Shown: positions 1 to 43,657 of the stretch, in pieces | How the letters are laid out: each line of letters starts with the position of its first letter | How positions within the stretch are numbered: the first letter of the stretch is position 1 | Origin: Escherichia coli | Lineage (GTDB): Bacteria > Pseudomonadota > Gammaproteobacteria > Enterobacterales > Enterobacteriaceae | Reading direction: 5' to 3' (one strand) | DNA: 43,657 bases | Assembly (NCBI RefSeq): GCF_003334315.1 | Contig: NZ_QOWR01000041.1 | The notes under the pieces: model-generated | Database searches by the model: none | Told to the model about the DNA's origin: nothing | The model's input: only the letters and a program-made list of their open reading frames with translations | Position numbers and translations under genes: made by a program

Positions 1-375
1 GACGAACAGTGGGGCTACGTCGGTGCTAAATCACGTCAGCGCTGGCTGTTTTACGCGTATGACAGGATACGGAGGACAGTTGTGGCGCACGTTTTCGGTG
101 AACGCACTATGGCGACGCTGGGGCGTCTTATGAGCCTGCTGTCACCCTTTGACGTGGTGATATGGATGACGGATGGCTGGCCGCTGTATGAATCCCGCCT
201 GAAGGGAAAGCTGCACGTAATCAGCAAGCGATATACGCAGCGAATTGAGCGGCATAACCTGAATCTGAGGCAGCACCTGGCACGGCTGGGACGGAAGTCG
301 CTGTCGTTCTCAAAATCGGTGGAGCTGCATGACAAAGTCATCGGGCATTATCTGAACATAAAACACTATCAATAA
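1..375 (+). CDS. insB: IS1 transposase InsB, C-terminal fragment (window-truncated)
   Basis: Open frame from base 1 to the TAA at 373-375; the protein sequence is recognised as IS1 InsB. Confidence 0.85.
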
Positions 376-390
376 GTTGGAGTCATTACC
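1..390 (+). mobile_element. IS1 insertion sequence, 3' portion (5' part lies outside the window)
   Basis: Bases 1-375 encode the recognisable InsB C-terminus (…[67 protein letters not shown]). The element ends with the IS1 terminal inverted repeat …AAACACTATCAATAAGTTGGAGTCATTACC at 361-390. Confidence 0.9.
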
Positions 391-438
391 GAATTTCAGG
401 TCATGTAACTCCCGGCAAAACCGGGAGGTATGTAATCC

Positions 439-681
439 TTACTCAGTCACTTCCCCTTCCTGGCGGATCTGATTTGCCCAACGTTGGGCAGATTCAGGCA
501 CAGTAAACGCCGGTGAGCGCAGAAATGACTCTCCCATCAGTACAAACGCAACATATTTGCCACGCAGCATCCAGACATCACGAAACGAATCCATCTTTAT
601 CGCATGTTCTGGCGGCGCGGGTTCCGTGCGTGGGACATAGCTAATAATCTGGCGGTTTTGCTGGCGGAGCGGTTTCTTCAT
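439..681 (-). CDS. cedA: Cell division modulator CedA
   Basis: 80-aa product MKKPLRQQNRQIISYVPRTEPAPPEH… recognised as CedA; the ORF track extends 7 codons further upstream. Divergent from katE as in E. coli. Confidence 0.9.
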   Translation of the reverse strand: MKKPLRQQNRQIISYVPRTEPAPPEHAIKMDSFRDVWMLRGKYVAFVLMGESFLRSPAFTVPESAQRWANQIRQEGEVTE

Positions 682-884
682 TACTGGCTTCACTAAACGC
701 ATATTAAAAATCAGAAAAACTGTAGTTTAGCCGATTTAGCCCCTGTACGTCCCGCTTTGCGTGTATTTCATAACACCGTTTCCAGAATAGTCTCCGAAGC
801 GGGATCTGGCTGGTGGTCTATAGTTAGAGAGTTTTTTGACCAAAACAGCGGCCCTTTCAGTAATAAATTAAGGAGACGAGTTCA

Positions 885-3146
885 ATGTCGCAACATAACG
901 AAAAGAACCCACATCAGCACCAGTCACCACTACACGATTCCAGCGAAGCGAAACCGGGGATGGACTCACTGGCACCTGAGGACGGATCTCATCGTCCAGC
1001 GGCTGAACCAACACCGCCAGGTGCACAACCTACCGCCCCTGGGAGCCTGAAAGCCCCTGATACACGTAACGAAAAACTTAATTCTCTGGAAGACGTACGC
1101 AAAGGCAGTGAAAATTATGCGCTGACCACTAATCAGGGCGTGCGCATCGCCGATGATCAAAACTCACTGCGTGCCGGTAACCGTGGTCCAACGCTGCTGG
1201 AAGATTTTATTCTGCGCGAGAAAATCACCCACTTTGACCATGAGCGCATCCCGGAACGTATTGTTCATGCACGCGGATCAGCAGCTCACGGTTATTTCCA
1301 GCCATATAAAAGCTTAAGCGATATCACCAAAGCGGATTTCCTCTCAGATCCGAACAAAATCACCCCAGTATTTGTTAGGTTCTCTACCGTTCAGGGTGGC
1401 GCTGGCTCTGCCGATACCGTGCGTGATATCCGTGGTTTTGCCACCAAGTTCTATACTGAAGAGGGTATTTTTGACCTCGTTGGCAATAACACGCCAATCT
1501 TCTTTATCCAGGATGCGCATAAATTCCCCGATTTTGTTCATGCGGTAAAACCAGAACCGCACTGGGCAATTCCACAAGGGCAAAGTGCCCACGATACTTT
1601 CTGGGATTATGTTTCTCTGCAACCTGAAACTCTGCACAACGTGATGTGGGCGATGTCGGATCGCGGCATCCCCCGCAGTTACCGCACCATGGAAGGCTTC
1701 GGTATTCACACCTTCCGCCTGATTAATGCCGAAGGGAAGGCAACGTTTGTACGTTTCCACTGGAAACCACTGGCAGGTAAAGCCTCACTCGTTTGGGATG
1801 AAGCACAAAAACTCACCGGACGTGACCCGGACTTCCACCGCCGCGAGTTGTGGGAAGCCATTGAAGCAGGCGATTTTCCGGAATACGAACTGGGCTTCCA
1901 GTTGATTCCTGAAGAAGATGAATTCAAGTTCGACTTCGATCTTCTCGATCCAACCAAACTTATCCCGGAAGAACTGGTGCCCGTTCAGCGTGTCGGCAAA
2001 ATGGTGCTCAATCGCAACCCGGATAACTTCTTTGCCGAAAACGAACAAGCAGCATTCCATCCAGGTCATATTGTTCCTGGTCTGGACTTCACCAACGATC
2101 CGCTGTTGCAGGGGCGTTTATTCTCCTATACCGATACACAAATCAGTCGTCTTGGCGGGCCAAATTTCCATGAGATTCCGATTAACCGTCCGACCTGCCC
2201 TTACCATAATTTCCAGCGTGACGGCATGCATCGCATGGGGATCGACACTAACCCGGCTAATTACGAACCGAACTCGATTAACGATAACTGGCCGCGCGAA
2301 ACACCGCCGGGGCCGAAACGCGGCGGTTTTGAATCATACCAGGAGCGCGTGGAAGGCAATAAAGTTCGCGAGCGCAGCCCATCGTTTGGCGAATATTATT
2401 CCCATCCGCGTCTGTTCTGGCTAAGTCAGACGCCATTTGAGCAGCGCCATATTGTCGATGGTTTCAGTTTTGAGTTAAGCAAAGTCGTTCGTCCGTATAT
2501 TCGTGAGCGCGTTGTTGACCAGCTGGCGCATATTGATCTCACTCTGGCCCAGGCGGTGGCGAAAAATCTCGGTATCGAACTGACTGACGACCAGCTGAAT
2601 ATCACCCCACCTCCGGACGTCAACGGTCTGAAAAAGGATCCATCCTTAAGTTTGTACGCCATTCCTGACGGTGATGTGAAAGGTCGCGTGGTAGCGATTT
2701 TACTTAATGATGAAGTGAGATCGGCAGACCTTCTGGCCATTCTCAAGGCGCTGAAGGCCAAAGGCGTTCATGCCAAACTGCTCTACTCCCGAATGGGTGA
2801 AGTGACTGCGGATGACGGTACGGTGTTGCCTATAGCCGCTACCTTTGCCGGTGCACCTTCGCTGACGGTCGATGCGGTCATTGTCCCTTGCGGCAATATC
2901 GCGGATATCGCTGACAACGGCGATGCCAACTACTACCTGATGGAAGCCTACAAACACCTTAAACCGATTGCGCTGGCGGGTGACGCGCGCAAGTTTAAAG
3001 CAACAATCAAGGTCGCTGACCAGGGTGAAGAAGGGATTGTGGAAGCTGACAGCGCTGACGGTAGTTTTATGGATGAACTGCTAACGCTGATGGCAGCACA
3101 CCGCGTGTGGTCACGCATTCCTAAGATTGACAAAATTCCTGCCTGA
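885..3146 (+). CDS. katE: Catalase HPII (large-subunit monofunctional catalase)
   Basis: 753-aa ORF with N-terminus [20 protein letters not shown] and catalase core motifs (RERIPERVVHA-like, GSAAHGYF); length matches KatE. Confidence 0.97.
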
Positions 3147-3149
3147 TGG

Positions 3150-3173
3150 GAGGCGGCGCAATTGCGCCGCCTC
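3150..3173 (+). other. 24-nt perfect palindrome GAGGCGGCGCAATTGCGCCGCCTC, 4 nt after the katE stop (possible terminator or REP-like hairpin)
   Basis: Perfect 10-bp stem with AATT loop read directly from the sequence; no strong T-run follows, so intrinsic-terminator status is uncertain. Confidence 0.4.
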
Positions 3174-3202
3174 AAATGATTTACATAGTGCGCTTTGTTT
3201 AT

Positions 3203-3391
3203 GCCGGATGCGGCGTGAACGCCTTATCCGGCCTACAAAACTGTGCAAATTCAATATATTGCAGGAAACACGTAGGCCTGATAAGCGAAGCGCATCAGGC
3301 AGTTTTGCGTTTGTCAGCAGTCTCAAGCGGCGCAGTTACGCCGCCTTTGTAGGAATTAATCGCCGGATGCAAGGTTCACGCCGCATCTGGC
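3203..3391. repeat. BIME/REP cluster (REP - spacer with tgcaaattcaatatattgcagg - REP, plus a third REP-like unit)
   Basis: GCCGGATGCGGCGTGAACGCCTTATCCGGCCTAC-type REP palindromes at about 3203-3236, 3272-3302 and 3362-3391, typical of enterobacterial intergenic repeats. Confidence 0.8.
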
Positions 3392-3403
3392 AAACATCCT
3401 CAC

Positions 3404-4165
<762 letters not shown>

Positions 4166-5518
4166 TTAATGTGCTTTTTTAAGCTCTGCGATGCAGTCGG
4201 CAAAGTTTGGCAGCCATTTCTCGTGCGCCAGAATCATCTCGCGTGCCAGCAGCTCAGCATCGCGATCGGAATGCACCAACGGACTAAGGTTTAGCGCCAG
4301 TAACACATCGTTAAATTCTCCGCTAAGTGCGGCGTTACTGGCAGCAATCTCGAAGCCTTTAATGGTGTGAATCAGCCCCATTACTTTATCATCGAAATGC
4401 GTAATGCGCGGATGTGGCGTCGCGCCATCGCGCCCCAGCTTACAGGTCATTTCTACTGCCCAGTCTGCCGGAATATTATCAATCTGCCCATGATGCGGGA
4501 TATTAACGTAATGTTCTGCTTGCTTGTCGTTGTAGATAGCGTTGATCACTTCGCATGCTGCATCAGAGTAATAAGCCCCACCGCGCTGTTCCAGTTCTTT
4601 CGGCTTAACTTTCAGCTCAGGATTTTTATACAGCTCAAAAAGTTGTTTCTCGACTTTCTGTACTACCTGCGCTCGTGCGCCGCCTTTGTAGTATTCGCCC
4701 ATTTCAATAGCCAGCATCTCTTTCTGCTTGAAGTAATACAGCAGATAAGAACATGGCAGCAGATTCAACGAACGAATTAAGCCCTCACTAAATGGCAGAT
4801 CGAAAATATTTTTTACAGAGGACGCTTTTAACTGCCCTGACGCCACACCATCAAGCAATTCGGCAAAGCGCGACTTGCCATTTACCAGCACATCCTTAAT
4901 GAACACCATATGGTTGAGGCCGAACAAATCGATAGATAAATCATCGCTGTCTTTCAGCATCAGAACATCGCGAATAAACATCTTCATGCCGATCGGAATA
5001 TTACACACGCCGATAAAGCGTTTAAATCCGGTATGACGATAAACGGCTTCAGTGACCATTCCCGCCGGGTTAGTGAAGTTAATCACCCATGCATTCGGAC
5101 AAAGTTCTTCGACATCTTTTACGATGTCAAAAATCACCGGAATGGTACGCAGACCTTTAAACAAACCGCCCGCGCCGTTGGTTTCCTGACCAAGATAACC
5201 ATGACTTAATGGAATACGTTCATCCAGTTCACGCGCCGGTAATTGGCCAACGCGCAGTTGGGTAGTAACGAAATCAGCATCTTTCAATGCTTCGCGGCGA
5301 TCCAGCGTTTTATAAAGCTTCATCGGGACGCCAGCGTTATCAATCATCCGTTGGCAGAGATCGAAAATAATATCCAGTTTCGCTTTACCACCTTCGACAT
5401 CCACCAGCCATAATTCGCTGACCGGCAATTCGTGATAACGCTTAATAAATCCTTCCAGTAACTCCGGGGTATAGCTGCTCCCGCCACCAATAGTGACGAC
5501 TTTTAATTTCTGGCTCAT
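4166..5518 (-). CDS. chbF: 6-phospho-beta-glucosidase (GH4 family)
   Basis: 450-aa ORF starting MSQKLKVVTIGGGSSYTPELLEGF (GH4 NAD-binding N-terminus); operon context. Confidence 0.93.
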   Translation of the reverse strand: MSQKLKVVTIGGGSSYTPELLEGFIKRYHELPVSELWLVDVEGGKAKLDIIFDLCQRMIDNAGVPMKLYKTLDRREALKDADFVTTQLRVGQLPARELDERIPLSHGYLGQETNGAGGLFKGLRTIPVIFDIVKDVEELCPNAWVINFTNPAGMVTEAVYRHTGFKRFIGVCNIPIGMKMFIRDVLMLKDSDDLSIDLFGLNHMVFIKDVLVNGKSRFAELLDGVASGQLKASSVKNIFDLPFSEGLIRSLNLLPCSYLLYYFKQKEMLAIEMGEYYKGGARAQVVQKVEKQLFELYKNPELKVKPKELEQRGGAYYSDAACEVINAIYNDKQAEHYVNIPHHGQIDNIPADWAVEMTCKLGRDGATPHPRITHFDDKVMGLIHTIKGFEIAASNAALSGEFNDVLLALNLSPLVHSDRDAELLAREMILAHEKWLPNFADCIAELKKAH

Positions 5519-5622
5519 AATTTCTCCCTTCAGTACAGAATACTGATATCTGGCATATCTGCCCCCCCGGACATAAATAATCCAGCAACAGGACAGATAT
5601 GTGAATTGTCAGGTATAACGAC

Positions 5623-6465
5623 TTACTGATTAAATTCAGTCAATTTCTTACGATAGCTCTTAGGCGTAAAGGACGTTAATTTCTTAAACGTTTTAATAAA
5701 CAAACTCGGGCTACTATAACCGGCCTCAAACGCAATATCCGTCACTGAATAGTTGGTCATTTCCAGTTGTTTTTTGGCAAAATTAATACGGATTTCATTA
5801 ATAATCTGCATTGGCGTTTTGCCATAATATCGTTGAGTCGCTCGCGTCAAATATTCCTGTGATTTGGCTGACAACGCCACCATATTCTCCAGCGCCGATT
5901 CACTGAACTGCTCTTTATCATGCATCTTTTCTACCGTACTTTTCAGCCACTGCGGTACATCATCAATCACCTGTTCTTCGCGGTAATGACGTAAACGGTT
6001 AATGACATAAAAAGTAACCATCTCAACAAACTCTTCCAGCCCTGTTTCACGGAAATTCAATGAAGAAATCACTGTTTCCACATAGGTGAGAAAAGCGTTA
6101 TTGGTCCGGTATACCTGCGAAGCAACAAAGCAATAAGGCAACAACGGCAGGTAATGCTGCTCAAAAAAGCGTTTACTGATCCCAACGTTCAATATGCGCG
6201 TGGCACCAAACTCATAAAAACTTTGATGGTGCGAACCTAACGGAATAAAAACAAAATCGCCCCGTTCCAGTAACACGCGCTTACCGTTAATCTCCTGGAA
6301 ATAACGCCCGGTTAATACCAGAGTAAATTCATAATAGTCGTGCTGATGCAGTCCGCTGATACTCTCAGTTTTGTTATAGATAAACACATGGAAGTTTTTG
6401 CCATTAAACAACTGCTGTTCTCGGGCAGTGGCAATTTCCGGCGCGTTAATCACTGGCTGCATCAT
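5623..6465 (-). CDS. chbR: AraC-family transcriptional regulator of the chb operon
   Basis: 280-aa ORF; C-terminal AraC-type HTH region (…[30 protein letters not shown]…); operon context. Confidence 0.9.
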
Positions 6466-6472
6466 CGACTCC

Positions 6473-6823
6473 TTATGCCTTCAGTTTTTCATGAAGCTCA
6501 ATTAATTCAGTAATCAGTTCACGCGCAAGCATGGACGTCATTAAATGATCCTGAGCGTGGACCAGCACCAGACTCACTTTCATCTTACCTTCGCCCGCAT
6601 CGCCTTCAATCAGTTTCGTCTGTACCAGATGCGCTTCATTCAATGCCATCCGTGACTGATCCATCATGGCTTTTGCTGCGGCAAAATCGCCCTGCTTCGC
6701 CTGTTTCAGTGCCGCATACGCCAGGCTGCGCGCTTGTCCGGAGTTGATGATAAGCCCCATCACCACTTCTTCCAGCTCTTCAGCTTCTGTTTGCGTATCG
6801 GGAATGTTATCGAGATCCATCAT
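6473..6823 (-). CDS. chbA: PTS chitobiose-specific IIA component
   Basis: 116-aa [36 protein letters not shown]… recognised as lactose/cellobiose-family EIIA. Confidence 0.92.
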
Positions 6824-6873
6824 ACATCGTTCCTCTCTTTTCTTACCGGCACGATTACCCGTACCGGCATCGA

Positions 6874-8232
6874 TTAAAATTTCAGGGCGTTAGCGATATC
6901 TTCTTCGCTCTCTTCTTTATCAATCGCATTTTGTGCTTTGTTAGCCACCACAACAAAGGGCAGATAAATTAACGTTGCGATGCCAAGGTTGAAGAGTGCG
7001 ACCAGCAATGCGGCGACGCTACCGTTGGTATTAAAGAAGGCTCCCAGACCGGTTGGCATGGTCCACGGTGCAATATTGGTCACCGGAGGAATAATGCCCA
7101 TGTAGTACGCTGCGAGGGTGATTGCCGCCAGAATCGGTTGTACCAGTACAAACGGGATAAACATCACCGGGTTCATGATAATTGGCAGACCAAACAGAAT
7201 CGGTTCGTTAATCTGGAAGATGCCGGACGGCAGCGCCAGTTTTGCCACCTGACGATAATCAGCACAGCGAGAGGCGATAAAGATAGCCAGGATCAGGCCT
7301 AAAGTCGCACCACTGCCCCCAAGGAAAATAAAGGAGTCCAGCATCGGCTTGGCCCAGATATGGAAGGTCTTACCGGCTGCCAGCGCCGCTTCGACGGAAC
7401 CATATTGCTGATAGGTCGCGATATTTTCCAGCGCCCACGGCGTCATTATGCCGTTGTCCAGTGCGGTCAGCGCCAGCGCGCCATGAATACCGAAGAACCA
7501 GAGCAGTGGAACAAAGATCACATAGGCCCAGCCCACCACGCTACCCAACGATGCCAGTGGAGTTGAGATGGTATCCATAATGATCTGATGGAAGTTGGTG
7601 CCCCAGGTATTCAACGCCCAGGCAATAATCCCCATCACGGAAAGAATAATAAAGCCGGGAATTAATGCCGAGAAGGAACGCGATACTGAAGCAGGTACGC
7701 TGTCGGGCAGTTTAATGACCCAATTGCGGCGGACAATAAAGGTAAACATTTCTGCCACCACCAGGCCAATAATAATCCCGGAGATGATATTCGCCCCACC
7801 TAACCAGTTTGCGCCAACCGCATAGGCCTCACCGACACTATATGGGGTGACGGTCATAAATGCTGCAACGGATAACAACCCAGCCGCCAGCGCATCGACT
7901 TTACGCTCTTCTGCCAGCGCCATGCCAATAAAGAACGGTGCCATTAAAGACATTATCCCTAATGTTCCGTTATATACGTTGCCGCCAATACCTTTCAGAC
8001 CATTAAGTGTTTCAATGGTTGAGGCGTCGAGGCGAATACCTAAGGAATAAAAAAACGACCCCTCCCCAAAGCTTAGAAAAACGTTGTTAATTAATACAAA
8101 CATGGCCCCCACAAGGGTTAACGGCATTAAGCGAATAAAGCCATTTTTGATTGCATTAACGTGTGGCTGCTTTCCTATTTTAACTGCAAAAGGGAGGAGT
8201 ACCTTTTCAAGCGATGCAATAACATTACTCAT
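6874..8232 (-). CDS. chbC: PTS chitobiose-specific IIC permease
   Basis: 452-aa hydrophobic multi-pass ORF between chbA and chbB; recognised as EIIC of the lactose/cellobiose family. Confidence 0.93.
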
Positions 8233-8316
8233 AGAAAAATACCCTTAAAAACCGCAATTTAAATATTGCGGTATTGATTTATGAAATAACTCTTTGACGG
8301 GAAAATTTAAAATAAA

Positions 8317-8637
8317 TTAATTTGCTGCGGCTTTTTTAATCGCTGCAACCGCAGCCTTAAGCACGCCTAAACCATCGACTTTGCCATAAAGCAGCGAGTC
8401 AATTACTTCAACCGGTTTGTTGGGTAACAAACGCTGGATTTCGGGCAACATATAAGCAATCTGCGGCCCTAATAACACGACATCGGCATTCTGACCTTTT
8501 TCACCAGCCAGTGTTTCCGGAAATGCTTCAATAATGACCGGAACTTCATATTTTTCTGCCTGTGCGCGCATTTTTGATACCAGTAAAGAGGTAGACATGC
8601 CCGCAGAACAAAACAGATAAATGTGTTTCTTTTCCAT
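8317..8637 (-). CDS. chbB: PTS chitobiose-specific IIB component
   Basis: 106-aa [32 protein letters not shown]… containing the EIIB active-site Cys loop. Confidence 0.92.
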
Positions 8638-8877
8638 AAAACTGCCCTCATCGACGATTATCTGTCAGCCAGACACTCCGCAAGCCTTAACCTGCTTCCA
8701 TGCTCTGGGTAACTTGCGAAACCAACATGACTTTTGTTGTGGCTGAAAGGAGTATACGGTATAGACCTGAGCAATAGTATTTCTTTGACCTTATAAATTG
8801 TCTCTCCTTGACCTGCGGTTATGACCCTCTTCACATTTCGGGCAAATAATTCGCGAAGATAATTAAGAACTCAGACC
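8638..8877 (-). promoter_or_regulatory. chbB upstream control region, with a candidate NagC/ChbR-type operator around 8845-8865
   Basis: 240-bp AT-rich intergenic region upstream of chbB on the minus strand; contains the imperfect palindrome aataattcgcgaagataatt. Sites not mapped precisely. Confidence 0.35.
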
Positions 8878-8902
8878 AAAAAAAACCGGCGCAATGGCCG
8901 GT
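8878..8902 (-). terminator. Intrinsic terminator downstream of osmE
   Basis: Hairpin ACCGGC-gcaatg-GCCGGT at 8885-8902, followed on the minus strand by a run of 8 T (plus-strand A-run 8878-8885); 34 nt after the osmE stop. Confidence 0.75.
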
Positions 8903-8935
8903 TTCCGTTGTTACTCAAGCTTTCAGACGAAGTGA

Positions 8936-9274
8936 TTACTTCGCAGCCTGTGGATCAGTGTCGTATTCAGCACAGGTCTGATAACCGGAGTTGATGACAT
9001 GTCCGGTATCATCTAACGCGACAAAGTAGGTTTCTGCTTTACCATCACGTTGACCCAGGATGTAGGTCTGGCAAGTACCACGAGCATGGATCATGCTCAC
9101 TTCAGACGAAGGTTTACCCGCAATTTGTGCAACCTGCGCCCGGCTCATGCCTTTTTTGACGTCTTTCACCACAGGCTGTACAAACTGGTCTTTGGTACGA
9201 TCATAAGCCGTACAACCCGCCAGCATGGTTAATACCGCCGCTGCACTCAGAATTCCTGCCATATTCTTGTTCAT
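8936..9274 (-). CDS. osmE: Osmotically inducible lipoprotein OsmE
   Basis: 112-aa [29 protein letters not shown]… with a lipoprotein signal peptide and lipobox LAGC. Confidence 0.92.
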
Positions 9275-9475
9275 ATTCCGTCCTCTTGTTTATCAGCGTG
9301 TTAGATAAGCCTGGAATACATTGGGCGCTTTTTCAAGCCCGTGAACGAAACGGCTCCGCTTTCAGAGGATTCCTGTATGACGTTTTAACCACCATTCAGC
9401 CCGCTGTCGCTTGTCGTTTCAGTAGCAACGGGTTAGCTTTAAGGAAGTTTTGTCTTTTCTGTCTGGAGGGGTTCA

Positions 9476-10303
9476 ATGACATTGCAACAACAAATAATAA
9501 AGGCGCTGGGCGCAAAACCGCAGATTAATGCTGAAGAGGAAATTCGTCGTAGTGTCGATTTTCTGAAAAGCTACCTGCAAACTTATCCGTTCATTAAATC
9601 ACTGGTGCTCGGGATCAGCGGCGGTCAGGACTCCACGCTTGCCGGAAAGCTGTGCCAGATGGCGATTAATGAGCTGCGCCTGGAAACCGGCAACGAATCA
9701 CTGCAATTTATTGCCGTACGCCTGCCCTATGGTGTTCAGGCCGACGAACAAGATTGCCAGGATGCCATTGCCTTTATTCAACCGGATCGCGTATTAACCG
9801 TTAATATCAAGGGCGCGGTATTGGCCAGCGAACAGGCATTGCGGGAAGCAGGCATTGAACTGAGCGATTTTGTCCGTGGCAATGAAAAAGCGCGTGAGCG
9901 GATGAAAGCACAATATAGCATTGCGGGTATGACCAGCGGTGTCGTGGTGGGCACCGATCATGCAGCAGAAGCCATTACCGGATTCTTCACTAAATATGGT
10001 GACGGCGGTACGGACATTAATCCGCTGTATCGTCTCAACAAACGTCAGGGTAAACAGTTACTGGCGGCATTAGCTTGCCCGGAACACCTTTATAAGAAAG
10101 CGCCAACGGCCGATCTGGAAGATGATCGCCCTTCTCTGCCAGATGAAGTGGCACTCGGCGTGACCTATGACAATATCGACGACTATCTGGAAGGGAAAAA
10201 CGTACCTCAACAGGTCGCCAGAACAATAGAGAACTGGTATCTGAAAACCGAACATAAACGCCGTCCGCCAATTACCGTTTTCGATGATTTCTGGAAAAAG
10301 TAA
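9476..10303 (+). CDS. nadE: NH3-dependent NAD+ synthetase
   Basis: 275-aa [34 protein letters not shown]… with the SGGQDS PP-loop motif. Confidence 0.95.
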
Positions 10304-10348
10304 TAATTTGCACATATTGGATTGTGCGAAAAAGAGTAATTTGTTCAC

Positions 10349-10447
10349 GCCGGATGCGGCGTGAACGCCTTATTCGACCTATAAAACTATGCAAATTCAA
10401 TACATTGCAGGAGTCGAATAGGCCTGACAGGCGTAGCACGTCAGACG
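10349..10447. repeat. REP - spacer - REP unit (RIP/BIME-like) between nadE and cho
   Basis: CGCCGGATGCGGCGTGAACGCCTTATTCGACC … tgcaaattcaatacattgcagg … GGCCTGACAGGCGTAGCACGTCAGACG; near-identical in architecture to the unit at 3203-3302. Confidence 0.75.
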
Positions 10448-10532
10448 GTGTAACCTTTGTCATCGACCCGCCTCTTTTTTAATCGCTTCCCGCCTGTTAC
10501 ACTGGATAGATAACCAGCATTCGGAGTCAACA

Positions 10533-12033
<1,501 letters not shown>

Positions 12034-12065
12034 TTAGTGGTGATCAGGCTTTTTTTACAACTGTT

Positions 12066-12147
12066 TGAGAAGAGAAAAGAAAACCGCCGATCCTGTCCAC
12101 CGCATTACTGCAAGGTAGTGGACAAGACCGGCGGTCTTAAGTTTTTT
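12066..12147 (-). terminator. Long interrupted hairpin terminator downstream of spy (potentially bidirectional)
   Basis: CCGCCG…GTGGACA / TGTCCAC…CGGCGG hairpin at about 12082-12134, flanked by T-rich tracts on both strands (ttttcttttc on minus, gtttttt on plus). Confidence 0.65.
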
Positions 12148-12157
12148 GGCTGAAAGA

Positions 12158-12643
12158 TTATTCAGCAGTTGCAGGCATTTTACCTTTTGCCGCTGGACGT
12201 TCTGTCAGACGCTTCTCAAAATTAGCATTAAATTGCTTTTTCTGTTCCGGCGTCAGGATGTTGTAAATTTTGTTCTGGGTTTCCATGTGCGCCAGCATGT
12301 TAGCTTTGCGCTGTTCTTCCATTTTTGCGATCTGCGCTTCAGCTTTTACTTTATCGAAGGTATCGCTGGCAATGATGTCATGCATTGCGCGGCGTTCTTC
12401 CAACGGCGGACGTTTCATCTGGTCACGCTGGCCTTTCATGATTTCGCGGATCTGCTGTTTCTGCGCGTCGGTCAGGTTCAGGTCTTTGAACATCATGTCC
12501 TGATGCGGACCGAACTTGCCTTTGTGGTGCATCATCGGCTTCGCGTCAGCCGGTGCTGCGGTAGTGGTGTCTGCGGCATGGGCCAGGTTAGCCGCGCCAA
12601 GAGCCAGGGTAGAGGCAACAAACAGTGCAGTTAATTTACGCAT
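12158..12643 (-). CDS. spy: Periplasmic ATP-independent chaperone Spy
   Basis: 161-aa ORF MRKLTALFVASTLALGAANLAHAADTTTAAP… with signal peptide and Spy/CpxP-like LTDAQKQQIREIM motifs. Confidence 0.93.
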   Translation of the reverse strand: MRKLTALFVASTLALGAANLAHAADTTTAAPADAKPMMHHKGKFGPHQDMMFKDLNLTDAQKQQIREIMKGQRDQMKRPPLEERRAMHDIIASDTFDKVKAEAQIAKMEEQRKANMLAHMETQNKIYNILTPEQKKQFNANFEKRLTERPAAKGKMPATAE

Positions 12644-12748
12644 ATTCTATATCCTTCCTTTCAGTTATTTATTACGGCTTTCTTAAGTAGCGTGCCGTGT
12701 TGACGAGATTAACTTTACTGACTTTAGCGTCAATTAATCAGAGCAACG

Positions 12749-12769
12749 GTAAAACAATGAAAGTGTAAA
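12749..12769. promoter_or_regulatory. GTAAA direct repeats (CpxR-box-like) in the spy upstream region
   Basis: GTAAAacaatGAAAGtGTAAA read directly; resembles the CpxR GTAAA-N5-GTAAA consensus. Functional assignment is inferred. Confidence 0.4.
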
Positions 12770-12943
12770 AAACACTTTTGCGTCAATTATGGAGAAAAAA
12801 AGAAAATTTGATGGAGAGTGATGAGAGAATATTACAACACGATGATTTCGCAGAGATTATGAAGAACTATACCGGATGACTGGTGATAAATAAAGCAAAT
12901 AACCAGGATTAATCTGTATTAATTTATAAGAAAGCAACTTAAT

Positions 12944-12967
12944 ACCCGCAGAATGATTTCTGCGGGT
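12944..12967 (-). terminator. Putative terminator hairpin downstream of astE
   Basis: ACCCGCAGAatgattTCTGCGGGT hairpin just past the astE stop on the minus strand; the following tract is T-rich but not a clean U-run. Confidence 0.5.
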
Positions 12968-12972
12968 AAGTA

Positions 12973-19036
<6,064 letters not shown>

Positions 19037-19072
19037 TTAATAATAAGTAATGTTTGCGCTGTAAATGTAGAT

Positions 19073-19088
19073 TGCAGGGTTCGTGCCA
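19073..19088 (-). promoter_or_regulatory. Sigma-54 type promoter element (TGGCAC-N5-CTGCA) upstream of astC
   Basis: The minus strand reads TGGCACgaaccCTGCA with the conserved GG and GC dinucleotides, about 70-90 nt upstream of the astC start; consistent with the nitrogen-regulated ast promoter. Confidence 0.7.
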
Positions 19089-19445
19089 GCCAGTGATAAA
19101 AGTGCATAAACGGCGGAGGCTAACTGGAAATCAAGGAGTTATAACCAAACCATATGCATTTAAAGTGCATATAAAGTGAATACGTTTGCGATGTGGGTGA
19201 ATAAAAAGAATAAAAAACGCAATGTTATGCAGAAGTAAAATATAATTCTGGAATTGTGATCATTGACGAAATTTACTGGAAATTACTGCGCCATTCTGAC
19301 GCAGCGCGCACCAAAAGCGGGCATTTTTTGCGCCATCGTTGACATCATTAACAACCATCGATCAAATCACTTAACAACAGGCGGTAAGCAACGCGAAATT
19401 CTGCTACCATCCACGCACTCTTTATCTGAATAAATGGCAGCGACT

Positions 19446-20252
19446 ATGAAATTTGTCTCTTTTAATATCAACGGCCTGCGCGCCAGACCTCACCAGCTTG
19501 AAGCCATCGTCGAAAAGCACCAACCGGATGTGATTGGCCTGCAGGAGACAAAAGTTCATGACGATATGTTTCCGCTCGAAGAGGTGGCGAAGCTCGGCTA
19601 CAACGTGTTTTATCACGGGCAGAAAGGCCATTATGGCGTGGCGCTGCTGACCAAAGAGACGCCGATTGCCGTGCGTCGCGGCTTTCCCGGTGACGACGAA
19701 GAGGCGCAGCGGCGGATTATTATGGCGGAAATCCCCTCACTGCTGGGTAATGTCACCGTGATCAACGGTTACTTCCCGCAGGGTGAAAGCCGCGACCATC
19801 CGATAAAATTCCCGGCAAAAGCGCAGTTTTATCAGAATCTGCAAAACTACCTGGAAACCGAACTCAAACGTGATAATCCGGTACTGATTATGGGCGATAT
19901 GAATATCAGCCCTACAGATCTGGATATCGGCATTGGCGAAGAAAACCGTAAGCGCTGGCTGCGTACCGGTAAATGCTCTTTCCTGCCGGAAGAGCGCGAA
20001 TGGATGGACAGGCTGATGAGCTGGGGGTTGGTCGATACCTTCCGCCATGCGAATCCGCAAACAGCAGATCGTTTCTCATGGTTTGATTACCGCTCAAAAG
20101 GTTTTGACGATAACCGTGGTCTGCGCATCGACCTGCTGCTCGCCAGCCAACCGCTGGCAGAATGTTGCGTAGAAACCGGCATCGACTATGAAATCCGCAG
20201 CATGGAAAAACCGTCCGATCACGCCCCCGTCTGGGCGACCTTCCGCCGCTAA
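19446..20252 (+). CDS. xthA: Exodeoxyribonuclease III
   Basis: 268-aa product [36 protein letters not shown]…; the ORF track starts 4 codons upstream. Confidence 0.95.
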
Positions 20253-20418
20253 TTTAGCAGCTCTCCTGGCTCAAACTGGGTCAGGAGAATTAACCTTGAG
20301 AAAAATCAACAAACTGTCAGTAATGATTTGTTGCCTGCCGTCCTTTGTTATACCGTCTCTGCGTTTTTAGTTGTCTGACCACTTCTCTATTATCAAGTTT
20401 GATATAGGAAACTCCACG

Positions 20419-21129
20419 ATGAACGCTGAGCGTAAATTTCTTTTTGCCTGTCTTATTTTTGCGCTGGTCATTTACGCTATCCACGCTTTCGGTTTATTCG
20501 ATCTGCTCACCGATTTACCCCACTTACAGACACTCATCCGCCAGAGCGGATTTTTCGGCTATAGCCTCTATATTCTGTTATTCATCATTGCCACCCTCTT
20601 GCTGTTACCAGGAAGCATACTGGTGATCGCGGGAGGAATAGTTTTTGGCCCGCTCTTAGGGACACTACTCTCATTAATTGCCGCCACGCTGGCCTCCTCG
20701 TGCTCATTCCTGCTGGCGCGCTGGCTGGGACGTGATTTACTGCTGAAATACGTTGGCCATAGCAATACCTTCCAGGCCATTGAAAAAGGCATTGCGCGTA
20801 ACGGTATTGATTTTCTTATTCTGACCCGCTTAATCCCGTTGTTTCCTTACAATATTCAAAATTACGCTTACGGATTAACCACAATCGCCTTCTGGCCTTA
20901 TACCCTTATTTCGGCACTCACGACCCTACCCGGTATTGTTATTTATACCGTGATGGCAAGCGATCTCGCCAATGAAGGCATTACGCTGCGCTTTATTTTA
21001 CAACTCTGTCTGGCGGGCCTGGCGCTGTTTATTCTCGTCCAGCTCGCAAAACTCTACGCCCGACACAAACATGTGGATCTGTCTGCTTCGCGCCGCAGCC
21101 CACTTACTCACCCAAAAAATGAAGGATAG
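20419..21129 (+). CDS. ydjX: DedA/TVP38-family inner-membrane protein
   Basis: 236-aa hydrophobic protein starting MNAERKFLFACLIFALVIYA… with a DedA-type core (GxxxGP…FLLARWLGR). Confidence 0.85.
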   Translation: MNAERKFLFACLIFALVIYAIHAFGLFDLLTDLPHLQTLIRQSGFFGYSLYILLFIIATLLLLPGSILVIAGGIVFGPLLGTLLSLIAATLASSCSFLLARWLGRDLLLKYVGHSNTFQAIEKGIARNGIDFLILTRLIPLFPYNIQNYAYGLTTIAFWPYTLISALTTLPGIVIYTVMASDLANEGITLRFILQLCLAGLALFILVQLAKLYARHKHVDLSASRRSPLTHPKNEG

Positions 21130-21133
21130 AACG

Positions 21134-21811
21134 ATGTTGCAACATTATTCAGTGTCATGGAAAAAAGGACTGGCTGCACTCTGTTTACTGGCTGTTGCTG
21201 GGCTTAGCGGCTGCGATCAACAAGAGAATGCGGCGGCAAAAGTGGAATACGACGGACTTTCGAACAGCCAACCGCTGCGTGTCGATGCCAATAACCATAC
21301 GGTAACCATGCTGGTGCAAATTAATGGTCGTTTCCTCACCGACGACACTCGTCACGGTATTGTGTTTAAAGATGGCTCCAACGGACATAAATCGCTGTTT
21401 ATGGGTTATGCGACCCCGAAAGCATTTTATGAAGCCCTGAAAGAGGCAGGTGGTACGCCGGGCGAAAACATGACGATGGATAATAAAGAAACGACTCATG
21501 TCACAGGCAGCAAACTGGATATTTCGGTCAACTGGCAAGGGGCGGCAAAAGCGTATTCCTTCGATGAAGTGATTGTTGACAGTAATGGCAAGAAACTGGA
21601 CATGCGCTTTGGCGGTAATTTAACGGCAGCAGAAGAGAAGAAAACGGGTTGCCTGGTGTGTCTGGATAGCTGCCCGGTCGGCATCGTCAGCAATGCAACA
21701 TACACTTATGGTGCGGTTGAAAAACGTGATGAAGTTAAATTCAAAGGCAATGCCTCAGTTCTCCCGGCGGATAACACGCTGGCAACGGTTACCTTTAAAA
21801 TCGCCGAATAA
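21134..21811 (+). CDS. ydjY: Putative lipoprotein YdjY
   Basis: 225-aa product MLQHYSVSWKKGLAALCLLAVAGLSGCDQQ… with a lipobox LSGC and a C-terminal CLVCLDSCP cysteine cluster; starts 4 nt after ydjX. Confidence 0.85.
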   Translation: MLQHYSVSWKKGLAALCLLAVAGLSGCDQQENAAAKVEYDGLSNSQPLRVDANNHTVTMLVQINGRFLTDDTRHGIVFKDGSNGHKSLFMGYATPKAFYEALKEAGGTPGENMTMDNKETTHVTGSKLDISVNWQGAAKAYSFDEVIVDSNGKKLDMRFGGNLTAAEEKKTGCLVCLDSCPVGIVSNATYTYGAVEKRDEVKFKGNASVLPADNTLATVTFKIAE

Positions 21812-21825
21812 AGCCAGGATAAAGG

Positions 21826-22533
21826 ATGATGATGATGCAATCGCGAAAAATCTGGTACTACCGTATAACCCTCATCATCCTGTTGTTCGCTATGCTGCTG
21901 GCATGGGCGCTGCTTCCCGGTGTCCATGAGTTTATCAATCGCAGCGTTGCGGCGTTTGCCGCCGTGGACCAACAGGGTATAGAACGCTTTATTCAGTCTT
22001 ACGGCGCACTGGCGGCAGTTGTCTCGTTCTTGTTGATGATTTTGCAGGCCATTGCTGCACCGCTACCTGCGTTTTTGATCACCTTTGCCAATGCGTCGCT
22101 GTTTGGCGCGTTCTGGGGCGGCTTGCTGTCGTGGACCAGTTCGATGGCCGGCGCGGCGCTGTGCTTTTTTATCGCCAGAGTGATGGGCCGCGAAGTGGTG
22201 GAAAAATTAACCGGCAAAACCGTGCTTGACAGTATGGACGGCTTTTTCACTCGCTACGGCAAACACACCATTCTGGTCTGTCGGTTATTGCCTTTTGTCC
22301 CTTTCGATCCAATCAGCTATGCTGCCGGTTTGACTTCAATACGTTTTCGCTCGTTTTTTATCGCCACCGGGCTTGGTCAGTTACCGGCAACTATTGTTTA
22401 TTCCTGGGCGGGCAGCATGTTAACAGGCGGTACTTTCTGGTTTGTCACCGGACTGTTTATTCTGTTTGCCCTGACCGTGGTGATTTTTATGGCGAAGAAA
22501 ATATGGCTTGAACGCCAGAAGAGGAATGCCTGA
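21826..22533 (+). CDS. ydjZ: DedA/TVP38-family inner-membrane protein
   Basis: 235-aa hydrophobic ORF (…FIARVMGREVVEKL…), a paralogue of ydjX in the same array. Confidence 0.85.
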   Translation: MMMMQSRKIWYYRITLIILLFAMLLAWALLPGVHEFINRSVAAFAAVDQQGIERFIQSYGALAAVVSFLLMILQAIAAPLPAFLITFANASLFGAFWGGLLSWTSSMAGAALCFFIARVMGREVVEKLTGKTVLDSMDGFFTRYGKHTILVCRLLPFVPFDPISYAAGLTSIRFRSFFIATGLGQLPATIVYSWAGSMLTGGTFWFVTGLFILFALTVVIFMAKKIWLERQKRNA

Positions 22534-23081
22534 TGGGTTTACCGCCGCTTAGCAAAATTCCTTTAATTTTACGTCCACAGGCGTGGCTGCATCGTCGCCA
22601 TTACGGCGAGGTGCTAAGCCCCATTCGCTGGTGGGGGCGGATCCCGTTTATCTTTTATCTGGTGTCGATGTTTGTTGGCTGGCTGGAGCGCAAACGCTCA
22701 CCGCTCGATCCGGTAGTACGATCGCTTGTCAGCGCGCGCATTGCGCAAATGTGCCTGTGTGAGTTTTGTGTGGATATCACCAGTATGAAAGTCGCCGAGC
22801 GCACCGGCAGCAGCGATAAACTGCTGGCAGTGGCTGACTGGCGGCAAAGCCCGCTCTTTAGCGATGAAGAACGGCTGGCGCTGGAGTACGCCGAAGCCGC
22901 AAGCGTAACGCCGCCAACGGTCGATGATGCCCTGCGTACCCGACTGGCTGCGCATTTTGACGCTCAGGCGCTCACCGAACTGACGGCATTGATCGGCCTG
23001 CAAAATCTGTCAGCCCGTTTTAATTCTGCCATGGACATTCCCGCTCAGGGGCTGTGCCGTATTCCTGAAAAACGTTCTTAA
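22533..23081 (+). CDS. ynjA: Uncharacterised protein YnjA (probably AhpD/carboxymuconolactone-decarboxylase-like)
   Basis: 182-aa ORF whose start overlaps the ydjZ stop (TGATG); contains a Cys-rich CLCEFC motif. The family assignment is from memory and not verified. Confidence 0.8.
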   Translation: MGLPPLSKIPLILRPQAWLHRRHYGEVLSPIRWWGRIPFIFYLVSMFVGWLERKRSPLDPVVRSLVSARIAQMCLCEFCVDITSMKVAERTGSSDKLLAVADWRQSPLFSDEERLALEYAEAASVTPPTVDDALRTRLAAHFDAQALTELTALIGLQNLSARFNSAMDIPAQGLCRIPEKRS

Positions 23082-23090
23082 GGAGAGATG

Positions 23091-24257
23091 ATGCGCCATT
23101 GTGGGTGGTTGCTGGGATTGTTATCGCTGTTTTCTCTGGCAACACATGCCAGTGACTGGCAAGAAATTAAAAATGAGGCCAAAGGGCAAACCGTCTGGTT
23201 TAACGCCTGGGGCGGCGATACCGCAATTAACCGCTATCTCGACTGGGTGAGCGGCGAGATGAAAACCCATTACGCTATAAACCTGAAGATTGTCCGTCTG
23301 GCGGATGCCGCAGACGCGGTGAAGCGCATTCAGACCGAAGCCGCAGCCGGACGTAAAACGGGCGGCTCGGTGGATCTGCTCTGGGTGAACGGCGAAAACT
23401 TCCGCACCTTAAAAGAGGCCAATTTATTACAAACGGGCTGGGCGGAGACTCTGCCCAACTGGCGCTATGTCGACACACAGCTGCCGGTGCGGGAAGATTT
23501 TTCTGTGCCGACACAAGGTGCGGAATCGCCCTGGGGCGGCGCACAACTGACGTTTATCGCCCGCCGCGATGTTACGCCACAGCCACCACAAACGCCGCAA
23601 GCCTTACTGGAGTTTGCTAAAGCCAATCCCGGCACGGTTACCTATCCGCGCCCACCGGACTTTACCGGCACGGCGTTTCTTGAACAGTTGCTGATTATGC
23701 TGACGCCCGATCCCGCCGCATTAAAAGAAGCGCCGGACGATGCGACTTTCGCCCGTGTCACTGCTCCCTTGTGGCAATATCTTGATGTGCTGCATCCGTA
23801 TTTGTGGCGCGAAGGAAAGGATTTCCCGCCTTCACCCGCGCGGATGGATGCTCTGCTGAAAGCCGGCACATTGCGCCTGTCGCTGACCTTTAACCCCGCG
23901 CATGCGCAGCAAAAAATCGCCAGCGGCGATTTGCCTGCAAGCAGTTACAGTTTTGGCTTTCGCGAGGGGATGATTGGCAACGTGCATTTCGTCACCATTC
24001 CTGCCAACGCGAATGCCAGTGCTGCGGCGAAGGTAGTTGCCAATTTCCTGCTCTCACCCGATGCGCAACTGCGTAAAGCAGATCCCGCTGTCTGGGGCGA
24101 TCCTTCTGTTCTCGATCCGCAAAAACTGCCTGACGGGCAGCGCGAATCATTGCAATCAAGAATGCCGCAGGATCTGCCGCCGGTACTGGCTGAACCGCAC
24201 GCAGGTTGGGTAAATGCGCTGGAACAAGAATGGCTACACCGTTACGGTACGCATTAA
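23091..24257 (+). CDS. ynjB: ABC transporter periplasmic substrate-binding protein
   Basis: 388-aa product with signal peptide MRHCGWLLGLLSLFSLATHA; RBS AGGAGA precedes it; the start may be 1 codon upstream (23088). Confidence 0.85.
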   Translation: MRHCGWLLGLLSLFSLATHASDWQEIKNEAKGQTVWFNAWGGDTAINRYLDWVSGEMKTHYAINLKIVRLADAADAVKRIQTEAAAGRKTGGSVDLLWVNGENFRTLKEANLLQTGWAETLPNWRYVDTQLPVREDFSVPTQGAESPWGGAQLTFIARRDVTPQPPQTPQALLEFAKANPGTVTYPRPPDFTGTAFLEQLLIMLTPDPAALKEAPDDATFARVTAPLWQYLDVLHPYLWREGKDFPPSPARMDALLKAGTLRLSLTFNPAHAQQKIASGDLPASSYSFGFREGMIGNVHFVTIPANANASAAAKVVANFLLSPDAQLRKADPAVWGDPSVLDPQKLPDGQRESLQSRMPQDLPPVLAEPHAGWVNALEQEWLHRYGTH

Positions 24258-25765
24258 TCTTTTTGCTGTGGGCGATGGTGGCGGTGATTTATGCACCGCT
24301 GATCCCGGCAGCTCTCACGCTGATATCGCCTGCTTTGTCGTTGACACACTGGCAGGCGTTATTTGCCGATCCACAGTTACCGCAGGCATTACTGGCAACG
24401 CTGGTGTCGACAACCATCGCGGCGGTCGGGGCATTGTTGATTGCCCTGCTGGTGATTGTGGCGCTGTGGCCTGGGCCGAAATGGCAGCGTATGTGCGCCC
24501 GTCTGCCGTGGCTGCTCGCCATTCCCCATGTGGCTTTTGCCACCAGCGCCCTTCTGCTCTTTGCTGACGGAGGGCTGCTTTATGACTATTTCCCGTATTT
24601 CACTCCGCCAATGGACCGATTTGGCATCGGTCTGGGCCTCACCCTTGCAGTGAAAGAAAGCGCATTTCTGCTGTGGATCTTAGCAGCAGTATTGAGCGAA
24701 AAATGGCTGTTGCAGCAGGTCATTGTGCTGGATTCGCTGGGCTACAGCCGCTGGCAATGCCTGAACTGGCTGCTGTTGCCCTCCGTCGCGCCTGCGCTGG
24801 CAATGGCGATGCTGGCGATTGTTGCCTGGTCGCTGTCGGTCGTGGATGTGGCAATTATTCTCGGGCCAGGTAATCCCCCGACGCTGGCGGTAATTAGCTG
24901 GCAGTGGTTAACCCAGGGCGACATTGACCAACAAACAAAAGGCGCGCTTGCCAGCCTGCTGTTGATGCTGTTACTCGCCGCCTACGTTTTGCTGAGCTAT
25001 CTGCTATGGCGCAGCTGGCGGCGCACTATTCCCCGCGTAGATGGCGTTCGCAAGCCTGCCACGCCTTTATTGCCGGGCAATACGCTGGCGATTTTTTTAC
25101 CCTTAACCGGTGTGCTGTGTGTGGTTCTGCTGGCGATCCTCGCGGATCAGTCGACGATCAATAGTGAAGCGCTCATCAACAGCCTGACAATGGGGCTGGT
25201 GGCGACATTCATCGCTTTGCTCCTGTTACTGCTGTGGCTGGAATGGGGGCCACAGCGTCGCCAGTTGTGGCTATGGTTGCCCATTTTATTACCTGCTCTG
25301 CCACTGGTGGCGGGCCAGTACACGCTGGCGCTATGGCTGAAACTGGATGGAAGCTGGACGGCGGTGGTCTGGGGGCATCTGCTGTGGGTGATGCCGTGGA
25401 TGCTGTTTATCCTGCAACCCGCCTGGCAGCGCATTGATTCACGGTTAATTTTGATTGCGCAAACACTGGGCTGGTCGCGGGCCAAAATCTTCTTTTACGT
25501 GAAATGCCCACTCATGTTGCGCCCTGTGCTGATTGCCTTCGCGGTGGGATTTGCAGTCGGTATTGCGCAGTATATGCCAACGCTGTGGCTGGGCGCGGGG
25601 CGTTTTCCGACGCTCACCACTGAGGCGGTGGCATTAAGCAGCGGCGGCAGCAACGGTATTCTCGCCGCCCAGGCTTTATGGCAACTGCTATTACCGCTTA
25701 TTATTTTTGCCCTGACCGCGTTAGTCGCAAAATGGGTAGGTTATGTCAGACAAGGACTCCGCTAA
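24230..25765 (+). CDS. ynjC: ABC transporter permease (two-domain)
   Basis: 511-aa multi-pass membrane ORF; overlaps the ynjB 3' end by 28 nt; the start is chosen by length and may be off by a few codons. Confidence 0.85.
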   Translation: MATPLRYALIFLLWAMVAVIYAPLIPAALTLISPALSLTHWQALFADPQLPQALLATLVSTTIAAVGALLIALLVIVALWPGPKWQRMCARLPWLLAIPHVAFATSALLLFADGGLLYDYFPYFTPPMDRFGIGLGLTLAVKESAFLLWILAAVLSEKWLLQQVIVLDSLGYSRWQCLNWLLLPSVAPALAMAMLAIVAWSLSVVDVAIILGPGNPPTLAVISWQWLTQGDIDQQTKGALASLLLMLLLAAYVLLSYLLWRSWRRTIPRVDGVRKPATPLLPGNTLAIFLPLTGVLCVVLLAILADQSTINSEALINSLTMGLVATFIALLLLLLWLEWGPQRRQLWLWLPILLPALPLVAGQYTLALWLKLDGSWTAVVWGHLLWVMPWMLFILQPAWQRIDSRLILIAQTLGWSRAKIFFYVKCPLMLRPVLIAFAVGFAVGIAQYMPTLWLGAGRFPTLTTEAVALSSGGSNGILAAQALWQLLLPLIIFALTALVAKWVGYVRQGLR

Positions 25766-26418
25766 TGCTCTGCGTGAAAAATGTTTCGCTACGTTTACCA
25801 GAAAGCCGCTTGCTGACAAACGTTAACTTTACGGTGGATAAAGGTGACATTGTCACGTTAATGGGGCCGTCTGGCTGTGGAAAATCCACTCTGTTTTCAT
25901 GGATGATTGGTGCACTGGCCGAACAGTTTTCTTGTACAGGTGAGCTATGGCTCAATGAGCAACGGATTGACATCCTACCCACCGCACAGCGTCAGATTGG
26001 CATTCTTTTTCAGGATGCACTGTTATTTGACCAGTTCAGTGTCGGGCAAAATTTACTGCTGGCGCTACCGGCGACACTTAAAGGGAATGCCCGACGTAAT
26101 GCCGTGAATGATGCACTTGAGCGTTCAGGCCTTGAGGGAGCTTTCCATCAGGATCCTGCCACTTTGTCTGGCGGTCAGCGAGCGCGCGTTGCTCTACTAC
26201 GCGCCCTTCTCGCCCAACCAAAAGCGTTACTCCTGGATGAGCCATTCAGCCGTCTTGATGTGGCTCTGCGCGATAATTTTCGCCAGTGGGTGTTCAGCGA
26301 AGTTCGCGCCCTGGCGATCCCCGTCGTTCAGGTAACGCACGATCTCCAGGATGTTCCTGCTGATAGTTCTGTTCTGGATATGGCGCAGTGGTCAGAAAAT
26401 TACAACAAACTGCGATAA
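25765..26418 (+). CDS. ynjD: ABC transporter ATP-binding protein
   Basis: 217-aa product MLCVKNVSLRLPESRLLTNVNFTVDKGDIVTLMGPSGCGKSTL… with Walker A, LSGGQ signature and Walker B; its start overlaps the ynjC stop (TAATG). Confidence 0.9.
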   Translation: MLCVKNVSLRLPESRLLTNVNFTVDKGDIVTLMGPSGCGKSTLFSWMIGALAEQFSCTGELWLNEQRIDILPTAQRQIGILFQDALLFDQFSVGQNLLLALPATLKGNARRNAVNDALERSGLEGAFHQDPATLSGGQRARVALLRALLAQPKALLLDEPFSRLDVALRDNFRQWVFSEVRALAIPVVQVTHDLQDVPADSSVLDMAQWSENYNKLR

Positions 26419-26484
26419 CGCAAAGTTTTTCTCAATGCGTCAGTTCAGAATGGCGCACTCAAAACTACAATGTCGGGATTTTCG

Positions 26485-27792
26485 ATGAAACGTGTTTCTC
26501 AAATGACCGCGCTGGCAATGGCTTTAGGGCTGGCTTGCGCTTCTTCGTGGGCCGCTGAACTGGCGAAGCCTCTTACACTTGACCAGCTTCAACAACAAAA
26601 TGGCAAAGCGATAGATACTCGCCCCAGCGCGTTTTATAACGGCTGGCCACAAACCTTAAATGGCCCTTCTGGTCATGAACCTGCCGCCTTAAACCTCTCT
26701 GCCAGCTGGCTTGACAAAATGAGCACCGAACAGCTCAACGCGTGGATCAAGCAACATAACCTGAAAACCGATGCTCCGGTGGCGCTGTACGGTAATGACA
26801 AAGATGTCGACGCCGTCAAAACGCGACTGCAAAAAGCAGGTTTAACGCATATCTCCATCCTGAGTGACGCGCTAAGCGAACCTTCCCGTCTGCAAAAACT
26901 GCCGCATTTTGAGCAGCTGGTTTATCCGCAATGGCTGCACGACCTGCAACAAGGTAAAGAGGTTACGGCGAAACCTGCCGGTGACTGGAAAGTCATTGAA
27001 GCGGCCTGGGGCGCTCCTAAGCTTTACCTTATCAGCCATATTCCCGGCGCTGACTACATCGATACCAACGAAGTGGAAAGTGAACCGCTGTGGAACAAAG
27101 TTTCTGATGAACAACTAAAAGCGATGCTGGCAAAACACGGCATTCGCCATGACACCACGGTCATTCTGTATGGGCGTGACGTATACGCTGCAGCGCGTGT
27201 GGCGCAGATTATGCTTTATGCTGGCGTGAAAGATGTGCGCCTGCTGGATGGCGACTGGCAAACCTGGTCCGACGCGGGACTGCCTGTTGAGCGCGGAACG
27301 CCACCGAAAGTGAAAGCGGAACCGGATTTCGGCGTGAAGATCCCGGCACAACCGCAGTTGATGCTCGATATGGAACAGGCCCGTGGACTGCTGCATCGCC
27401 AGGATGCATCGCTGGTGAGCATTCGTTCGTGGCCAGAATTTATCGGTACGACCAGCGGTTACAGCTATATTAAACCAAAAGGTGAAATAGCCGGAGCACG
27501 TTGGGGACACGCTGGTAGCGACTCGACGCATATGGAAGATTTTCATAACCCGGATGGCACCATGCGCAGCGCCGATGATATTACCGCTATGTGGAAAGCG
27601 TGGAATATCAAACCAGAGCAGCAAGTTTCATTCTACTGCGGCACCGGCTGGCGCGCGTCCGAAACCTTTATGTACGCACGCGCCATGGGTTGGAAGAATG
27701 TTTCCGTGTATGACGGCGGCTGGTACGAATGGAGCAGCGATCCAAAAAATCCGGTAGCAACCGGTGAACGCGGCCCGGACAGTAGCAAATAA
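26485..27792 (+). CDS. ynjE: Periplasmic multi-domain rhodanese (thiosulfate sulfurtransferase)
   Basis: 435-aa product MKRVSQMTALAMALGLACASSWAAELAK… with signal peptide and C-terminal rhodanese active-site CGTGWR. Confidence 0.9.
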   Translation: MKRVSQMTALAMALGLACASSWAAELAKPLTLDQLQQQNGKAIDTRPSAFYNGWPQTLNGPSGHEPAALNLSASWLDKMSTEQLNAWIKQHNLKTDAPVALYGNDKDVDAVKTRLQKAGLTHISILSDALSEPSRLQKLPHFEQLVYPQWLHDLQQGKEVTAKPAGDWKVIEAAWGAPKLYLISHIPGADYIDTNEVESEPLWNKVSDEQLKAMLAKHGIRHDTTVILYGRDVYAAARVAQIMLYAGVKDVRLLDGDWQTWSDAGLPVERGTPPKVKAEPDFGVKIPAQPQLMLDMEQARGLLHRQDASLVSIRSWPEFIGTTSGYSYIKPKGEIAGARWGHAGSDSTHMEDFHNPDGTMRSADDITAMWKAWNIKPEQQVSFYCGTGWRASETFMYARAMGWKNVSVYDGGWYEWSSDPKNPVATGERGPDSSK

Positions 27793-27800
27793 CATTGCAA

Positions 27801-28427
27801 TTACTGACGCTGGAGCGACTTCAGCGTCAGATACCCACTCCACACCCGCGTAAAGGTCGTCATCCAGCACAACGCACCGAAGATCCACGCAAACCACGCA
27901 AACCATGCAGGGAATAAACATCCCAGCACAAACAGTAAGATCGTTTCTGTGCCTTCGGTTAATCCCCCCAGATAGTAAAACGACTTATGTGCATAACCGG
28001 GGTTATCAATCTGATGTTTTGCTGCCAGTGCAGCAAAGGCGAGAAAACTGCTGCCCGTGCCGATAAACGCAAACAACAACCAGCCGCCTGCCAGCGCATT
28101 TTGCTCCGGTGCAGCAAGAATAAAGCCAAACGGCACCAGCGCGTAAAAGAGAAAATCGAGAGAAATATCAAGAAAGCCGCCCGCGTCGGTAAGCTCTCTG
28201 CGCCGCGCCAGCGCACCGTCCAGACCATCAAGCAGCCTGTTCAACAAAATGACGACTAGCGCCGCCAGATACCAGCCCAGCGCCAGAAACGGCAGAGCCA
28301 GTACGCCGATGGCAAATCCCACTAATGTTAAACCATCTGGCGTAATGCCCGGTTTATCAAGAACCCGCACGCATTGATGCAACAACGGTTTAATCCGGGG
28401 ATGAAGATGGCGGTCTAGCACAGGCAC
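27801..28427 (-). CDS. ynjF: CDP-alcohol phosphatidyltransferase-family membrane protein
   Basis: 208-aa ORF with D-G-x2-A-R…G-x3-D-x3-D-like motif (LLDGLDGALARRRELTDAGGFLDISLD); the true start may be the GTG 2 codons in. Confidence 0.85.
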   Translation of the reverse strand: MPVLDRHLHPRIKPLLHQCVRVLDKPGITPDGLTLVGFAIGVLALPFLALGWYLAALVVILLNRLLDGLDGALARRRELTDAGGFLDISLDFLFYALVPFGFILAAPEQNALAGGWLLFAFIGTGSSFLAFAALAAKHQIDNPGYAHKSFYYLGGLTEGTETILLFVLGCLFPAWFAWFAWIFGALCWMTTFTRVWSGYLTLKSLQRQ

Positions 28428-28507
28428 TCCTTAAATATAAAGCCTTTCTGATTGAGCAACAGTGCGGATATTATGGCATTTTTCGCTTATCTGCCCGTGT
28501 GTAATTT

Positions 28508-28915
28508 ATGAAAATGATTGAAGTTGTTGCCGCCATCATTGAACGTGATGGCAAAATTTTACTCGCGCAACGCCCCGCCCAGAGCGATCAGGCGGGATTA
28601 TGGGAGTTTGCCGGTGGTAAAGTCGAGCCGGATGAAAGTCAGCGGCAGGCGCTGGTGCGTGAGTTACGCGAAGAACTGGGCATCGAAGCAACTGTGGGTG
28701 AGTATGTTGCCAGCCATCAGCGAGAAGTTTCGGGGCGGATTATCCATCTTCATGCCTGGCACGTACCCGACTTCCACGGGACGTTACAGGCACATGAACA
28801 TCAGGCGCTGGTCTGGTGCTCACCTGAAGAGGCGCTGCAATATCCGCTGGCCCCTGCTGACATTCCACTATTAGAGGCGTTTATGGCTTTACGCGCCGCC
28901 AGACCAGCGGATTAG
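28508..28915 (+). CDS. nudG: Nudix hydrolase (CTP / 5-methyl-dCTP pyrophosphohydrolase)
   Basis: 135-aa ORF with the Nudix box GGKVEPDESQRQALVRELREELGIE. Confidence 0.92.
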   Translation: MKMIEVVAAIIERDGKILLAQRPAQSDQAGLWEFAGGKVEPDESQRQALVRELREELGIEATVGEYVASHQREVSGRIIHLHAWHVPDFHGTLQAHEHQALVWCSPEEALQYPLAPADIPLLEAFMALRAARPAD

Positions 28916-29153
28916 TGCTAAGGGTTTTGTCATCACGCTGGCATTGCAGCAGTATTCCCTCGGCTTTAATTACCGCTCCTTCAGAATAATTTTTATCCTG
29001 ATAAACGCAGCACTGAGTACAGGGCTGCGCTGACTGCCCGCCTGAACTGAACACTTCTGGCGGTACGTTTACCTCCACGTCCGGACGATAATGCGGGTTA
29101 GCCAGTGCAATTAATGGAAATGCTAATACTACGGCGAACAATGCTCGACTCAC
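28881..29153 (-). CDS. ynjH: Small secreted Cys-containing protein (DUF1496)
   Basis: 90-aa ORF MSRALFAVVLAFPLIALANPHYRPD… with a signal peptide; its 3' end overlaps the nudG 3' end by 35 nt. Confidence 0.8.
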   Translation of the reverse strand: MSRALFAVVLAFPLIALANPHYRPDVEVNVPPEVFSSGGQSAQPCTQCCVYQDKNYSEGAVIKAEGILLQCQRDDKTLSTNPLVWRRVKP

Positions 29154-29286
29154 AGGGAGCTCCTTAACGTTATTGTCTCTGCTACTGATAACGGTAGCCG
29201 GGCGGCAAAACTTTAGCGTCTGAGTTATCGCATTTGGTTATGAGATTACTCTCGTTATTAATTTGCTTTCCTGGGTCATTTTTTTC

Positions 29287-29317
29287 TTGCTTACCGTCAC
29301 ATTCTTGATGGTATAGT
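29287..29317 (+). promoter_or_regulatory. Candidate sigma-70 promoter for gdhA (TTGCTT - 19 bp - TATAGT)
   Basis: Hexamers read from the sequence about 70-100 nt upstream of the gdhA ATG; the spacer is slightly long, so the call is tentative. Confidence 0.35.
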
Positions 29318-29388
29318 CGAAAACTGCAAAAGCACATGACATAAACAACATAAGCACAATCGTATTAATATATAAGGGTTTTATATCT

Positions 29389-30732
29389 ATGGATCAGACA
29401 TATTCTCTGGAGTCATTCCTCAACCATGTCCAAAAGCGCGACCCGAATCAAACCGAGTTCGCGCAAGCCGTTCGTGAAGTAATGACCACACTCTGGCCTT
29501 TTCTTGAACAAAATCCAAAATATCGCCAGATGTCATTACTGGAGCGTCTGGTTGAACCGGAGCGCGTGATCCAGTTTCGCGTGGTATGGGTTGATGATCG
29601 CAACCAGGTACAGGTCAACCGTGCATGGCGTGTGCAGTTCAGCTCTGCCATCGGCCCGTACAAAGGCGGTATGCGCTTCCATCCGTCAGTTAACCTTTCC
29701 ATTCTCAAATTCCTCGGCTTTGAACAAACCTTCAAAAATGCCCTGACTACTCTGCCGATGGGCGGTGGTAAAGGCGGCAGCGATTTCGATCCGAAAGGAA
29801 AAAGCGAAGGTGAAGTGATGCGTTTTTGCCAGGCGCTGATGACTGAACTGTATCGCCACCTGGGCGCGGATACCGACGTTCCGGCAGGTGATATCGGGGT
29901 TGGTGGTCGTGAAGTCGGCTTTATGGCGGGGATGATGAAAAAGCTCTCCAACAATACCGCCTGCGTCTTCACCGGTAAGGGCCTTTCATTTGGCGGCAGT
30001 CTTATTCGCCCGGAAGCTACCGGCTACGGTCTGGTTTATTTCACAGAAGCAATGCTAAAACGCCACGGTATGGGTTTTGAAGGGATGCGAGTTTCCGTTT
30101 CTGGCTCCGGCAACGTCGCCCAGTACGCTATCGAAAAAGCGATGGAATTTGGTGCTCGTGTGATCACTGCGTCAGACTCCAGCGGCACTGTAGTTGATGA
30201 AAGCGGATTCACGAAAGAGAAACTGGCACGTCTTATCGAAATCAAAGCCAGCCGCGATGGTCGAGTGGCAGATTACGCCAAAGAATTTGGTCTGGTCTAT
30301 CTCGAAGGCCAACAGCCGTGGTCTGTACCGGTTGATATCGCCCTGCCTTGCGCCACCCAGAACGAACTGGATGTTGACGCCGCGCATCAGCTTATCGCCA
30401 ATGGCGTTAAAGCCGTCGCCGAAGGGGCAAATATGCCGACCACCATCGAAGCGACTGAACTGTTCCAGCAGGCAGGCGTACTGTTTGCACCGGGTAAAGC
30501 GGCTAATGCTGGCGGTGTAGCAACGTCAGGCCTTGAAATGGCGCAAAACGCTGCGCGCCTGGGCTGGAAAGCCGAGAAAGTTGACGCACGTTTGCATCAC
30601 ATCATGCTGGATATCCACCATGCCTGTGTTGAGCATGGTGGTGAAGGTGAGCAAACCAACTACGTGCAGGGCGCGAACATTGCCGGTTTTGTGAAGGTTG
30701 CCGATGCGATGCTGGCGCAGGGTGTGATTTAA
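29389..30732 (+). CDS. gdhA: NADP-specific glutamate dehydrogenase
   Basis: 447-aa ORF MDQTYSLESFLNHVQKRDPNQTEFAQAVREV… with the GDH active-site region (GGGKGGSDFDPKGKS). Confidence 0.96.
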   Translation: MDQTYSLESFLNHVQKRDPNQTEFAQAVREVMTTLWPFLEQNPKYRQMSLLERLVEPERVIQFRVVWVDDRNQVQVNRAWRVQFSSAIGPYKGGMRFHPSVNLSILKFLGFEQTFKNALTTLPMGGGKGGSDFDPKGKSEGEVMRFCQALMTELYRHLGADTDVPAGDIGVGGREVGFMAGMMKKLSNNTACVFTGKGLSFGGSLIRPEATGYGLVYFTEAMLKRHGMGFEGMRVSVSGSGNVAQYAIEKAMEFGARVITASDSSGTVVDESGFTKEKLARLIEIKASRDGRVADYAKEFGLVYLEGQQPWSVPVDIALPCATQNELDVDAAHQLIANGVKAVAEGANMPTTIEATELFQQAGVLFAPGKAANAGGVATSGLEMAQNAARLGWKAEKVDARLHHIMLDIHHACVEHGGEGEQTNYVQGANIAGFVKVADAMLAQGVI

Positions 30733-30740
30733 GTTGTAAA

Positions 30741-30835
30741 TGCCTGATGGCGCTACGCTTATCAGGCCTACAAATGGGCACAATTCATTGCAGTTACGCT
30801 CTAATGTAGGCCGGGCAAGCGCAGCGCCCCCGGCA
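30741..30835. repeat. BIME/REP pair between gdhA and ynjI
   Basis: TGCCTGATGGCGCTACGCTTATCAGGCCTACA … CTAATGTAGGCCGGGCAAGCGCAGCGCCCCCGGCA; canonical REP palindromes in inverted orientation. Confidence 0.8.
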
Positions 30836-30848
30836 AAATTTCAGGCGT

Positions 30849-31889
30849 TTATGAGTATTTAACGGATGATGCTCCCCACGGAACATTTCTTATGGGCCAA
30901 CGGCATTTCTTACTGTAGTGCTCCCAAAACTGCTTGTCGTAACGATAACACGCTTCAAGTTCAGCATCCGTTAACTTTCTGCGATAGCAGCAGATATGCC
31001 AGTAAAGAAATCCCATTTGACTATTTTTTTGATAATCTTCTTCGCTTTCGAACAACTCGTGCGCCTTTCGAGAAGCAAGCATTATATAATGCCAGGCCAG
31101 TTCTTCTTCAATTGTCCCGTTTTGAAAAGCTGTGCTTGATATCGAGATCATCCATGATAATTCCGCCGCCCATATTAGCTTCGCCGAGGATTTACCGGAG
31201 CTATGATTAGCGCAATCAGAGATATAGTCTGAGGGAAAAACAGCAAATTTATTCAACAAGGCGATAACCTGCTCTGGGGCTTCCTCCATGTTTGCTTTAA
31301 AGGTATTGGCTCCATGGTCGCCAGAAAGAAAATGCTCCATTAAGGCACAATAACTTTCGCTATCTTCGATACCCCATTGATCCTCTAAAGACTCGCGTCT
31401 TTTACTTATGATATCGATCGAGTCAAAAGGAAGCACATGATATTGGAAGGTATCTTTGCCAGGTTCAGGCTTTCGCGGCCAGAACTCCAGCGTTTCAGAC
31501 CATTGCTTATGATAGAATCGATAAGGTGCGATCAATTGTAGCGCCTGTAACTTCTCGATACTGAGCGGCTCAATACCTTTAGCCTGATAATAATGCAGTT
31601 GTTCTTTTTTTGCTTTAAAACCGGCCCGAACAATAAGCCCCATCATAATTAATAGATAAAGAAAAGAGCATCCCGCGGTAATCAGGCCTCTTTCATTCAA
31701 ACCGTTGGATGTTATCGCTGCGAACACAAACATTACAGCGACAACACATGTTAAATAAACCCCCCACTTACAAAGCAGCATGGCCTTATTTTCTTTAATC
31801 ATCCGTTCAAAATTACTATTAAATATTTCCCAGCCATTAAAAGAATACTTCTCGCTCCCAGGATGGTTTTGTAATAAAACTTTTTTCAT
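30849..31889 (-). CDS. ynjI: Inner-membrane protein YnjI (DUF1266)
   Basis: 346-aa product starting MKKVLLQNHPGSEKYSFNGWEIF…; the ORF track extends 41 codons upstream. Confidence 0.85.
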   Translation of the reverse strand: MKKVLLQNHPGSEKYSFNGWEIFNSNFERMIKENKAMLLCKWGVYLTCVVAVMFVFAAITSNGLNERGLITAGCSFLYLLIMMGLIVRAGFKAKKEQLHYYQAKGIEPLSIEKLQALQLIAPYRFYHKQWSETLEFWPRKPEPGKDTFQYHVLPFDSIDIISKRRESLEDQWGIEDSESYCALMEHFLSGDHGANTFKANMEEAPEQVIALLNKFAVFPSDYISDCANHSSGKSSAKLIWAAELSWMISISSTAFQNGTIEEELAWHYIMLASRKAHELFESEEDYQKNSQMGFLYWHICCYRRKLTDAELEACYRYDKQFWEHYSKKCRWPIRNVPWGASSVKYS

Positions 31890-32016
31890 CACATTCCCTG
31901 TTATTACATACTTTAGAGGCGATAATTTTATCCATGCAAAAAAAATATCCAACGAATTTTCTTGATCCGCTGGATATTTCAGAATATGACTCGAATAGCA
32001 CGAAAGATTCACTCGC

Positions 32017-33978
32017 TTACGCTATCGCCCCGCTTCCGACTTCATCTGCTGGCGGACTTTTTTTCGCACTACGTTTACGCGGTGCAGCCTTTTTCTTATC
32101 AGCACTGCCACCACTGCCCGGAGCCACAATGCCGCGAAACTGCCGCACCGGCGTACGTTTGGCTTGATCAATAAGCTGATATAGCGTCCCCACCAGCGGC
32201 TGCATAAAGTCCTGATAGCGACACTGCTTTTCGCTGATTTGCGTCAGCACCGATTCCCAGTGCGCGGTCATGTCCGGTCGCGTCGCCATCTCCGGCAGCG
32301 AATGGAATAGCGCTTTTCCGGCGTCGGTGGAGTGGATATAGCGCCCTTTTTTGGTCAGGAAACCACGCTTGAACAACAGTTCAATAATCCCGGCACGCGT
32401 TGCCTCTGTCCCCAGACCATCGGTCGCACGGAGGATCTTTTTCAGATCTTTATCCTGCACAAAGCGCGCGATCCCGGTCATCGCCGAAAGCAGTGTTGCA
32501 TCGGTAAAATGGCGCGGCGGCTGGGTTTGCCGCTCTACCACTTCACCTTTTTCACACAGCAACTCATCGCCTTTCGCCACCACAGGCAGTGGCGTGCCGT
32601 CGTTTTCTTCATCGCGCTCTTTGCTGCCTAACAGCGTGCGCCAGCCTGCTTCAGCAAGAAAACGCGCTTTAGCGACAAATTTGCCTTTGGCAATGTCCAG
32701 TTCGATAACACACTTGCGGAACACCGCATCCGGGCAGAATTGCATCAGATACTGACGGGCAATCAGGTTATAGACCTTCGCTTCGTTCTCCGTCAGGTTG
32801 ATCGCAGAACTCCGTGCGGTCGGAATGATGGCGTGGTGCGCATCGACCTTTTTGTCATCCCAACAGCGGTTGCGTATATCTGGATCTACCACTGGCTGCG
32901 GCAACAGATCCGGTGCATGAACACTGATGGCATTCATCACCGCGTGGCGTCCGGCAAAATGTTCTTCTGGCAAATAGCGACAATCAGAACGCGGATAAGT
33001 GATTAGCTTGTGCGTTTCGTACAGTTTCTGGCAGATATCAAGCACGTTCTGCGCACTCAGACCAAAACGTTTTGCCGCTTCAATCTGCAACGCTGAAAGC
33101 GAAAAAGGCAGCGGCGCGGATTCTGATTCCCGTTTATCGTTATAGCTGGTGACAATAGCCGGTTGACCACTAATGCGGTTAACCACATGCTCCGCCAGTG
33201 GACGATGTAACAAGCGCCCTTCTTCATCCTGGTACGGTTCACACGCTTCGCTCGGTTGCCAGATAGCGGTAAACCGCTCATCGGCAGGTGTCACGATATG
33301 TGCTTTGACTTCAAAGAAGTCTTTCGCCACGAAGTTTTCAATCTCTTCATCGCGGCGCACCACCAGCCCAAGCACGGGCGTCTGCACGCGTCCCACGGAA
33401 AGTACGCCCTGATAACCGGCATTGCGACCGAGAATGGTATACGCACGGGTCATATTGATGCCGTACAGCCAGTCGGCACGCGCTCGCGCCAGCGCAGAAA
33501 CGCACAGCGGTACAAACTCACTGTTGGAACGAAGACGGTCGATCGCCCGCTCAACCGCCTGCGGGTTCAGGTCGTTTATCAAGCAACGCTGTACCTGCTG
33601 GCGCTTTTCCGGTGCCAGTTGCAGATAGTCCAGCACTTCATCCACCAGCAATTGCCCTTCACGATCCGGGTCCCCGGCGTGAACGATTTCGCTGGCTTCA
33701 TGCAGGAACCGTTTGATGACGTTAAGTTGTTTGGTCACGGAGGGTCGGGGCTGTAATTGCCACTTTTCCGGGACAATCGGCAAATCCGCAAGATTCCAGC
33801 GCGCATAGCGGCTGTCGTAGGCGTCTGGCTGCGCCTGCTCAAGCAGGTGACCGATACACCAGGTCACCACCTGACCATTACCGCACTCGATAAAGCCATC
33901 GCCTTTCCGGTGCGGTTTGGGCAGGACATCAGCAATGGCGCGCGCCAGACTCGGTTTTTCGGCAATAAACAACCGCAT
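32017..33978 (-). CDS. topB: DNA topoisomerase III
   Basis: 653-aa product [47 protein letters not shown]… with a Toprim N-terminus; the ORF track has 19 extra N-terminal codons. Confidence 0.96.
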
Positions 33979-33982
33979 TGAA

Positions 33983-35026
33983 TTAACGAATCTCAACCAT
34001 GGCACGACCGCCGCGCGCTGGCACCAGTTCGCCAATTGCCGTCAGTTCAATGCCAAACTCGGCGGCTGTAGCTTTGACCTCATTTTCTGCTTCCGGCATG
34101 ACCGCCAGCAGCAAACCGCCAGAAGTTTGCGGATCACACAGCAGATCGCGCACTTCACGCGGCATTTCACCCATCAGATGACCGTAGCTGGCAAAGTTAC
34201 GTTCAGTGCCGCCAGGTACTGCGCCCAACTTAATGTACTCTTCAACACCGGGGAGTTTCGGGATCGCTTCATAGTCGACGCGTGCCTGCACACCAGCCCC
34301 CTGACACATTTCGCTCAAGTGGCCCAGCAGACCAAAGCCCGTAACGTCGGTCATCGCTTTTACGCCTTCGATGTTGGCAAAGGACGCGCCTGCGATGTTC
34401 ATCCGGCACATCACTTCCGTCGCCAGTCCCTGATGTTCTGGTTTCAACAGTGATTTTTTCTCAGCCGTGGTAAGAACGCCGATCCCCAGCGGTTTCGTCA
34501 GGAACAGTTTGCATCCGGCTTGTGCGGTACTGTTTTTCTTCACCCGCTCGGTCGGTACGATCCCCGTTACCGCCAGACCAAAAATCGGCTCCGGCGCATC
34601 GATGGAGTGACCGCCAGCCAGCGCAATACCCGCCTGACGACATGCATAGCGTCCACCTTCGGTCACTTCGCGGGCAATTTCTGGGGAAAGTTTGTTAATC
34701 GGCCAGCCGAGGATCGCAATCGCCATAATCGGTTTGCCCCCCATCGCGAAGATATCGCTGATGGCGTTAGTCGCCGCAATGCGGCCAAAATCGAAAGGAT
34801 TATCAACGATCGGCATAAAGAAGTCGGTGGTACTGATAACGCTGGTGCCATTGCCCAGATCGTACACCGCCGCATCGTCGCGGGTTTCATTACCCACAAG
34901 CAAATTCGGATCAACAAACTTCGCCTGCTCACTATGCAGGATGGTTTCCAACACTTTTGGGGAAATTTTACAGCCGCAACCAGCTCCGTGGCTGTATTGG
35001 GTCAAACGAATCGAGTTCTCGCTCAT
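33983..35026 (-). CDS. selD: Selenide, water dikinase (selenophosphate synthetase)
   Basis: 347-aa product [30 protein letters not shown]… recognised as SelD; immediately upstream of topB. Confidence 0.95.
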
Positions 35027-35142
35027 GGACATCTCCTGTCAATGCAATCCGGGTATGGTAACCCTCATTCCGTGAAGTGATAAGTGAGAGTGTCTGAATT
35101 CCTGCGCCTTTGCTCACAATCCAGACAGTTTCGCGACAATTA

Positions 35143-35694
35143 TCAGAAATAAGTTACAAACGGCGTCGGGTCCGGGACGTTAATCGACGTAGATGCTTTC
35201 AGCTGCGGCGTACCGAGGTAGAGAAAACCGACAATTTTATCCTGCTCACGGCAACCGAATGCTTCACGCACTACCGGACTTTCAGTTAATGCGCCACTGC
35301 GCCAGATGCCGCCAAACCCCTGGGCAACTGCTGCCATTTGCATCGCCATGACCGCGCATCCGGCAGACATTTCCTGTTCCCAGCGCGGGACTTTATGATT
35401 CTCTTCGCATTTCGCCACCACCGTGATGATGAGCGGTGCGCGGAACGGCGCATTACGGGCTTTGTCGATAGCTTTGTCATCACTACCGGCAGCAATCGCC
35501 CCCTGTTCCAGTACGGCGCTGAAACGCTCGCGCCCTTCCCCTTCAATCACAAAAAAATGCCACGGTTGCATGGACTTATGGTCCGGCGCACGCATACCCG
35601 CACGCAGGATGTTTTGCAGTTGTTCACCCGTTGGCGCGGGTTCAGCCAAGCGGGAGGCGCTACGGCGATTGATCAATAGTTCGAGTGCATCCAT
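35143..35694 (-). CDS. ydjA: Nitroreductase-family protein
   Basis: 183-aa [53 protein letters not shown]… with a nitroreductase fold signature. Confidence 0.9.
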
Positions 35695-35854
35695 TTGATT
35701 AACTCCTGTCGTGATATTTATTCACAAAATTAACACGAGAGTGGATTTTGTTACAGCACAGTCCGCAATTCCTGCTGACAAGTACCGGTTGGGTCATTAC
35801 GATAACCACATCTATTGCGCCTGTGACAGGTGTGACCTTAAGTTGGGAGAATAC

Positions 35855-37711
35855 ATGCGAACCCTTTGGCGATTTATTGCCGGATTTTTTAAATGGACGT
35901 GGCGTCTGCTGAATTTCGTCCGTGAAATGGTACTTAACCTGTTCTTTATTTTCCTCGTACTGGTTGGTGTGGGGATTTGGATGCAGGTCAGTGGTGGTGA
36001 TTCGAAAGAAACGGCCAGTCGTGGCGCACTGCTGCTGGACATTTCTGGTGTGATCGTCGATAAACCCGACAGTTCTCAGCGGTTTAGTAAATTAAGCCGC
36101 CAGCTGCTTGGTGCCAGTTCCGATCGTCTGCAGGAAAACTCACTGTTTGATATCGTCAACACTATTCGCCAGGCGAAGGACGACCGCAATATCACCGGTA
36201 TTGTGATGGATCTGAAAAACTTCGCAGGCGGCGACCAACCGTCTATGCAGTACATCGGCAAAGCTCTGAAAGAGTTTCGTGACAGCGGGAAACCGGTTTA
36301 TGCCGTTGGCGAGAACTACAGCCAGGGGCAATATTATCTCGCCAGTTTCGCCAATAAAATTTGGCTGTTTCCGCAAGGCGTGGTTGATCTGCACGGCTTT
36401 GCCACCAACGGTCTGTACTACAAATCGTTGCTGGATAAGCTGAAAGTTTCCACCCATGTGTTCCGCGTGGGTACGTATAAATCTGCCGTTGAACCGTTTA
36501 TTCGTGATGATATGTCACCGGCAGCCCGCGAAGCTGACAGCCGCTGGATTGGTGAGCTGTGGCAAAACTATCTGAATACTGTTGCCGCTAACCGGCAGAT
36601 CCCTGCTGAGCAGGTATTCCCTGGCGCGCAAGGGTTGCTTGAGGGTTTAACCAAAACCGGTGGCGATACCGCGAAATATGCACTGGAAAACAAGCTGGTC
36701 GATGCACTGGCATCGAGTGCGGAAATCGAAAAAGCACTGACCAAAGAATTCGGCTGGAGTAAGACTGATAAAAATTATCGCGCCATCAGTTATTACGATT
36801 ACGCATTGAAAACGCCGGCAGATACCGGTGACAGCATCGGTGTCGTCTTTGCTAATGGCGCAATTATGGATGGCGAGGAAACTCAGGGGAATGTTGGCGG
36901 TGATACCACTGCGGCACAAATCCGCGACGCTCGCCTTGACCCGAAAGTGAAAGCGATTGTCCTGCGTGTTAATAGCCCAGGCGGCAGCGTTACCGCGTCT
37001 GAAGTGATTCGCGCTGAACTGGCAGCAGCCCGGGCAGCGGGTAAGCCTGTGGTTGTATCGATGGGCGGCATGGCGGCATCTGGTGGTTACTGGATTTCCA
37101 CGCCAGCTAATTACATTGTGGCTAACCCCAGCACCCTGACCGGTTCTATCGGTATCTTCGGCGTGATCACCACCGTAGAAAATAGTCTGGATTCGATTGG
37201 TGTTCATACCGATGGTGTCTCAACTTCACCGCTGGCAGATGTTTCTATCACCAGGGCACTGCCGCCGGAAGCACAGCAGATGATGCAGTTAAGCATTGAG
37301 AATGGCTATAAACGCTTTATCACGCTGGTTGCTGATGCGCGTCATTCGACGCCGGAGCAGATTGATAAAATCGCCCAGGGCCACGTCTGGACCGGTCAGG
37401 ATGCAAAAGCTAACGGGCTGGTCGATAGCCTCGGGGATTTCGATGATGCAGTTGCCAAAGCAGCAGAGCTGGCAAAAGTGAAACAGTGGCATCTGGAATA
37501 CTACGTTGATGAACCGATCTTCTTCGACAAAGTGATGGACAACATGTCTGGTTCTGTCCGGGCAATGTTGCCAGATGCGTTCCAGGCCATGTTACCTGCA
37601 CCGCTGGCCTCGGTAGCCTCTACTGTTAAAAGTGAAAGCGACAAGCTGGCCGCGTTTAACGACCCACAAAACCGTTATGCGTTTTGCCTGACCTGCGCCA
37701 ACGTGCGTTAA
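35855..37711 (+). CDS. sppA: Signal peptide peptidase A (protease IV)
   Basis: 618-aa product [33 protein letters not shown]…; the ORF track has 48 extra upstream codons; tandem S49 peptidase domains. Confidence 0.94.
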
Positions 37712-37877
37712 GTCTTGTACTGAGTGGCCGACAGATCGTCGGCCACATTATTTTTTACGTCGACGAATCCTCTTCCCGCTGTCTCGCCCCATATTTCCTT
37801 ATCCGCATAGTATCAGGTGCGCTCCTCCTGCCTCACGTATATACTTTTGCTCTTTCGATATCATTCATATCAATATC

Positions 37878-38894
37878 ATGCAAAAGAAATCAATTTACGT
37901 CGCCTACACGGGCGGGACCATCGGGATGCAGCGTTCCGAGCAGGGTTATATTCCGGTGTCAGGTCATCTACAACGCCAACTGGCGCTGATGCCGGAATTC
38001 CATCGCCCGGAGATGCCAGATTTCACCATTCATGAATATACGCCGTTGATGGATTCTTCTGATATGACTCCAGAAGACTGGCAGCATATTGCTGAAGATA
38101 TTAAAGCGCACTATGACGACTATGATGGTTTTGTCATTCTGCACGGCACCGATACGATGGCATATACCGCCTCTGCGCTGTCGTTCATGCTCGAGAATCT
38201 CGGTAAACCAGTCATTGTGACAGGGTCACAAATCCCGCTAGCTGAGTTACGCTCTGACGGACAAATTAATCTGCTGAATGCGTTGTACGTTGCGGCGAAT
38301 TATCCGATCAACGAAGTAACGCTCTTTTTCAATAACCGATTGTATCGCGGCAACCGCACTACCAAAGCCCATGCCGATGGTTTTGATGCGTTTGCCTCTC
38401 CAAACCTTCCTCCGTTACTGGAAGCAGGTATCCATATTCGTCGTTTAAATACGCCACCCGCCCCGCACGGTGAAGGGGAATTAATCGTTCATCCAATCAC
38501 CCCACAACCAATTGGCGTAGTGACGATTTATCCAGGGATTTCTGCTGACGTCGTGCGCAATTTTCTGCGCCAACCGGTGAAAGCATTGATTTTGCGCTCC
38601 TATGGCGTGGGTAATGCGCCACAAAACAAAGCCTTCCTGCAGGAATTACATGAAGCCAGCGATCGCGGTATTGTGGTGGTCAACCTGACACAATGTATGT
38701 CCGGTAAAGTGAACATGGGTGGTTATGCCACCGGTAACGCCCTCGCCCATGCCGGCGTTATTGGCGGTGCAGATATGACTGTAGAAGCCACGCTAACCAA
38801 ACTGCATTACCTGCTGAGCCAGGAACTGGATACTGAAACCATTCGCAAGGCCATGAGCCAAAACCTGCGCGGCGAACTGACGCCGGATGATTAA
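37878..38894 (+). CDS. ansA: Cytoplasmic L-asparaginase I
   Basis: 338-aa ORF MQKKSIYVAYTGGTIGMQRSEQGY… with the asparaginase threonine motif TGGTIGM. Confidence 0.95.
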   Translation: MQKKSIYVAYTGGTIGMQRSEQGYIPVSGHLQRQLALMPEFHRPEMPDFTIHEYTPLMDSSDMTPEDWQHIAEDIKAHYDDYDGFVILHGTDTMAYTASALSFMLENLGKPVIVTGSQIPLAELRSDGQINLLNALYVAANYPINEVTLFFNNRLYRGNRTTKAHADGFDAFASPNLPPLLEAGIHIRRLNTPPAPHGEGELIVHPITPQPIGVVTIYPGISADVVRNFLRQPVKALILRSYGVGNAPQNKAFLQELHEASDRGIVVVNLTQCMSGKVNMGGYATGNALAHAGVIGGADMTVEATLTKLHYLLSQELDTETIRKAMSQNLRGELTPDD

Positions 38895-38904
38895 GGAGAC
38901 TGCA

Positions 38905-39546
38905 ATGCCCCCTCGCGCCCTGTTACTGGTCGATTTACAAAATGATTTCTGTGCTGGTGGCGCGCTCGCCGTGCCGGAAGGTGACAGTACGGTGGATGTC
39001 GCTAACCGCCTGATTGACTGGTGCCAGTCGCGCGGTGAAGCGGTTATCGCCAGTCAGGACTGGCACCCGGCGAATCACGGCAGTTTTGCCAGTCAGCACG
39101 GTGTAGAGCCTTATACGCCAGGCCAACTCGACGGTTTGCCACAAACCTTCTGGCCAGATCACTGTGTGCAGAACAGTGAAGGCGCACAATTACATCCGTT
39201 ACTGCACCAAAAAGCGATCGCAGCGGTGTTCCATAAAGGCGAAAATCCTTTAGTTGACAGTTACAGTGCCTTTTTTGATAACGGCCGTCGGCAGAAAACC
39301 TCTCTCGATGACTGGTTACGCGATCATGAAATCGATGAATTGATCGTTATGGGCCTGGCTACTGACTATTGCGTGAAGTTTACCGTGCTGGACGCGTTAC
39401 AGTTAGGTTATAAGGTAAACGTGATTACCGATGGTTGTCGTGGCGTGAATATCCAGCCACAGGACAGTGCGCACGCGTTTATGGAGATGTCAGCTGCTGG
39501 GGCAACGCTATATACGCTGGCAGACTGGGAAGAGACACAGGGGTAA
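38905..39546 (+). CDS. pncA: Nicotinamidase / pyrazinamidase
   Basis: 213-aa product MPPRALLLVDLQNDFCAGGALAV… (isochorismatase-like); RBS AAGGAG at 38893-38898. Confidence 0.94.
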   Translation: MPPRALLLVDLQNDFCAGGALAVPEGDSTVDVANRLIDWCQSRGEAVIASQDWHPANHGSFASQHGVEPYTPGQLDGLPQTFWPDHCVQNSEGAQLHPLLHQKAIAAVFHKGENPLVDSYSAFFDNGRRQKTSLDDWLRDHEIDELIVMGLATDYCVKFTVLDALQLGYKVNVITDGCRGVNIQPQDSAHAFMEMSAAGATLYTLADWEETQG

Positions 39547-39638
39547 TTTTACGCTGGCCTACAATTCTGTACTGGCATTGTAGGCCAAATAAAACACGTC
39601 AGTGGCACATCTGGCAATTGATGCCATCAACGAAAGAT

Positions 39639-43657: not shown

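Follow-up and report, generated by a model that had tools for sequence, protein, structure and literature searches.

The IS1 copy at the start of the Escherichia coli sequence studied here probably represents a recent insertion, in an IS1-rich, phylogroup-A-like lineage, of a 768-bp element into the AT-rich spacer that separates cedA from ydjO and is bound by H-NS, and it probably left the 3' end of cedA in place. The sequence, hereafter referred to as the window, comprises 43,657 nucleotides of contig NZ_QOWR01000041.1 (assembly GCF_003334315.1), and its first and last features are both incomplete IS1 copies (Table 1). The insertion beside cedA is an ordinary one of a well-known kind, and its junction is already present in public genomes.

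Table 1 Features located in the window, with the basis of each assignment
Feature	Position	Strand	Basis
IS1, right-hand 390 bp (IS1 positions 379-768)	1..390	+	Cut by window start; IRR, NF033558 and alignment to the IS1 of 2018-10-1CC
IS1 target GAATTTCA(G), presumed cedA-side copy of the target-site duplication	391..399	.	Recurrent IS1 target; junctions of AH62 and 2018-10-1CC
Native cedA 3' untranslated flank, 48 bp, 48% GC	391..438	-	Identical to REL606 (locus L001, 4001-4048) and cM2a
Equivalent of the K-12 "Primary" cedA RNA 3' terminus	399..407, dominant ~403	-	PMC10687069 coordinates mapped onto the window
cedA 3' hairpin CUCCCGGU-UUU-GCCGGGAG	409..427	-	Fold of -14.4 kcal/mol, z = -4.0; 8 pairs
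cedA (cell division activator CedA), intact, 87-aa ORF	439..702	-	ORF list; NF007510; RefSeq annotation in relatives
katE (catalase HPII), divergent neighbour of cedA	885..3146	+	ORF list; annotations in relatives
Second IS1, left-hand 204 bp, in ydjH	43454..43657	+	Same orientation as the first; starts GGTGATGATGCCAACTTACTGATT; cut by window end

Results

The IS1 copy and its native surroundings

The 27-nt right terminal repeat of IS1, GGTAATGACTCCAACTTATTGATAGTG, has a single match, on the minus strand at 364-390, with no mismatches and none expected by chance, and this agrees with the sequence-only reading of the same DNA, which had the left IS1 copy ending at 390. The translation of positions 1-372 (plus strand) matches the NCBIfam IS1 transposase equivalog NF033558 with 125 bits against a cut-off of 100, over profile positions 101-199 of 199. 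Frame 1 carries the C-terminal part of insB', which ends with a stop codon at 373-375. The terminal inverted repeat stands at the very end of the element, and the InsAB' transposase is represented in the window by its C-terminal part only. Alignment gave the same orientation for this copy as for the annotated 768-bp IS1 of strain 2018-10-1CC (NZ_AP021894.1), and all of the comparator IS1 copies at the cedA locus are 768 bp long. With the transposase frame on the plus strand running toward cedA on the minus strand, any transcription out of IS1 would be antisense to cedA, as had been proposed.

In its terminal repeats, insAB' layout, and presumed 768-bp size, the element is like IS1A downstream of nhaAR in K-12 and like IS1 copies in AT-rich intergenic DNA of E. 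coli. It likewise shares with known IS1 insertions a convergent arrangement with the host gene just upstream, as well as the occurrence of 8-9-bp duplications and adjacent deletions at the locus. Nothing essential separates it from ordinary IS1 insertions, except that the window copy is missing in the closest sequenced relatives and is known here from its right part. IS1 is described as generating 8-9-bp duplications and as carrying a weak promoter, with transcription of the element being helped by entry from upstream host DNA (PMC12428005).

The gene next to the element is a genuine cedA, since it matches the CedA equivalog NF007510 over its full length (residues 1-87; 187 bits, cut-off 78) and occupies the conserved place beside katE; of 5,426 complete E. 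coli genomes, 5,424 have it annotated as cedA by RefSeq. The position of katE shows that the locus is otherwise native. The native E. coli order is tcyP(+), ydjO(-), cedA(-), katE(+), with ydjO on the same strand as cedA and a 288-bp spacer between the two, so that ydjO had been correctly named as the downstream neighbour. The cedA stop codon at 439-441 and the 48 bp of native flank had also been read correctly, these 48 bp being identical in REL606 and cM2a.

The 3' end of cedA

The retained flank contains a perfect, GC-rich stem just 3' of cedA, which, according to the predicted fold, forms in the IS1 context as well. In this respect, it has the stem-loop of an intrinsic terminator, but the U-tract is missing: the hairpin is followed directly by UUACAUGACC. 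The earlier statement that the flank holds no hairpin with a U-run is therefore literally true, and the consensus scan agrees with it, but the hairpin itself had been missed. The consensus scan detected no terminator-like site in positions 1-1000 of the window, nor, in REL606 with its intact 288-bp spacer, any on the cedA strand between ydjO and cedA; an Rfam search of positions 1-1000 returned nothing relevant. Since no canonical terminator is present on the cedA strand of the native spacer, there was none further out for IS1 to displace. The hairpin is invariant in the Escherichia loci compared (L001, L011, and L013) and has no homology in other genera, so its covariation is uninformative beyond this invariance.

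For K-12, a "Primary" cedA 3' terminus is listed in the supplementary data of PMC10687069 (TRS method), with a peak at 1813381-1813389, a dominant position at 1813385, and a 3' UTR of 37 nt. The maximum U-tract at this terminus is 3, and the printed fold contains the hairpin found here at 409-427 (PMC10687069). Up to the IS1 junction, the sequence printed for K-12 does not differ from the window, and the terminus, as mapped in K-12, corresponds to a position (~403) that lies 6-7 nt beyond the hairpin and about 12 nt within the retained flank. The coordinates of PMC10687069, rather than its legend, were used for this mapping. According to the legend of Supplementary Data 3, "Fold seq" covers 40 nt upstream and 10 nt downstream of the terminus, and "U-tract seq" covers 20 nt upstream and 10 nt downstream; the sequences printed for cedA and for several other entries fit about 50 up/1 down and 10 up/20 down, respectively. 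The most unfavourable reading of the legend would place the terminus at ~393, which is still within 391-438, yet 2-3 nt from IS1. Three other 3'-end supplements (PMC7815308, PMC12207403, and PMC6131387) contain no cedA entry.

The suggestion of the sequence-only reading that the native cedA terminator may have been displaced by IS1 was not upheld by these data: both the hairpin and the K-12 3' terminus at ~403 lie within 391-438, i.e., in the reference strain the end of the transcript is contained in the very stretch that the insertion has left untouched. In its organization, this end is similar to Rho-terminated transcripts with hairpin-protected 3' ends (Dar and Sorek 2018, PMC6061677), which possess a stable stem-loop, a 3' end a few nucleotides beyond it, and no U-tract. 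AT-rich, H-NS-bound DNA, typical Rho territory, adjoins the 3' side of cedA, and cedA termination may be Rho-dependent.

Close relatives and the age of the insertion

Stretches of 23.6 kb and 19.5 kb of the window have 100% identity to strains such as cM2a and S171-1, and the parts 391-24000 and 24001-43453 are colinear with, and ~100% identical to, many phylogroup-A-like, IS1-rich strains, most of the close relatives having at least 38 IS1-matching places per genome. In the closest strains, cM2a and S171-1, the spacer and ydjO are intact and no IS1 is present at the site, while cM2a has 0 mismatches to the window over 391-3559. As the nearest relatives are free of IS1 here and have no mismatches in the flank, the insertion is recent and specific to the strain or clone. 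Neither the left nor the right junction was found in one piece, with the IS1 variant and haplotype of the window, among 5,426 complete E. coli genomes.

At the same time, cM2a carries an IS1 inside chbR (locus L005, 8233-9852) that is absent from the window, which points to ongoing IS1 activity in the lineage.

A recurrent IS1 target in the ydjO-cedA spacer

The same nucleotide junction, that is, the IS1 end followed by GAATTTCAGG at 48 bp from the cedA stop codon, is present in 2018-10-1CC. This strain differs from the window in its IS1 variant (25 mismatches in the shared 390 bp), in its flank haplotype (12 mismatches in 391-1673), and in a 687-bp deletion that extends into ydjO beside its IS1. 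Copies in the opposite orientation were searched for with a chimeric query, for which AH62 and AH65 (NZ_CP055259.1 and NZ_CP058302.1) matched in a single piece; in both strains, the opposite-orientation IS1 has the same nucleotide junction, again with the IS1 end followed by GAATTTCAGG, and GAATTTCA(G) is found on both sides of the element as a clean target duplication of 8/9 bp that involves the same nucleotides. The target GAATTTCA(G) has been hit independently in at least two other lineages, which makes three events when the window is counted. Given ~29 distinct junction positions within ~1 kb, ~0.004 such triple coincidences would be expected.

The differences between 2018-10-1CC and the window are unevenly distributed in the compared flank (L002 3562-7121 against 391-3559), with all 12 in 391-1673 and none in 1674-3559. 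This step in the mismatches suggests the boundary of a recombination tract within the 5' part of katE.

In the 11 strains whose spacer IS1 was mapped, the element ends 48, 48, 63, 108, 109, 112, 123, 162, 184, 256, or 266 bp from the cedA stop codon, with clusters at 48 bp (three events, the window included) and at 108-112 bp (three events). Five of the 11, AH62 among them, are simple insertions that carry duplications of 8-9 bp. The other six (L002, L003, L016, L017, L019, and L021) are missing 48-860 bp, each time on the ydjO side, and cedA is intact in all 11.

More broadly, an IS1 near cedA, within ~0.7-0.95 kb, was counted in 36 genomes for the same orientation and in 51 for the opposite one, and these counts are ~5-8 times the uniform expectation. 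The idea of a regional IS1 hot spot near cedA was nevertheless downgraded, since the control region at the ydjH junction has a similar density (19 genomes with IS1 within ~575 bp), and insertion tolerance is enough to account for the counts. The regional excess is thus attributed mainly to insertion tolerance, and only the coincidences at the nucleotide level are assigned to target preference. An IHF site was also considered as the cause of the hot spot and rejected, because the native spacer has no match to WATCAANNNNTTR with one mismatch allowed.

The ydjO island and the cedA locus of other genera

The ydjO-cedA spacer is an H-NS-bound "promoter island" and contains the ydjO promoter ATGACT-16-AATAAT (PMC3946193, PMC3661553). 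The GC content is 34% in ydjO and 29% in the distal spacer, against 48% in the proximal 48 bp and 51.5% in cedA; with 29-34% on one side and 48-51.5% on the other, IS1 is located exactly where the composition changes.

In Citrobacter, Salmonella, Raoultella, Enterobacter, and "Escherichia sp. ESNIH1" (L007-L010 and L012), ydjO is absent, and cedA and tcyP are convergent and 48-101 bp apart. The gap holds a canonical bidirectional terminator (A-run, GC hairpin, T-run) serving the two convergent genes in the first four of these groups, whereas that of ESNIH1 holds a hairpin without the T-run. The terminator of the other genera and the Escherichia hairpin are alike in being GC-rich and placed straight after cedA; however, the Escherichia hairpin is unrelated to them in sequence, has no U-tract, and is followed by the ydjO island or, in the window, by IS1. 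The locus shows ydjO with its AT-rich spacer to be an Escherichia-specific insertion that replaced the canonical bidirectional cedA/tcyP terminator by a hairpin devoid of a U-tract.

One further Escherichia genome (L011, GCA_900449125.1; CedA 89% identical) has a degraded locus resembling that of a Shigella-like genome, with katE and tcyP in fragments, an ORF equivalent to ydjO of only 87 aa, and an unchanged cedA hairpin.

The second IS1 copy and the 43-kb segment

The reverse complement of the IS1 at 43454, used as a query, matched IS1 elements, and ydjH is annotated under the adjoining flank in relatives. The left terminal repeat (IRL) of this copy starts at 43454 and reads GGTGATGATGCC, while all of the comparator copies read GGTGATGCTGCC. 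The two copies (at 390 and 43454) have the same orientation and bracket 43,063 bp, as the two IS1 copies of a composite transposon would. A composite IS1 transposon was nonetheless rejected, because 391-43453 is colinear with, and ~100% identical to, the native cedA-ydjH segment of relatives. The direct IS1 pair is a likely cause of assembly breaks.

Within this segment, two 123-nt intergenic direct repeats with 81% identity were observed at 3194-3316 (after katE) and at 10340-10462 (near chbB/osmE), which may be a REP/BIME-type element.

Discussion

The comparison with related strains is best explained by transposition of IS1 into GAATTTCA(G), 10 bp past the cedA hairpin, at the place where the ~50%-GC tail of cedA meets the ~30%-GC ydjO island. 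The mature cedA mRNA would then retain the usual 3' end at 6-7 nt beyond the hairpin, provided that the end mapped in K-12 is used in this strain as well. This end could be either a weak, non-canonical termination site or the hairpin-protected, exonuclease-trimmed product of Rho-dependent termination further downstream (cf. PMC6061677). The sole change for cedA would be that the polymerases passing the hairpin enter IS1 in antisense instead of the ydjO promoter region; if termination is Rho-dependent and occurs downstream, these polymerases would stop inside IS1, and the termination site itself would have been replaced by IS1 sequence. On the left of the element, ydjO could lie intact beyond a second target copy, or an IS1-associated deletion could have truncated the gene from its 5' end, and the comparator strains make the two outcomes about equally probable. 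With a simple insertion, the left end would read ...CGAAATACAGAATTTCA(G) followed by IS1, with ydjO intact.

Whether the element marks a deletion or rearrangement junction, through which the ydjO promoter and the 5' part of the gene or more were lost by IS1-adjacent deletion or IS1-IS1 recombination, is nearly an even question. Deletions on the ydjO side accompany the element in six of the 11 mapped strains, and 2018-10-1CC, which has exactly the junction of the window, is one of these six; the abundance of IS1 in the lineage (at least 38 matching places per genome) and the second, direct-orientation copy 43 kb away would provide further opportunities for such events. On the other hand, the remaining five strains have simple insertions with 8-9-bp duplications, including AH62 at the identical site, the interior from 391 to 43453 is colinear with relatives, and the window, which starts inside IS1, contains nothing from which the left side could be judged.

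Two effects on cedA itself have to be weighed against the view that the insertion leaves the gene end in place. It is unlikely that IS1 removed or displaced the native cedA terminator, causing cedA transcripts to end abnormally and changing their expression or stability. The shortness of the remaining flank (48 bp) and its lack of a hairpin followed by a U-run are consistent with such a loss, and, as the U-tract reaches 3 at most, the real termination could be Rho-dependent and located downstream, in DNA replaced by IS1. But the mapped K-12 end and the hairpin are within the retained flank, the hairpin is predicted to form next to IS1, and the intact spacer offers no canonical terminator on the cedA strand that could have been lost. 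Even less likely is an action of IS1 on cedA in cis, by an outward or hybrid promoter or by transposase read-through, with the antisense RNA dampening cedA. The convergence of IS1 and cedA would permit it, as would the path between the insB' stop codon and cedA, in which there is no terminator-like site and the plus-strand hairpin lacks a T-run; Prentki and colleagues are, moreover, said to have reported in 1986 that IS1 ends can create hybrid promoters. Against this, the consensus scan revealed no sigma-70-like site on either strand of positions 1-1000, and a candidate outward or hybrid promoter at the IS1 end was rejected for this reason; the IS1 promoter is weak and helped by upstream host transcription (PMC12428005), and in the native arrangement ydjO, which lies upstream of the element, is read in the direction leading away from it. 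Any antisense transcription started at the weak promoter of IS1 would probably be negligible.

A further proposal concerns the site itself. It is possible, although we would rate it somewhat below an even chance, that GAATTTCA(G), which is separated from the cedA hairpin by 10 bp and marks the GC/AT boundary of the ydjO island, is a nucleotide-precise natural IS1 hot spot which, together with the one-sided deletions (six of 11, erasing the ydjO promoter and 5' end and never cedA), reflects a structural targeting cue and a selection or mechanistic polarity that favours the loss of ydjO.

The insertion alone matters little, being strain-specific and disrupting neither cedA nor the position of the mapped 3' end of its RNA. 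The direct IS1 pair is a substrate for IS1-IS1 recombination that could delete or amplify the cedA-ydjH segment, and it bears on assembly and on strain stability. The locus as a whole offers a clear-cut case from nature in which IS1 has gone back to one target, to the exact nucleotide, in different lineages.

Follow-up and report, generated by a model that had tools for sequence, protein, structure and literature searches.

What is a perfect 24-nt palindrome doing immediately behind the stop codon of katE, and why does so strong a hairpin lack a U-run? Positions 3150-3173 of the window, by which we mean the whole 43,657-nt stretch of Escherichia coli DNA analysed here, read exactly GAGGCGGCGCAATTGCGCCGCCTC, and three bases (TGG) separate the katE TGA (3144-3146) from the start of the palindrome. 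The repeat search confirmed all 24 of 24 positions, the arms 3150-3161 and 3162-3173 being 100% complementary. The sequence thus bears out the first-pass annotation, which had described a perfect 24-nt palindrome with a 10-bp GC-rich stem and an AATT loop, starting at the fourth base after the TGA. A chance origin is excluded. A 24-nt palindrome is naively expected about 43657/4^12 = 0.003 times, the runner-up perfect palindromes in the 43.6-kb window reach 16 nt and 14 nt, and a search for the palindrome that allowed up to three mismatches gave one match in the window, where 100 shuffles led us to expect 0.00.

As RNA the palindrome forms a 10-bp stem of nine G-C pairs and one A-U pair, closed by an AAUU loop. 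The calculation of folding energy that had been proposed as a check gave a minimum free energy of -22.0 kcal/mol, compared with -7.4 +/- 2.0 kcal/mol for dinucleotide shuffles (z = -7.3), and none of the 200 shuffles equalled it. A GC-rich stem-loop 3' of a gene is one mark of an intrinsic terminator, and the palindrome has it. A second mark is a U-tract, taken here as about five or more U within 8 nt; the 3' flanks fall short of this on the plus strand (CAAAUGAU) as well as on the minus strand (CCAUCAGG), and no U-run was found 3' of the palindrome in CAAAUGAUUUACAU (plus) or CCAUCAGGCAGG (minus). A consensus scan of positions 2800-3700 returned no terminator-like and no promoter-like sites. 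The earlier statement that a U-run is missing, and that the hairpin is thus not a textbook intrinsic terminator, agrees with both strands and with the scan. The third mark, RNA 3' ends a few nucleotides past the stem, is not seen at the palindrome in the one thresholded Term-seq data set consulted (Adams et al. 2021). Taken by itself, the palindrome is nothing out of the ordinary, a hairpin of terminator type in the most thoroughly studied of bacterial genomes.

The surroundings of the hairpin are those of a known spacer. The window is from E. coli K-12; its positions 3090-3430 match MG1655 with 100% identity and cover there the junction between katE (NC_000913.3, 1813867..1816128, plus strand) and the convergent chbG (1816386..1817135, minus strand). 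The window coordinate equals the genome coordinate minus 1812982, an offset that was verified on NC_000913.3. The features of this region are the following.

885..3146, plus strand: katE (catalase HPII) coding sequence with its TGA at 3144-3146, from the ORF list and the MG1655 annotation.
3150..3173, no strand assigned: the palindrome, a hairpin of -22 kcal/mol, from sequence, fold and repeat search.
3173..3324, plus strand: BIME-1 (RIP) unit of 152 bp, from repeat and REP searches, Rfam, alignment of copies and nhmmer.
3203-3236: REP Y of the katE BIME-1, from repeat and consensus searches.
3237-3271: IHF-type L linker of the katE BIME-1, from the repeat search and Rfam.
3272-3300: REP Z1 of the katE BIME-1, from repeat and consensus searches.
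3325..3346, no strand assigned: right stem-loop copy AAGCGGCGCAGTTACGCCGCCT, from the repeat search and folds, abutting the right end of BIME-1.
3362..3392, plus strand: third, solitary REP (REP3) GCCGGATGCAAGGTTCACGCCGCATCTGGC, from repeat and consensus searches.
3396, plus strand: sole curated Term-seq 3' end, MG1655 position 1816378, LB at OD600 2.0.
3404..4153, minus strand: chbG (chitooligosaccharide deacetylase), convergent with katE, from the ORF list and the MG1655 annotation.

The repeat search found the hairpin a second time, as GCGGCGCAGTTACGCCGCCT at 3327-3346, which is 90% identical to 3153-3172; over their longer extent, 3151-3172 and 3325-3346, the two copies match at 19 of 22 positions. 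The right copy folds with -15.4 kcal/mol on the minus strand and -12.8 kcal/mol on the plus strand, and a residual T-tract, TTTGT at 3346-3350, lies behind it, overlapping its last base. Between the copies stands the BIME-1 unit, which has an imperfect terminal inverted repeat (CAAATGATTTACATAGTGCGC... and ...TTTGTCAGCAGTCTC). Its linker contains TGCAAATTCAATATATTGCA; in BIME-1 elements it is the L linker that is known to bind IHF (Ton-Hoang 2012). Comparison with 13 other BIME-1 copies indicates that base 3173 (C) more probably belongs to the BIME-1, at whose end it comes first, which leaves 3151-3172 as the left stem-loop copy proper. The annotation made from the letters of the window had noted a REP cluster downstream, which the repeat, Rfam and consensus searches all recovered. 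It had missed the 90%-identical second copy 174 bp downstream, the U-run beyond that copy and the BIME-1 between the two.

The palindrome does not belong to the REP family itself. It has no GTAG/CTAC head and does not match the REP consensus (GCC[G/T]GATGCG[G/A]CG..., an imperfect 35-40-nt palindrome); the consensus search placed true REPs at 3203, 3220, 3362 and 3379 and gave near the palindrome a single spurious match with two mismatches, at 3141-3153. In Rfam the sole match above threshold was ES036/CssrF at 3237-3279 (55.5 bits, gathering score 37.6). An assignment of the palindrome to naRNA4 was rejected, the alignment being structure-only, driven by the neighbouring REP and below threshold (39.7 bits, gathering score 59.5), and no Rfam family was found for the hairpin even at permissive thresholds. 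Pairing of the palindrome with its second copy over the intervening distance was also considered and rejected: in the fold of the whole 260-nt katE 3' UTR (-116.9 kcal/mol, z = -6.6) REP Y pairs with REP3 instead, and the palindrome stays an autonomous local hairpin in the MFE and centroid structures alike.

How widely the palindrome occurs was followed in complete E. coli genomes and in the related genera. A K-12-type flank with BIME-1 is present in 2170 of 5426 complete E. coli genomes. Among these carriers the palindrome 30-mer is at least 99% identical in 2072, and about 4% have one mismatch; the mismatch variant that was inspected (L006 and L189) has CAGTTG at the centre and is therefore an imperfect palindrome. 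The perfect form is that of the most frequent K-12-type allele. Genomes with the 30-mer have it at one locus only, its two apparent places being the two strands of one palindrome. The palindrome is therefore not itself a dispersed repeat, in contrast to the REPs with their hundreds of dispersed copies. In the other approximately 3250 genomes, O157:H7, O104:H4 and ST131 among them, the alignment to K-12 ends just before the katE stop codon. The three such genomes that were inspected have an unrelated 46-nt spacer with a different hairpin, AAGGTCACGTCCCCTGGGGAGTGACCTT, and differ also in the synonymous last katE codons and in the stop codon.

For the other genera, katE loci were fetched from 80 enterobacterial species and 34 of them were examined for a hairpin. 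In line with the check on conservation across katE loci that had been suggested, a strong hairpin lies within about 20 nt of the stop codon in nearly every one of the 34. Salmonella and many Citrobacter have it directly behind the katE stop, in the form (A)5-8-TGCGGCGCA-loop-TGCGCCGCA-AACTCAGG, and the outgroup genera have one hairpin at the katE/chbG junction. Since the A-run of Salmonella and Citrobacter is a U-run for the gene on the minus strand, the hairpin there is a canonical chbG intrinsic terminator. An alignment of 14 hairpin versions has the core GCGGCGC/GCGCCGC invariant in 13, while the loops vary between 3 and 6 nt and are free in sequence. Two stem pairs carry compensatory changes, one from C-G to U-A in Escherichia sp. 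MOD1-EC7003 (GGTGGCGC...GCGCCACC) and the other an outer pair that is U-A or G-C. As judged from these alignments, the K-12 hairpin is clearly orthologous to the stem-loop at the Salmonella and Citrobacter katE/chbG junction.

Free loops, compensatory pairs and a perfect state confined to particular alleles together argue that the constraint is on a structure and not on a recognition sequence in duplex DNA. This bears on the earlier suggestion that the palindrome might bind a protein. A perfect 24-bp dyad with CAATTG at its centre does look like the classical target of a dimeric DNA-binding protein, whether a regulator, a recombinase or an enzyme of restriction or methylation. However, the central bases (AATT, AGTT, AACT, TTCT, TAAT, CCCG and others) and the length of the loop vary among alleles and species, the stem changes compensate each other, and the palindrome is found at one locus per genome, between converging stop codons and in an interval (2800-3700) free of promoter-like sites. 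We therefore regard such a site as extremely improbable, and that part of the first interpretation is not supported.

A first hint of why the hairpin occurs twice came from another locus. At tkt/prohibitin the order is AAGGGCCGCAAATGCGGCCCTT, BIME-1, AAGGGCCGCGAAAGCGGCCCTT and then TTTTTT. BIME-1 copies were collected from metagenome contigs by their linker motif, which gave 120 loci, and an nhmmer census for full-length units yielded 14 distinct copies in the sample. Full-length copies measure 151-153 bp and share the ends CAGATTGTTGACAAAGTGCGC... and ...TTTGTCATCAGTCTC, which form an imperfect terminal inverted repeat of about 15 bp; the comparison aligned the katE unit with 10 other copies of 151-153 bp and with the consensus, and the ends are conserved in the 11 copies. 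Eight of the 14 are flanked, within 0-4 bases of either end, by direct repeats of a hairpin of 19-24 bp that is specific to the locus, and at a ninth the repeat is degenerate. The flank-to-flank alignment scores are 9-22, compared with 5.4 +/- 1.5 for cross-locus controls. Where there are runs, the A-run has stayed with the left copy and the T-run with the right; the T-run is on the Z1 side in all informative cases, of which there are only about three. The remaining copies have a one-sided hairpin or a repeat of only 3-4 bases, such as GTAT at dppA. An unbiased 250-kb sample of MG1655 held two full-length BIME-1, in the dppA and fliC 3' regions, and a duplicated hairpin was absent at both; these two were already within the 14, so that the sample added no new locus. 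With duplication at only 8-9 of 14 copies, and with dppA and fliC lacking it, the duplication is frequent but not obligatory. At one further BIME-1 locus, L153 on the acnB side, the flank is not E. coli-like.

The repeats thus have several properties of target-site duplications. They abut element ends that are common to the other copies, they are specific to their locus, and they recur at independent insertions. The sites without the element also have a single copy of the repeat, at tkt and at katE. At tkt, several diverged haplotypes have, in place of the filled form of other strains, one canonical terminator, AAGGGCCGCGAAAGCGGCCCTTTTTT, and these haplotypes support insertion with duplication. 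For katE the expected empty junction was built from the window sequence (...GCGCCGCCT|TTGTAGG...), and this predicted junction is present, uninterrupted and with 100% identity, in at least two O9:H10 genomes. There TTTGTAGG stands directly after the hairpin, and a single hairpin is followed by TTTGT. The two O9:H10 genomes are near-clonal, with flanks identical to K-12, and their empty alleles may equally go back to secondary, precise deletions between the repeats and need not be ancestral. The spacer also rearranges at short CGCCGCC repeats, as in a 40-bp tandem duplication (L087) found in at least eight genomes. The loop bases were compared as well: the outgroup has CAACTG, most K-12-type alleles CAATTG, a minority CAGTTG and the right copy CAGTTA. 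Read from these bases, the polarity of the change at katE is ambiguous.

Another way to account for the two hairpins is that they are independent, one being the katE terminator and the other the chbG terminator, with their likeness due to common ancestry or to gene conversion. Convergent genes often have a hairpin each, GC-rich stems made of GCGGCGC-like words are common, and cross-locus controls occasionally score as high as 11-12. But the copies at katE abut the ends of BIME-1 to the base, as happens at seven to eight other loci, each with a hairpin of its own, and exactly one hairpin is present in the empty alleles and in the outgroup genera. Independence of the two hairpins is for these reasons very unlikely.

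We consider it likely, instead, that the palindrome is the katE-proximal copy of an ancestral terminator-type stem-loop that was duplicated around a BIME-1 insert, and that it is not the site at which katE transcripts end. Within this reading, it is well supported that insertion of BIME-1 duplicated a terminator hairpin and that the palindrome is one of the two halves. The common ancestor of Escherichia, Salmonella and Citrobacter would already have had the stem-loop at the convergent katE/chbG junction. In strains of the K-12-type haplotype the 152-bp BIME-1 stands precisely at the 3' base of the stem, with the stem-loop of about 22 bp on both of its sides as a direct repeat of hairpin length, of the target-site-duplication type. 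The insertion would have parted the left copy from the TTTGT. Whichever way the change went at katE, the short T-tract is now behind the right copy, and this leaves the palindrome without a U-run. As to how such a repeat could arise, we suggest that an extruded hairpin or cruciform was cut at both of its bases, on opposite strands, and that the gaps were filled in after the BIME-1 had been joined. A cut at the hairpin bases would place a full copy at each end, and the length of the repeat would thereby track the palindrome (19-24 bp) instead of being fixed.

Compared with known systems, the locus shares features with several and coincides with none of them in full. With intrinsic and bidirectional terminators the palindrome has in common the GC-rich 10-bp stem, the 4-nt loop and the position after a stop codon and between convergent genes; its Salmonella and Citrobacter orthologue has a run of 5-8 A, and the empty katE allele has TTTGT. 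In contrast to such terminators, the palindrome of the window lacks a U-tract on both strands, and no RNA 3' end maps to it. The element between the hairpins is a typical BIME-1 (RIP, RIB) of E. coli, in single copy, with Y and Z1 REPs and the conserved L linker, while the palindrome itself is no REP and is confined to one locus. In PMC1187871, which cites Bachellier 1997, BIME-1 is described as about 140 bp long and as present or absent as a whole among isolates.

The likeness to MITE and IS target-site duplications lies in locus-specific direct repeats that abut an element with terminal inverted repeats, and in empty sites with one copy. The differences are that the BIME-1 repeat measures 19-24 bp and tracks the local palindrome, where target-site duplications have fixed lengths of 2-14 bp, that about 40% of the BIME-1 copies have no repeat or one of only 3-4 bp, and that no transposase is linked to the element. 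In the REP literature the REP-associated RAYT is classed as a Y1 HUH enzyme, with IS200/IS605 relatives that do not produce duplications of this kind. BIME-1 also resembles a group of elements with a similar choice of site in that both stand directly 3' of a terminator stem. These are the class C bacterial group II introns, which insert after intrinsic terminators, between the stem and the T-run. They are not known to duplicate the hairpin, and they are retroelements with their own reverse transcriptase, whereas BIME-1 encodes nothing. It is tempting to speculate that BIME-1 are in general discrete, MITE-like units of 152 bp that insert at extruded terminator hairpins or cruciforms and duplicate the whole stem-loop (19-24 bp), with the U-tract staying distal. 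We hold this broader proposal to be possible but less likely than not.

The mapped 3' end of katE RNA bears on what the left copy does at present. In the Term-seq data of Adams et al. 2021 (PMC7815308, Supplementary file 1) the katE-chbG interval has a single entry, a 3' end at 1816378 on the plus strand. This position corresponds to window 3396, which is 4 nt past the third REP, 223 nt past the palindrome and about 250 nt past the stop codon. It is listed in the sheet for LB at OD600 2.0, and the printed 61-nt context, which reads TTTGTAGG...GGCAAAC|ATCC, matches window 3346-3406. No 3' end is listed near 1816155-1816165 (18161xx-18162xx) in any of the three conditions of this single, thresholded data set, below whose cut-off a minor decay intermediate ending at the hairpin may lie. 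The supplements of TERMITe and TRS contain no entry for E. coli katE. Since the mapped end is beyond the palindrome, the BIME-1, the second hairpin and REP3, katE transcripts would read through all of these. An end 4 nt past a REP is the pattern expected if exonuclease trims the RNA back to the REP, and a dual role of REPs as terminators and stabilisers is described in the REP literature.

These data speak against the view that the palindrome is a working transcript-end element of katE, either as a terminator without a U-run or as an exonuclease stop that leaves the mature 3' end. Several observations are in keeping with such a role: the hairpin is very stable, almost every enterobacterial katE examined has one of this kind close behind its stop, REP-type hairpins are established exonuclease barriers, and folding of the 3' UTR leaves the palindrome a local hairpin. 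On the other hand, Term-seq gives no end at the hairpin in a condition with signal on the katE strand, the end being 223 nt further on, and neither strand has a U-tract. The stop codon is also only 3 nt away, so that a terminating or trailing ribosome would keep the 5' arm open as RNA polymerase passes. A transcript-end role is therefore unlikely. The first-pass annotation had suggested that the hairpin stabilises the 3' end of the katE mRNA, and had named reading through to the REPs with no 3' end at the hairpin as the outcome that would speak against it. This is the outcome seen in the public data, in which the only end in the spacer is past the third REP. What stands of the earlier interpretation is a strong GC-rich hairpin of non-textbook type upstream of the REPs; the role at the 3' end and the protein site are not supported.

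The palindrome is comparable to the REP stem-loops of 3' UTRs, which stop exonucleases and aid Rho-dependent termination, in that the katE end is 4 nt past a REP and that the palindrome, though stronger, is broadly the same sort of hairpin and shares the UTR with REPs. It differs from them in that the mapped end is at REP3 and not at the palindrome, and in its unique sequence, which belongs to no family. If the palindrome is the left copy of a duplicated terminator stem-loop, it would today be an internal hairpin of a long and highly structured katE 3' UTR, and could be the last barrier to 3'-to-5' exonucleases before the katE coding sequence, in the manner of a backup. The ribosome that terminates at katE would partly unwind it. 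Because the hairpin starts 3 nt past the UGA, about 6 of its 10 bp must be opened, and the efficiency of termination or recycling could drop.

This raises the question of whether the main role of the hairpin is translational, slowing termination or ribosome release on katE and so tuning the output of HPII. The distance of 3 nt from the stop is suggestive, as is a stability above that of a REP, and according to work cited in PMC12306157 a REP no more than 15 nt from a stop codon is reported to disturb ribosomes as they terminate. However, the alternative E. coli haplotype and the other genera have their hairpins 5-12 nt from the stop, with no obvious common spacing, and the compact convergent arrangement of the genes is a simple explanation for the proximity to the stop. 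We think it quite unlikely that translation is the main role.

The duplication of a hairpin by BIME-1 is not described in Nunvar 2010, Ton-Hoang 2012, Bertels & Rainey 2011 (a commentary), Delihas 2011, Petrillo 2008, Chiapello 2005, RepRanger 2025 or Harris 2026. We likewise found in this literature, which leaves key papers of the 1990s outside its scope, no earlier account of the terminal inverted repeats of the 152-bp unit or of a preference for the 3' base of a stem. The pattern is thus possibly, though not certainly, new. According to a 2026 preprint, the mechanism of REP insertion in vivo is not fully established. If BIME-1 indeed arrived at a terminator stem and the stem-loop was duplicated in the process, the twin hairpins would be a footprint of how REP and BIME elements move, and their occurrence at more than half of the sampled BIME-1 copies provides a lead on BIME mobility. 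The same process would account for the twin hairpins around BIMEs and for orphan GC-rich hairpins without a U-run in E. coli 3' UTRs. For katE itself, the 3' UTR differs by allele, with a single hairpin and a T-tract in one form and two hairpins, three REPs and a transcript end about 250 nt past the stop in the other, and the presence or absence of BIME-1 is a plausible source of strain differences in the expression of katE and chbG.

Comparison of window positions 3136-3410 with three loci (L003, L004 and L005) separated the katE-chbG spacer of E. coli into two deeply different haplotypes, a K-12 type and an O157/ST131 type.

Forms of the katE-chbG spacer
K-12 type, 257 nt: ancestral-type hairpin, BIME-1 and REP
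O157/ST131 type, 46 nt: a hairpin unrelated to that of the K-12 type

The differences extend to the last two katE codons, which are synonymous between the haplotypes, and to both stop codons, which are TGA/TGA in the K-12 type and TAA/TAA in the O157/ST131 type. These codon and stop-codon differences suggest replacement by recombination.

The katE-chbG spacer is prone to slippage. In E. coli Z1323CEC0007 (locus L087, 381-460) the sequence CGCCGCCTTTGTAGGAATTAATCGCCGGATGCAAGGTTCA, corresponding to window 3341-3380, is present twice as a 40-bp tandem duplication, with the right hairpin copy on one side of it and the solitary REP3 on the other; the short repeats CACGCCGC(C/A) bound the duplication. 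At least eight genomes (H73-H80) carry this duplication. In E. coli DEC9B (L002, NZ_CP074760.1), the katE-side BIME-1 is split at 770-1375 by the IS110-family element IS621 with its annotated transposase, the insertion point being directly past the linker motif ...ATTGCAG, at about window 3263. REPs are known insertion targets of IS621.

Within the katE 3' UTR, REP Y of BIME-1 (window 3203-3232) and REP3 (3362-3392) show 81% complementarity across 31 nt, and in the thermodynamic fold the two elements pair with each other across about 130 nt, their own hairpins being absent.

A further BIME-1 is found in the window:

10315-10470: second BIME-1, downstream of an ORF that ends at 10303

The linker of this copy, TGCAAATTCAATACATTGCA, occupies 10390-10409. 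The element is degenerate at the left end, and no duplicated hairpin is present around it. The right flank begins CCGCCTCTTTTTT, which resembles a terminator reduced to its 3' half, with the 5' half missing. Two full-length BIME-1 copies also occur together on the metagenome contig JFBN01300879.1 (L170), one with a clearly duplicated hairpin at its flanks (AACGAGGGGGAAGCTCCTCGTTT / AACGAGGAGAAACGCTCCTCGTTT) and the other with a decayed duplication (AGGCACCCTTCGCGGTGCCT / AACGCACCTTCACAGCACCT). Second in length among the perfect palindromes of the window is the 16-nt TGCCCAACGTTGGGCA at 475-490, located upstream of katE inside a minus-strand ORF (439-702).

An annotated sRNA, FliX, originates from the fliC 3' UTR (positions 1912-2106 of locus L216, MG1655 2001912-2002106, minus strand). 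It spans almost exactly a full-length BIME-1 (nhmmer match start 2001942) and ends with the terminator CTTCCCCGCCACCGGCGGGGTTTTTTT, which adjoins the BIME-1. FliX exemplifies a transcript that reads across a BIME-1 and has its 3' end at the distal hairpin, the one with the U-run.

Follow-up and report, generated by a model that had tools for sequence, protein, structure and literature searches.

The window analysed here, a stretch of 43,657 nucleotides of the Escherichia coli chromosome, is collinear with K-12 MG1655 between approximately 1.813 and 1.857 Mb, and at the loci studied the MG1655 coordinate equals the window coordinate plus 1,812,982. Two similar repeats occupy intergenic positions within it. 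One (unit 1; ~1,816,185-1,816,284 in MG1655) sits between the convergent genes katE and chbG; the other (unit 2; ~1,823,331-1,823,429) begins 45 nt past the stop codon of nadE, between that stop and the promoter region of cho. Each is one extragenic doublet, and the GenBank K-12 record presumably carries RIP repeat_region annotations. A third REP pair separates ynjI from gdhA, whose end is at 30732. The names katE/chbG and nadE/cho given to the first two sites by the initial annotation are correct. No RAYT gene was found within the window. The features discussed below are collected in Table 1.

Table 1. Genes, repeat components and open frames at the three intergenic sites, in window coordinates; codon scores are in bits per codon.
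Feature	Position	Strand	Description	Evidence
katE	885-3146	+		
Phantom ORF through unit 1	3111-3326	-	71 aa; antisense overlap of katE 3' end	codon score -0.247
Second phantom ORF through unit 1	3127-3450	+	107 aa; look-alike of 10324-10482	
Third open frame through unit 1	3146-3352			
T1	3153-3171		GC-rich palindrome GCGGCGCAATTGCGCCGCC just after katE stop	
Unit 1	3194-3316	+	katE/chbG; read as a full BIME-1 (RIP) element with conserved flanks	repeat search, blastn, consensus
Unit 1 y-type REP	3203-3236	+	GCCGGATGCGGCGTGAACGCCTTATCCGGCCTAC; ends in CTAC (3233-3236); iREP orientation on + strand	
Unit 1 L linker	3237-3271	+	35 nt	
Unit 1 predicted IHF site	3249-3261	+	core-consensus match ATTCAATATATTG, 12/13 to WATCAANNNNTTR	consensus scan
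Unit 1 z1-type REP	3272-3301	+	GTAGGCCTGATAAGCGAAGCGCATCAGGCA; starts GTAG (3272-3275); inverted relative to y REP	
T2	3327-3345		near-copy of T1, GCGGCGCAGTTACGCCGCC, 17/19 identical	
Solitary y-like REP	3362-3391	-	degenerate, without CTAC; beside chbG stop codon	repeat search, REP census
chbG	3404-4153	-		
nadE	9476-10303	+		
Phantom ORF through unit 2	10272-10463	-	63 aa; antisense overlap of nadE 3' end	codon score -0.237
Unit 2	10340-10462	+	nadE/cho; read as a decayed BIME-1 element	sequence, repeat search, blastn
Unit 2 decayed y REP	10349-10382	+	…TTATTCGACCTAT; CTAC changed to CTAT	
Unit 2 L linker	10383-10417	+	35 nt	
Unit 2 predicted IHF site	10395-10407	+	core match ATTCAATACATTG, 12/13 to WATCAANNNNTTR	consensus scan
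Unit 2 decayed z1 REP	10418-10447	+	ATAGGCCTGACAGGCGTAGCACGTCAGACG; GTAG changed to ATAG	
cho	10533-11420	+		
Third pair, z-type iREP	30741-30771	+		
Third pair, spacer	30772-30805	+	34 nt	
Third pair, variant y-like REP	30806-30835	+	GCCGGGGGCGCTGCGCTTGCCCGGCCTAC	

Both sequence and alignment bear out the claim that two look-alike REP-spacer-REP units are present at 3203-3302 and 10349-10447. In a global alignment they are identical at 83 of 100 positions with one 1-nt gap, and they have the same layout in direct orientation, offset by exactly 7146 nt. A blastn search of the window with unit 1 recovered unit 2 at E=9.9e-30, and so their likeness is not due to chance. The spacer strings first quoted are exact and differ by a single base (T/C), both containing ATTCAATA[TC]ATTG. 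The extent given to the units requires amendment: the 100-nt core is real, but the repeated unit is approximately 123-130 nt long, with conserved flanks (TTTGTT... and ...TTTGCGTTTGTCA) that are part of it, and the repeat search extends the match to 123 nt ungapped (3194-3316 against 10340-10462) at 81% identity. Alignment of the units, which the initial annotation had put forward as a check, shows that units 1 and 2 share their layout while the third spacer differs.

The two copies are in unequal states of preservation. The y REP of unit 1 is identical to the consensus of copies at other loci, and the tetranucleotide tags next to the palindrome (GTAG/CTAC) are intact in unit 1 and absent in unit 2 (ATAG/CTAT), where there are 3 substitutions in the y REP and about 8 in the z1 REP. 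Measured against a family consensus built from 43 in-register copies, unit 1 differs at 9 of 100 positions and unit 2 at 18. All three units fold far better than shuffled sequences on both strands (z -4.2 to -4.7), and the linkers of units 1 and 2 align to the family L consensus with a score of 18, one that none of 2000 shuffles attained.

The published definition of BIME-1 comprises y and z1 REPs and a long, well-conserved L linker, often with an IHF site, in single copy (PMC3333891; PMC2817692; PMC3184786). A y REP, a conserved L linker and an inverted z1 REP, occurring singly and outside genes, is what we find in both units, and this supports their initial reading as RIP/BIME elements. An exact-pattern scan for the linker core TGCAAATTCAATNNATTGCAG, in one genome for each of 100,044 species, returned 82 instances in 70 stretches, about 70 of these instances being in Escherichia (albertii, whittamii, coli-like and the cryptic clades) and Pseudocitrobacter; because copies were retrieved by the exact L core, core conservation within this set is partly circular. 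Nearly all of the enterobacterial copies run y REP - AAAAnnn - core - nnnnnnn - z1 REP, followed by (A/G)TTTTGCGTTT; seven core matches in unrelated bacteria have no REPs and look like chance. When the L linker alone was used in a BLAST search (E<=0.01), it was found in 5426 of 5426 E. coli genomes, at 3-33 places in each. We are confident that units 1 and 2 are copies of the enterobacterial BIME-1 (RIP/RIB), a non-autonomous REP doublet of approximately 125 nt, which would act through the mechanism proposed below. This element, BIME-1 or RIP (repetitive IHF-binding palindromic) or RIB, is said to be that of Gilson, Bachellier and Hofnung, of Oppenheim et al. 1993 and of Boccard and Prentki 1993; it is already known, a textbook BIME-1/RIP, and the observation is correct but ordinary. 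The additions made here are the allele frequencies of the nadE/cho and katE/chbG copies and the single-copy spacer of the third pair.

Some of the collected sequences deserve separate mention. A 262-nt contig assigned to Desulfosporosinus sp. OT (L015) is 99% identical to the 3' end of E. coli katE, with the same T1 palindrome and a near-identical BIME-1 sequence, and a contig from a Collinsella MAG (L059) also has an enterobacterial BIME-1 sequence; judging by their sequences, both are likely to be enterobacterial contamination of those assemblies. In Escherichia sp. MOD1-EC7003, L-containing BIME units form tandem arrays (L070 231-1071; L066 13901-14685; L065 7908-8503), of 7.3 x 115 nt and at least 4.8 x 162 nt, the latter reaching the contig end, and these contradict the textbook view of BIME-1 as single copies.

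The L linker carries an IHF site according to the literature (PMC3333891; PMC2817692; PMC3184786), and the relevant passage of PMC3184786 cites Oppenheim 1993 and Boccard & Prentki 1993 for the IHF-binding element. The main text of Prieto et al. 2012, on IHF ChIP-seq, does not mention REP or BIME elements. In both linkers the core match lies downstream of an A-tract (CAAAAC at 3236-3241 in unit 1) and ends in TTGCA, resembling the lambda H' site (TATCAAtttgTTGca / ttgctTATCAAtttgTTGcacc); the IHF consensus and the H' site were taken from PMC2709558. Scanning the spacers for IHF sites, as had been suggested, thus yields a match at 12 of 13 positions in each, though a non-discriminating one: matches with at most one mismatch are common in the window (49 observed against 40 expected), so that the consensus scan adds little alone and the weight of our reading rests on family membership, since the core match by itself is not significant in the window. 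Among the loci collected, a core with at most one mismatch occurs in 56 of 56 pairs in which y and z1 REPs are 30-40 nt apart, in a set that is not independent of the retrieval pattern.

The spacers also match a catalogued RNA, and one might suppose that the spacer represents a family of small-RNA genes (Rfam ES036/CssrF) to which the REPs are mere flanks, an alternative that we consider very unlikely. The RF02751 model, ES036 (CssrF), matches both spacers full-length across all 43 positions (55.5 bits over 3237-3279, 42.9 bits over 10383-10425), above its gathering score of 37.6, and CssrF itself is a transcript of approximately 290 nt that a northern blot revealed in Shigella, in the dacB/yhbZ region (PMC3071730). 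However, dacB/yhbZ is the named locus of ES036/CssrF, not katE/chbG or nadE/cho, and the 43 nt of the model cover the L linker and then GTAGGCCT, the initial 8 nt of the z1 REP, both being parts of a DNA repeat of which each genome has many copies. In unit 1 the model's outer stem is built of non-standard pairs, scans of both unit regions for promoters and terminators disclosed no such site, and both units lie just 3' of a gene, so that any RNA would most simply be 3'-UTR read-through. ES036 appears in effect to model the BIME-1 repeat linker and not a locus-specific sRNA; it will match every RIP copy in a genome, not one sRNA locus. A literature search on 'ES036' returned grant numbers only and no paper on the family.

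A second alternative concerns the open frames across the repeats. The minus-strand ORFs described initially, at 3111-3326 and 10272-10463, do exist and share ...LRLSGL...CN[IV]LNLHSF[VI]GRIRRSRRIR..., and a look-alike pair on the plus strand (3127-3450 and 10324-10482, sharing ...RMRRERLIRP[TI]KLCKFN[IT]LQE...) had been missed. If the two minus-strand ORFs were paralogous small-protein genes, which is highly improbable, their intact frames with start codons and the 109 similar clusters in a protein database search, some labelled DUF3521, would be accounted for. Their codon usage is nevertheless non-coding-like. On a codon log-odds scale trained on the 32 ORFs of at least 200 aa in the window, which themselves score a mean of +0.276 and a minimum of +0.087 bits per codon, both minus-strand ORFs fall far below the real-gene minimum (Table 1) and, among the 272 ORFs in the window that are 40-120 aa long (mean -0.142), rank at the 29th and 31st percentile; the plus-strand ORFs score -0.23, -0.28 and -0.08. 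Three frames are open over the same DNA (+0, -0 and +2, in 54, 45 and 39 of 65 family copies across the 100-nt unit), and variation among family copies is without 3-base periodicity, entropy by codon phase being flat at 0.307/0.293/0.300. New stops have moved the end of the nadE/cho minus-strand ORF in O157, E. whittamii and E1V33.

The database clusters themselves point the same way. Nearly all are Escherichia or Shigella 'hypothetical protein' entries of 40-112 aa, some being named 'DUF3521 domain-containing protein' and one, with 192 members, mislabelled as fructose-bisphosphate aldolase. In the ten matches inspected, similarity ends at the repeat borders: only ...LPDALRLSGL..CN.LNL..FVGRIRRSRRIR.. 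is common to them, and the N and C termini are unrelated. No current Pfam-A or NCBIfam model matches the ORFs, and RefSeq annotates no gene at them among the genomes listed. BIME-1-derived ORFs deposited as proteins include clusters P0092, P0028, P0042, P0073 and P0090, of which P0073 is the nadE/cho phantom ORF. The minus-strand ORFs are not genes; neither coding-like codon usage nor conservation as proteins was found when looked for, and the original description of them as phantoms holds on codon usage, open frames, periodicity and the confinement of similarity to the repeat. The peptides look alike because G+C-rich palindromes with few stops are open in several frames, and an ORF finder would read one repeat at each locus and report similar peptides.

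A third alternative, a local segmental duplication in which one intergenic segment gave rise to the other 7 kb away, would suit two direct-orientation copies only 7146 nt apart, but its probability is negligible, given that the BIME-1 unit occurs at dozens of unrelated loci and in other species, that unit 2 is present in all E. coli and sister species and unit 1 in 36% of E. coli genomes, and that the units differ from the consensus at 9 (unit 1) and 18 (unit 2) positions against 17 between themselves.

As BIME-1 copies, the two units have separate histories. Unit 1 lies within a 257-nt intergenic allele (3147-3403) that is present in 1931 of 5426 complete E. coli genomes (36%). O157:H7, Nissle (B2), SE11 (B1) and the other strains examined have instead a 46-nt katE/chbG spacer with one simple hairpin, AAGGTCACGCCCCCTGGGGAGTGACCTT. 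The last two katE codons, where the differences are synonymous (cct gcc tga against ccg gcg taa), mark the point from which the long and short alleles diverge. The long allele is probably derived, as is suggested by the occurrence of the short one in strains of B1, B2 and E. Unit 1 is bracketed by the palindromes T1 and T2, which lie 174 nt apart in direct orientation (4 matches against 0.12 expected). Their inclusion in the BIME-1 family was rejected, because, with 670 kb of other loci scanned, they occur at this locus only, and one may ask whether they originated in a local duplication on insertion. The initial annotation had also missed the solitary, degenerate y-like REP beside the chbG stop codon. 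At the katE/chbG locus of E. coli STEC2017-197 (L003 ~1260-2165) the sequence departs from the BIME-1 linker pattern at ~1260, the linker differs (AAAGTCGTATAAATTCAATGTATTGCAG), and a transposase gene of IS621 (IS110 family) is annotated at 1382-2165; there appears, from this arrangement, to be an IS621 insertion inside the BIME. REP sequences are known targets of IS621.

Of the two copies, unit 1 is young and close to the consensus, in a lineage-specific allele, and unit 2 is old, fixed and decayed. The nadE/cho copy is present in 5426 of 5426 complete E. coli genomes and has orthologues in E. whittamii, Escherichia sp. E1V33 and sp. MOD1-EC7003; since it is fixed in E. coli and found in sister Escherichia, it predates E. 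coli. The changes in its two tags are complementary: CTAC has become CTAT (10379-10382) in the K-12-like lineage, and GTAG has become ATAG (10418-10421). The z1 change came first, because O157 and O18 strains combine CTAC with ATAG; this is a single pair and too little to claim selection for pairing. Binding and cleavage by TnpA-REP need the conserved GTAG (CTAC on the iREP) beside the palindrome (PMC3333891). With both tags lost, unit 2 has probably ceased to be a substrate for the transposase, and we predict that it is immobile.

In MOD1-EC7003 the nadE/cho BIME-1 (L068 1725-1800) ends right after the L core and is joined to internal cho codons, a deletion having taken the 5' part of the gene together with its promoter and the z1 REP. 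In the window, a LexA-box-like motif, CTGGATAGATAACCAG (CTG-N10-CAG), occurs at 10502-10517, approximately 40 nt beyond unit 2 and 16 nt before the cho start codon, which places the unit 2 RIP just upstream of a putative cho control region. The gene cho is SOS-regulated and reported to be LexA-controlled, in agreement with this motif. We think it unlikely, if conceivable, that domestication has turned the nadE/cho copy into an architectural or insulating element, dependent on IHF, that stands between the 3' end of nadE and the cho promoter; the 22-nt core of this copy has 0 changes, where approximately 2.6 would be expected had it diverged from E. whittamii as nadE has (~12%; rough P ~0.06, estimated from alignments), and the unchanged IHF core is only suggestive as a sign of such domestication.

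The third REP pair, reported at 30741-30835 with a spacer of its own, is also real, and its 34-nt spacer does differ from the L linker. We tried the spacer as a diverged L in either orientation and rejected this, because about 5% of shuffles score equally and there is no Rfam match, ES036 failing to match the pair even at E<=10; the pair is not a RIP/BIME-1. It is present in 3503 of 5426 E. coli genomes, with a spacer that occurs once per genome. The B2 strain UM146 has neither ynjI nor the pair, and in its genome one y-like REP lies between gdhA and topB. In the window the gdhA-proximal REP starts 8 nt past the gdhA stop codon (30730-30732), and so falls within the distance of at most 15 nt from a stop at which REPs have been described as translation-linked (PMC12306157).

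Beyond the architecture, family membership, copy distribution and non-coding ORFs observed here, we infer the steps of a mechanism from the literature. IHF would bind and sharply bend the L linker in duplex DNA, at units 1 and 2 as elsewhere, and BIME-1 would thereby have an architectural role where transcription units end. Once transcribed, the REPs may fold, each into its own hairpin or y and z1 together into a long one, as stable 3' structures that attenuate transcription and protect the mRNA. In single-stranded DNA, the GTAG-tagged REP hairpin would be recognised by the REP-associated tyrosine (Y1) transposase TnpA-REP/RAYT, which may spread and reshuffle the copies. This mobility part probably no longer applies to unit 2, because GTAG/CTAC is absent from it.

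The practical consequences concern the quality control of annotation. BIME-1 copies seed databases with look-alike 'hypothetical' and DUF3521 proteins, including the one aldolase-named cluster, and their linker has been catalogued as an Rfam sRNA; recognising the repeat avoids false gene and sRNA calls. The window also displays the turnover of such repeats within 30 kb, one copy being fixed and decayed, one young and polymorphic, and one a locus-specific REP pair.

These elements have counterparts among described systems. The third pair resembles BIME-2 and atypical BIMEs in being a REP/iREP doublet with a non-L linker, but it stands as a single doublet without tandem repetition, its linker has one copy per genome, and one of its REPs is a variant. 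Units 1 and 2 resemble the REPINs mobilised by RAYT/TnpA-REP in having two inverted REPs able to pair into one long hairpin, and unit 1 does so additionally in its presence/absence polymorphism between strains; they differ in that E. coli BIME-1 has a protein-binding linker and there is no RAYT gene in the window. Between BIME-1/RIP/RIB and unit 1 there is no essential difference, whereas unit 2 is a mutated relic of the same element, 18% off the consensus and with both tetranucleotide tags gone.

Follow-up and report, generated by a model that had tools for sequence, protein, structure and literature searches.

Motifs upstream of spy in an Escherichia coli contig: a known BaeR- and CpxR-dependent promoter in which a rare allele completes a 10-mer duplication

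The DNA upstream of spy in an Escherichia coli contig carries GTAAA repeats and two identical copies of a 10-mer, GCGTCAATTA, and the locus raises the question of whether these motifs are the sites through which the regulators CpxR and BaeR act on spy, or have some other origin. The window, that is, the whole stretch of DNA that was analysed, is 43,657 nucleotides long (43.6 kb). According to its list of open reading frames, a spacer of 329 bp, 12644-12972, separates two genes that are both on the minus strand, exactly as described in an earlier sequence-only reading of this DNA; the spacer thus follows the ast operon and precedes spy in the direction of their transcription:

12158..12643, minus strand: spy coding sequence, encoding the periplasmic chaperone Spy (161 amino acids), at a position identical to that of K-12 b1743
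12973-13941, minus strand: astE, an open reading frame
12943..12968, minus strand: terminator hairpin of the ast operon, an inverted repeat with an 11-bp perfect stem and a 4-nt loop, beginning 4 nt past the astE stop codon

The spacer is the spy promoter and regulatory region of K-12, which is ordinary and already known and characterised: it is present in 5,424 of 5,426 complete E. coli genomes, strain HS30-1 is 100% identical to it, and between 12600 and 13000 the window differs from K-12 MG1655 at two of 401 bases, 12783 and 12849, with no indels (K-12 coordinates correspond to window coordinates plus 1,812,982). This promoter has already been dissected by experiment, and spy serves as a standard reporter of the Bae and Cpx envelope-stress pathways. 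The ast hairpin was left uncalled by a terminator scan because of its weak T-tract; its structure is kept among species and its sequence is not, as hairpins of unrelated sequence stand in the same place in other species. An Rfam scan of 12100-13100 found no family in the spacer, its sole match being a sub-threshold manA-II over the ast terminator, which was rejected (22.5 bits, the gathering score being 100); small open reading frames (21-56 amino acids) overlapping the spacer were also rejected, none of them having support.

The control of spy by CpxR and BaeR, on which the sequence-only reading relied, is well established in the literature: spy requires both regulators (PMC2731931; PMC12503329; knockout RNA-seq in PMC7657598). 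A spy::lacZ fusion depends on BaeR as well as on CpxR, and upon overproduction of the regulators spy is raised, by qRT-PCR, more than 70-fold by BaeR, 40-fold by CpxR and 3.9-fold by RcsB (PMC2731931); in K-12 exposed to 5% ethanol, knockout of baeR lowers spy by log2 5.8 and that of cpxR by log2 3.0 (PMC7657598).

Conservation was assessed by a phylogenetic footprint, for which the spy loci of 80 species representatives were collected and the 330 nt upstream of the ATG were aligned, the window plus 77 sequences giving a set of 78 enterobacterial species. Conservation extends over the entire region from about -20 to about -105, in contrast to the central part of the 5′ leader and to everything upstream of about -225, which are divergent. 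Closest to spy are two hexamers, TTGACG and TAATCT, which at 16-nt spacing would constitute a sigma-70 promoter, followed by the leader:

12728..12733, minus strand: -35 hexamer TTGACG, a 5/6 match, located inside the proximal copy of GCGTCAATTA and identical in 77 of 78 species
12706..12711, minus strand: putative -10 hexamer TAATCT, a 3/6 match, 16 nt downstream of TTGACG and exact in 40 of 78 species
12714..12718, minus strand: GTAAA between the -35 and the -10 (the promoter spacer), within GCTAAAGTCAGTAAA (12714-12728); GTAAA is conserved in 63 of 78 species
12674..12698, minus strand: stem-loop ACGGC...GCCGT at the 5′ terminus of the spy mRNA, 2-4 nt away from the putative start

No promoter was called in the spacer by a consensus scan at its threshold, because the -10 hexamer matches at just three of six positions. 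From the geometry of the hexamers, transcription would start at about 12698-12701, with a leader of about 55 nt. When orthologous leaders were folded with RNAfold, almost all formed a hairpin at this end of the mRNA (two were without the anchor and one could not be assessed), with loops that range from 3 to about 27 nt and with compensatory changes in the stem (ACGGC/GCCGT, ACGACA/TGTCGT, GCGACA/TGTCGC, CGGTG/CACCG). Two species carry structured, ERIC-like insertions of about 120 nt in the spy leader.

Upstream of the core promoter, three elements of BaeR type are found on the spy strand:

12782..12799, minus strand: BaeR box TTTTTCTCCATAATTGAC, centred at about -90 and containing TCTCCATAA at 12787-12795
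12809..12817, minus strand: second BaeR-type element TCTCCATCA, 8/9 to TCTNCANAA, centred at about -113, its CTCTCC conserved
12852..12871, minus strand: distal (third) BaeR-like box TATAGTTCTTCATAATCTCT, centred at about -161 and containing TCTTCATAA at 12857-12865, an exact TCTNCANAA

The first of these qualifies as a BaeR box by match to the consensus of Nishino 2005, TTTTTCTCCATDATTGGC, as quoted in PMC3799227 and PMC3915751: it agrees with the published BaeR box TTTTTCTCCATAATTGaC at 17 of 18 positions here, the mismatch being 12783, and at 18 of 18 in K-12. It is the only match with at most one mismatch in the window, where even at three mismatches 0.13 matches are expected. The motif of Yamamoto 2008, TCTNCANAA (quoted in PMC3799227), occurs eight times in the window against 4.9 expected, and is exact both inside this box and at 12857-12865, where TCTTCATAA lies within TAGTTCTTCATAATCTCT, a repeat copy of the core of the main BaeR box.

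Occupancy of the spy promoter by BaeR in vivo has been shown in K-12 by ChIP-exo, with two peaks in the promoter (PMC7657598). Of these, peak_1 (K-12 1825677-1825711) corresponds to 12695-12729 of the window, over the -10, the promoter spacer and the start, and peak_2 (K-12 1825823-1825843) to 12841-12861, where it adjoins and overlaps the distal BaeR-like box. In the comparison with K-12 sites that had been proposed together with the sequence-only reading, BaeR is found in the promoter, but its peaks flank the 18-nt box at 12782-12799 instead of covering it, and no CpxR peak was called at spy, in a data set of low power with only 13 CpxR peaks genome-wide. As a control, the BaeR box of mdtA, TTTTTCTCCCTTATTGGC (K-12 2153945-2153962), falls inside mdtA peak_5, and peak_6 extends over the -10 and start region of mdtA; peaks on the -10/start region are present also at many strong promoters of the same set (raiA, rplK, cspA), which suggests a polymerase-associated signal. 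The flanking arrangement at spy may reflect the exonuclease borders of a larger complex, such a polymerase-associated signal, or a real use of the distal box.

Two further conserved blocks lie upstream of the main BaeR box:

12835..12847, minus strand: block AATCATCGTGTTG, conserved as AATCAnnnnnTTG, similar to the IHF consensus with one mismatch and exact in L030 and L064
12886..12917, minus strand: far-upstream block ACAGATTAATCCTGG...TGCTTTATT, centred at about -210, a pseudo-palindrome C(A/G)GA-N4-TCCTGG

The former resembles the IHF consensus, WATCAANNNNTTR. The ast terminator hairpin separates the latter from the ast genes, which speaks for a role related to spy rather than to the ast operon; the synteny of astE and spy is nearly universal, so that gene order cannot separate the two possible owners of the block. 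The spy control region may further hold undescribed elements conserved across Enterobacteriaceae, in which case spy, which is reportedly induced about 4-fold by RcsB, would integrate three envelope-stress pathways through a multi-site region of about 220 bp. These elements would comprise a direct RcsB site at about -210 (or a site for another regulator, or an upstream promoter with TATAGT), the third BaeR-like box at about -161, which has a BaeR ChIP-exo peak beside it, and, over the -35, a degenerate BaeR-like box. We regard this as unlikely. The RcsB box is TN(G/A)GAN4TC(T/C)NA (PMC7913699). At 12903-12917, AGA-TTAA-TCC agrees with its core, RGA-N4-TCY, but both outer positions deviate, with A for T and G for A in this sequence as well as in the usual variants of the orthologs, and six of the eight specified positions of the strict box are matched. 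An upstream promoter TTTATT-N17-TATAGT, with a conserved TATAGT at 12866-12871, is only a possibility, and the arrangement TTGCTT-N21-TATAGT was rejected, its spacer being too long for sigma-70. An MqsA-type palindrome was considered at AATCCTGGTTA, and was dropped since its TTA part is not conserved. The blocks at about -141, -161 and -210 should be kept in mind when spy biosensors are designed or the promoter is truncated.

The duplicated 10-mer has one copy in the core promoter and one at the BaeR box:

12727..12736, plus strand: proximal copy of GCGTCAATTA, which reads TAATTGACGC on the spy strand; exact in 19 of 78 species, with TAATTGACGA in 31
12780..12789, plus strand: distal copy of GCGTCAATTA, with a rare allele, T, at 12783 (C in K-12); exact in 2 of 78 species

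Both copies noticed in the sequence-only reading were found, the second one beginning at 12780 and not at 12781. They are the only two in the window, where about 0.18 are expected by chance, and at least two copies arose in 3 of 100 shuffles. The 10-mer belongs to a longer repeat, ACTTTwGCGTCAATTA, conserved between the copies at 15 of 16 positions with a spacing of 53 bp. When the spacer was shuffled 1,000 times with dinucleotides preserved, a 15/16 repeat appeared in 0.2% of the shuffles, and a 14/16 repeat, which is the state of K-12, in 3.1%; exact repeats only 9-10 nt long were seen in 9-30%. In K-12 the distal copy is GCGCCAATTA, a 9/10 resemblance that the C-to-T change at 12783 turns into 10/10. 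When a 70-nt probe around 12783 was searched for exactly in complete E. coli genomes, the form of the window was found in 41 of 5,400 and that of K-12 in 4,952 of 5,401; therefore, the perfect duplication is a rare allele and not a feature of the species. Across species only CAATTA is conserved in the distal copy, and the base that the window has at 12783 is present in about 30-39% of them; since this position varies between species, the variant is probably neutral. The distal copy overlaps eight bases of the Nishino 2005 box, at its promoter-proximal end. On the most likely reading the duplication is incidental, consisting of a -35 hexamer with a flank that resembles the tail of the BaeR box, sharpened by a rare variant, and the repeated 10-mer is not a regulator motif in its own right: one copy is the -35 TTGACG, the other the BaeR-box tail, and their exact identity comes from the variant.

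The duplication would instead be functional if the 53-bp repeat represented two BaeR-type boxes, a strong one at about -90 and a degenerate one, GCTCTGATTAATTGACGC, overlapping the -35, from which BaeR would contact polymerase as at mdtA, where the BaeR box abuts the core promoter. The two copies do share more than the 10-mer: their 20-mers agree at 15 of 20 positions and, loosely, 33 nt are 73% identical; the similarity of the 16-mers is above chance even in K-12 (p about 0.03), and a skeleton TCT..TAATTG..G occurs in both copies in 71 species, with a mean of 16 matches out of 31. Moreover, TCTGA directly upstream of the -35 (12738-12742) is highly conserved and has no other assigned role, and BaeR peak_1 touches the proximal copy. 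However, this copy has CTGAT in place of CTNCA, the element conserved across BaeR sites (PMC3799227), and agrees with TCTNCANAA at only seven of nine positions, and TTGACG is fully accounted for as the -35; peaks over the -10/start region occur equally at raiA, rplK and cspA, and although 53 bp correspond to about five helical turns, no model of BaeR oligomerisation needs such a spacing. A second, functional BaeR box over the -35 appears improbable, and we retain the view of the repeat as a by-product.

The GTAAA repeats lie between the BaeR box and the -35 hexamer:

12749..12769, plus strand (opposite to spy): CpxR-type pentamer cluster GTAAAacaatGAAAGtGTAAA, GTAAA-acaat-GAAAG-t-GTAAA
12749-12753, plus strand: first GTAAA
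12759-12763, plus strand: GAAAG
12765-12769, plus strand: second GTAAA

The cluster is exactly where the sequence-only reading had placed it, and the attribution of GTAAA repeats to CpxR agrees with the published consensus, GTAAA-N5-GTAAA, in which two tandem pentamers are separated by a 5-nt gap (PMC7889517); the phasing, on the contrary, is not that of the two perfect pentamers, which are 16 bp apart from start to start against the canonical 10. The canonical register is found in the pair GTAAA-N5-GAAAG, GTAAAacaatGAAAG, at 12749-12763, which matches the consensus at 13 of 15 positions, is centred at about -56 from the inferred start and is inverted relative to spy. In the footprint, the pentamer proximal to spy (TTTAC on the spy strand) is present in 78 of 78 species, CTTTC/GAAAG in 76 and the distal TTTAC in 55 (TTTAT in 15), and the whole 21-mer is identical in 47; among these pentamers the distal GTAAA varies most, and the best-conserved pair is the canonically phased one. 

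Matches to the consensus are frequent, with 54 for GTAAA-N5-GTAAA at up to two mismatches in the window against 37 expected, and the match of the cluster, taken alone, is therefore weak evidence. A similar picture was given by a matrix built from the six CpxR sites in Table S2 of PMC6361445, by which the cluster (GTAAAACAATGAAAG) ranks first in the spacer but 35th in the window, with about 0.26 matches expected by chance in the spacer. The cluster is thus a candidate CpxR site on the strength of its conservation, its sequence match alone not being significant; since the flanks of the pentamers are also conserved, conservation supports a function without delimiting the site. Its location fits that of a CpxR box, about 56 nt upstream of the inferred start of a CpxR-dependent promoter.

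CpxR might act instead at GCTAAAGTCAGTAAA in the promoter spacer, at an element of the 5′ leader like that proposed in Salmonella, or indirectly. In favour of sites other than the cluster, GCTAAAGTCAGTAAA is a 2-mismatch match to the CpxR consensus on the spy strand, with the second-best matrix score in the 329-bp spacer and with the conserved GTAAA noted above, the ChIP-exo data include no CpxR peak at spy, and in a Salmonella study the motif finder chose a different spy site, GTAAAAATAACTGAA, in the 5′ leader, 16 nt from the ATG (PMC6361445). This last choice indicates that the assignment of CpxR sites from sequence alone is unstable, and, together with the background-level statistics, it makes GTAAA matches alone unreliable for this purpose. 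Nevertheless, a site between the -35 and the -10 is expected to repress, and CpxR activates spy; GTAATAAATAACTGA, the E. coli counterpart of the Salmonella motif, matches poorly and did not come up in the consensus search; and the cluster at -56 is the top-scoring and most conserved of the candidates, at the usual activator position for this family of regulators. Action of CpxR away from 12749-12769 is therefore very unlikely.

The view that the motifs arose by chance in an AT-rich spacer and play no regulatory role, as might be argued from the abundance of GTAAA-type matches in the window and of 9-10 nt exact repeats in shuffled spacers, is effectively refuted by the conservation data, the motifs being near-invariant in 78 species of many genera in which the adjacent leader and the DNA past about -225 vary freely, and is at odds with the BaeR-box match being unique in the window and with the published dependence of spy on both regulators.

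The region is thus very probably an ordinary spy promoter, with a sigma-70 core, CpxR at the pentamer cluster, BaeR at its box and the duplication as a by-product; this reading draws on the sequence matches, conservation and allele frequencies observed here and, for regulation, consensus motifs and BaeR occupancy, on the literature, and our confidence is lower for the exact bases contacted and for the start, which we infer. In such a promoter, polymerase with sigma-70 would recognise the -35 TTGACG, at 12733-12728, and the -10 TAATCT, at 12711-12706, and initiate near 12700. Phosphorylated CpxR would most likely bind the cluster at 12749-12769, the conserved phased pair GTAAA-N5-GAAAG lying at about -56, where a regulator of this family is able to act as an activator. 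Phosphorylated BaeR would bind the box TTTTTCTCCATAATTG(G/A)C at 12799-12782, at about -90, and probably also the related TCTNCANAA elements at about -113 and -161; the two regulators would activate spy independently, as published.

The elements proposed have close relatives at other promoters of the same regulators. The BaeR box of mdtABCD-baeSR, TTTTTCTCCCTTATTGGC, belongs to the same 18-nt consensus family, TTTTTCTCC.T.ATTGGC; the mdtA box is immediately next to the core promoter and within a ChIP-exo peak, whereas that of spy is at about -90 and is flanked by peaks, and spy, unlike mdtA, has a CpxR-type cluster between the BaeR box and the -35. The CpxR box of the cpxP/cpxRA intergenic region, GTAAAACAACGTAAA, begins with the same nine bases, GTAAAACAA, and has its second pentamer 10 bp downstream (PMC7041290; PMC6361445, Table S2); in spy this second pentamer is GAAAG instead of GTAAA, and a third one, a perfect GTAAA, is out of phase at +16. 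A CpxR ChIP-exo peak is present at cpxP and absent at spy.

The closest comparison is with the spy promoter of E. coli K-12 (b1743), which occupies the same locus, with the gene order cho-ves-spy-astE, and shares 399 of 401 bases across 12600-13000; the -35, the GTAAA cluster and the BaeR box are common to both. One of the two single-base differences is at 12849. The other, at 12783, changes TTGGC of the K-12 BaeR box into TTGAC and results in the exact duplication of GCGTCAATTA; the rare variant of this strain falls within the BaeR box, on a base that differs among species.

The following elements were found upstream of spy, in the spacer separating it from astE:
12943-12968, minus strand: hairpin downstream of astE (11-bp perfect stem, 4-nt loop), beginning 4 nt past the astE stop codon
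12886-12917, minus strand: conserved block ACAGATTAATCCTGG...TGCTTTATT, far upstream, some 210 nt ahead of the inferred spy start
12852-12871, minus strand: third BaeR-like box TAGTTCTTCATAATCTCT, which includes an exact TCTNCANAA
12835-12847, minus strand: conserved block AATCATCGTGTTG, resembling the IHF consensus with one mismatch
12714-12728, minus (spy) strand: CpxR-like element GCTAAAGTCAGTAAA, with 2 mismatches, between the -35 and the -10
12674-12698, minus strand: 5'-terminal stem-loop (ACGGC...GCCGT) of the spy leader, from folding of orthologous leaders

The third BaeR-like box is conserved between species and adjoins the second of the two K-12 BaeR ChIP-exo peaks at spy (window 12841-12861; PMC7657598); unlike this box, which lies beside that peak, the canonical BaeR box (12782-12799) is positioned between both peaks. 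The TATAGT at 12866-12871 is conserved and could also serve as the -10 of an upstream promoter. The canonical box itself carries a single-base difference at position 12783, T in the window versus C in K-12, which turns TTGGC into TTGAC on the spy strand; the T allele is rare (among some 5,400 complete genomes of E. coli, 41 carry it), and, since this position varies among species, the substitution is likely to be neutral. AATCATCGTGTTG sits between the main BaeR-type box and the distal one; it is one mismatch from the IHF consensus WATCAANNNNTTR, which is matched exactly in the Kosakonia and Franconibacter orthologs.

Within the core promoter, the GTAAA of GCTAAAGTCAGTAAA is conserved in 63 of the 78 species, and occupancy of this site by a regulator should lead to repression, not activation. 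Further downstream, the stem-loop of the leader is present in nearly all the folded orthologous leaders; its loop varies widely in length and sequence and its stem has compensatory changes, a pattern that suggests an mRNA-stabilising 5' hairpin. The leaders of Cedecea colo and Buttiauxella izardii (loci L079 and L081) carry insertions of about 120 nt, located about 120 nt upstream of the ATG; these are highly structured (about -56 kcal/mol) and resemble enterobacterial ERIC/IRU repeats.

The hairpin following astE is probably the terminator of the ast operon; hairpins of unrelated sequence occupy the equivalent position in other species, and the terminator scan gave no call for it because its T-tract is weak. 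On the other side of spy, the interval towards ves contains a GC-rich hairpin with a T-run behind it (12124-12138, plus strand). This is the probable terminator of ves, and it may be bidirectional and serve spy as well.

Most of the 78 enterobacterial species keep the block at 12886-12917, and its distance from the ATG is constant (259-286 nt). RcsB reportedly induces spy 3.9-fold (PMC2731931); in the literature consulted, no site appears to have been assigned. The pseudo-palindrome C(A/G)GA-N4-TCCTGG within the block, while not matching the outer T and A of the RcsB box, matches its core, RGA-N4-TCY.

Follow-up and report, generated by a model that had tools for sequence, protein, structure and literature searches.

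A stem-loop at the convergent ynjE-ynjF junction of Escherichia coli, and gene order placing ynjF with the ydjX-ynjD membrane module

Stem-loops can protect the 3' ends of Rho-terminated mRNAs following exonuclease trimming. Trimming of mRNA 3' ends by exonucleases is mentioned in PMC12350095. The convergent excludons of E. coli MG1655 share with the gene pair ynjE-ynjF a spacer of very few nucleotides and transcription that overlaps at the 3' ends, and the ExcludonFinder study (NAR 2025, PMC12288877) lists ynjE-ynjF as a convergent excludon from RNA-seq, includes it in the core set (at least 50% of 58 transcriptomes) and likewise lists the adjacent nudG-ynjH pair. For ynjE-ynjF the published record is this listing, which shows neither reciprocal expression nor cleavage by RNase III nor where the RNAs end. 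YnjE has been described as periplasmic (PMC10215317), and both activation of the ydjX-ynjD operon by FNR and a separate FNR-activated promoter for ynjE have been reported (PMC3688515). Two products of that operon, YdjX and YdjZ, belong to the COG0398 (TVP38/TMEM64-type) DedA subfamily, whose members are predicted phospholipid scramblases and whose commonest domain architecture is a fusion of DedA to a pyridine-nucleotide-disulfide oxidoreductase (mBio 2023, PMC10127716). No operon connecting the subfamily with a phosphatidyltransferase is described there, and in our literature search the term CDP-alcohol phosphatidyltransferase never occurred alongside DedA, TVP38 or mercuric reductase. Searches for ynjF, b1758, P76226 and JW1747 returned nothing functional, in agreement with an earlier sequence-only reading of this DNA, which had no YnjF substrate on record; our search found none published.

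We analysed the junction within a window of 43,657 nucleotides of E. coli DNA, to which all coordinates refer. The genes and the elements associated with YnjE are as follows.

20419 to 26418, plus strand: ydjX-ydjY-ydjZ-ynjA-ynjB-ynjC-ynjD, from annotation, NCBIfam and conserved ynjF linkage
26444 to 26471, plus strand: promoter-like hexamers TTCAGA-16-TACAAT upstream of ynjE, a consensus scan match
26485 to 27792, plus strand: ynjE, encoding a periplasmic three-domain rhodanese of 435 aa, from the open reading frame, RefSeq annotation and the match to PDB 3IPO/2WLR
26485 to 26553, plus strand: YnjE signal peptide MKRVSQMTALAMALGLACASSWA, read from the sequence; crystallised constructs begin at residue 20 or 23
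27637 to 27654, plus strand: YnjE active-site loop C385-GTGWR, placed by residue numbering
27801 to 28421, minus strand: ynjF, encoding a membrane protein of the CDP-alcohol phosphatidyltransferase family of 206 aa, from the open reading frame, RefSeq, Pfam PF01066 and the AlphaFold model

The stop codons of ynjE (TAA, 27790-27792, plus strand) and ynjF (TAA, 27803-27801, minus strand) lie 8 nt apart, a spacing that the sequence-only reading had given and that the open reading frames and RefSeq annotation confirm; the same two genes are annotated in identical E. coli genomes in RefSeq. Its ynjF limit of 28427 had to be corrected, as it marks where the longest open reading frame has its first GTG; the annotated start, GTG 28421, is the better supported because AAGGAG (28432-27) precedes it by 5 nt and homologues begin MLD. 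Residues 20-435 of YnjE match PDB 3IPO/2WLR (E about 1e-289) with C385 within CGTGWR, so that the multi-domain rhodanese named in that reading is a solved three-domain protein with a signal peptide and a C385 loop. A pattern search of 26380-26485 that allowed two mismatches found no FNR box upstream of ynjE. Conservation of the gene pair, which the same reading had proposed as a check, was evident at both scales: the junction was found in 5424 of 5426 complete E. coli genomes, and the convergent adjacency is retained at 28 of 28 enterobacterial loci, including those of Hafnia and Edwardsiella, which have no ynjBCD nearby. The stop-to-stop gap at these 28 junctions lies between -9 and +646 nt, with 14 of them at 8 nt or less, and the neighbouring convergent pair nudG/ynjH overlaps by 35 nt, so the tight spacing is not unusual. 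ynjE/ynjF is an ordinary core-genome pair of E. coli, already annotated and known.

With stop codons only 8 nt apart the ynjE and ynjF RNAs overlap, as had been claimed from the sequence and as fits the presence of the pair in the RNA-seq excludon list (PMC12288877). This overlap is already published and hence not new. The supplements of Adams 2021 hold no 3'-end entry for ynjE, ynjF or nudG, and those of TERMITe no entry for ynjE or ynjF by name or b-number. We consider it probable that this is a core-genome junction with interpenetrating 3' ends, in which the ynjE end is shaped by a stem-loop, H1, and by Rho, and that ynjF belongs to the neighbouring module, from which it has been displaced. 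Transcription of ynjE would proceed from its own FNR-activated promoter, past the stop codon and into the ynjF tail, to be terminated by Rho where the antisense RNA is C-rich and untranslated, and H1 would define or protect the 3' end of the mature ynjE mRNA. In the ynjF mRNA, H1 would be melted by translating ribosomes, and ynjF transcription would enter the ynjE tail by at least some tens of nucleotides. Read-through of ynjE together with the run of ynjF into the ynjE tail would make the RNAs overlap as they do in the RNA-seq catalogue.

The overlap may lead to antisense interference, as the sequence-only reading had suggested. The alternative that survives best is a regulatory excludon, in which anaerobic, FNR-driven ynjE represses ynjF and vice versa through polymerase collision and cleavage of the duplex by RNase III, giving mutually exclusive expression. 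Membership of the core set of the catalogue, a condition-specific ynjE promoter and an adjacency that persists even in Hafnia and Edwardsiella make this a possible reading, although we find it doubtful on two grounds: the wide range of gaps means that the extent of overlap is not conserved, and ynjF is co-transcribed with the module in other bacteria (see below), so that reciprocal repression of partners would be odd.

The interpenetrating-ends reading depends on elements at and around the spacer.

27741 to 27764, minus strand (ynjF-sense): H2, a candidate terminator-like hairpin CCGGT-TGCT-ACCGG with ATTTTTTGGA, within the ynjE codons for PKNPVATG, a consensus scan match
27793 to 27800: spacer of 8 nt separating both stop codons, sequence CATTGCAA
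27804 to 27830: H1 stem-loop, arms CTGACGCTG and CAGCGTCAG, in the last nine ynjF codons (LTLKSLQRQ) and starting 11 nt past the ynjE stop
27831 to 27950, plus strand: C-rich, G-poor stretch of ynjE read-through RNA (antisense to ynjF), a candidate Rho loading region

H1 has a stem of 9-12 bp and folds with an energy of -19.4 kcal/mol (z -7.3) on the ynjE-sense strand and -15 kcal/mol (z -5.1) on the ynjF-sense strand. Its 3' flank reads AUACCCAC on the plus strand and UAAUUGCA on the minus strand; a U-tract is absent, H1 is therefore not a canonical terminator, and the terminator consensus scan did not report it as an intrinsic one. In the stretch that follows, the GC skew of -0.30 to -0.22 is the minimum within 27300-28600. 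An Rfam scan of 26300-29300 with E up to 1 matched no known RNA family. Like the 3'-protecting stem-loops of Rho-terminated mRNAs, H1 is stable, has no U-tract and sits just past a stop codon, with C-rich untranslated RNA after it; unlike them, it consists of the final codons of the gene on the other strand, and its protective role is one that we infer.

Could H1 be a coding by-product, its LTL and QRQ codons complementary by chance and of no RNA function? Common codons (CTG, ACG, CAG, CGT) do occur in both arms, and of 26 enterobacterial genera or species about 12 have a homologous H1, which is missing from roughly half the genera. Scoring covariation by the number of pairs or types, including pairs changed on both sides, likewise gives no excess over shuffles. 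We nevertheless regard chance as unlikely, since the YnjF tail beyond R192 is not conserved as protein across 35 diverse homologues, and where L becomes V/M at the closing pair, Q becomes H, a change that is complementary in nucleotides. In Edwardsiella, Scandinavium, E. asburiae, RIT691 and others the position of H1 is taken by unrelated strong hairpins, with the result that the junction hairpin ranks in the top 2% of 36-nt windows at 24 of 28 enterobacterial loci. H1 is paired in 65% of alignment cells, compared with 31-44% when the partners are slid, and its covariation score was matched by just 6 of 500 shuffles.

H2 fared differently. As the ynjF terminator it is a doubtful candidate, since its match to the scan consensus was not upheld by folding (-8 kcal/mol, z -0.9) or by species comparison, where a covariation score as high as its own came up in 137 of 500 shuffles and the inner pairs are disrupted in 8-15 of the 28 species compared. 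The Lys and Asn codons usual for the PKNP motif could account for its T-run. A bidirectional terminator was ruled out because the flanking tracts are absent, neither H1 nor H2 having both an A-tract and a U-tract. At this junction there is no canonical hairpin-plus-U-tract terminator supported by comparison on either strand. The sequence-only reading had seen no room for a terminator here; this holds for the 8-nt spacer and fails beyond it, where the putative 3'-end signals H1 and H2 are embedded in the coding sequence of the partner gene.

We then considered the company that ynjF keeps in other bacteria, using the 80 closest ynjF loci and 6 distant ones. The ydjX-ynjD module comprises two COG0398 DedA proteins, a lipoprotein, an AhpD-like protein and an ABC importer. 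Outside Enterobacterales, ynjD lies directly upstream of ynjF on the same strand at 53 of 60 loci, ynjF being the last gene of a ynjB-ynjC-ynjD operon, and in 34 of the 49 cases measured the two reading frames share 7-11 nt; by this arrangement ynjF is predicted to be translationally coupled to ynjB-ynjC-ynjD in other Gammaproteobacteria. The non-enteric operon often contains a COG0398 DedA protein, frequently as a disulfide reductase fusion, and a YnjA-like protein also accompanies it in other Gammaproteobacteria. Homologues of YnjF at 36-40% identity still adjoin the ABC importer and/or the DedA::reductase fusion; more distant ones stand in other gene contexts. The Enterobacterales have the ynjF segment in inverted orientation, with ynjE in between, and YnjE orthologues were found at none of the 60 non-enteric ynjF loci. 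At two non-enteric loci an unrelated two-domain rhodanese stands at the head of the operon. We found no solved structures for relatives of YnjB or YdjY.

A functional link between ynjF and the adjacent membrane module had been a guess, and gene order in other bacteria now supports it strongly: ynjF is, on the strongly supported evidence of conserved operon order, a displaced member of the ydjX-ynjD module, and this order would also define its functional partners. The convergent layout in E. coli would count against co-expression of ynjF with these presumed partners. The link to the module is what is new here, and it provides a useful functional lead for ynjF.

A partnership of ynjF with the divergent gene nudG instead, in cytidine-nucleotide or CDP-alcohol metabolism, is improbable. 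The two genes are divergent and 86 nt apart and have cytidine nucleotides as a common target, NudG being a CTP pyrophosphohydrolase, but nudG adjoins ynjF only in Enterobacteriaceae, in most of which a ynjA-like gene lies between them, and does so neither in Hafnia and Edwardsiella nor at any non-enteric locus; with linkage so confined, we rejected nudG as the functional partner.

YnjF itself carries the complete signature of its family.

28155 to 28229, minus strand: YnjF signature motif D65-x2-D68-G-x2-A-R-x7-G81-x3-D85-x3-D89, complete

The CDP-alcohol phosphatidyltransferase motif noted in the sequence-only reading is thus present in full, from D65 to D89; its residues are invariant or nearly so across the 35 diverse homologues, and YnjF matches Pfam PF01066 (E 5e-11). 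The AlphaFold model (pLDDT 91.9) and profile searches gave phosphatidylinositol-phosphate (PIP), archaetidylinositol-phosphate and DIPP synthases (PDB 6H59, 5D92, 4MND, 4O6M) as the best structural and profile matches, with Foldseek TM values of 0.66-0.78 (E about 1e-4) against PIPS, AF2299 and DIPPS. These synthases and YnjF share the full DxxDGxxAR...GxxxDxxxD motif, a similar size and a six-helix fold, with an identity of just 17-24% to the PIP/DIPP-type enzymes. The NCBIfam models place YnjF far under every synthase cut-off, with 63.2 and 41.9 bits for the PIP and archaetidylinositol-phosphate synthase models (cut-offs 180 and 170). E. coli is not known to produce inositol lipids. In the alignments R192 of YnjF falls at R195, a ligand of the acceptor phosphate in M. 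tuberculosis PgsA1. M. tuberculosis R94 and R155 also bind this phosphate; the R94 position is an invariant F90 in YnjF, and by the DIPPS alignment K146 may take the place of R152 or R155. It is very improbable that YnjF simply repeats an activity already known in E. coli, such as that of the phospholipid synthase PgsA, for although the two share a Pfam family, the model fits PgsA (7DRJ/7DRK) weakly (TM 0.43-0.50, E 0.08-0.14), no NCBIfam PgsA model is matched, and R62, K146, E159, T160 and R192 are invariants specific to the YnjF family. From profile and model, YnjF is a predicted CDP-alcohol phosphatidyltransferase with a PIP-synthase-like fold that reaches the cut-off of no named synthase family.

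Phosphatidylcholine synthase, a member of the CDP-alcohol phosphatidyltransferase family, joins CDP-diacylglycerol to imported choline. YnjF matches the models of this enzyme at E about 4e-4 and 20 bits (cut-offs 300 and 440), and the analogy would lie in a head group taken up from outside. The most likely role of YnjF would be to move a phosphatidyl group from CDP-diacylglycerol onto an anionic alcohol delivered via YnjBCD, with DedA proteins redistributing the lipid product. More tentatively still, and at rather long odds in our estimation, YnjF, YnjBCD, COG0398 DedA proteins and thiol/sulfur redox partners (YnjA, a disulfide reductase, whether fused or separate, and in certain lineages a rhodanese, for example YnjE) may form a conserved gammaproteobacterial pathway that takes in an anionic alcohol, perhaps one bearing sulfur, makes from it a phospholipid not yet described and redistributes this lipid, and that is switched on anaerobically by FNR in E. 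coli.

At the junction, H1 is a clear example of how the dispensable last codons of one gene can contain a 3'-end stem-loop for the gene opposite, and across genera the stem-loop is maintained through complementary amino-acid changes or swapped for unrelated hairpins. The uncharacterised ynjF is now tied through conserved operon structure to YnjBCD, YdjX and YdjZ. If true, the pathway would be the first function for ynjF and for bacterial TVP38-type DedA proteins, and it would turn three orphan gene sets into one testable pathway.

The stop codons of ynjE and ynjF, read in the sequence, lie 8 nt apart on opposite strands, where the sequence-only reading had placed them. The features of the junction and its flanks are as follows.

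26444-26471: promoter-like hexamer pair from a consensus scan
26485-27792, + strand: ynjE ORF, with a further in-frame ATG at 26470
27764-27741, - strand: H2, a terminator-like hairpin, CCGGTTGCTACCGG then ATTTTTTGGA, inside ynjE codons PKNPVATG; sole - strand candidate of the scan
27790-27792, + strand: ynjE stop TAA
27793-27800: spacer CATTGCAA, 8 nt between the stops
27803 to 27801, - strand: ynjF stop TAA
27804-27830: H1, a stem-loop found by folding, CTGACGCTG / CAGCGTCAG, of 12 pairs when extended on the + strand
27801-28427, - strand: longest ORF of ynjF

The span of 26485-28427 first assigned to the pair stands as regards the stops, whereas the ynjF start is better placed at 28421, the RefSeq start, because AAGGAG at 28432-28427 lies 5 nt ahead of the GTG at 28421 while overlapping the upstream GTG, and because YnjF homologues start with MLD. 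The annotated gene order is xthA, ydjX-ydjY-ydjZ-ynjA-ynjB-ynjC-ynjD, ynjE, ynjF (opposite strand), nudG, ynjH, gdhA. Conservation of the pair across genomes, a check proposed at the outset, is near complete within E. coli: several chromosomes match the 3-kb stretch at 100% identity, 5424 of 5426 complete genomes contain it, and the 131-nt junction alone is unbroken in 5424 complete E. coli genomes (at least 99% identity in 3950 of those). E. coli CREC_5 (locus L096) carries a 10-nt deletion, corresponding to window 27763-27772, that frameshifts the ynjE tail; its ynjE as annotated runs 53 nt into ynjF and one H2 arm is gone, which could be an assembly error. Further along, nudG (+) and ynjH (-) share 35 nt of coding sequence (window 28881-28915), and selD (window 33983-35026) lies about 5.5 kb from ynjF; selD, topB, gdhA, ynjH and nudG remain close to ynjF in most of the Enterobacteriaceae examined. 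In view of the sulfur/selenium flavour of YnjA- and YnjE-type proteins, the proximity of selD could be meaningful or mere chance.

The guess that ynjF is linked to the ydjX-ynjD module was the most speculative clause of the sequence-only reading, yet conserved gene order makes it the best supported. A profile-guided scan with one genome per species gave 80 loci, nearest relatives only, 60 of them non-enteric (including Vibrio, Photobacterium, Aliivibrio, Enterovibrio, Grimontia, Salinivibrio, Moritella, Pseudoalteromonas, Idiomarina, Psychrobacter, Aeromonas, Cobetia and Marinimicrobium). Directly 5' of ynjF and on its strand, 53 of the 60 non-enteric loci carry a ynjD homologue, and ynjB, ynjC and ynjD are all upstream of ynjF in 47; the ynjD stop and ynjF start overlap by 7-11 nt in 34 of the 49 cases measured. 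A COG0398 DedA gene is present on the ynjF strand in 28 loci, fused in 22 of these to a pyridine-nucleotide-disulfide oxidoreductase. Such DedA/VTT fusions to a MerA/Lpd-like reductase, about 720 aa long, adjoin ynjF or ynjBCD, as at four loci given in their own local coordinates.

L025, 2241-4412: DedA::reductase fusion
L055, 1666-3846: DedA::reductase fusion
L084, 1235-3406: DedA::reductase fusion
L085, 4870-7008: DedA::reductase fusion

Three loci from some Vibrio/Enterovibrio (L029 3-4170, L060 123-4300 and L053) have GltD-like FAD/FeS and HdrB-like CCG genes plus a stand-alone DedA in the fusion's stead, and a two-domain rhodanese (CQSGVRS loop) heads two of the three, L029 and L060; disulfide/sulfur chemistry therefore recurs via non-orthologous genes. 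A YnjE orthologue was found in none of the 60 non-enteric loci. Homologues of 36-40% identity are still linked, one locus running SBP, permease, ATPase, YnjF, DedA::reductase in that order and another DedA::reductase, YnjF, DUF547. A distant homologue on a metagenome contig (L094 41-2275) is in an operon of psd (PS decarboxylase), a pssA-like gene and the ynjF-like transferase, which is a different, plainly phospholipid-biosynthetic context. Immediately 3' of ynjF, ten loci have a fatty-acid-hydroxylase-like gene, seen as an OlsE-like membrane protein in Pseudoalteromonas, Psychrobacter and Idiomarina (L055 8663-9454, L072 8632-9435 and 8 others).

In most Enterobacteriaceae a ynjA-like CMD/AhpD gene abuts ynjF upstream (L002-L021, L087, L089-L091; about 7440-8008 or 2436-3008). 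The gene is missing there in E. coli, Klebsiella and Raoultella, E. coli instead having ynjA and ydjY within the ydjX operon (window 21134-23081), and Hafnia and Edwardsiella keep the ynjA-like gene, ynjF, ynjE and a DedA gene together, with ynjBCD not nearby. By parsimony, these gene orders suggest that a co-directional ynjBCD-ynjF operon is ancestral and that the ynjF piece was inverted in Enterobacterales, with ynjE in between. In the DedA literature (PMC10127716), COG0398 proteins are regarded as probable scramblases of phospholipids whose role is unknown; the reductase fusion is mentioned there, and no operon link to a phosphatidyltransferase is described. Among the papers searched, none links CDP-alcohol phosphatidyltransferase with DedA terms.

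The pair itself, as first noted, is correct but ordinary. Its overlapping convergent transcripts were already catalogued by ExcludonFinder (NAR 2025, PMC12288877), which reports 165 convergent excludons detected in 50% or more of 58 MG1655 transcriptomes, with ynjE-ynjF and nudG-ynjH both on the list. A truly regulatory excludon could be read into this overlap; we consider it possible but doubtful, and the co-transcription of ynjF with its partners elsewhere makes it awkward. According to a genome-scale FNR study (PMC3688515), FNR directly activates a promoter specific to ynjE (site at -41.5) and a separate one for ydjXYZ-ynjABCD (site at -60.5). About 110 nt 5' of ydjX, TTGAGAAAAATCAA (window 20296-20309) has one mismatch to the FNR consensus, and this putative site fits the reported activation of ydjXYZ-ynjABCD. 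The Adams 2021 and TERMITe supplements yielded no mapped 3' ends for ynjE or ynjF.

A simple consensus scan found no + strand terminator 3' of ynjE. H1, formed by the last nine ynjF codons (LTLKSLQRQ), starts 11 nt past the ynjE stop and folds at -19.4 kcal/mol (z -7.3) in the ynjE sense and -15 kcal/mol (z -5.1) in the ynjF sense, much more strongly than H2 (just -8 kcal/mol, z -0.9). It is followed by no U-tract on either strand and is therefore ruled out as a canonical intrinsic or bidirectional terminator; Rfam gave no family match. Nowhere in the region is the + strand richer in C and poorer in G than just past H1 (27800-27950), where GC skew falls as low as -0.30.

We compared 28 enterobacterial junctions, namely that of E. 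coli, 21 from genome loci and 6 more from other genera. ynjE converges on ynjF in all 28. The stops are separated by 4 to 8 nt in 6 junctions, by 35 to 133 nt in 11 and by 336 to 646 nt in 3; in the other 8 the gap is negative, at -9 or -4 nt. E. albertii and Cedecea carry inserts of about 645 nt between the genes (L006 8643-9287; L009 8724-9369), E. albertii also having a rewritten YnjF tail, and some Citrobacter carry inserts of roughly 100 nt with REP-like hairpins (L003, L005, about 8625-8724). About 12 of 26 aligned sequences share a homologous H1 (those of Escherichia, Citrobacter, Pseudocitrobacter, Kluyvera, Klebsiella, Leclercia and Raoultella), its closing pair changing from C-G to G-C or A-U as Leu becomes Val or Met on one arm and Gln becomes His on the other. 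Across all 26, pairing in the helix holds in 65% of cells versus 31-44% with the partner slid, and only 6 of 500 shuffles reached the covariation score; measures counting pairs or types were not above shuffles, and we regard the covariation as suggestive. A stronger point is replacement, in that genera without H1 (Edwardsiella, Scandinavium, E. asburiae, RIT691) have strong hairpins of unrelated sequence at this position. When all 36-nt windows of the gene pair are ranked, 24 of 28 loci have their best junction hairpin in the top 2%, a test more lenient for long-spacer loci because more windows are tried. Beyond R192 the YnjF tail is not conserved as protein. H1 lies wholly in codons and might be a coding accident, which in light of these comparisons we judge unlikely. 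H2 lacks comparative support, its inner pairs being broken in 8-15 of the 28 species and its covariation at chance level (137 of 500 shuffles).

Both enzyme assignments of the sequence-only reading were borne out. YnjE, read as a multi-domain rhodanese, matches the solved three-domain structure 3IPO/2WLR, the next solved relatives being sulfurtransferases of 441-460 residues (e.g., 6KTV and 6H98, E ~1e-86 to 1e-88); it has a signal peptide and a C385 loop, CGTGWR, and a 2023 study (PMC10215317) describes it as periplasmic with an unclear physiological substrate. YnjF has the complete CDP-alcohol phosphatidyltransferase signature (D65...D89) and matches PF01066. In the NCBIfam profile search it fell below the cut-off of every family, the top matches being archaetidylinositol-phosphate synthase (63 bits, cut-off 180) and phosphatidylinositol-phosphate (PIP) synthase (42 bits, cut-off 170). 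Its AlphaFold model, built from 35 diverse homologues, has high confidence (pLDDT 91.9), and its fold aligns with those of PIP synthases, AF2299 and DIPP synthase (TM 0.66-0.78). R192, invariant throughout the family, aligns with M. tuberculosis PgsA1 R195, which together with a second arginine has been shown to bind the phosphate group of the acceptor, inositol phosphate; the counterpart of R94 is the invariant F90. On these results we take YnjF to be an enzyme whose acceptor pocket resembles that of PIP synthases and would receive an anionic alcohol, but not itself a PIP synthase. A literature search found no functional paper on YnjF. A partnership of ynjF with its neighbour nudG is less likely still than a coding accident at H1, nudG adjoining ynjF in Enterobacteriaceae only, and redundancy with PgsA, a family relative that the YnjF model matches weakly (TM 0.43-0.50, E 0.08-0.14), is least likely of all.

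We consider it probable that ynjE and ynjF are an ordinary convergent pair with interpenetrating 3' ends, H1 being the ynjE 3'-end stem-loop and ynjF a gene that has been separated from the ynjBCD/DedA module to which it belongs. Rho would end the ynjE RNA in the C-rich antisense stretch, a step that we infer from general knowledge of Rho-dependent 3' ends, and H1 would most plausibly protect the Rho-terminated RNA. Displaced from its module, ynjF would serve to make a phospholipid from an anionic alcohol, and it is the link of ynjF to the ydjX-ynjD module that is the most useful part of the finding.

Follow-up and report, generated by a model that had tools for sequence, protein, structure and literature searches.

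Convergent genes whose coding sequences overlap at their 3' ends form a described class in prokaryotes. E. coli K-12 contains 58 such overlaps (Lillo & Krakauer 2007, PMC2174442). They arise mainly by stop-codon mutation, and phase 123:132 is the commonest among convergent overlaps of at least 5 nt (49%) (PMC2174442). The nudG/ynjH pair of Escherichia coli resembles this class in its opposite strands, shared 3' ends, shortness, phase, and read-on to the next stop. Nothing categorical sets it apart; its family-wide conservation and clean one-sided constraint are well-resolved details. A second point of comparison is the excludon. In the classic excludons, such as the Listeria flagellar mogR locus, reciprocal expression has been demonstrated. 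Those excludons overlap in long UTRs, whereas the nudG/ynjH overlap lies within coding sequence. The overlap itself is already known. The "overlapping genes nudG and ynjH" were the strand-specific Ribo-seq example in Figure 1 of GWIPS-viz in 2018 (PMC5753223). In 2025, ExcludonFinder placed nudG-ynjH, cho-ves, and ynjE-ynjF among 165 convergent excludons present in at least 50% of 58 E. coli transcriptomes (PMC12288877). What we add is the conservation of the overlap across the family, the asymmetry of the constraint on it, and the stop positions that it allows.

We analysed a 43,657-nt stretch of an E. coli genome (contig NZ_QOWR01000041.1), called the window here. Its gene order is E. coli K-12-type (chb ... 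cho, ves, spy, ast, xthA, ydjX-ynjF, nudG, ynjH, gdhA, ynjI, topB). By the open reading frame listing and the sequence, nudG occupies 28508..28915 on the plus strand, encodes 135 aa, and ends in a TAG stop at 28913-28915. ynjH occupies 29153..28881 on the minus strand and encodes 90 aa from a GTG start to a TAA stop at 28883-28881. The 35 nt from 28881 to 28915 are coding on both strands, for NudG F125-D135 plus its stop and for YnjH T80-P90 plus its stop. The codon layout gives an antisense phase of 1:1, 2:3, 3:2 (123:132). The ynjH TAA is embedded in the nudG codons TTT-ATG (F125-M126). Start-codon ambiguity is irrelevant to the overlap because the 3' ends are fixed by stop codons.

The original prediction was a 35-bp tail-to-tail overlap with ends at 28915 (plus) and 28881 (minus), and the open reading frames and RefSeq bear it out. 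It had named corrected gene ends as what would abolish the overlap. RefSeq gives identical ends for both genes in a 100%-identical E. coli chromosome, and the overlap stays. The locus is carried by 5424/5426 complete E. coli genomes. An annotation or sequence artefact, in which a frameshift or a spurious open reading frame leaves no true coding overlap, is close to inconceivable here. Small open reading frames with GTG starts are often miscalled, and long database overlaps are frequently mispredictions (PMC2478687), but this overlap is short (35 nt) and its stop codons are unambiguous. The same ends recur across E. coli genomes and in 48 loci of other species. NudG has been solved at full length (PDB 2RRK), the Pfam DUF1496 model reaches YnjH residue 89/90, and ribosome footprints lie on both strands (PMC5753223). 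The artefact reading is already refuted by this gene-end, structure, profile, and footprint evidence. nudG and ynjH are a genuine convergent pair of two protein-coding genes, and their overlap is real.

NudG matches NCBIfam NF007834 over residues 1-135 of 135, with 267.9 bits against a cutoff of 156. Its function label is CTP / pyrimidine (d)NTP pyrophosphohydrolase, Nudix family. Family assignment used the pattern G-x5-E-x7-R-E-U-x-E-E-x-G-U together with a full-length match above the curated cutoff. NudG has both, and its translation contains an intact Nudix box (G37-x5-E43-x7-R51-E52-L53-x-E55-E56-x-G58-I59). It is the NudG / PRK10546 equivalog, a Nudix hydrolase. NudG shares the intact box with MutT and other Nudix hydrolases and differs from them by a tail of 5-7 residues past the C-terminal helix. 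In a by-eye alignment, MutT of E. coli ends at the equivalent of NudG L128, and other solved Nudix proteins align only to NudG residues 120-127. The AlphaFold 2 (AF2) model of NudG (pLDDT 94) has a C-terminal helix at 118-130, followed by five residues of nonhelical coil with pLDDT about 70. The helix end at residue 130 is taken from this model and not from the 2RRK coordinates.

RefSeq names the ynjH product "YnjH family protein." YnjH matches Pfam PF07383 (DUF1496) over residues 33-89 (model 1-53 of 53, E=2e-24). It belongs to this family, with an end-to-end profile match that includes the C-terminal (S/G)TNxLxW motif. In 37 diverse DUF1496 members, W85 is invariant, and G59, C71, and (S/G)TNxLxW are conserved. 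We aligned 58 relatives of YnjH from across Enterobacteriaceae, and their conservation is of the coding type. Residues 1-18 of YnjH, MSRALFAVVLAFPLIALA (29100..29153, minus strand), read as a putative signal peptide. The N-terminus, MSRALFAVVLAFPLIALA/NP, has a basic n-region, a hydrophobic core, and an A-x-A end (ALA before NP). An equivalent segment is present in 58/58 relatives, and the cysteines C45, C48, C49, and C71 are invariant among them. The earlier description (90 aa, a signal peptide, four cysteines in the mature protein) agrees with this pattern and its invariance. These features make YnjH a candidate small disulfide protein, secreted or periplasmic, with a putative Sec signal peptide. 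A Shine-Dalgarno sequence, AAGGAG, can be read at 29160..29165 on the minus strand, 6 nt before the GTG start.

The AF2 model of YnjH is confident only for residues 45-90, which form a small beta domain. The last beta-strand is 83-87 (LVWRR), with pLDDT about 89. A Foldseek search of this model against the PDB returned no match with E<0.3. There was only a weak likeness to cysteine-rich VWF and mucin modules, and we claim no fold family. Deletion of ynjH gave no motility phenotype (PMC4183435). DUF1496 is not restricted to chromosomal ynjH. A paralogue carried on the plasmid pOXA-48 is so abundant that its mature 10.2 kDa form is the dominant MALDI-TOF marker peak, so the family is processed and well expressed on pOXA-48 at least (bioRxiv 10.64898/2026.07.12.738056).

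For comparison, we assembled 59 loci, made up of 58 ynjH loci from species-representative genomes (about 20 genera) and an annotated E. coli locus (L001). A convergent overlap was present in 48/59 loci, with lengths of 35 nt (21 loci), 41 nt (26 loci), and 44 nt (1 locus); the genomes are related, and these counts overstate independence, as does the Fisher p given below. The Salmonella overlap is 41 bp. A Phytobacter contig, retrieved separately, has an overlap of 26 bp. The overlap is conserved across the family and is not a strain-specific accident or a sequencing error.

The remaining 11/59 loci lacked the standard overlap. xthA takes the place of nudG beside ynjH in five of them (L024, L028, L029, L030, and L047). 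nudG is relocated 1.9 kb away in L027, and the flanks retrieved for L041 and L048 contained no nudG. ynjH contains an internal stop in L053. L008 and L009 have a truncated or degraded nudG. In 10 of the 11 loci, all but L053, the C-terminal YnjH sequence STNPLVWRRV has essentially not changed. In Citrobacter koseri NCTC10786 (L008, 3225-3609), nudG ends early (...APADIRC*), leaving 6 nt between it and ynjH. In Trabulsiella guamensis (L009, 3091-3351), nudG is an 86-aa remnant. Both are type-collection genomes, and ynjH is intact in both. Given the damage to nudG in these two loci, NudG appears to be dispensable in some lineages.

The other end of ynjH is also overlapped in some genomes. At 10 loci from Buttiauxella, Cedecea, and related genomes (L034, L036, L037, L039, L040, L044, L048, L052, L056, and L058, at about 2974-3074 in each), ynjH lies 3' of a same-strand topB-like open reading frame of 665-670 aa. 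The ynjH ATG lies 74-83 nt within the 3' end of this frame. The DNA for the YnjH signal peptide encodes the TopB tail (...KKPARRRR...) in the alternative frame. Most of these topB-ynjH genomes have overlaps at both ends of ynjH, and they lack the FliA promoter on the gdhA side.

Variation within the shared stretch was read from entropy tables of residues and nucleotides in 49 sequences anchored on the ynjH stop. YnjH T80-V88 (TNPLVWRRV) shows little or no variation. NudG is fixed as far as LAPADIPLLxAF (F125), after which nearly all of its residues (126-135) vary. Within the shared bases, it is the third positions of ynjH codons that vary; these coincide with the second positions of nudG codons, and the third positions of nudG do not change. 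The three-base rhythm shifts to nudG third positions one base left of the ynjH stop (28881). Since the variation tracks ynjH third positions, selection in the shared stretch acts on the ynjH frame. The constraint is asymmetric, with selection almost entirely on that frame. The YnjH tail is also unchanged where nudG is absent, relocated, or degraded.

The AF2 models and the entropy tables divide the stretch into two zones, each coding on both strands. Zone A (28881..28897) sets the end of the NudG helix (125-130) against YnjH R86-P90 and the ynjH stop. The variable YnjH residues there are K89 and P90, and NudG F125 is invariant. Zone B (28898..28915) sets invariant YnjH T80-W85 against the variable, unstructured NudG 131-135 and the nudG stop. 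It includes the start of the last YnjH beta-strand. The structured end of each protein faces the variable end of the other, and each dispensable end therefore overlies the structured end of its partner.

Both proteins might instead need their full overlapping tails, with the two frames limiting each other equally. We give this doubly constrained reading very little credence. NudG A131 is nearly invariant, as such a reading would expect, but it is forced by the W85/R86 junction of ynjH, which permits only Ala or Ser. R129, R132, and P133 are each found in the majority of sequences, yet radical swaps are tolerated in the same tail (A/D/G/V at 130, R/T/I/K at 132, and A/K/E/V/T/M at 134). ynjH third positions are slightly less variable within the overlap than just upstream. 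NudG length nevertheless varies among 132, 135, 137, and 138 residues, and the un-overlapped NudG of L027 ends five residues past F125. The NudG tail is modelled as a low-confidence coil. NudG lengths in protein databases (135, 137, 138, and 140 aa) are confounded by alternative starts, and individual sequences were used here.

The stops that nudG can reach were obtained by enumerating all synonymous codings of the YnjH peptide (...LSTNPLVWRRVKP). A nudG-frame stop needs a ynjH codon that starts with A after xTT, xTC, or xCT. With the conserved YnjH peptide, stops are reachable at nudG codons 128, 136, 137, and 138 only. Codon 128 becomes a stop at ynjH Val88/Lys89 with GTT or GTC, which gives an 11-nt overlap. 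Codon 136 becomes a stop at Thr80/Asn81 with ACT (35 nt), codon 137 at Ser79/Thr80 with TCT (38 nt), and codon 138 at Leu78/Ser79 with CTY/AGY (41 nt). The same enumeration yields the residues that ynjH-synonymous changes can place at NudG 129-135. Those seen in the 49 sequences are R/P/H/L, A/D/G/V, A, R/T/I/K, P/L/Q, A/K/V/T/E/M, and D/G, and they match the reachable sets. The sole exception is Ser at NudG 133 in L035, which occurs alongside V84M in YnjH.

The third position of ynjH Thr80 (28914, minus strand) toggles the overlap length. It is T in 22, G in 20, C in 4, and A in 3 of the 49 sequences. ACT gives the nudG TAG and a 35-bp overlap, and ACG, ACC, or ACA extends NudG by two codons to a 41-bp overlap. 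This switch has flipped repeatedly within Escherichia, Citrobacter, and Buttiauxella. The conserved YnjH peptide limits the stops and the 11-nt option is disfavoured, so that the overlap toggles between 35 and 41 nt through a synonymous change at Thr80.

The third position of ynjH Val88 (28890, minus strand) behaves differently from a free synonymous site. GTT or GTC there would give TAA or TGA at nudG codon 128. Val88 is GTA or GTG in 50/50 overlapping loci, and it is GTT or GTC in 3/6 comparable non-overlapping loci (L028, L030, and L048); the naive Fisher p is 8.5e-4 for sequences that are not independent. Among the valine codons of E. coli, GTA is normally the least used. The 11-nt overlap was never used among the overlapping loci examined. 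No other synonymous site of ynjH shows a visible constraint from nudG. According to the modelled helix, a stop at codon 128 would cut the NudG C-terminal helix, which is likely why the 11-nt option is avoided.

We also used the enumeration to make a prediction. A NudG that ends at residue 132 (P0395) should need a YnjH change that makes an A-starting codon 84. The Phytobacter contig encodes exactly such a change. Its YnjH carries V84I (...STHPLIWRRVKP), and CTT/ATC produces a nudG TAA and the 26-nt overlap.

We consider it very likely that the overlap is ancient, ordinary, and neutral, a by-product of tight gene packing that ynjH owns. The NudG tail would be a passive antisense shadow, its length quantised by the YnjH peptide and by stop avoidance. 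Tight packing would have put the ynjH TAA inside nudG codons F125-M126, and the nudG frame would then continue across the opposite strand of the ynjH 3' end to the next stop. The ynjH frame would be selected for the invariant last beta-strand of DUF1496 (TNPLVWRRV). The NudG C-terminal helix may be needed only to about residue 128-130, and the last 5-7 residues would form a floppy tail that mirrors synonymous drift in ynjH. An 11-nt stop would truncate the helix and be selected against. Selection for transcriptional coupling could be another reason why nudG and ynjH have stayed adjacent at zero spacing throughout the family.

As a correctly annotated and typical member of its class, the overlap has little significance beyond bookkeeping. 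It does provide a clean teaching case, in which the conserved end of one protein fixes the stop of its partner and one synonymous site is frozen against a premature stop. It also has a practical side. NudG will be changed or shortened if the ynjH 3' end is deleted or synonymously recoded. The primer JW4931 arm CTTTACGCGCCGCCAGACCAGCGG of a published ynjH::thyA deletion (PMC4183435 supplement) lies inside the overlap, at about 28888-28911 of the window. That construct keeps nudG coding to codon 134 and likely replaces the last codon and the stop (PMC4183435). Since the arm lies within the overlap, ynjH::thyA phenotypes could involve NudG.

A second convergent overlap in the window joins cho (plus, 10533..11420) and ves (minus, 11955..11380). 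They share 41 nt at 11380..11420, 17.5 kb from nudG/ynjH, in the same codon phase by arithmetic (123:132). The two pairs are alike in convergence, phase, a FliA-dependent minus-strand partner, and listing as excludons. The ves gene is FliA-dependent (PMC4183435). Unlike the family-wide nudG/ynjH overlap, that of cho/ves is not conserved beyond Escherichia-like genomes. The two genes share just 4 bp in an Enterobacter-like genome, and ves faces nadE without cho in Salmonella and Scandinavium. The length of Ves also varies (185, 191, and 200 aa). The original prediction saw the same architecture in the two pairs, repeated within 18 kb. The convergence, the 41-bp overlap, and the shared phase hold in this genome, but the likeness is superficial in evolutionary terms.

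From the 58 K-12 pairs, 0.55 convergent overlaps are expected per 43.7-kb window, and the probability of two or more is about 0.10. An 11-codon stop-free run is not improbable, and the occurrence of the overlap itself is unremarkable. We rejected the two overlaps within 18 kb as a meaningful pattern on this probability and on the lack of cho/ves conservation, and their repetition is best read as coincidence. The plus-strand partners are both in mutation avoidance, Cho as a repair nuclease and NudG as a nucleotide-pool Nudix enzyme. The minus-strand partners, ves and ynjH, are both reported to be FliA (sigma28)-dependent. This shared theme may be a coincidence as well. The FliA-dependent genes flgN, ycgR, and trg also appear in the published list of convergent excludons (PMC12288877). 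The stops of ynjE (plus) and ynjF (minus) lie 8 nt apart, at 27792 and 27801. With this abutting pair, the window holds three tightly abutting convergent pairs.

Published data connect ynjH to FliA. There is a FliA ChIP-seq peak at ynjH, and deleting fliA reduces ynjH RNA from 29 to 2 (PMC4183435). The Salmonella homologue, STM1300, is also FliA-dependent (Salmonella preprint). The sequence upstream of ynjH contains a candidate sigma28 (FliA)-type promoter, TAAAGTTT-N12-ACCGTTAT, at 29188..29215 on the minus strand. Compared with the FliA consensus TAAAGTTT-N11-GCCGATAA, its -35 element matches at 8/8 positions and its -10 element, ACCGTTAT, at 5/8, with a spacer of 12 nt. A search with at most 3 mismatches at 11-nt spacing missed this element. 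Related motifs lie upstream of ynjH in many genera (TAAAG...CCGTTAT, CCGATAA, or TCGATAT).

A consensus scan detected no intrinsic terminators in 28300-29500. A sliding RNAfold scan 3' of both stops gave hairpins, none of them followed by a U-tract; these are simple hairpin scans, which cover the intrinsic type of terminator. A bidirectional terminator as the explanation was dropped, as neither stop is followed by a hairpin with a U-tract. No RNA family was found by an Rfam search of 28300-29500 at E<=1. The coding overlap and the lack of an intrinsic terminator together mean that the 3' ends of the nudG and ynjH mRNAs should be complementary for 35 nt or more. Their complementarity is probably much longer than this, which fits the excludon listing (PMC12288877). 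Given the lack of an intrinsic terminator, FliA-driven ynjH transcription would run antisense into nudG.

These features raise the question of a regulatory excludon, in which the overlap and the lack of a terminator are maintained for mutually exclusive expression of nudG and ynjH. NudG would then be reduced by a FliA-fired ynjH transcript running antisense through nudG, either through transcriptional interference or because RNase III cuts the RNA duplex. We regard this as unlikely. Like the convergent excludons of ExcludonFinder, nudG-ynjH has no intrinsic terminator between its genes by these scans and has one partner under a dedicated sigma factor. Its place in that published list (PMC12288877) agrees with an excludon, but the call is a coverage threshold that any CDS overlap reaches automatically. 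The FliA dependence of ynjH in E. coli and of STM1300 in Salmonella fits as well, as does the conserved candidate sigma28-type promoter on the ynjH strand. Expression of ynjH is nevertheless low (29 normalised units, PMC4183435), and nudG is absent from the supplements of the FliA study (PMC4183435). nudG-ynjH adjacency is kept in most genera, yet synteny has been broken repeatedly, by xthA or other neighbours, without change to ynjH. The ynjH frame and one stop-avoidance site account for all of the sequence conservation in the overlap. Still less plausible is a working excludon in which sigma28 transcription of ynjH lowers NudG and that of ves likewise lowers Cho, coupling motility to reduced mutation avoidance.

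A reported sigma54 site near nudG (PMC4591121) has no bearing on the overlap; it falls within ynjE, about 1.3 kb upstream. In Table 2 of Fitzgerald et al. 2014, the FliA motif given for ynjH, TAACGTTATTGTCTCTGCTACTGATAAC, matches the plus strand at 29165-29192, an orientation that faces gdhA rather than ynjH. The sigma28-like element on the ynjH strand (29188-29215) lies about 20 nt farther upstream than TAACGTTATTGTCTCTGCTACTGATAAC. The TAACGTTATTGTCTCTGCTACTGATAAC and TAAAGTTT-N12-ACCGTTAT elements share the palindromic GATAAC/GTTATC.
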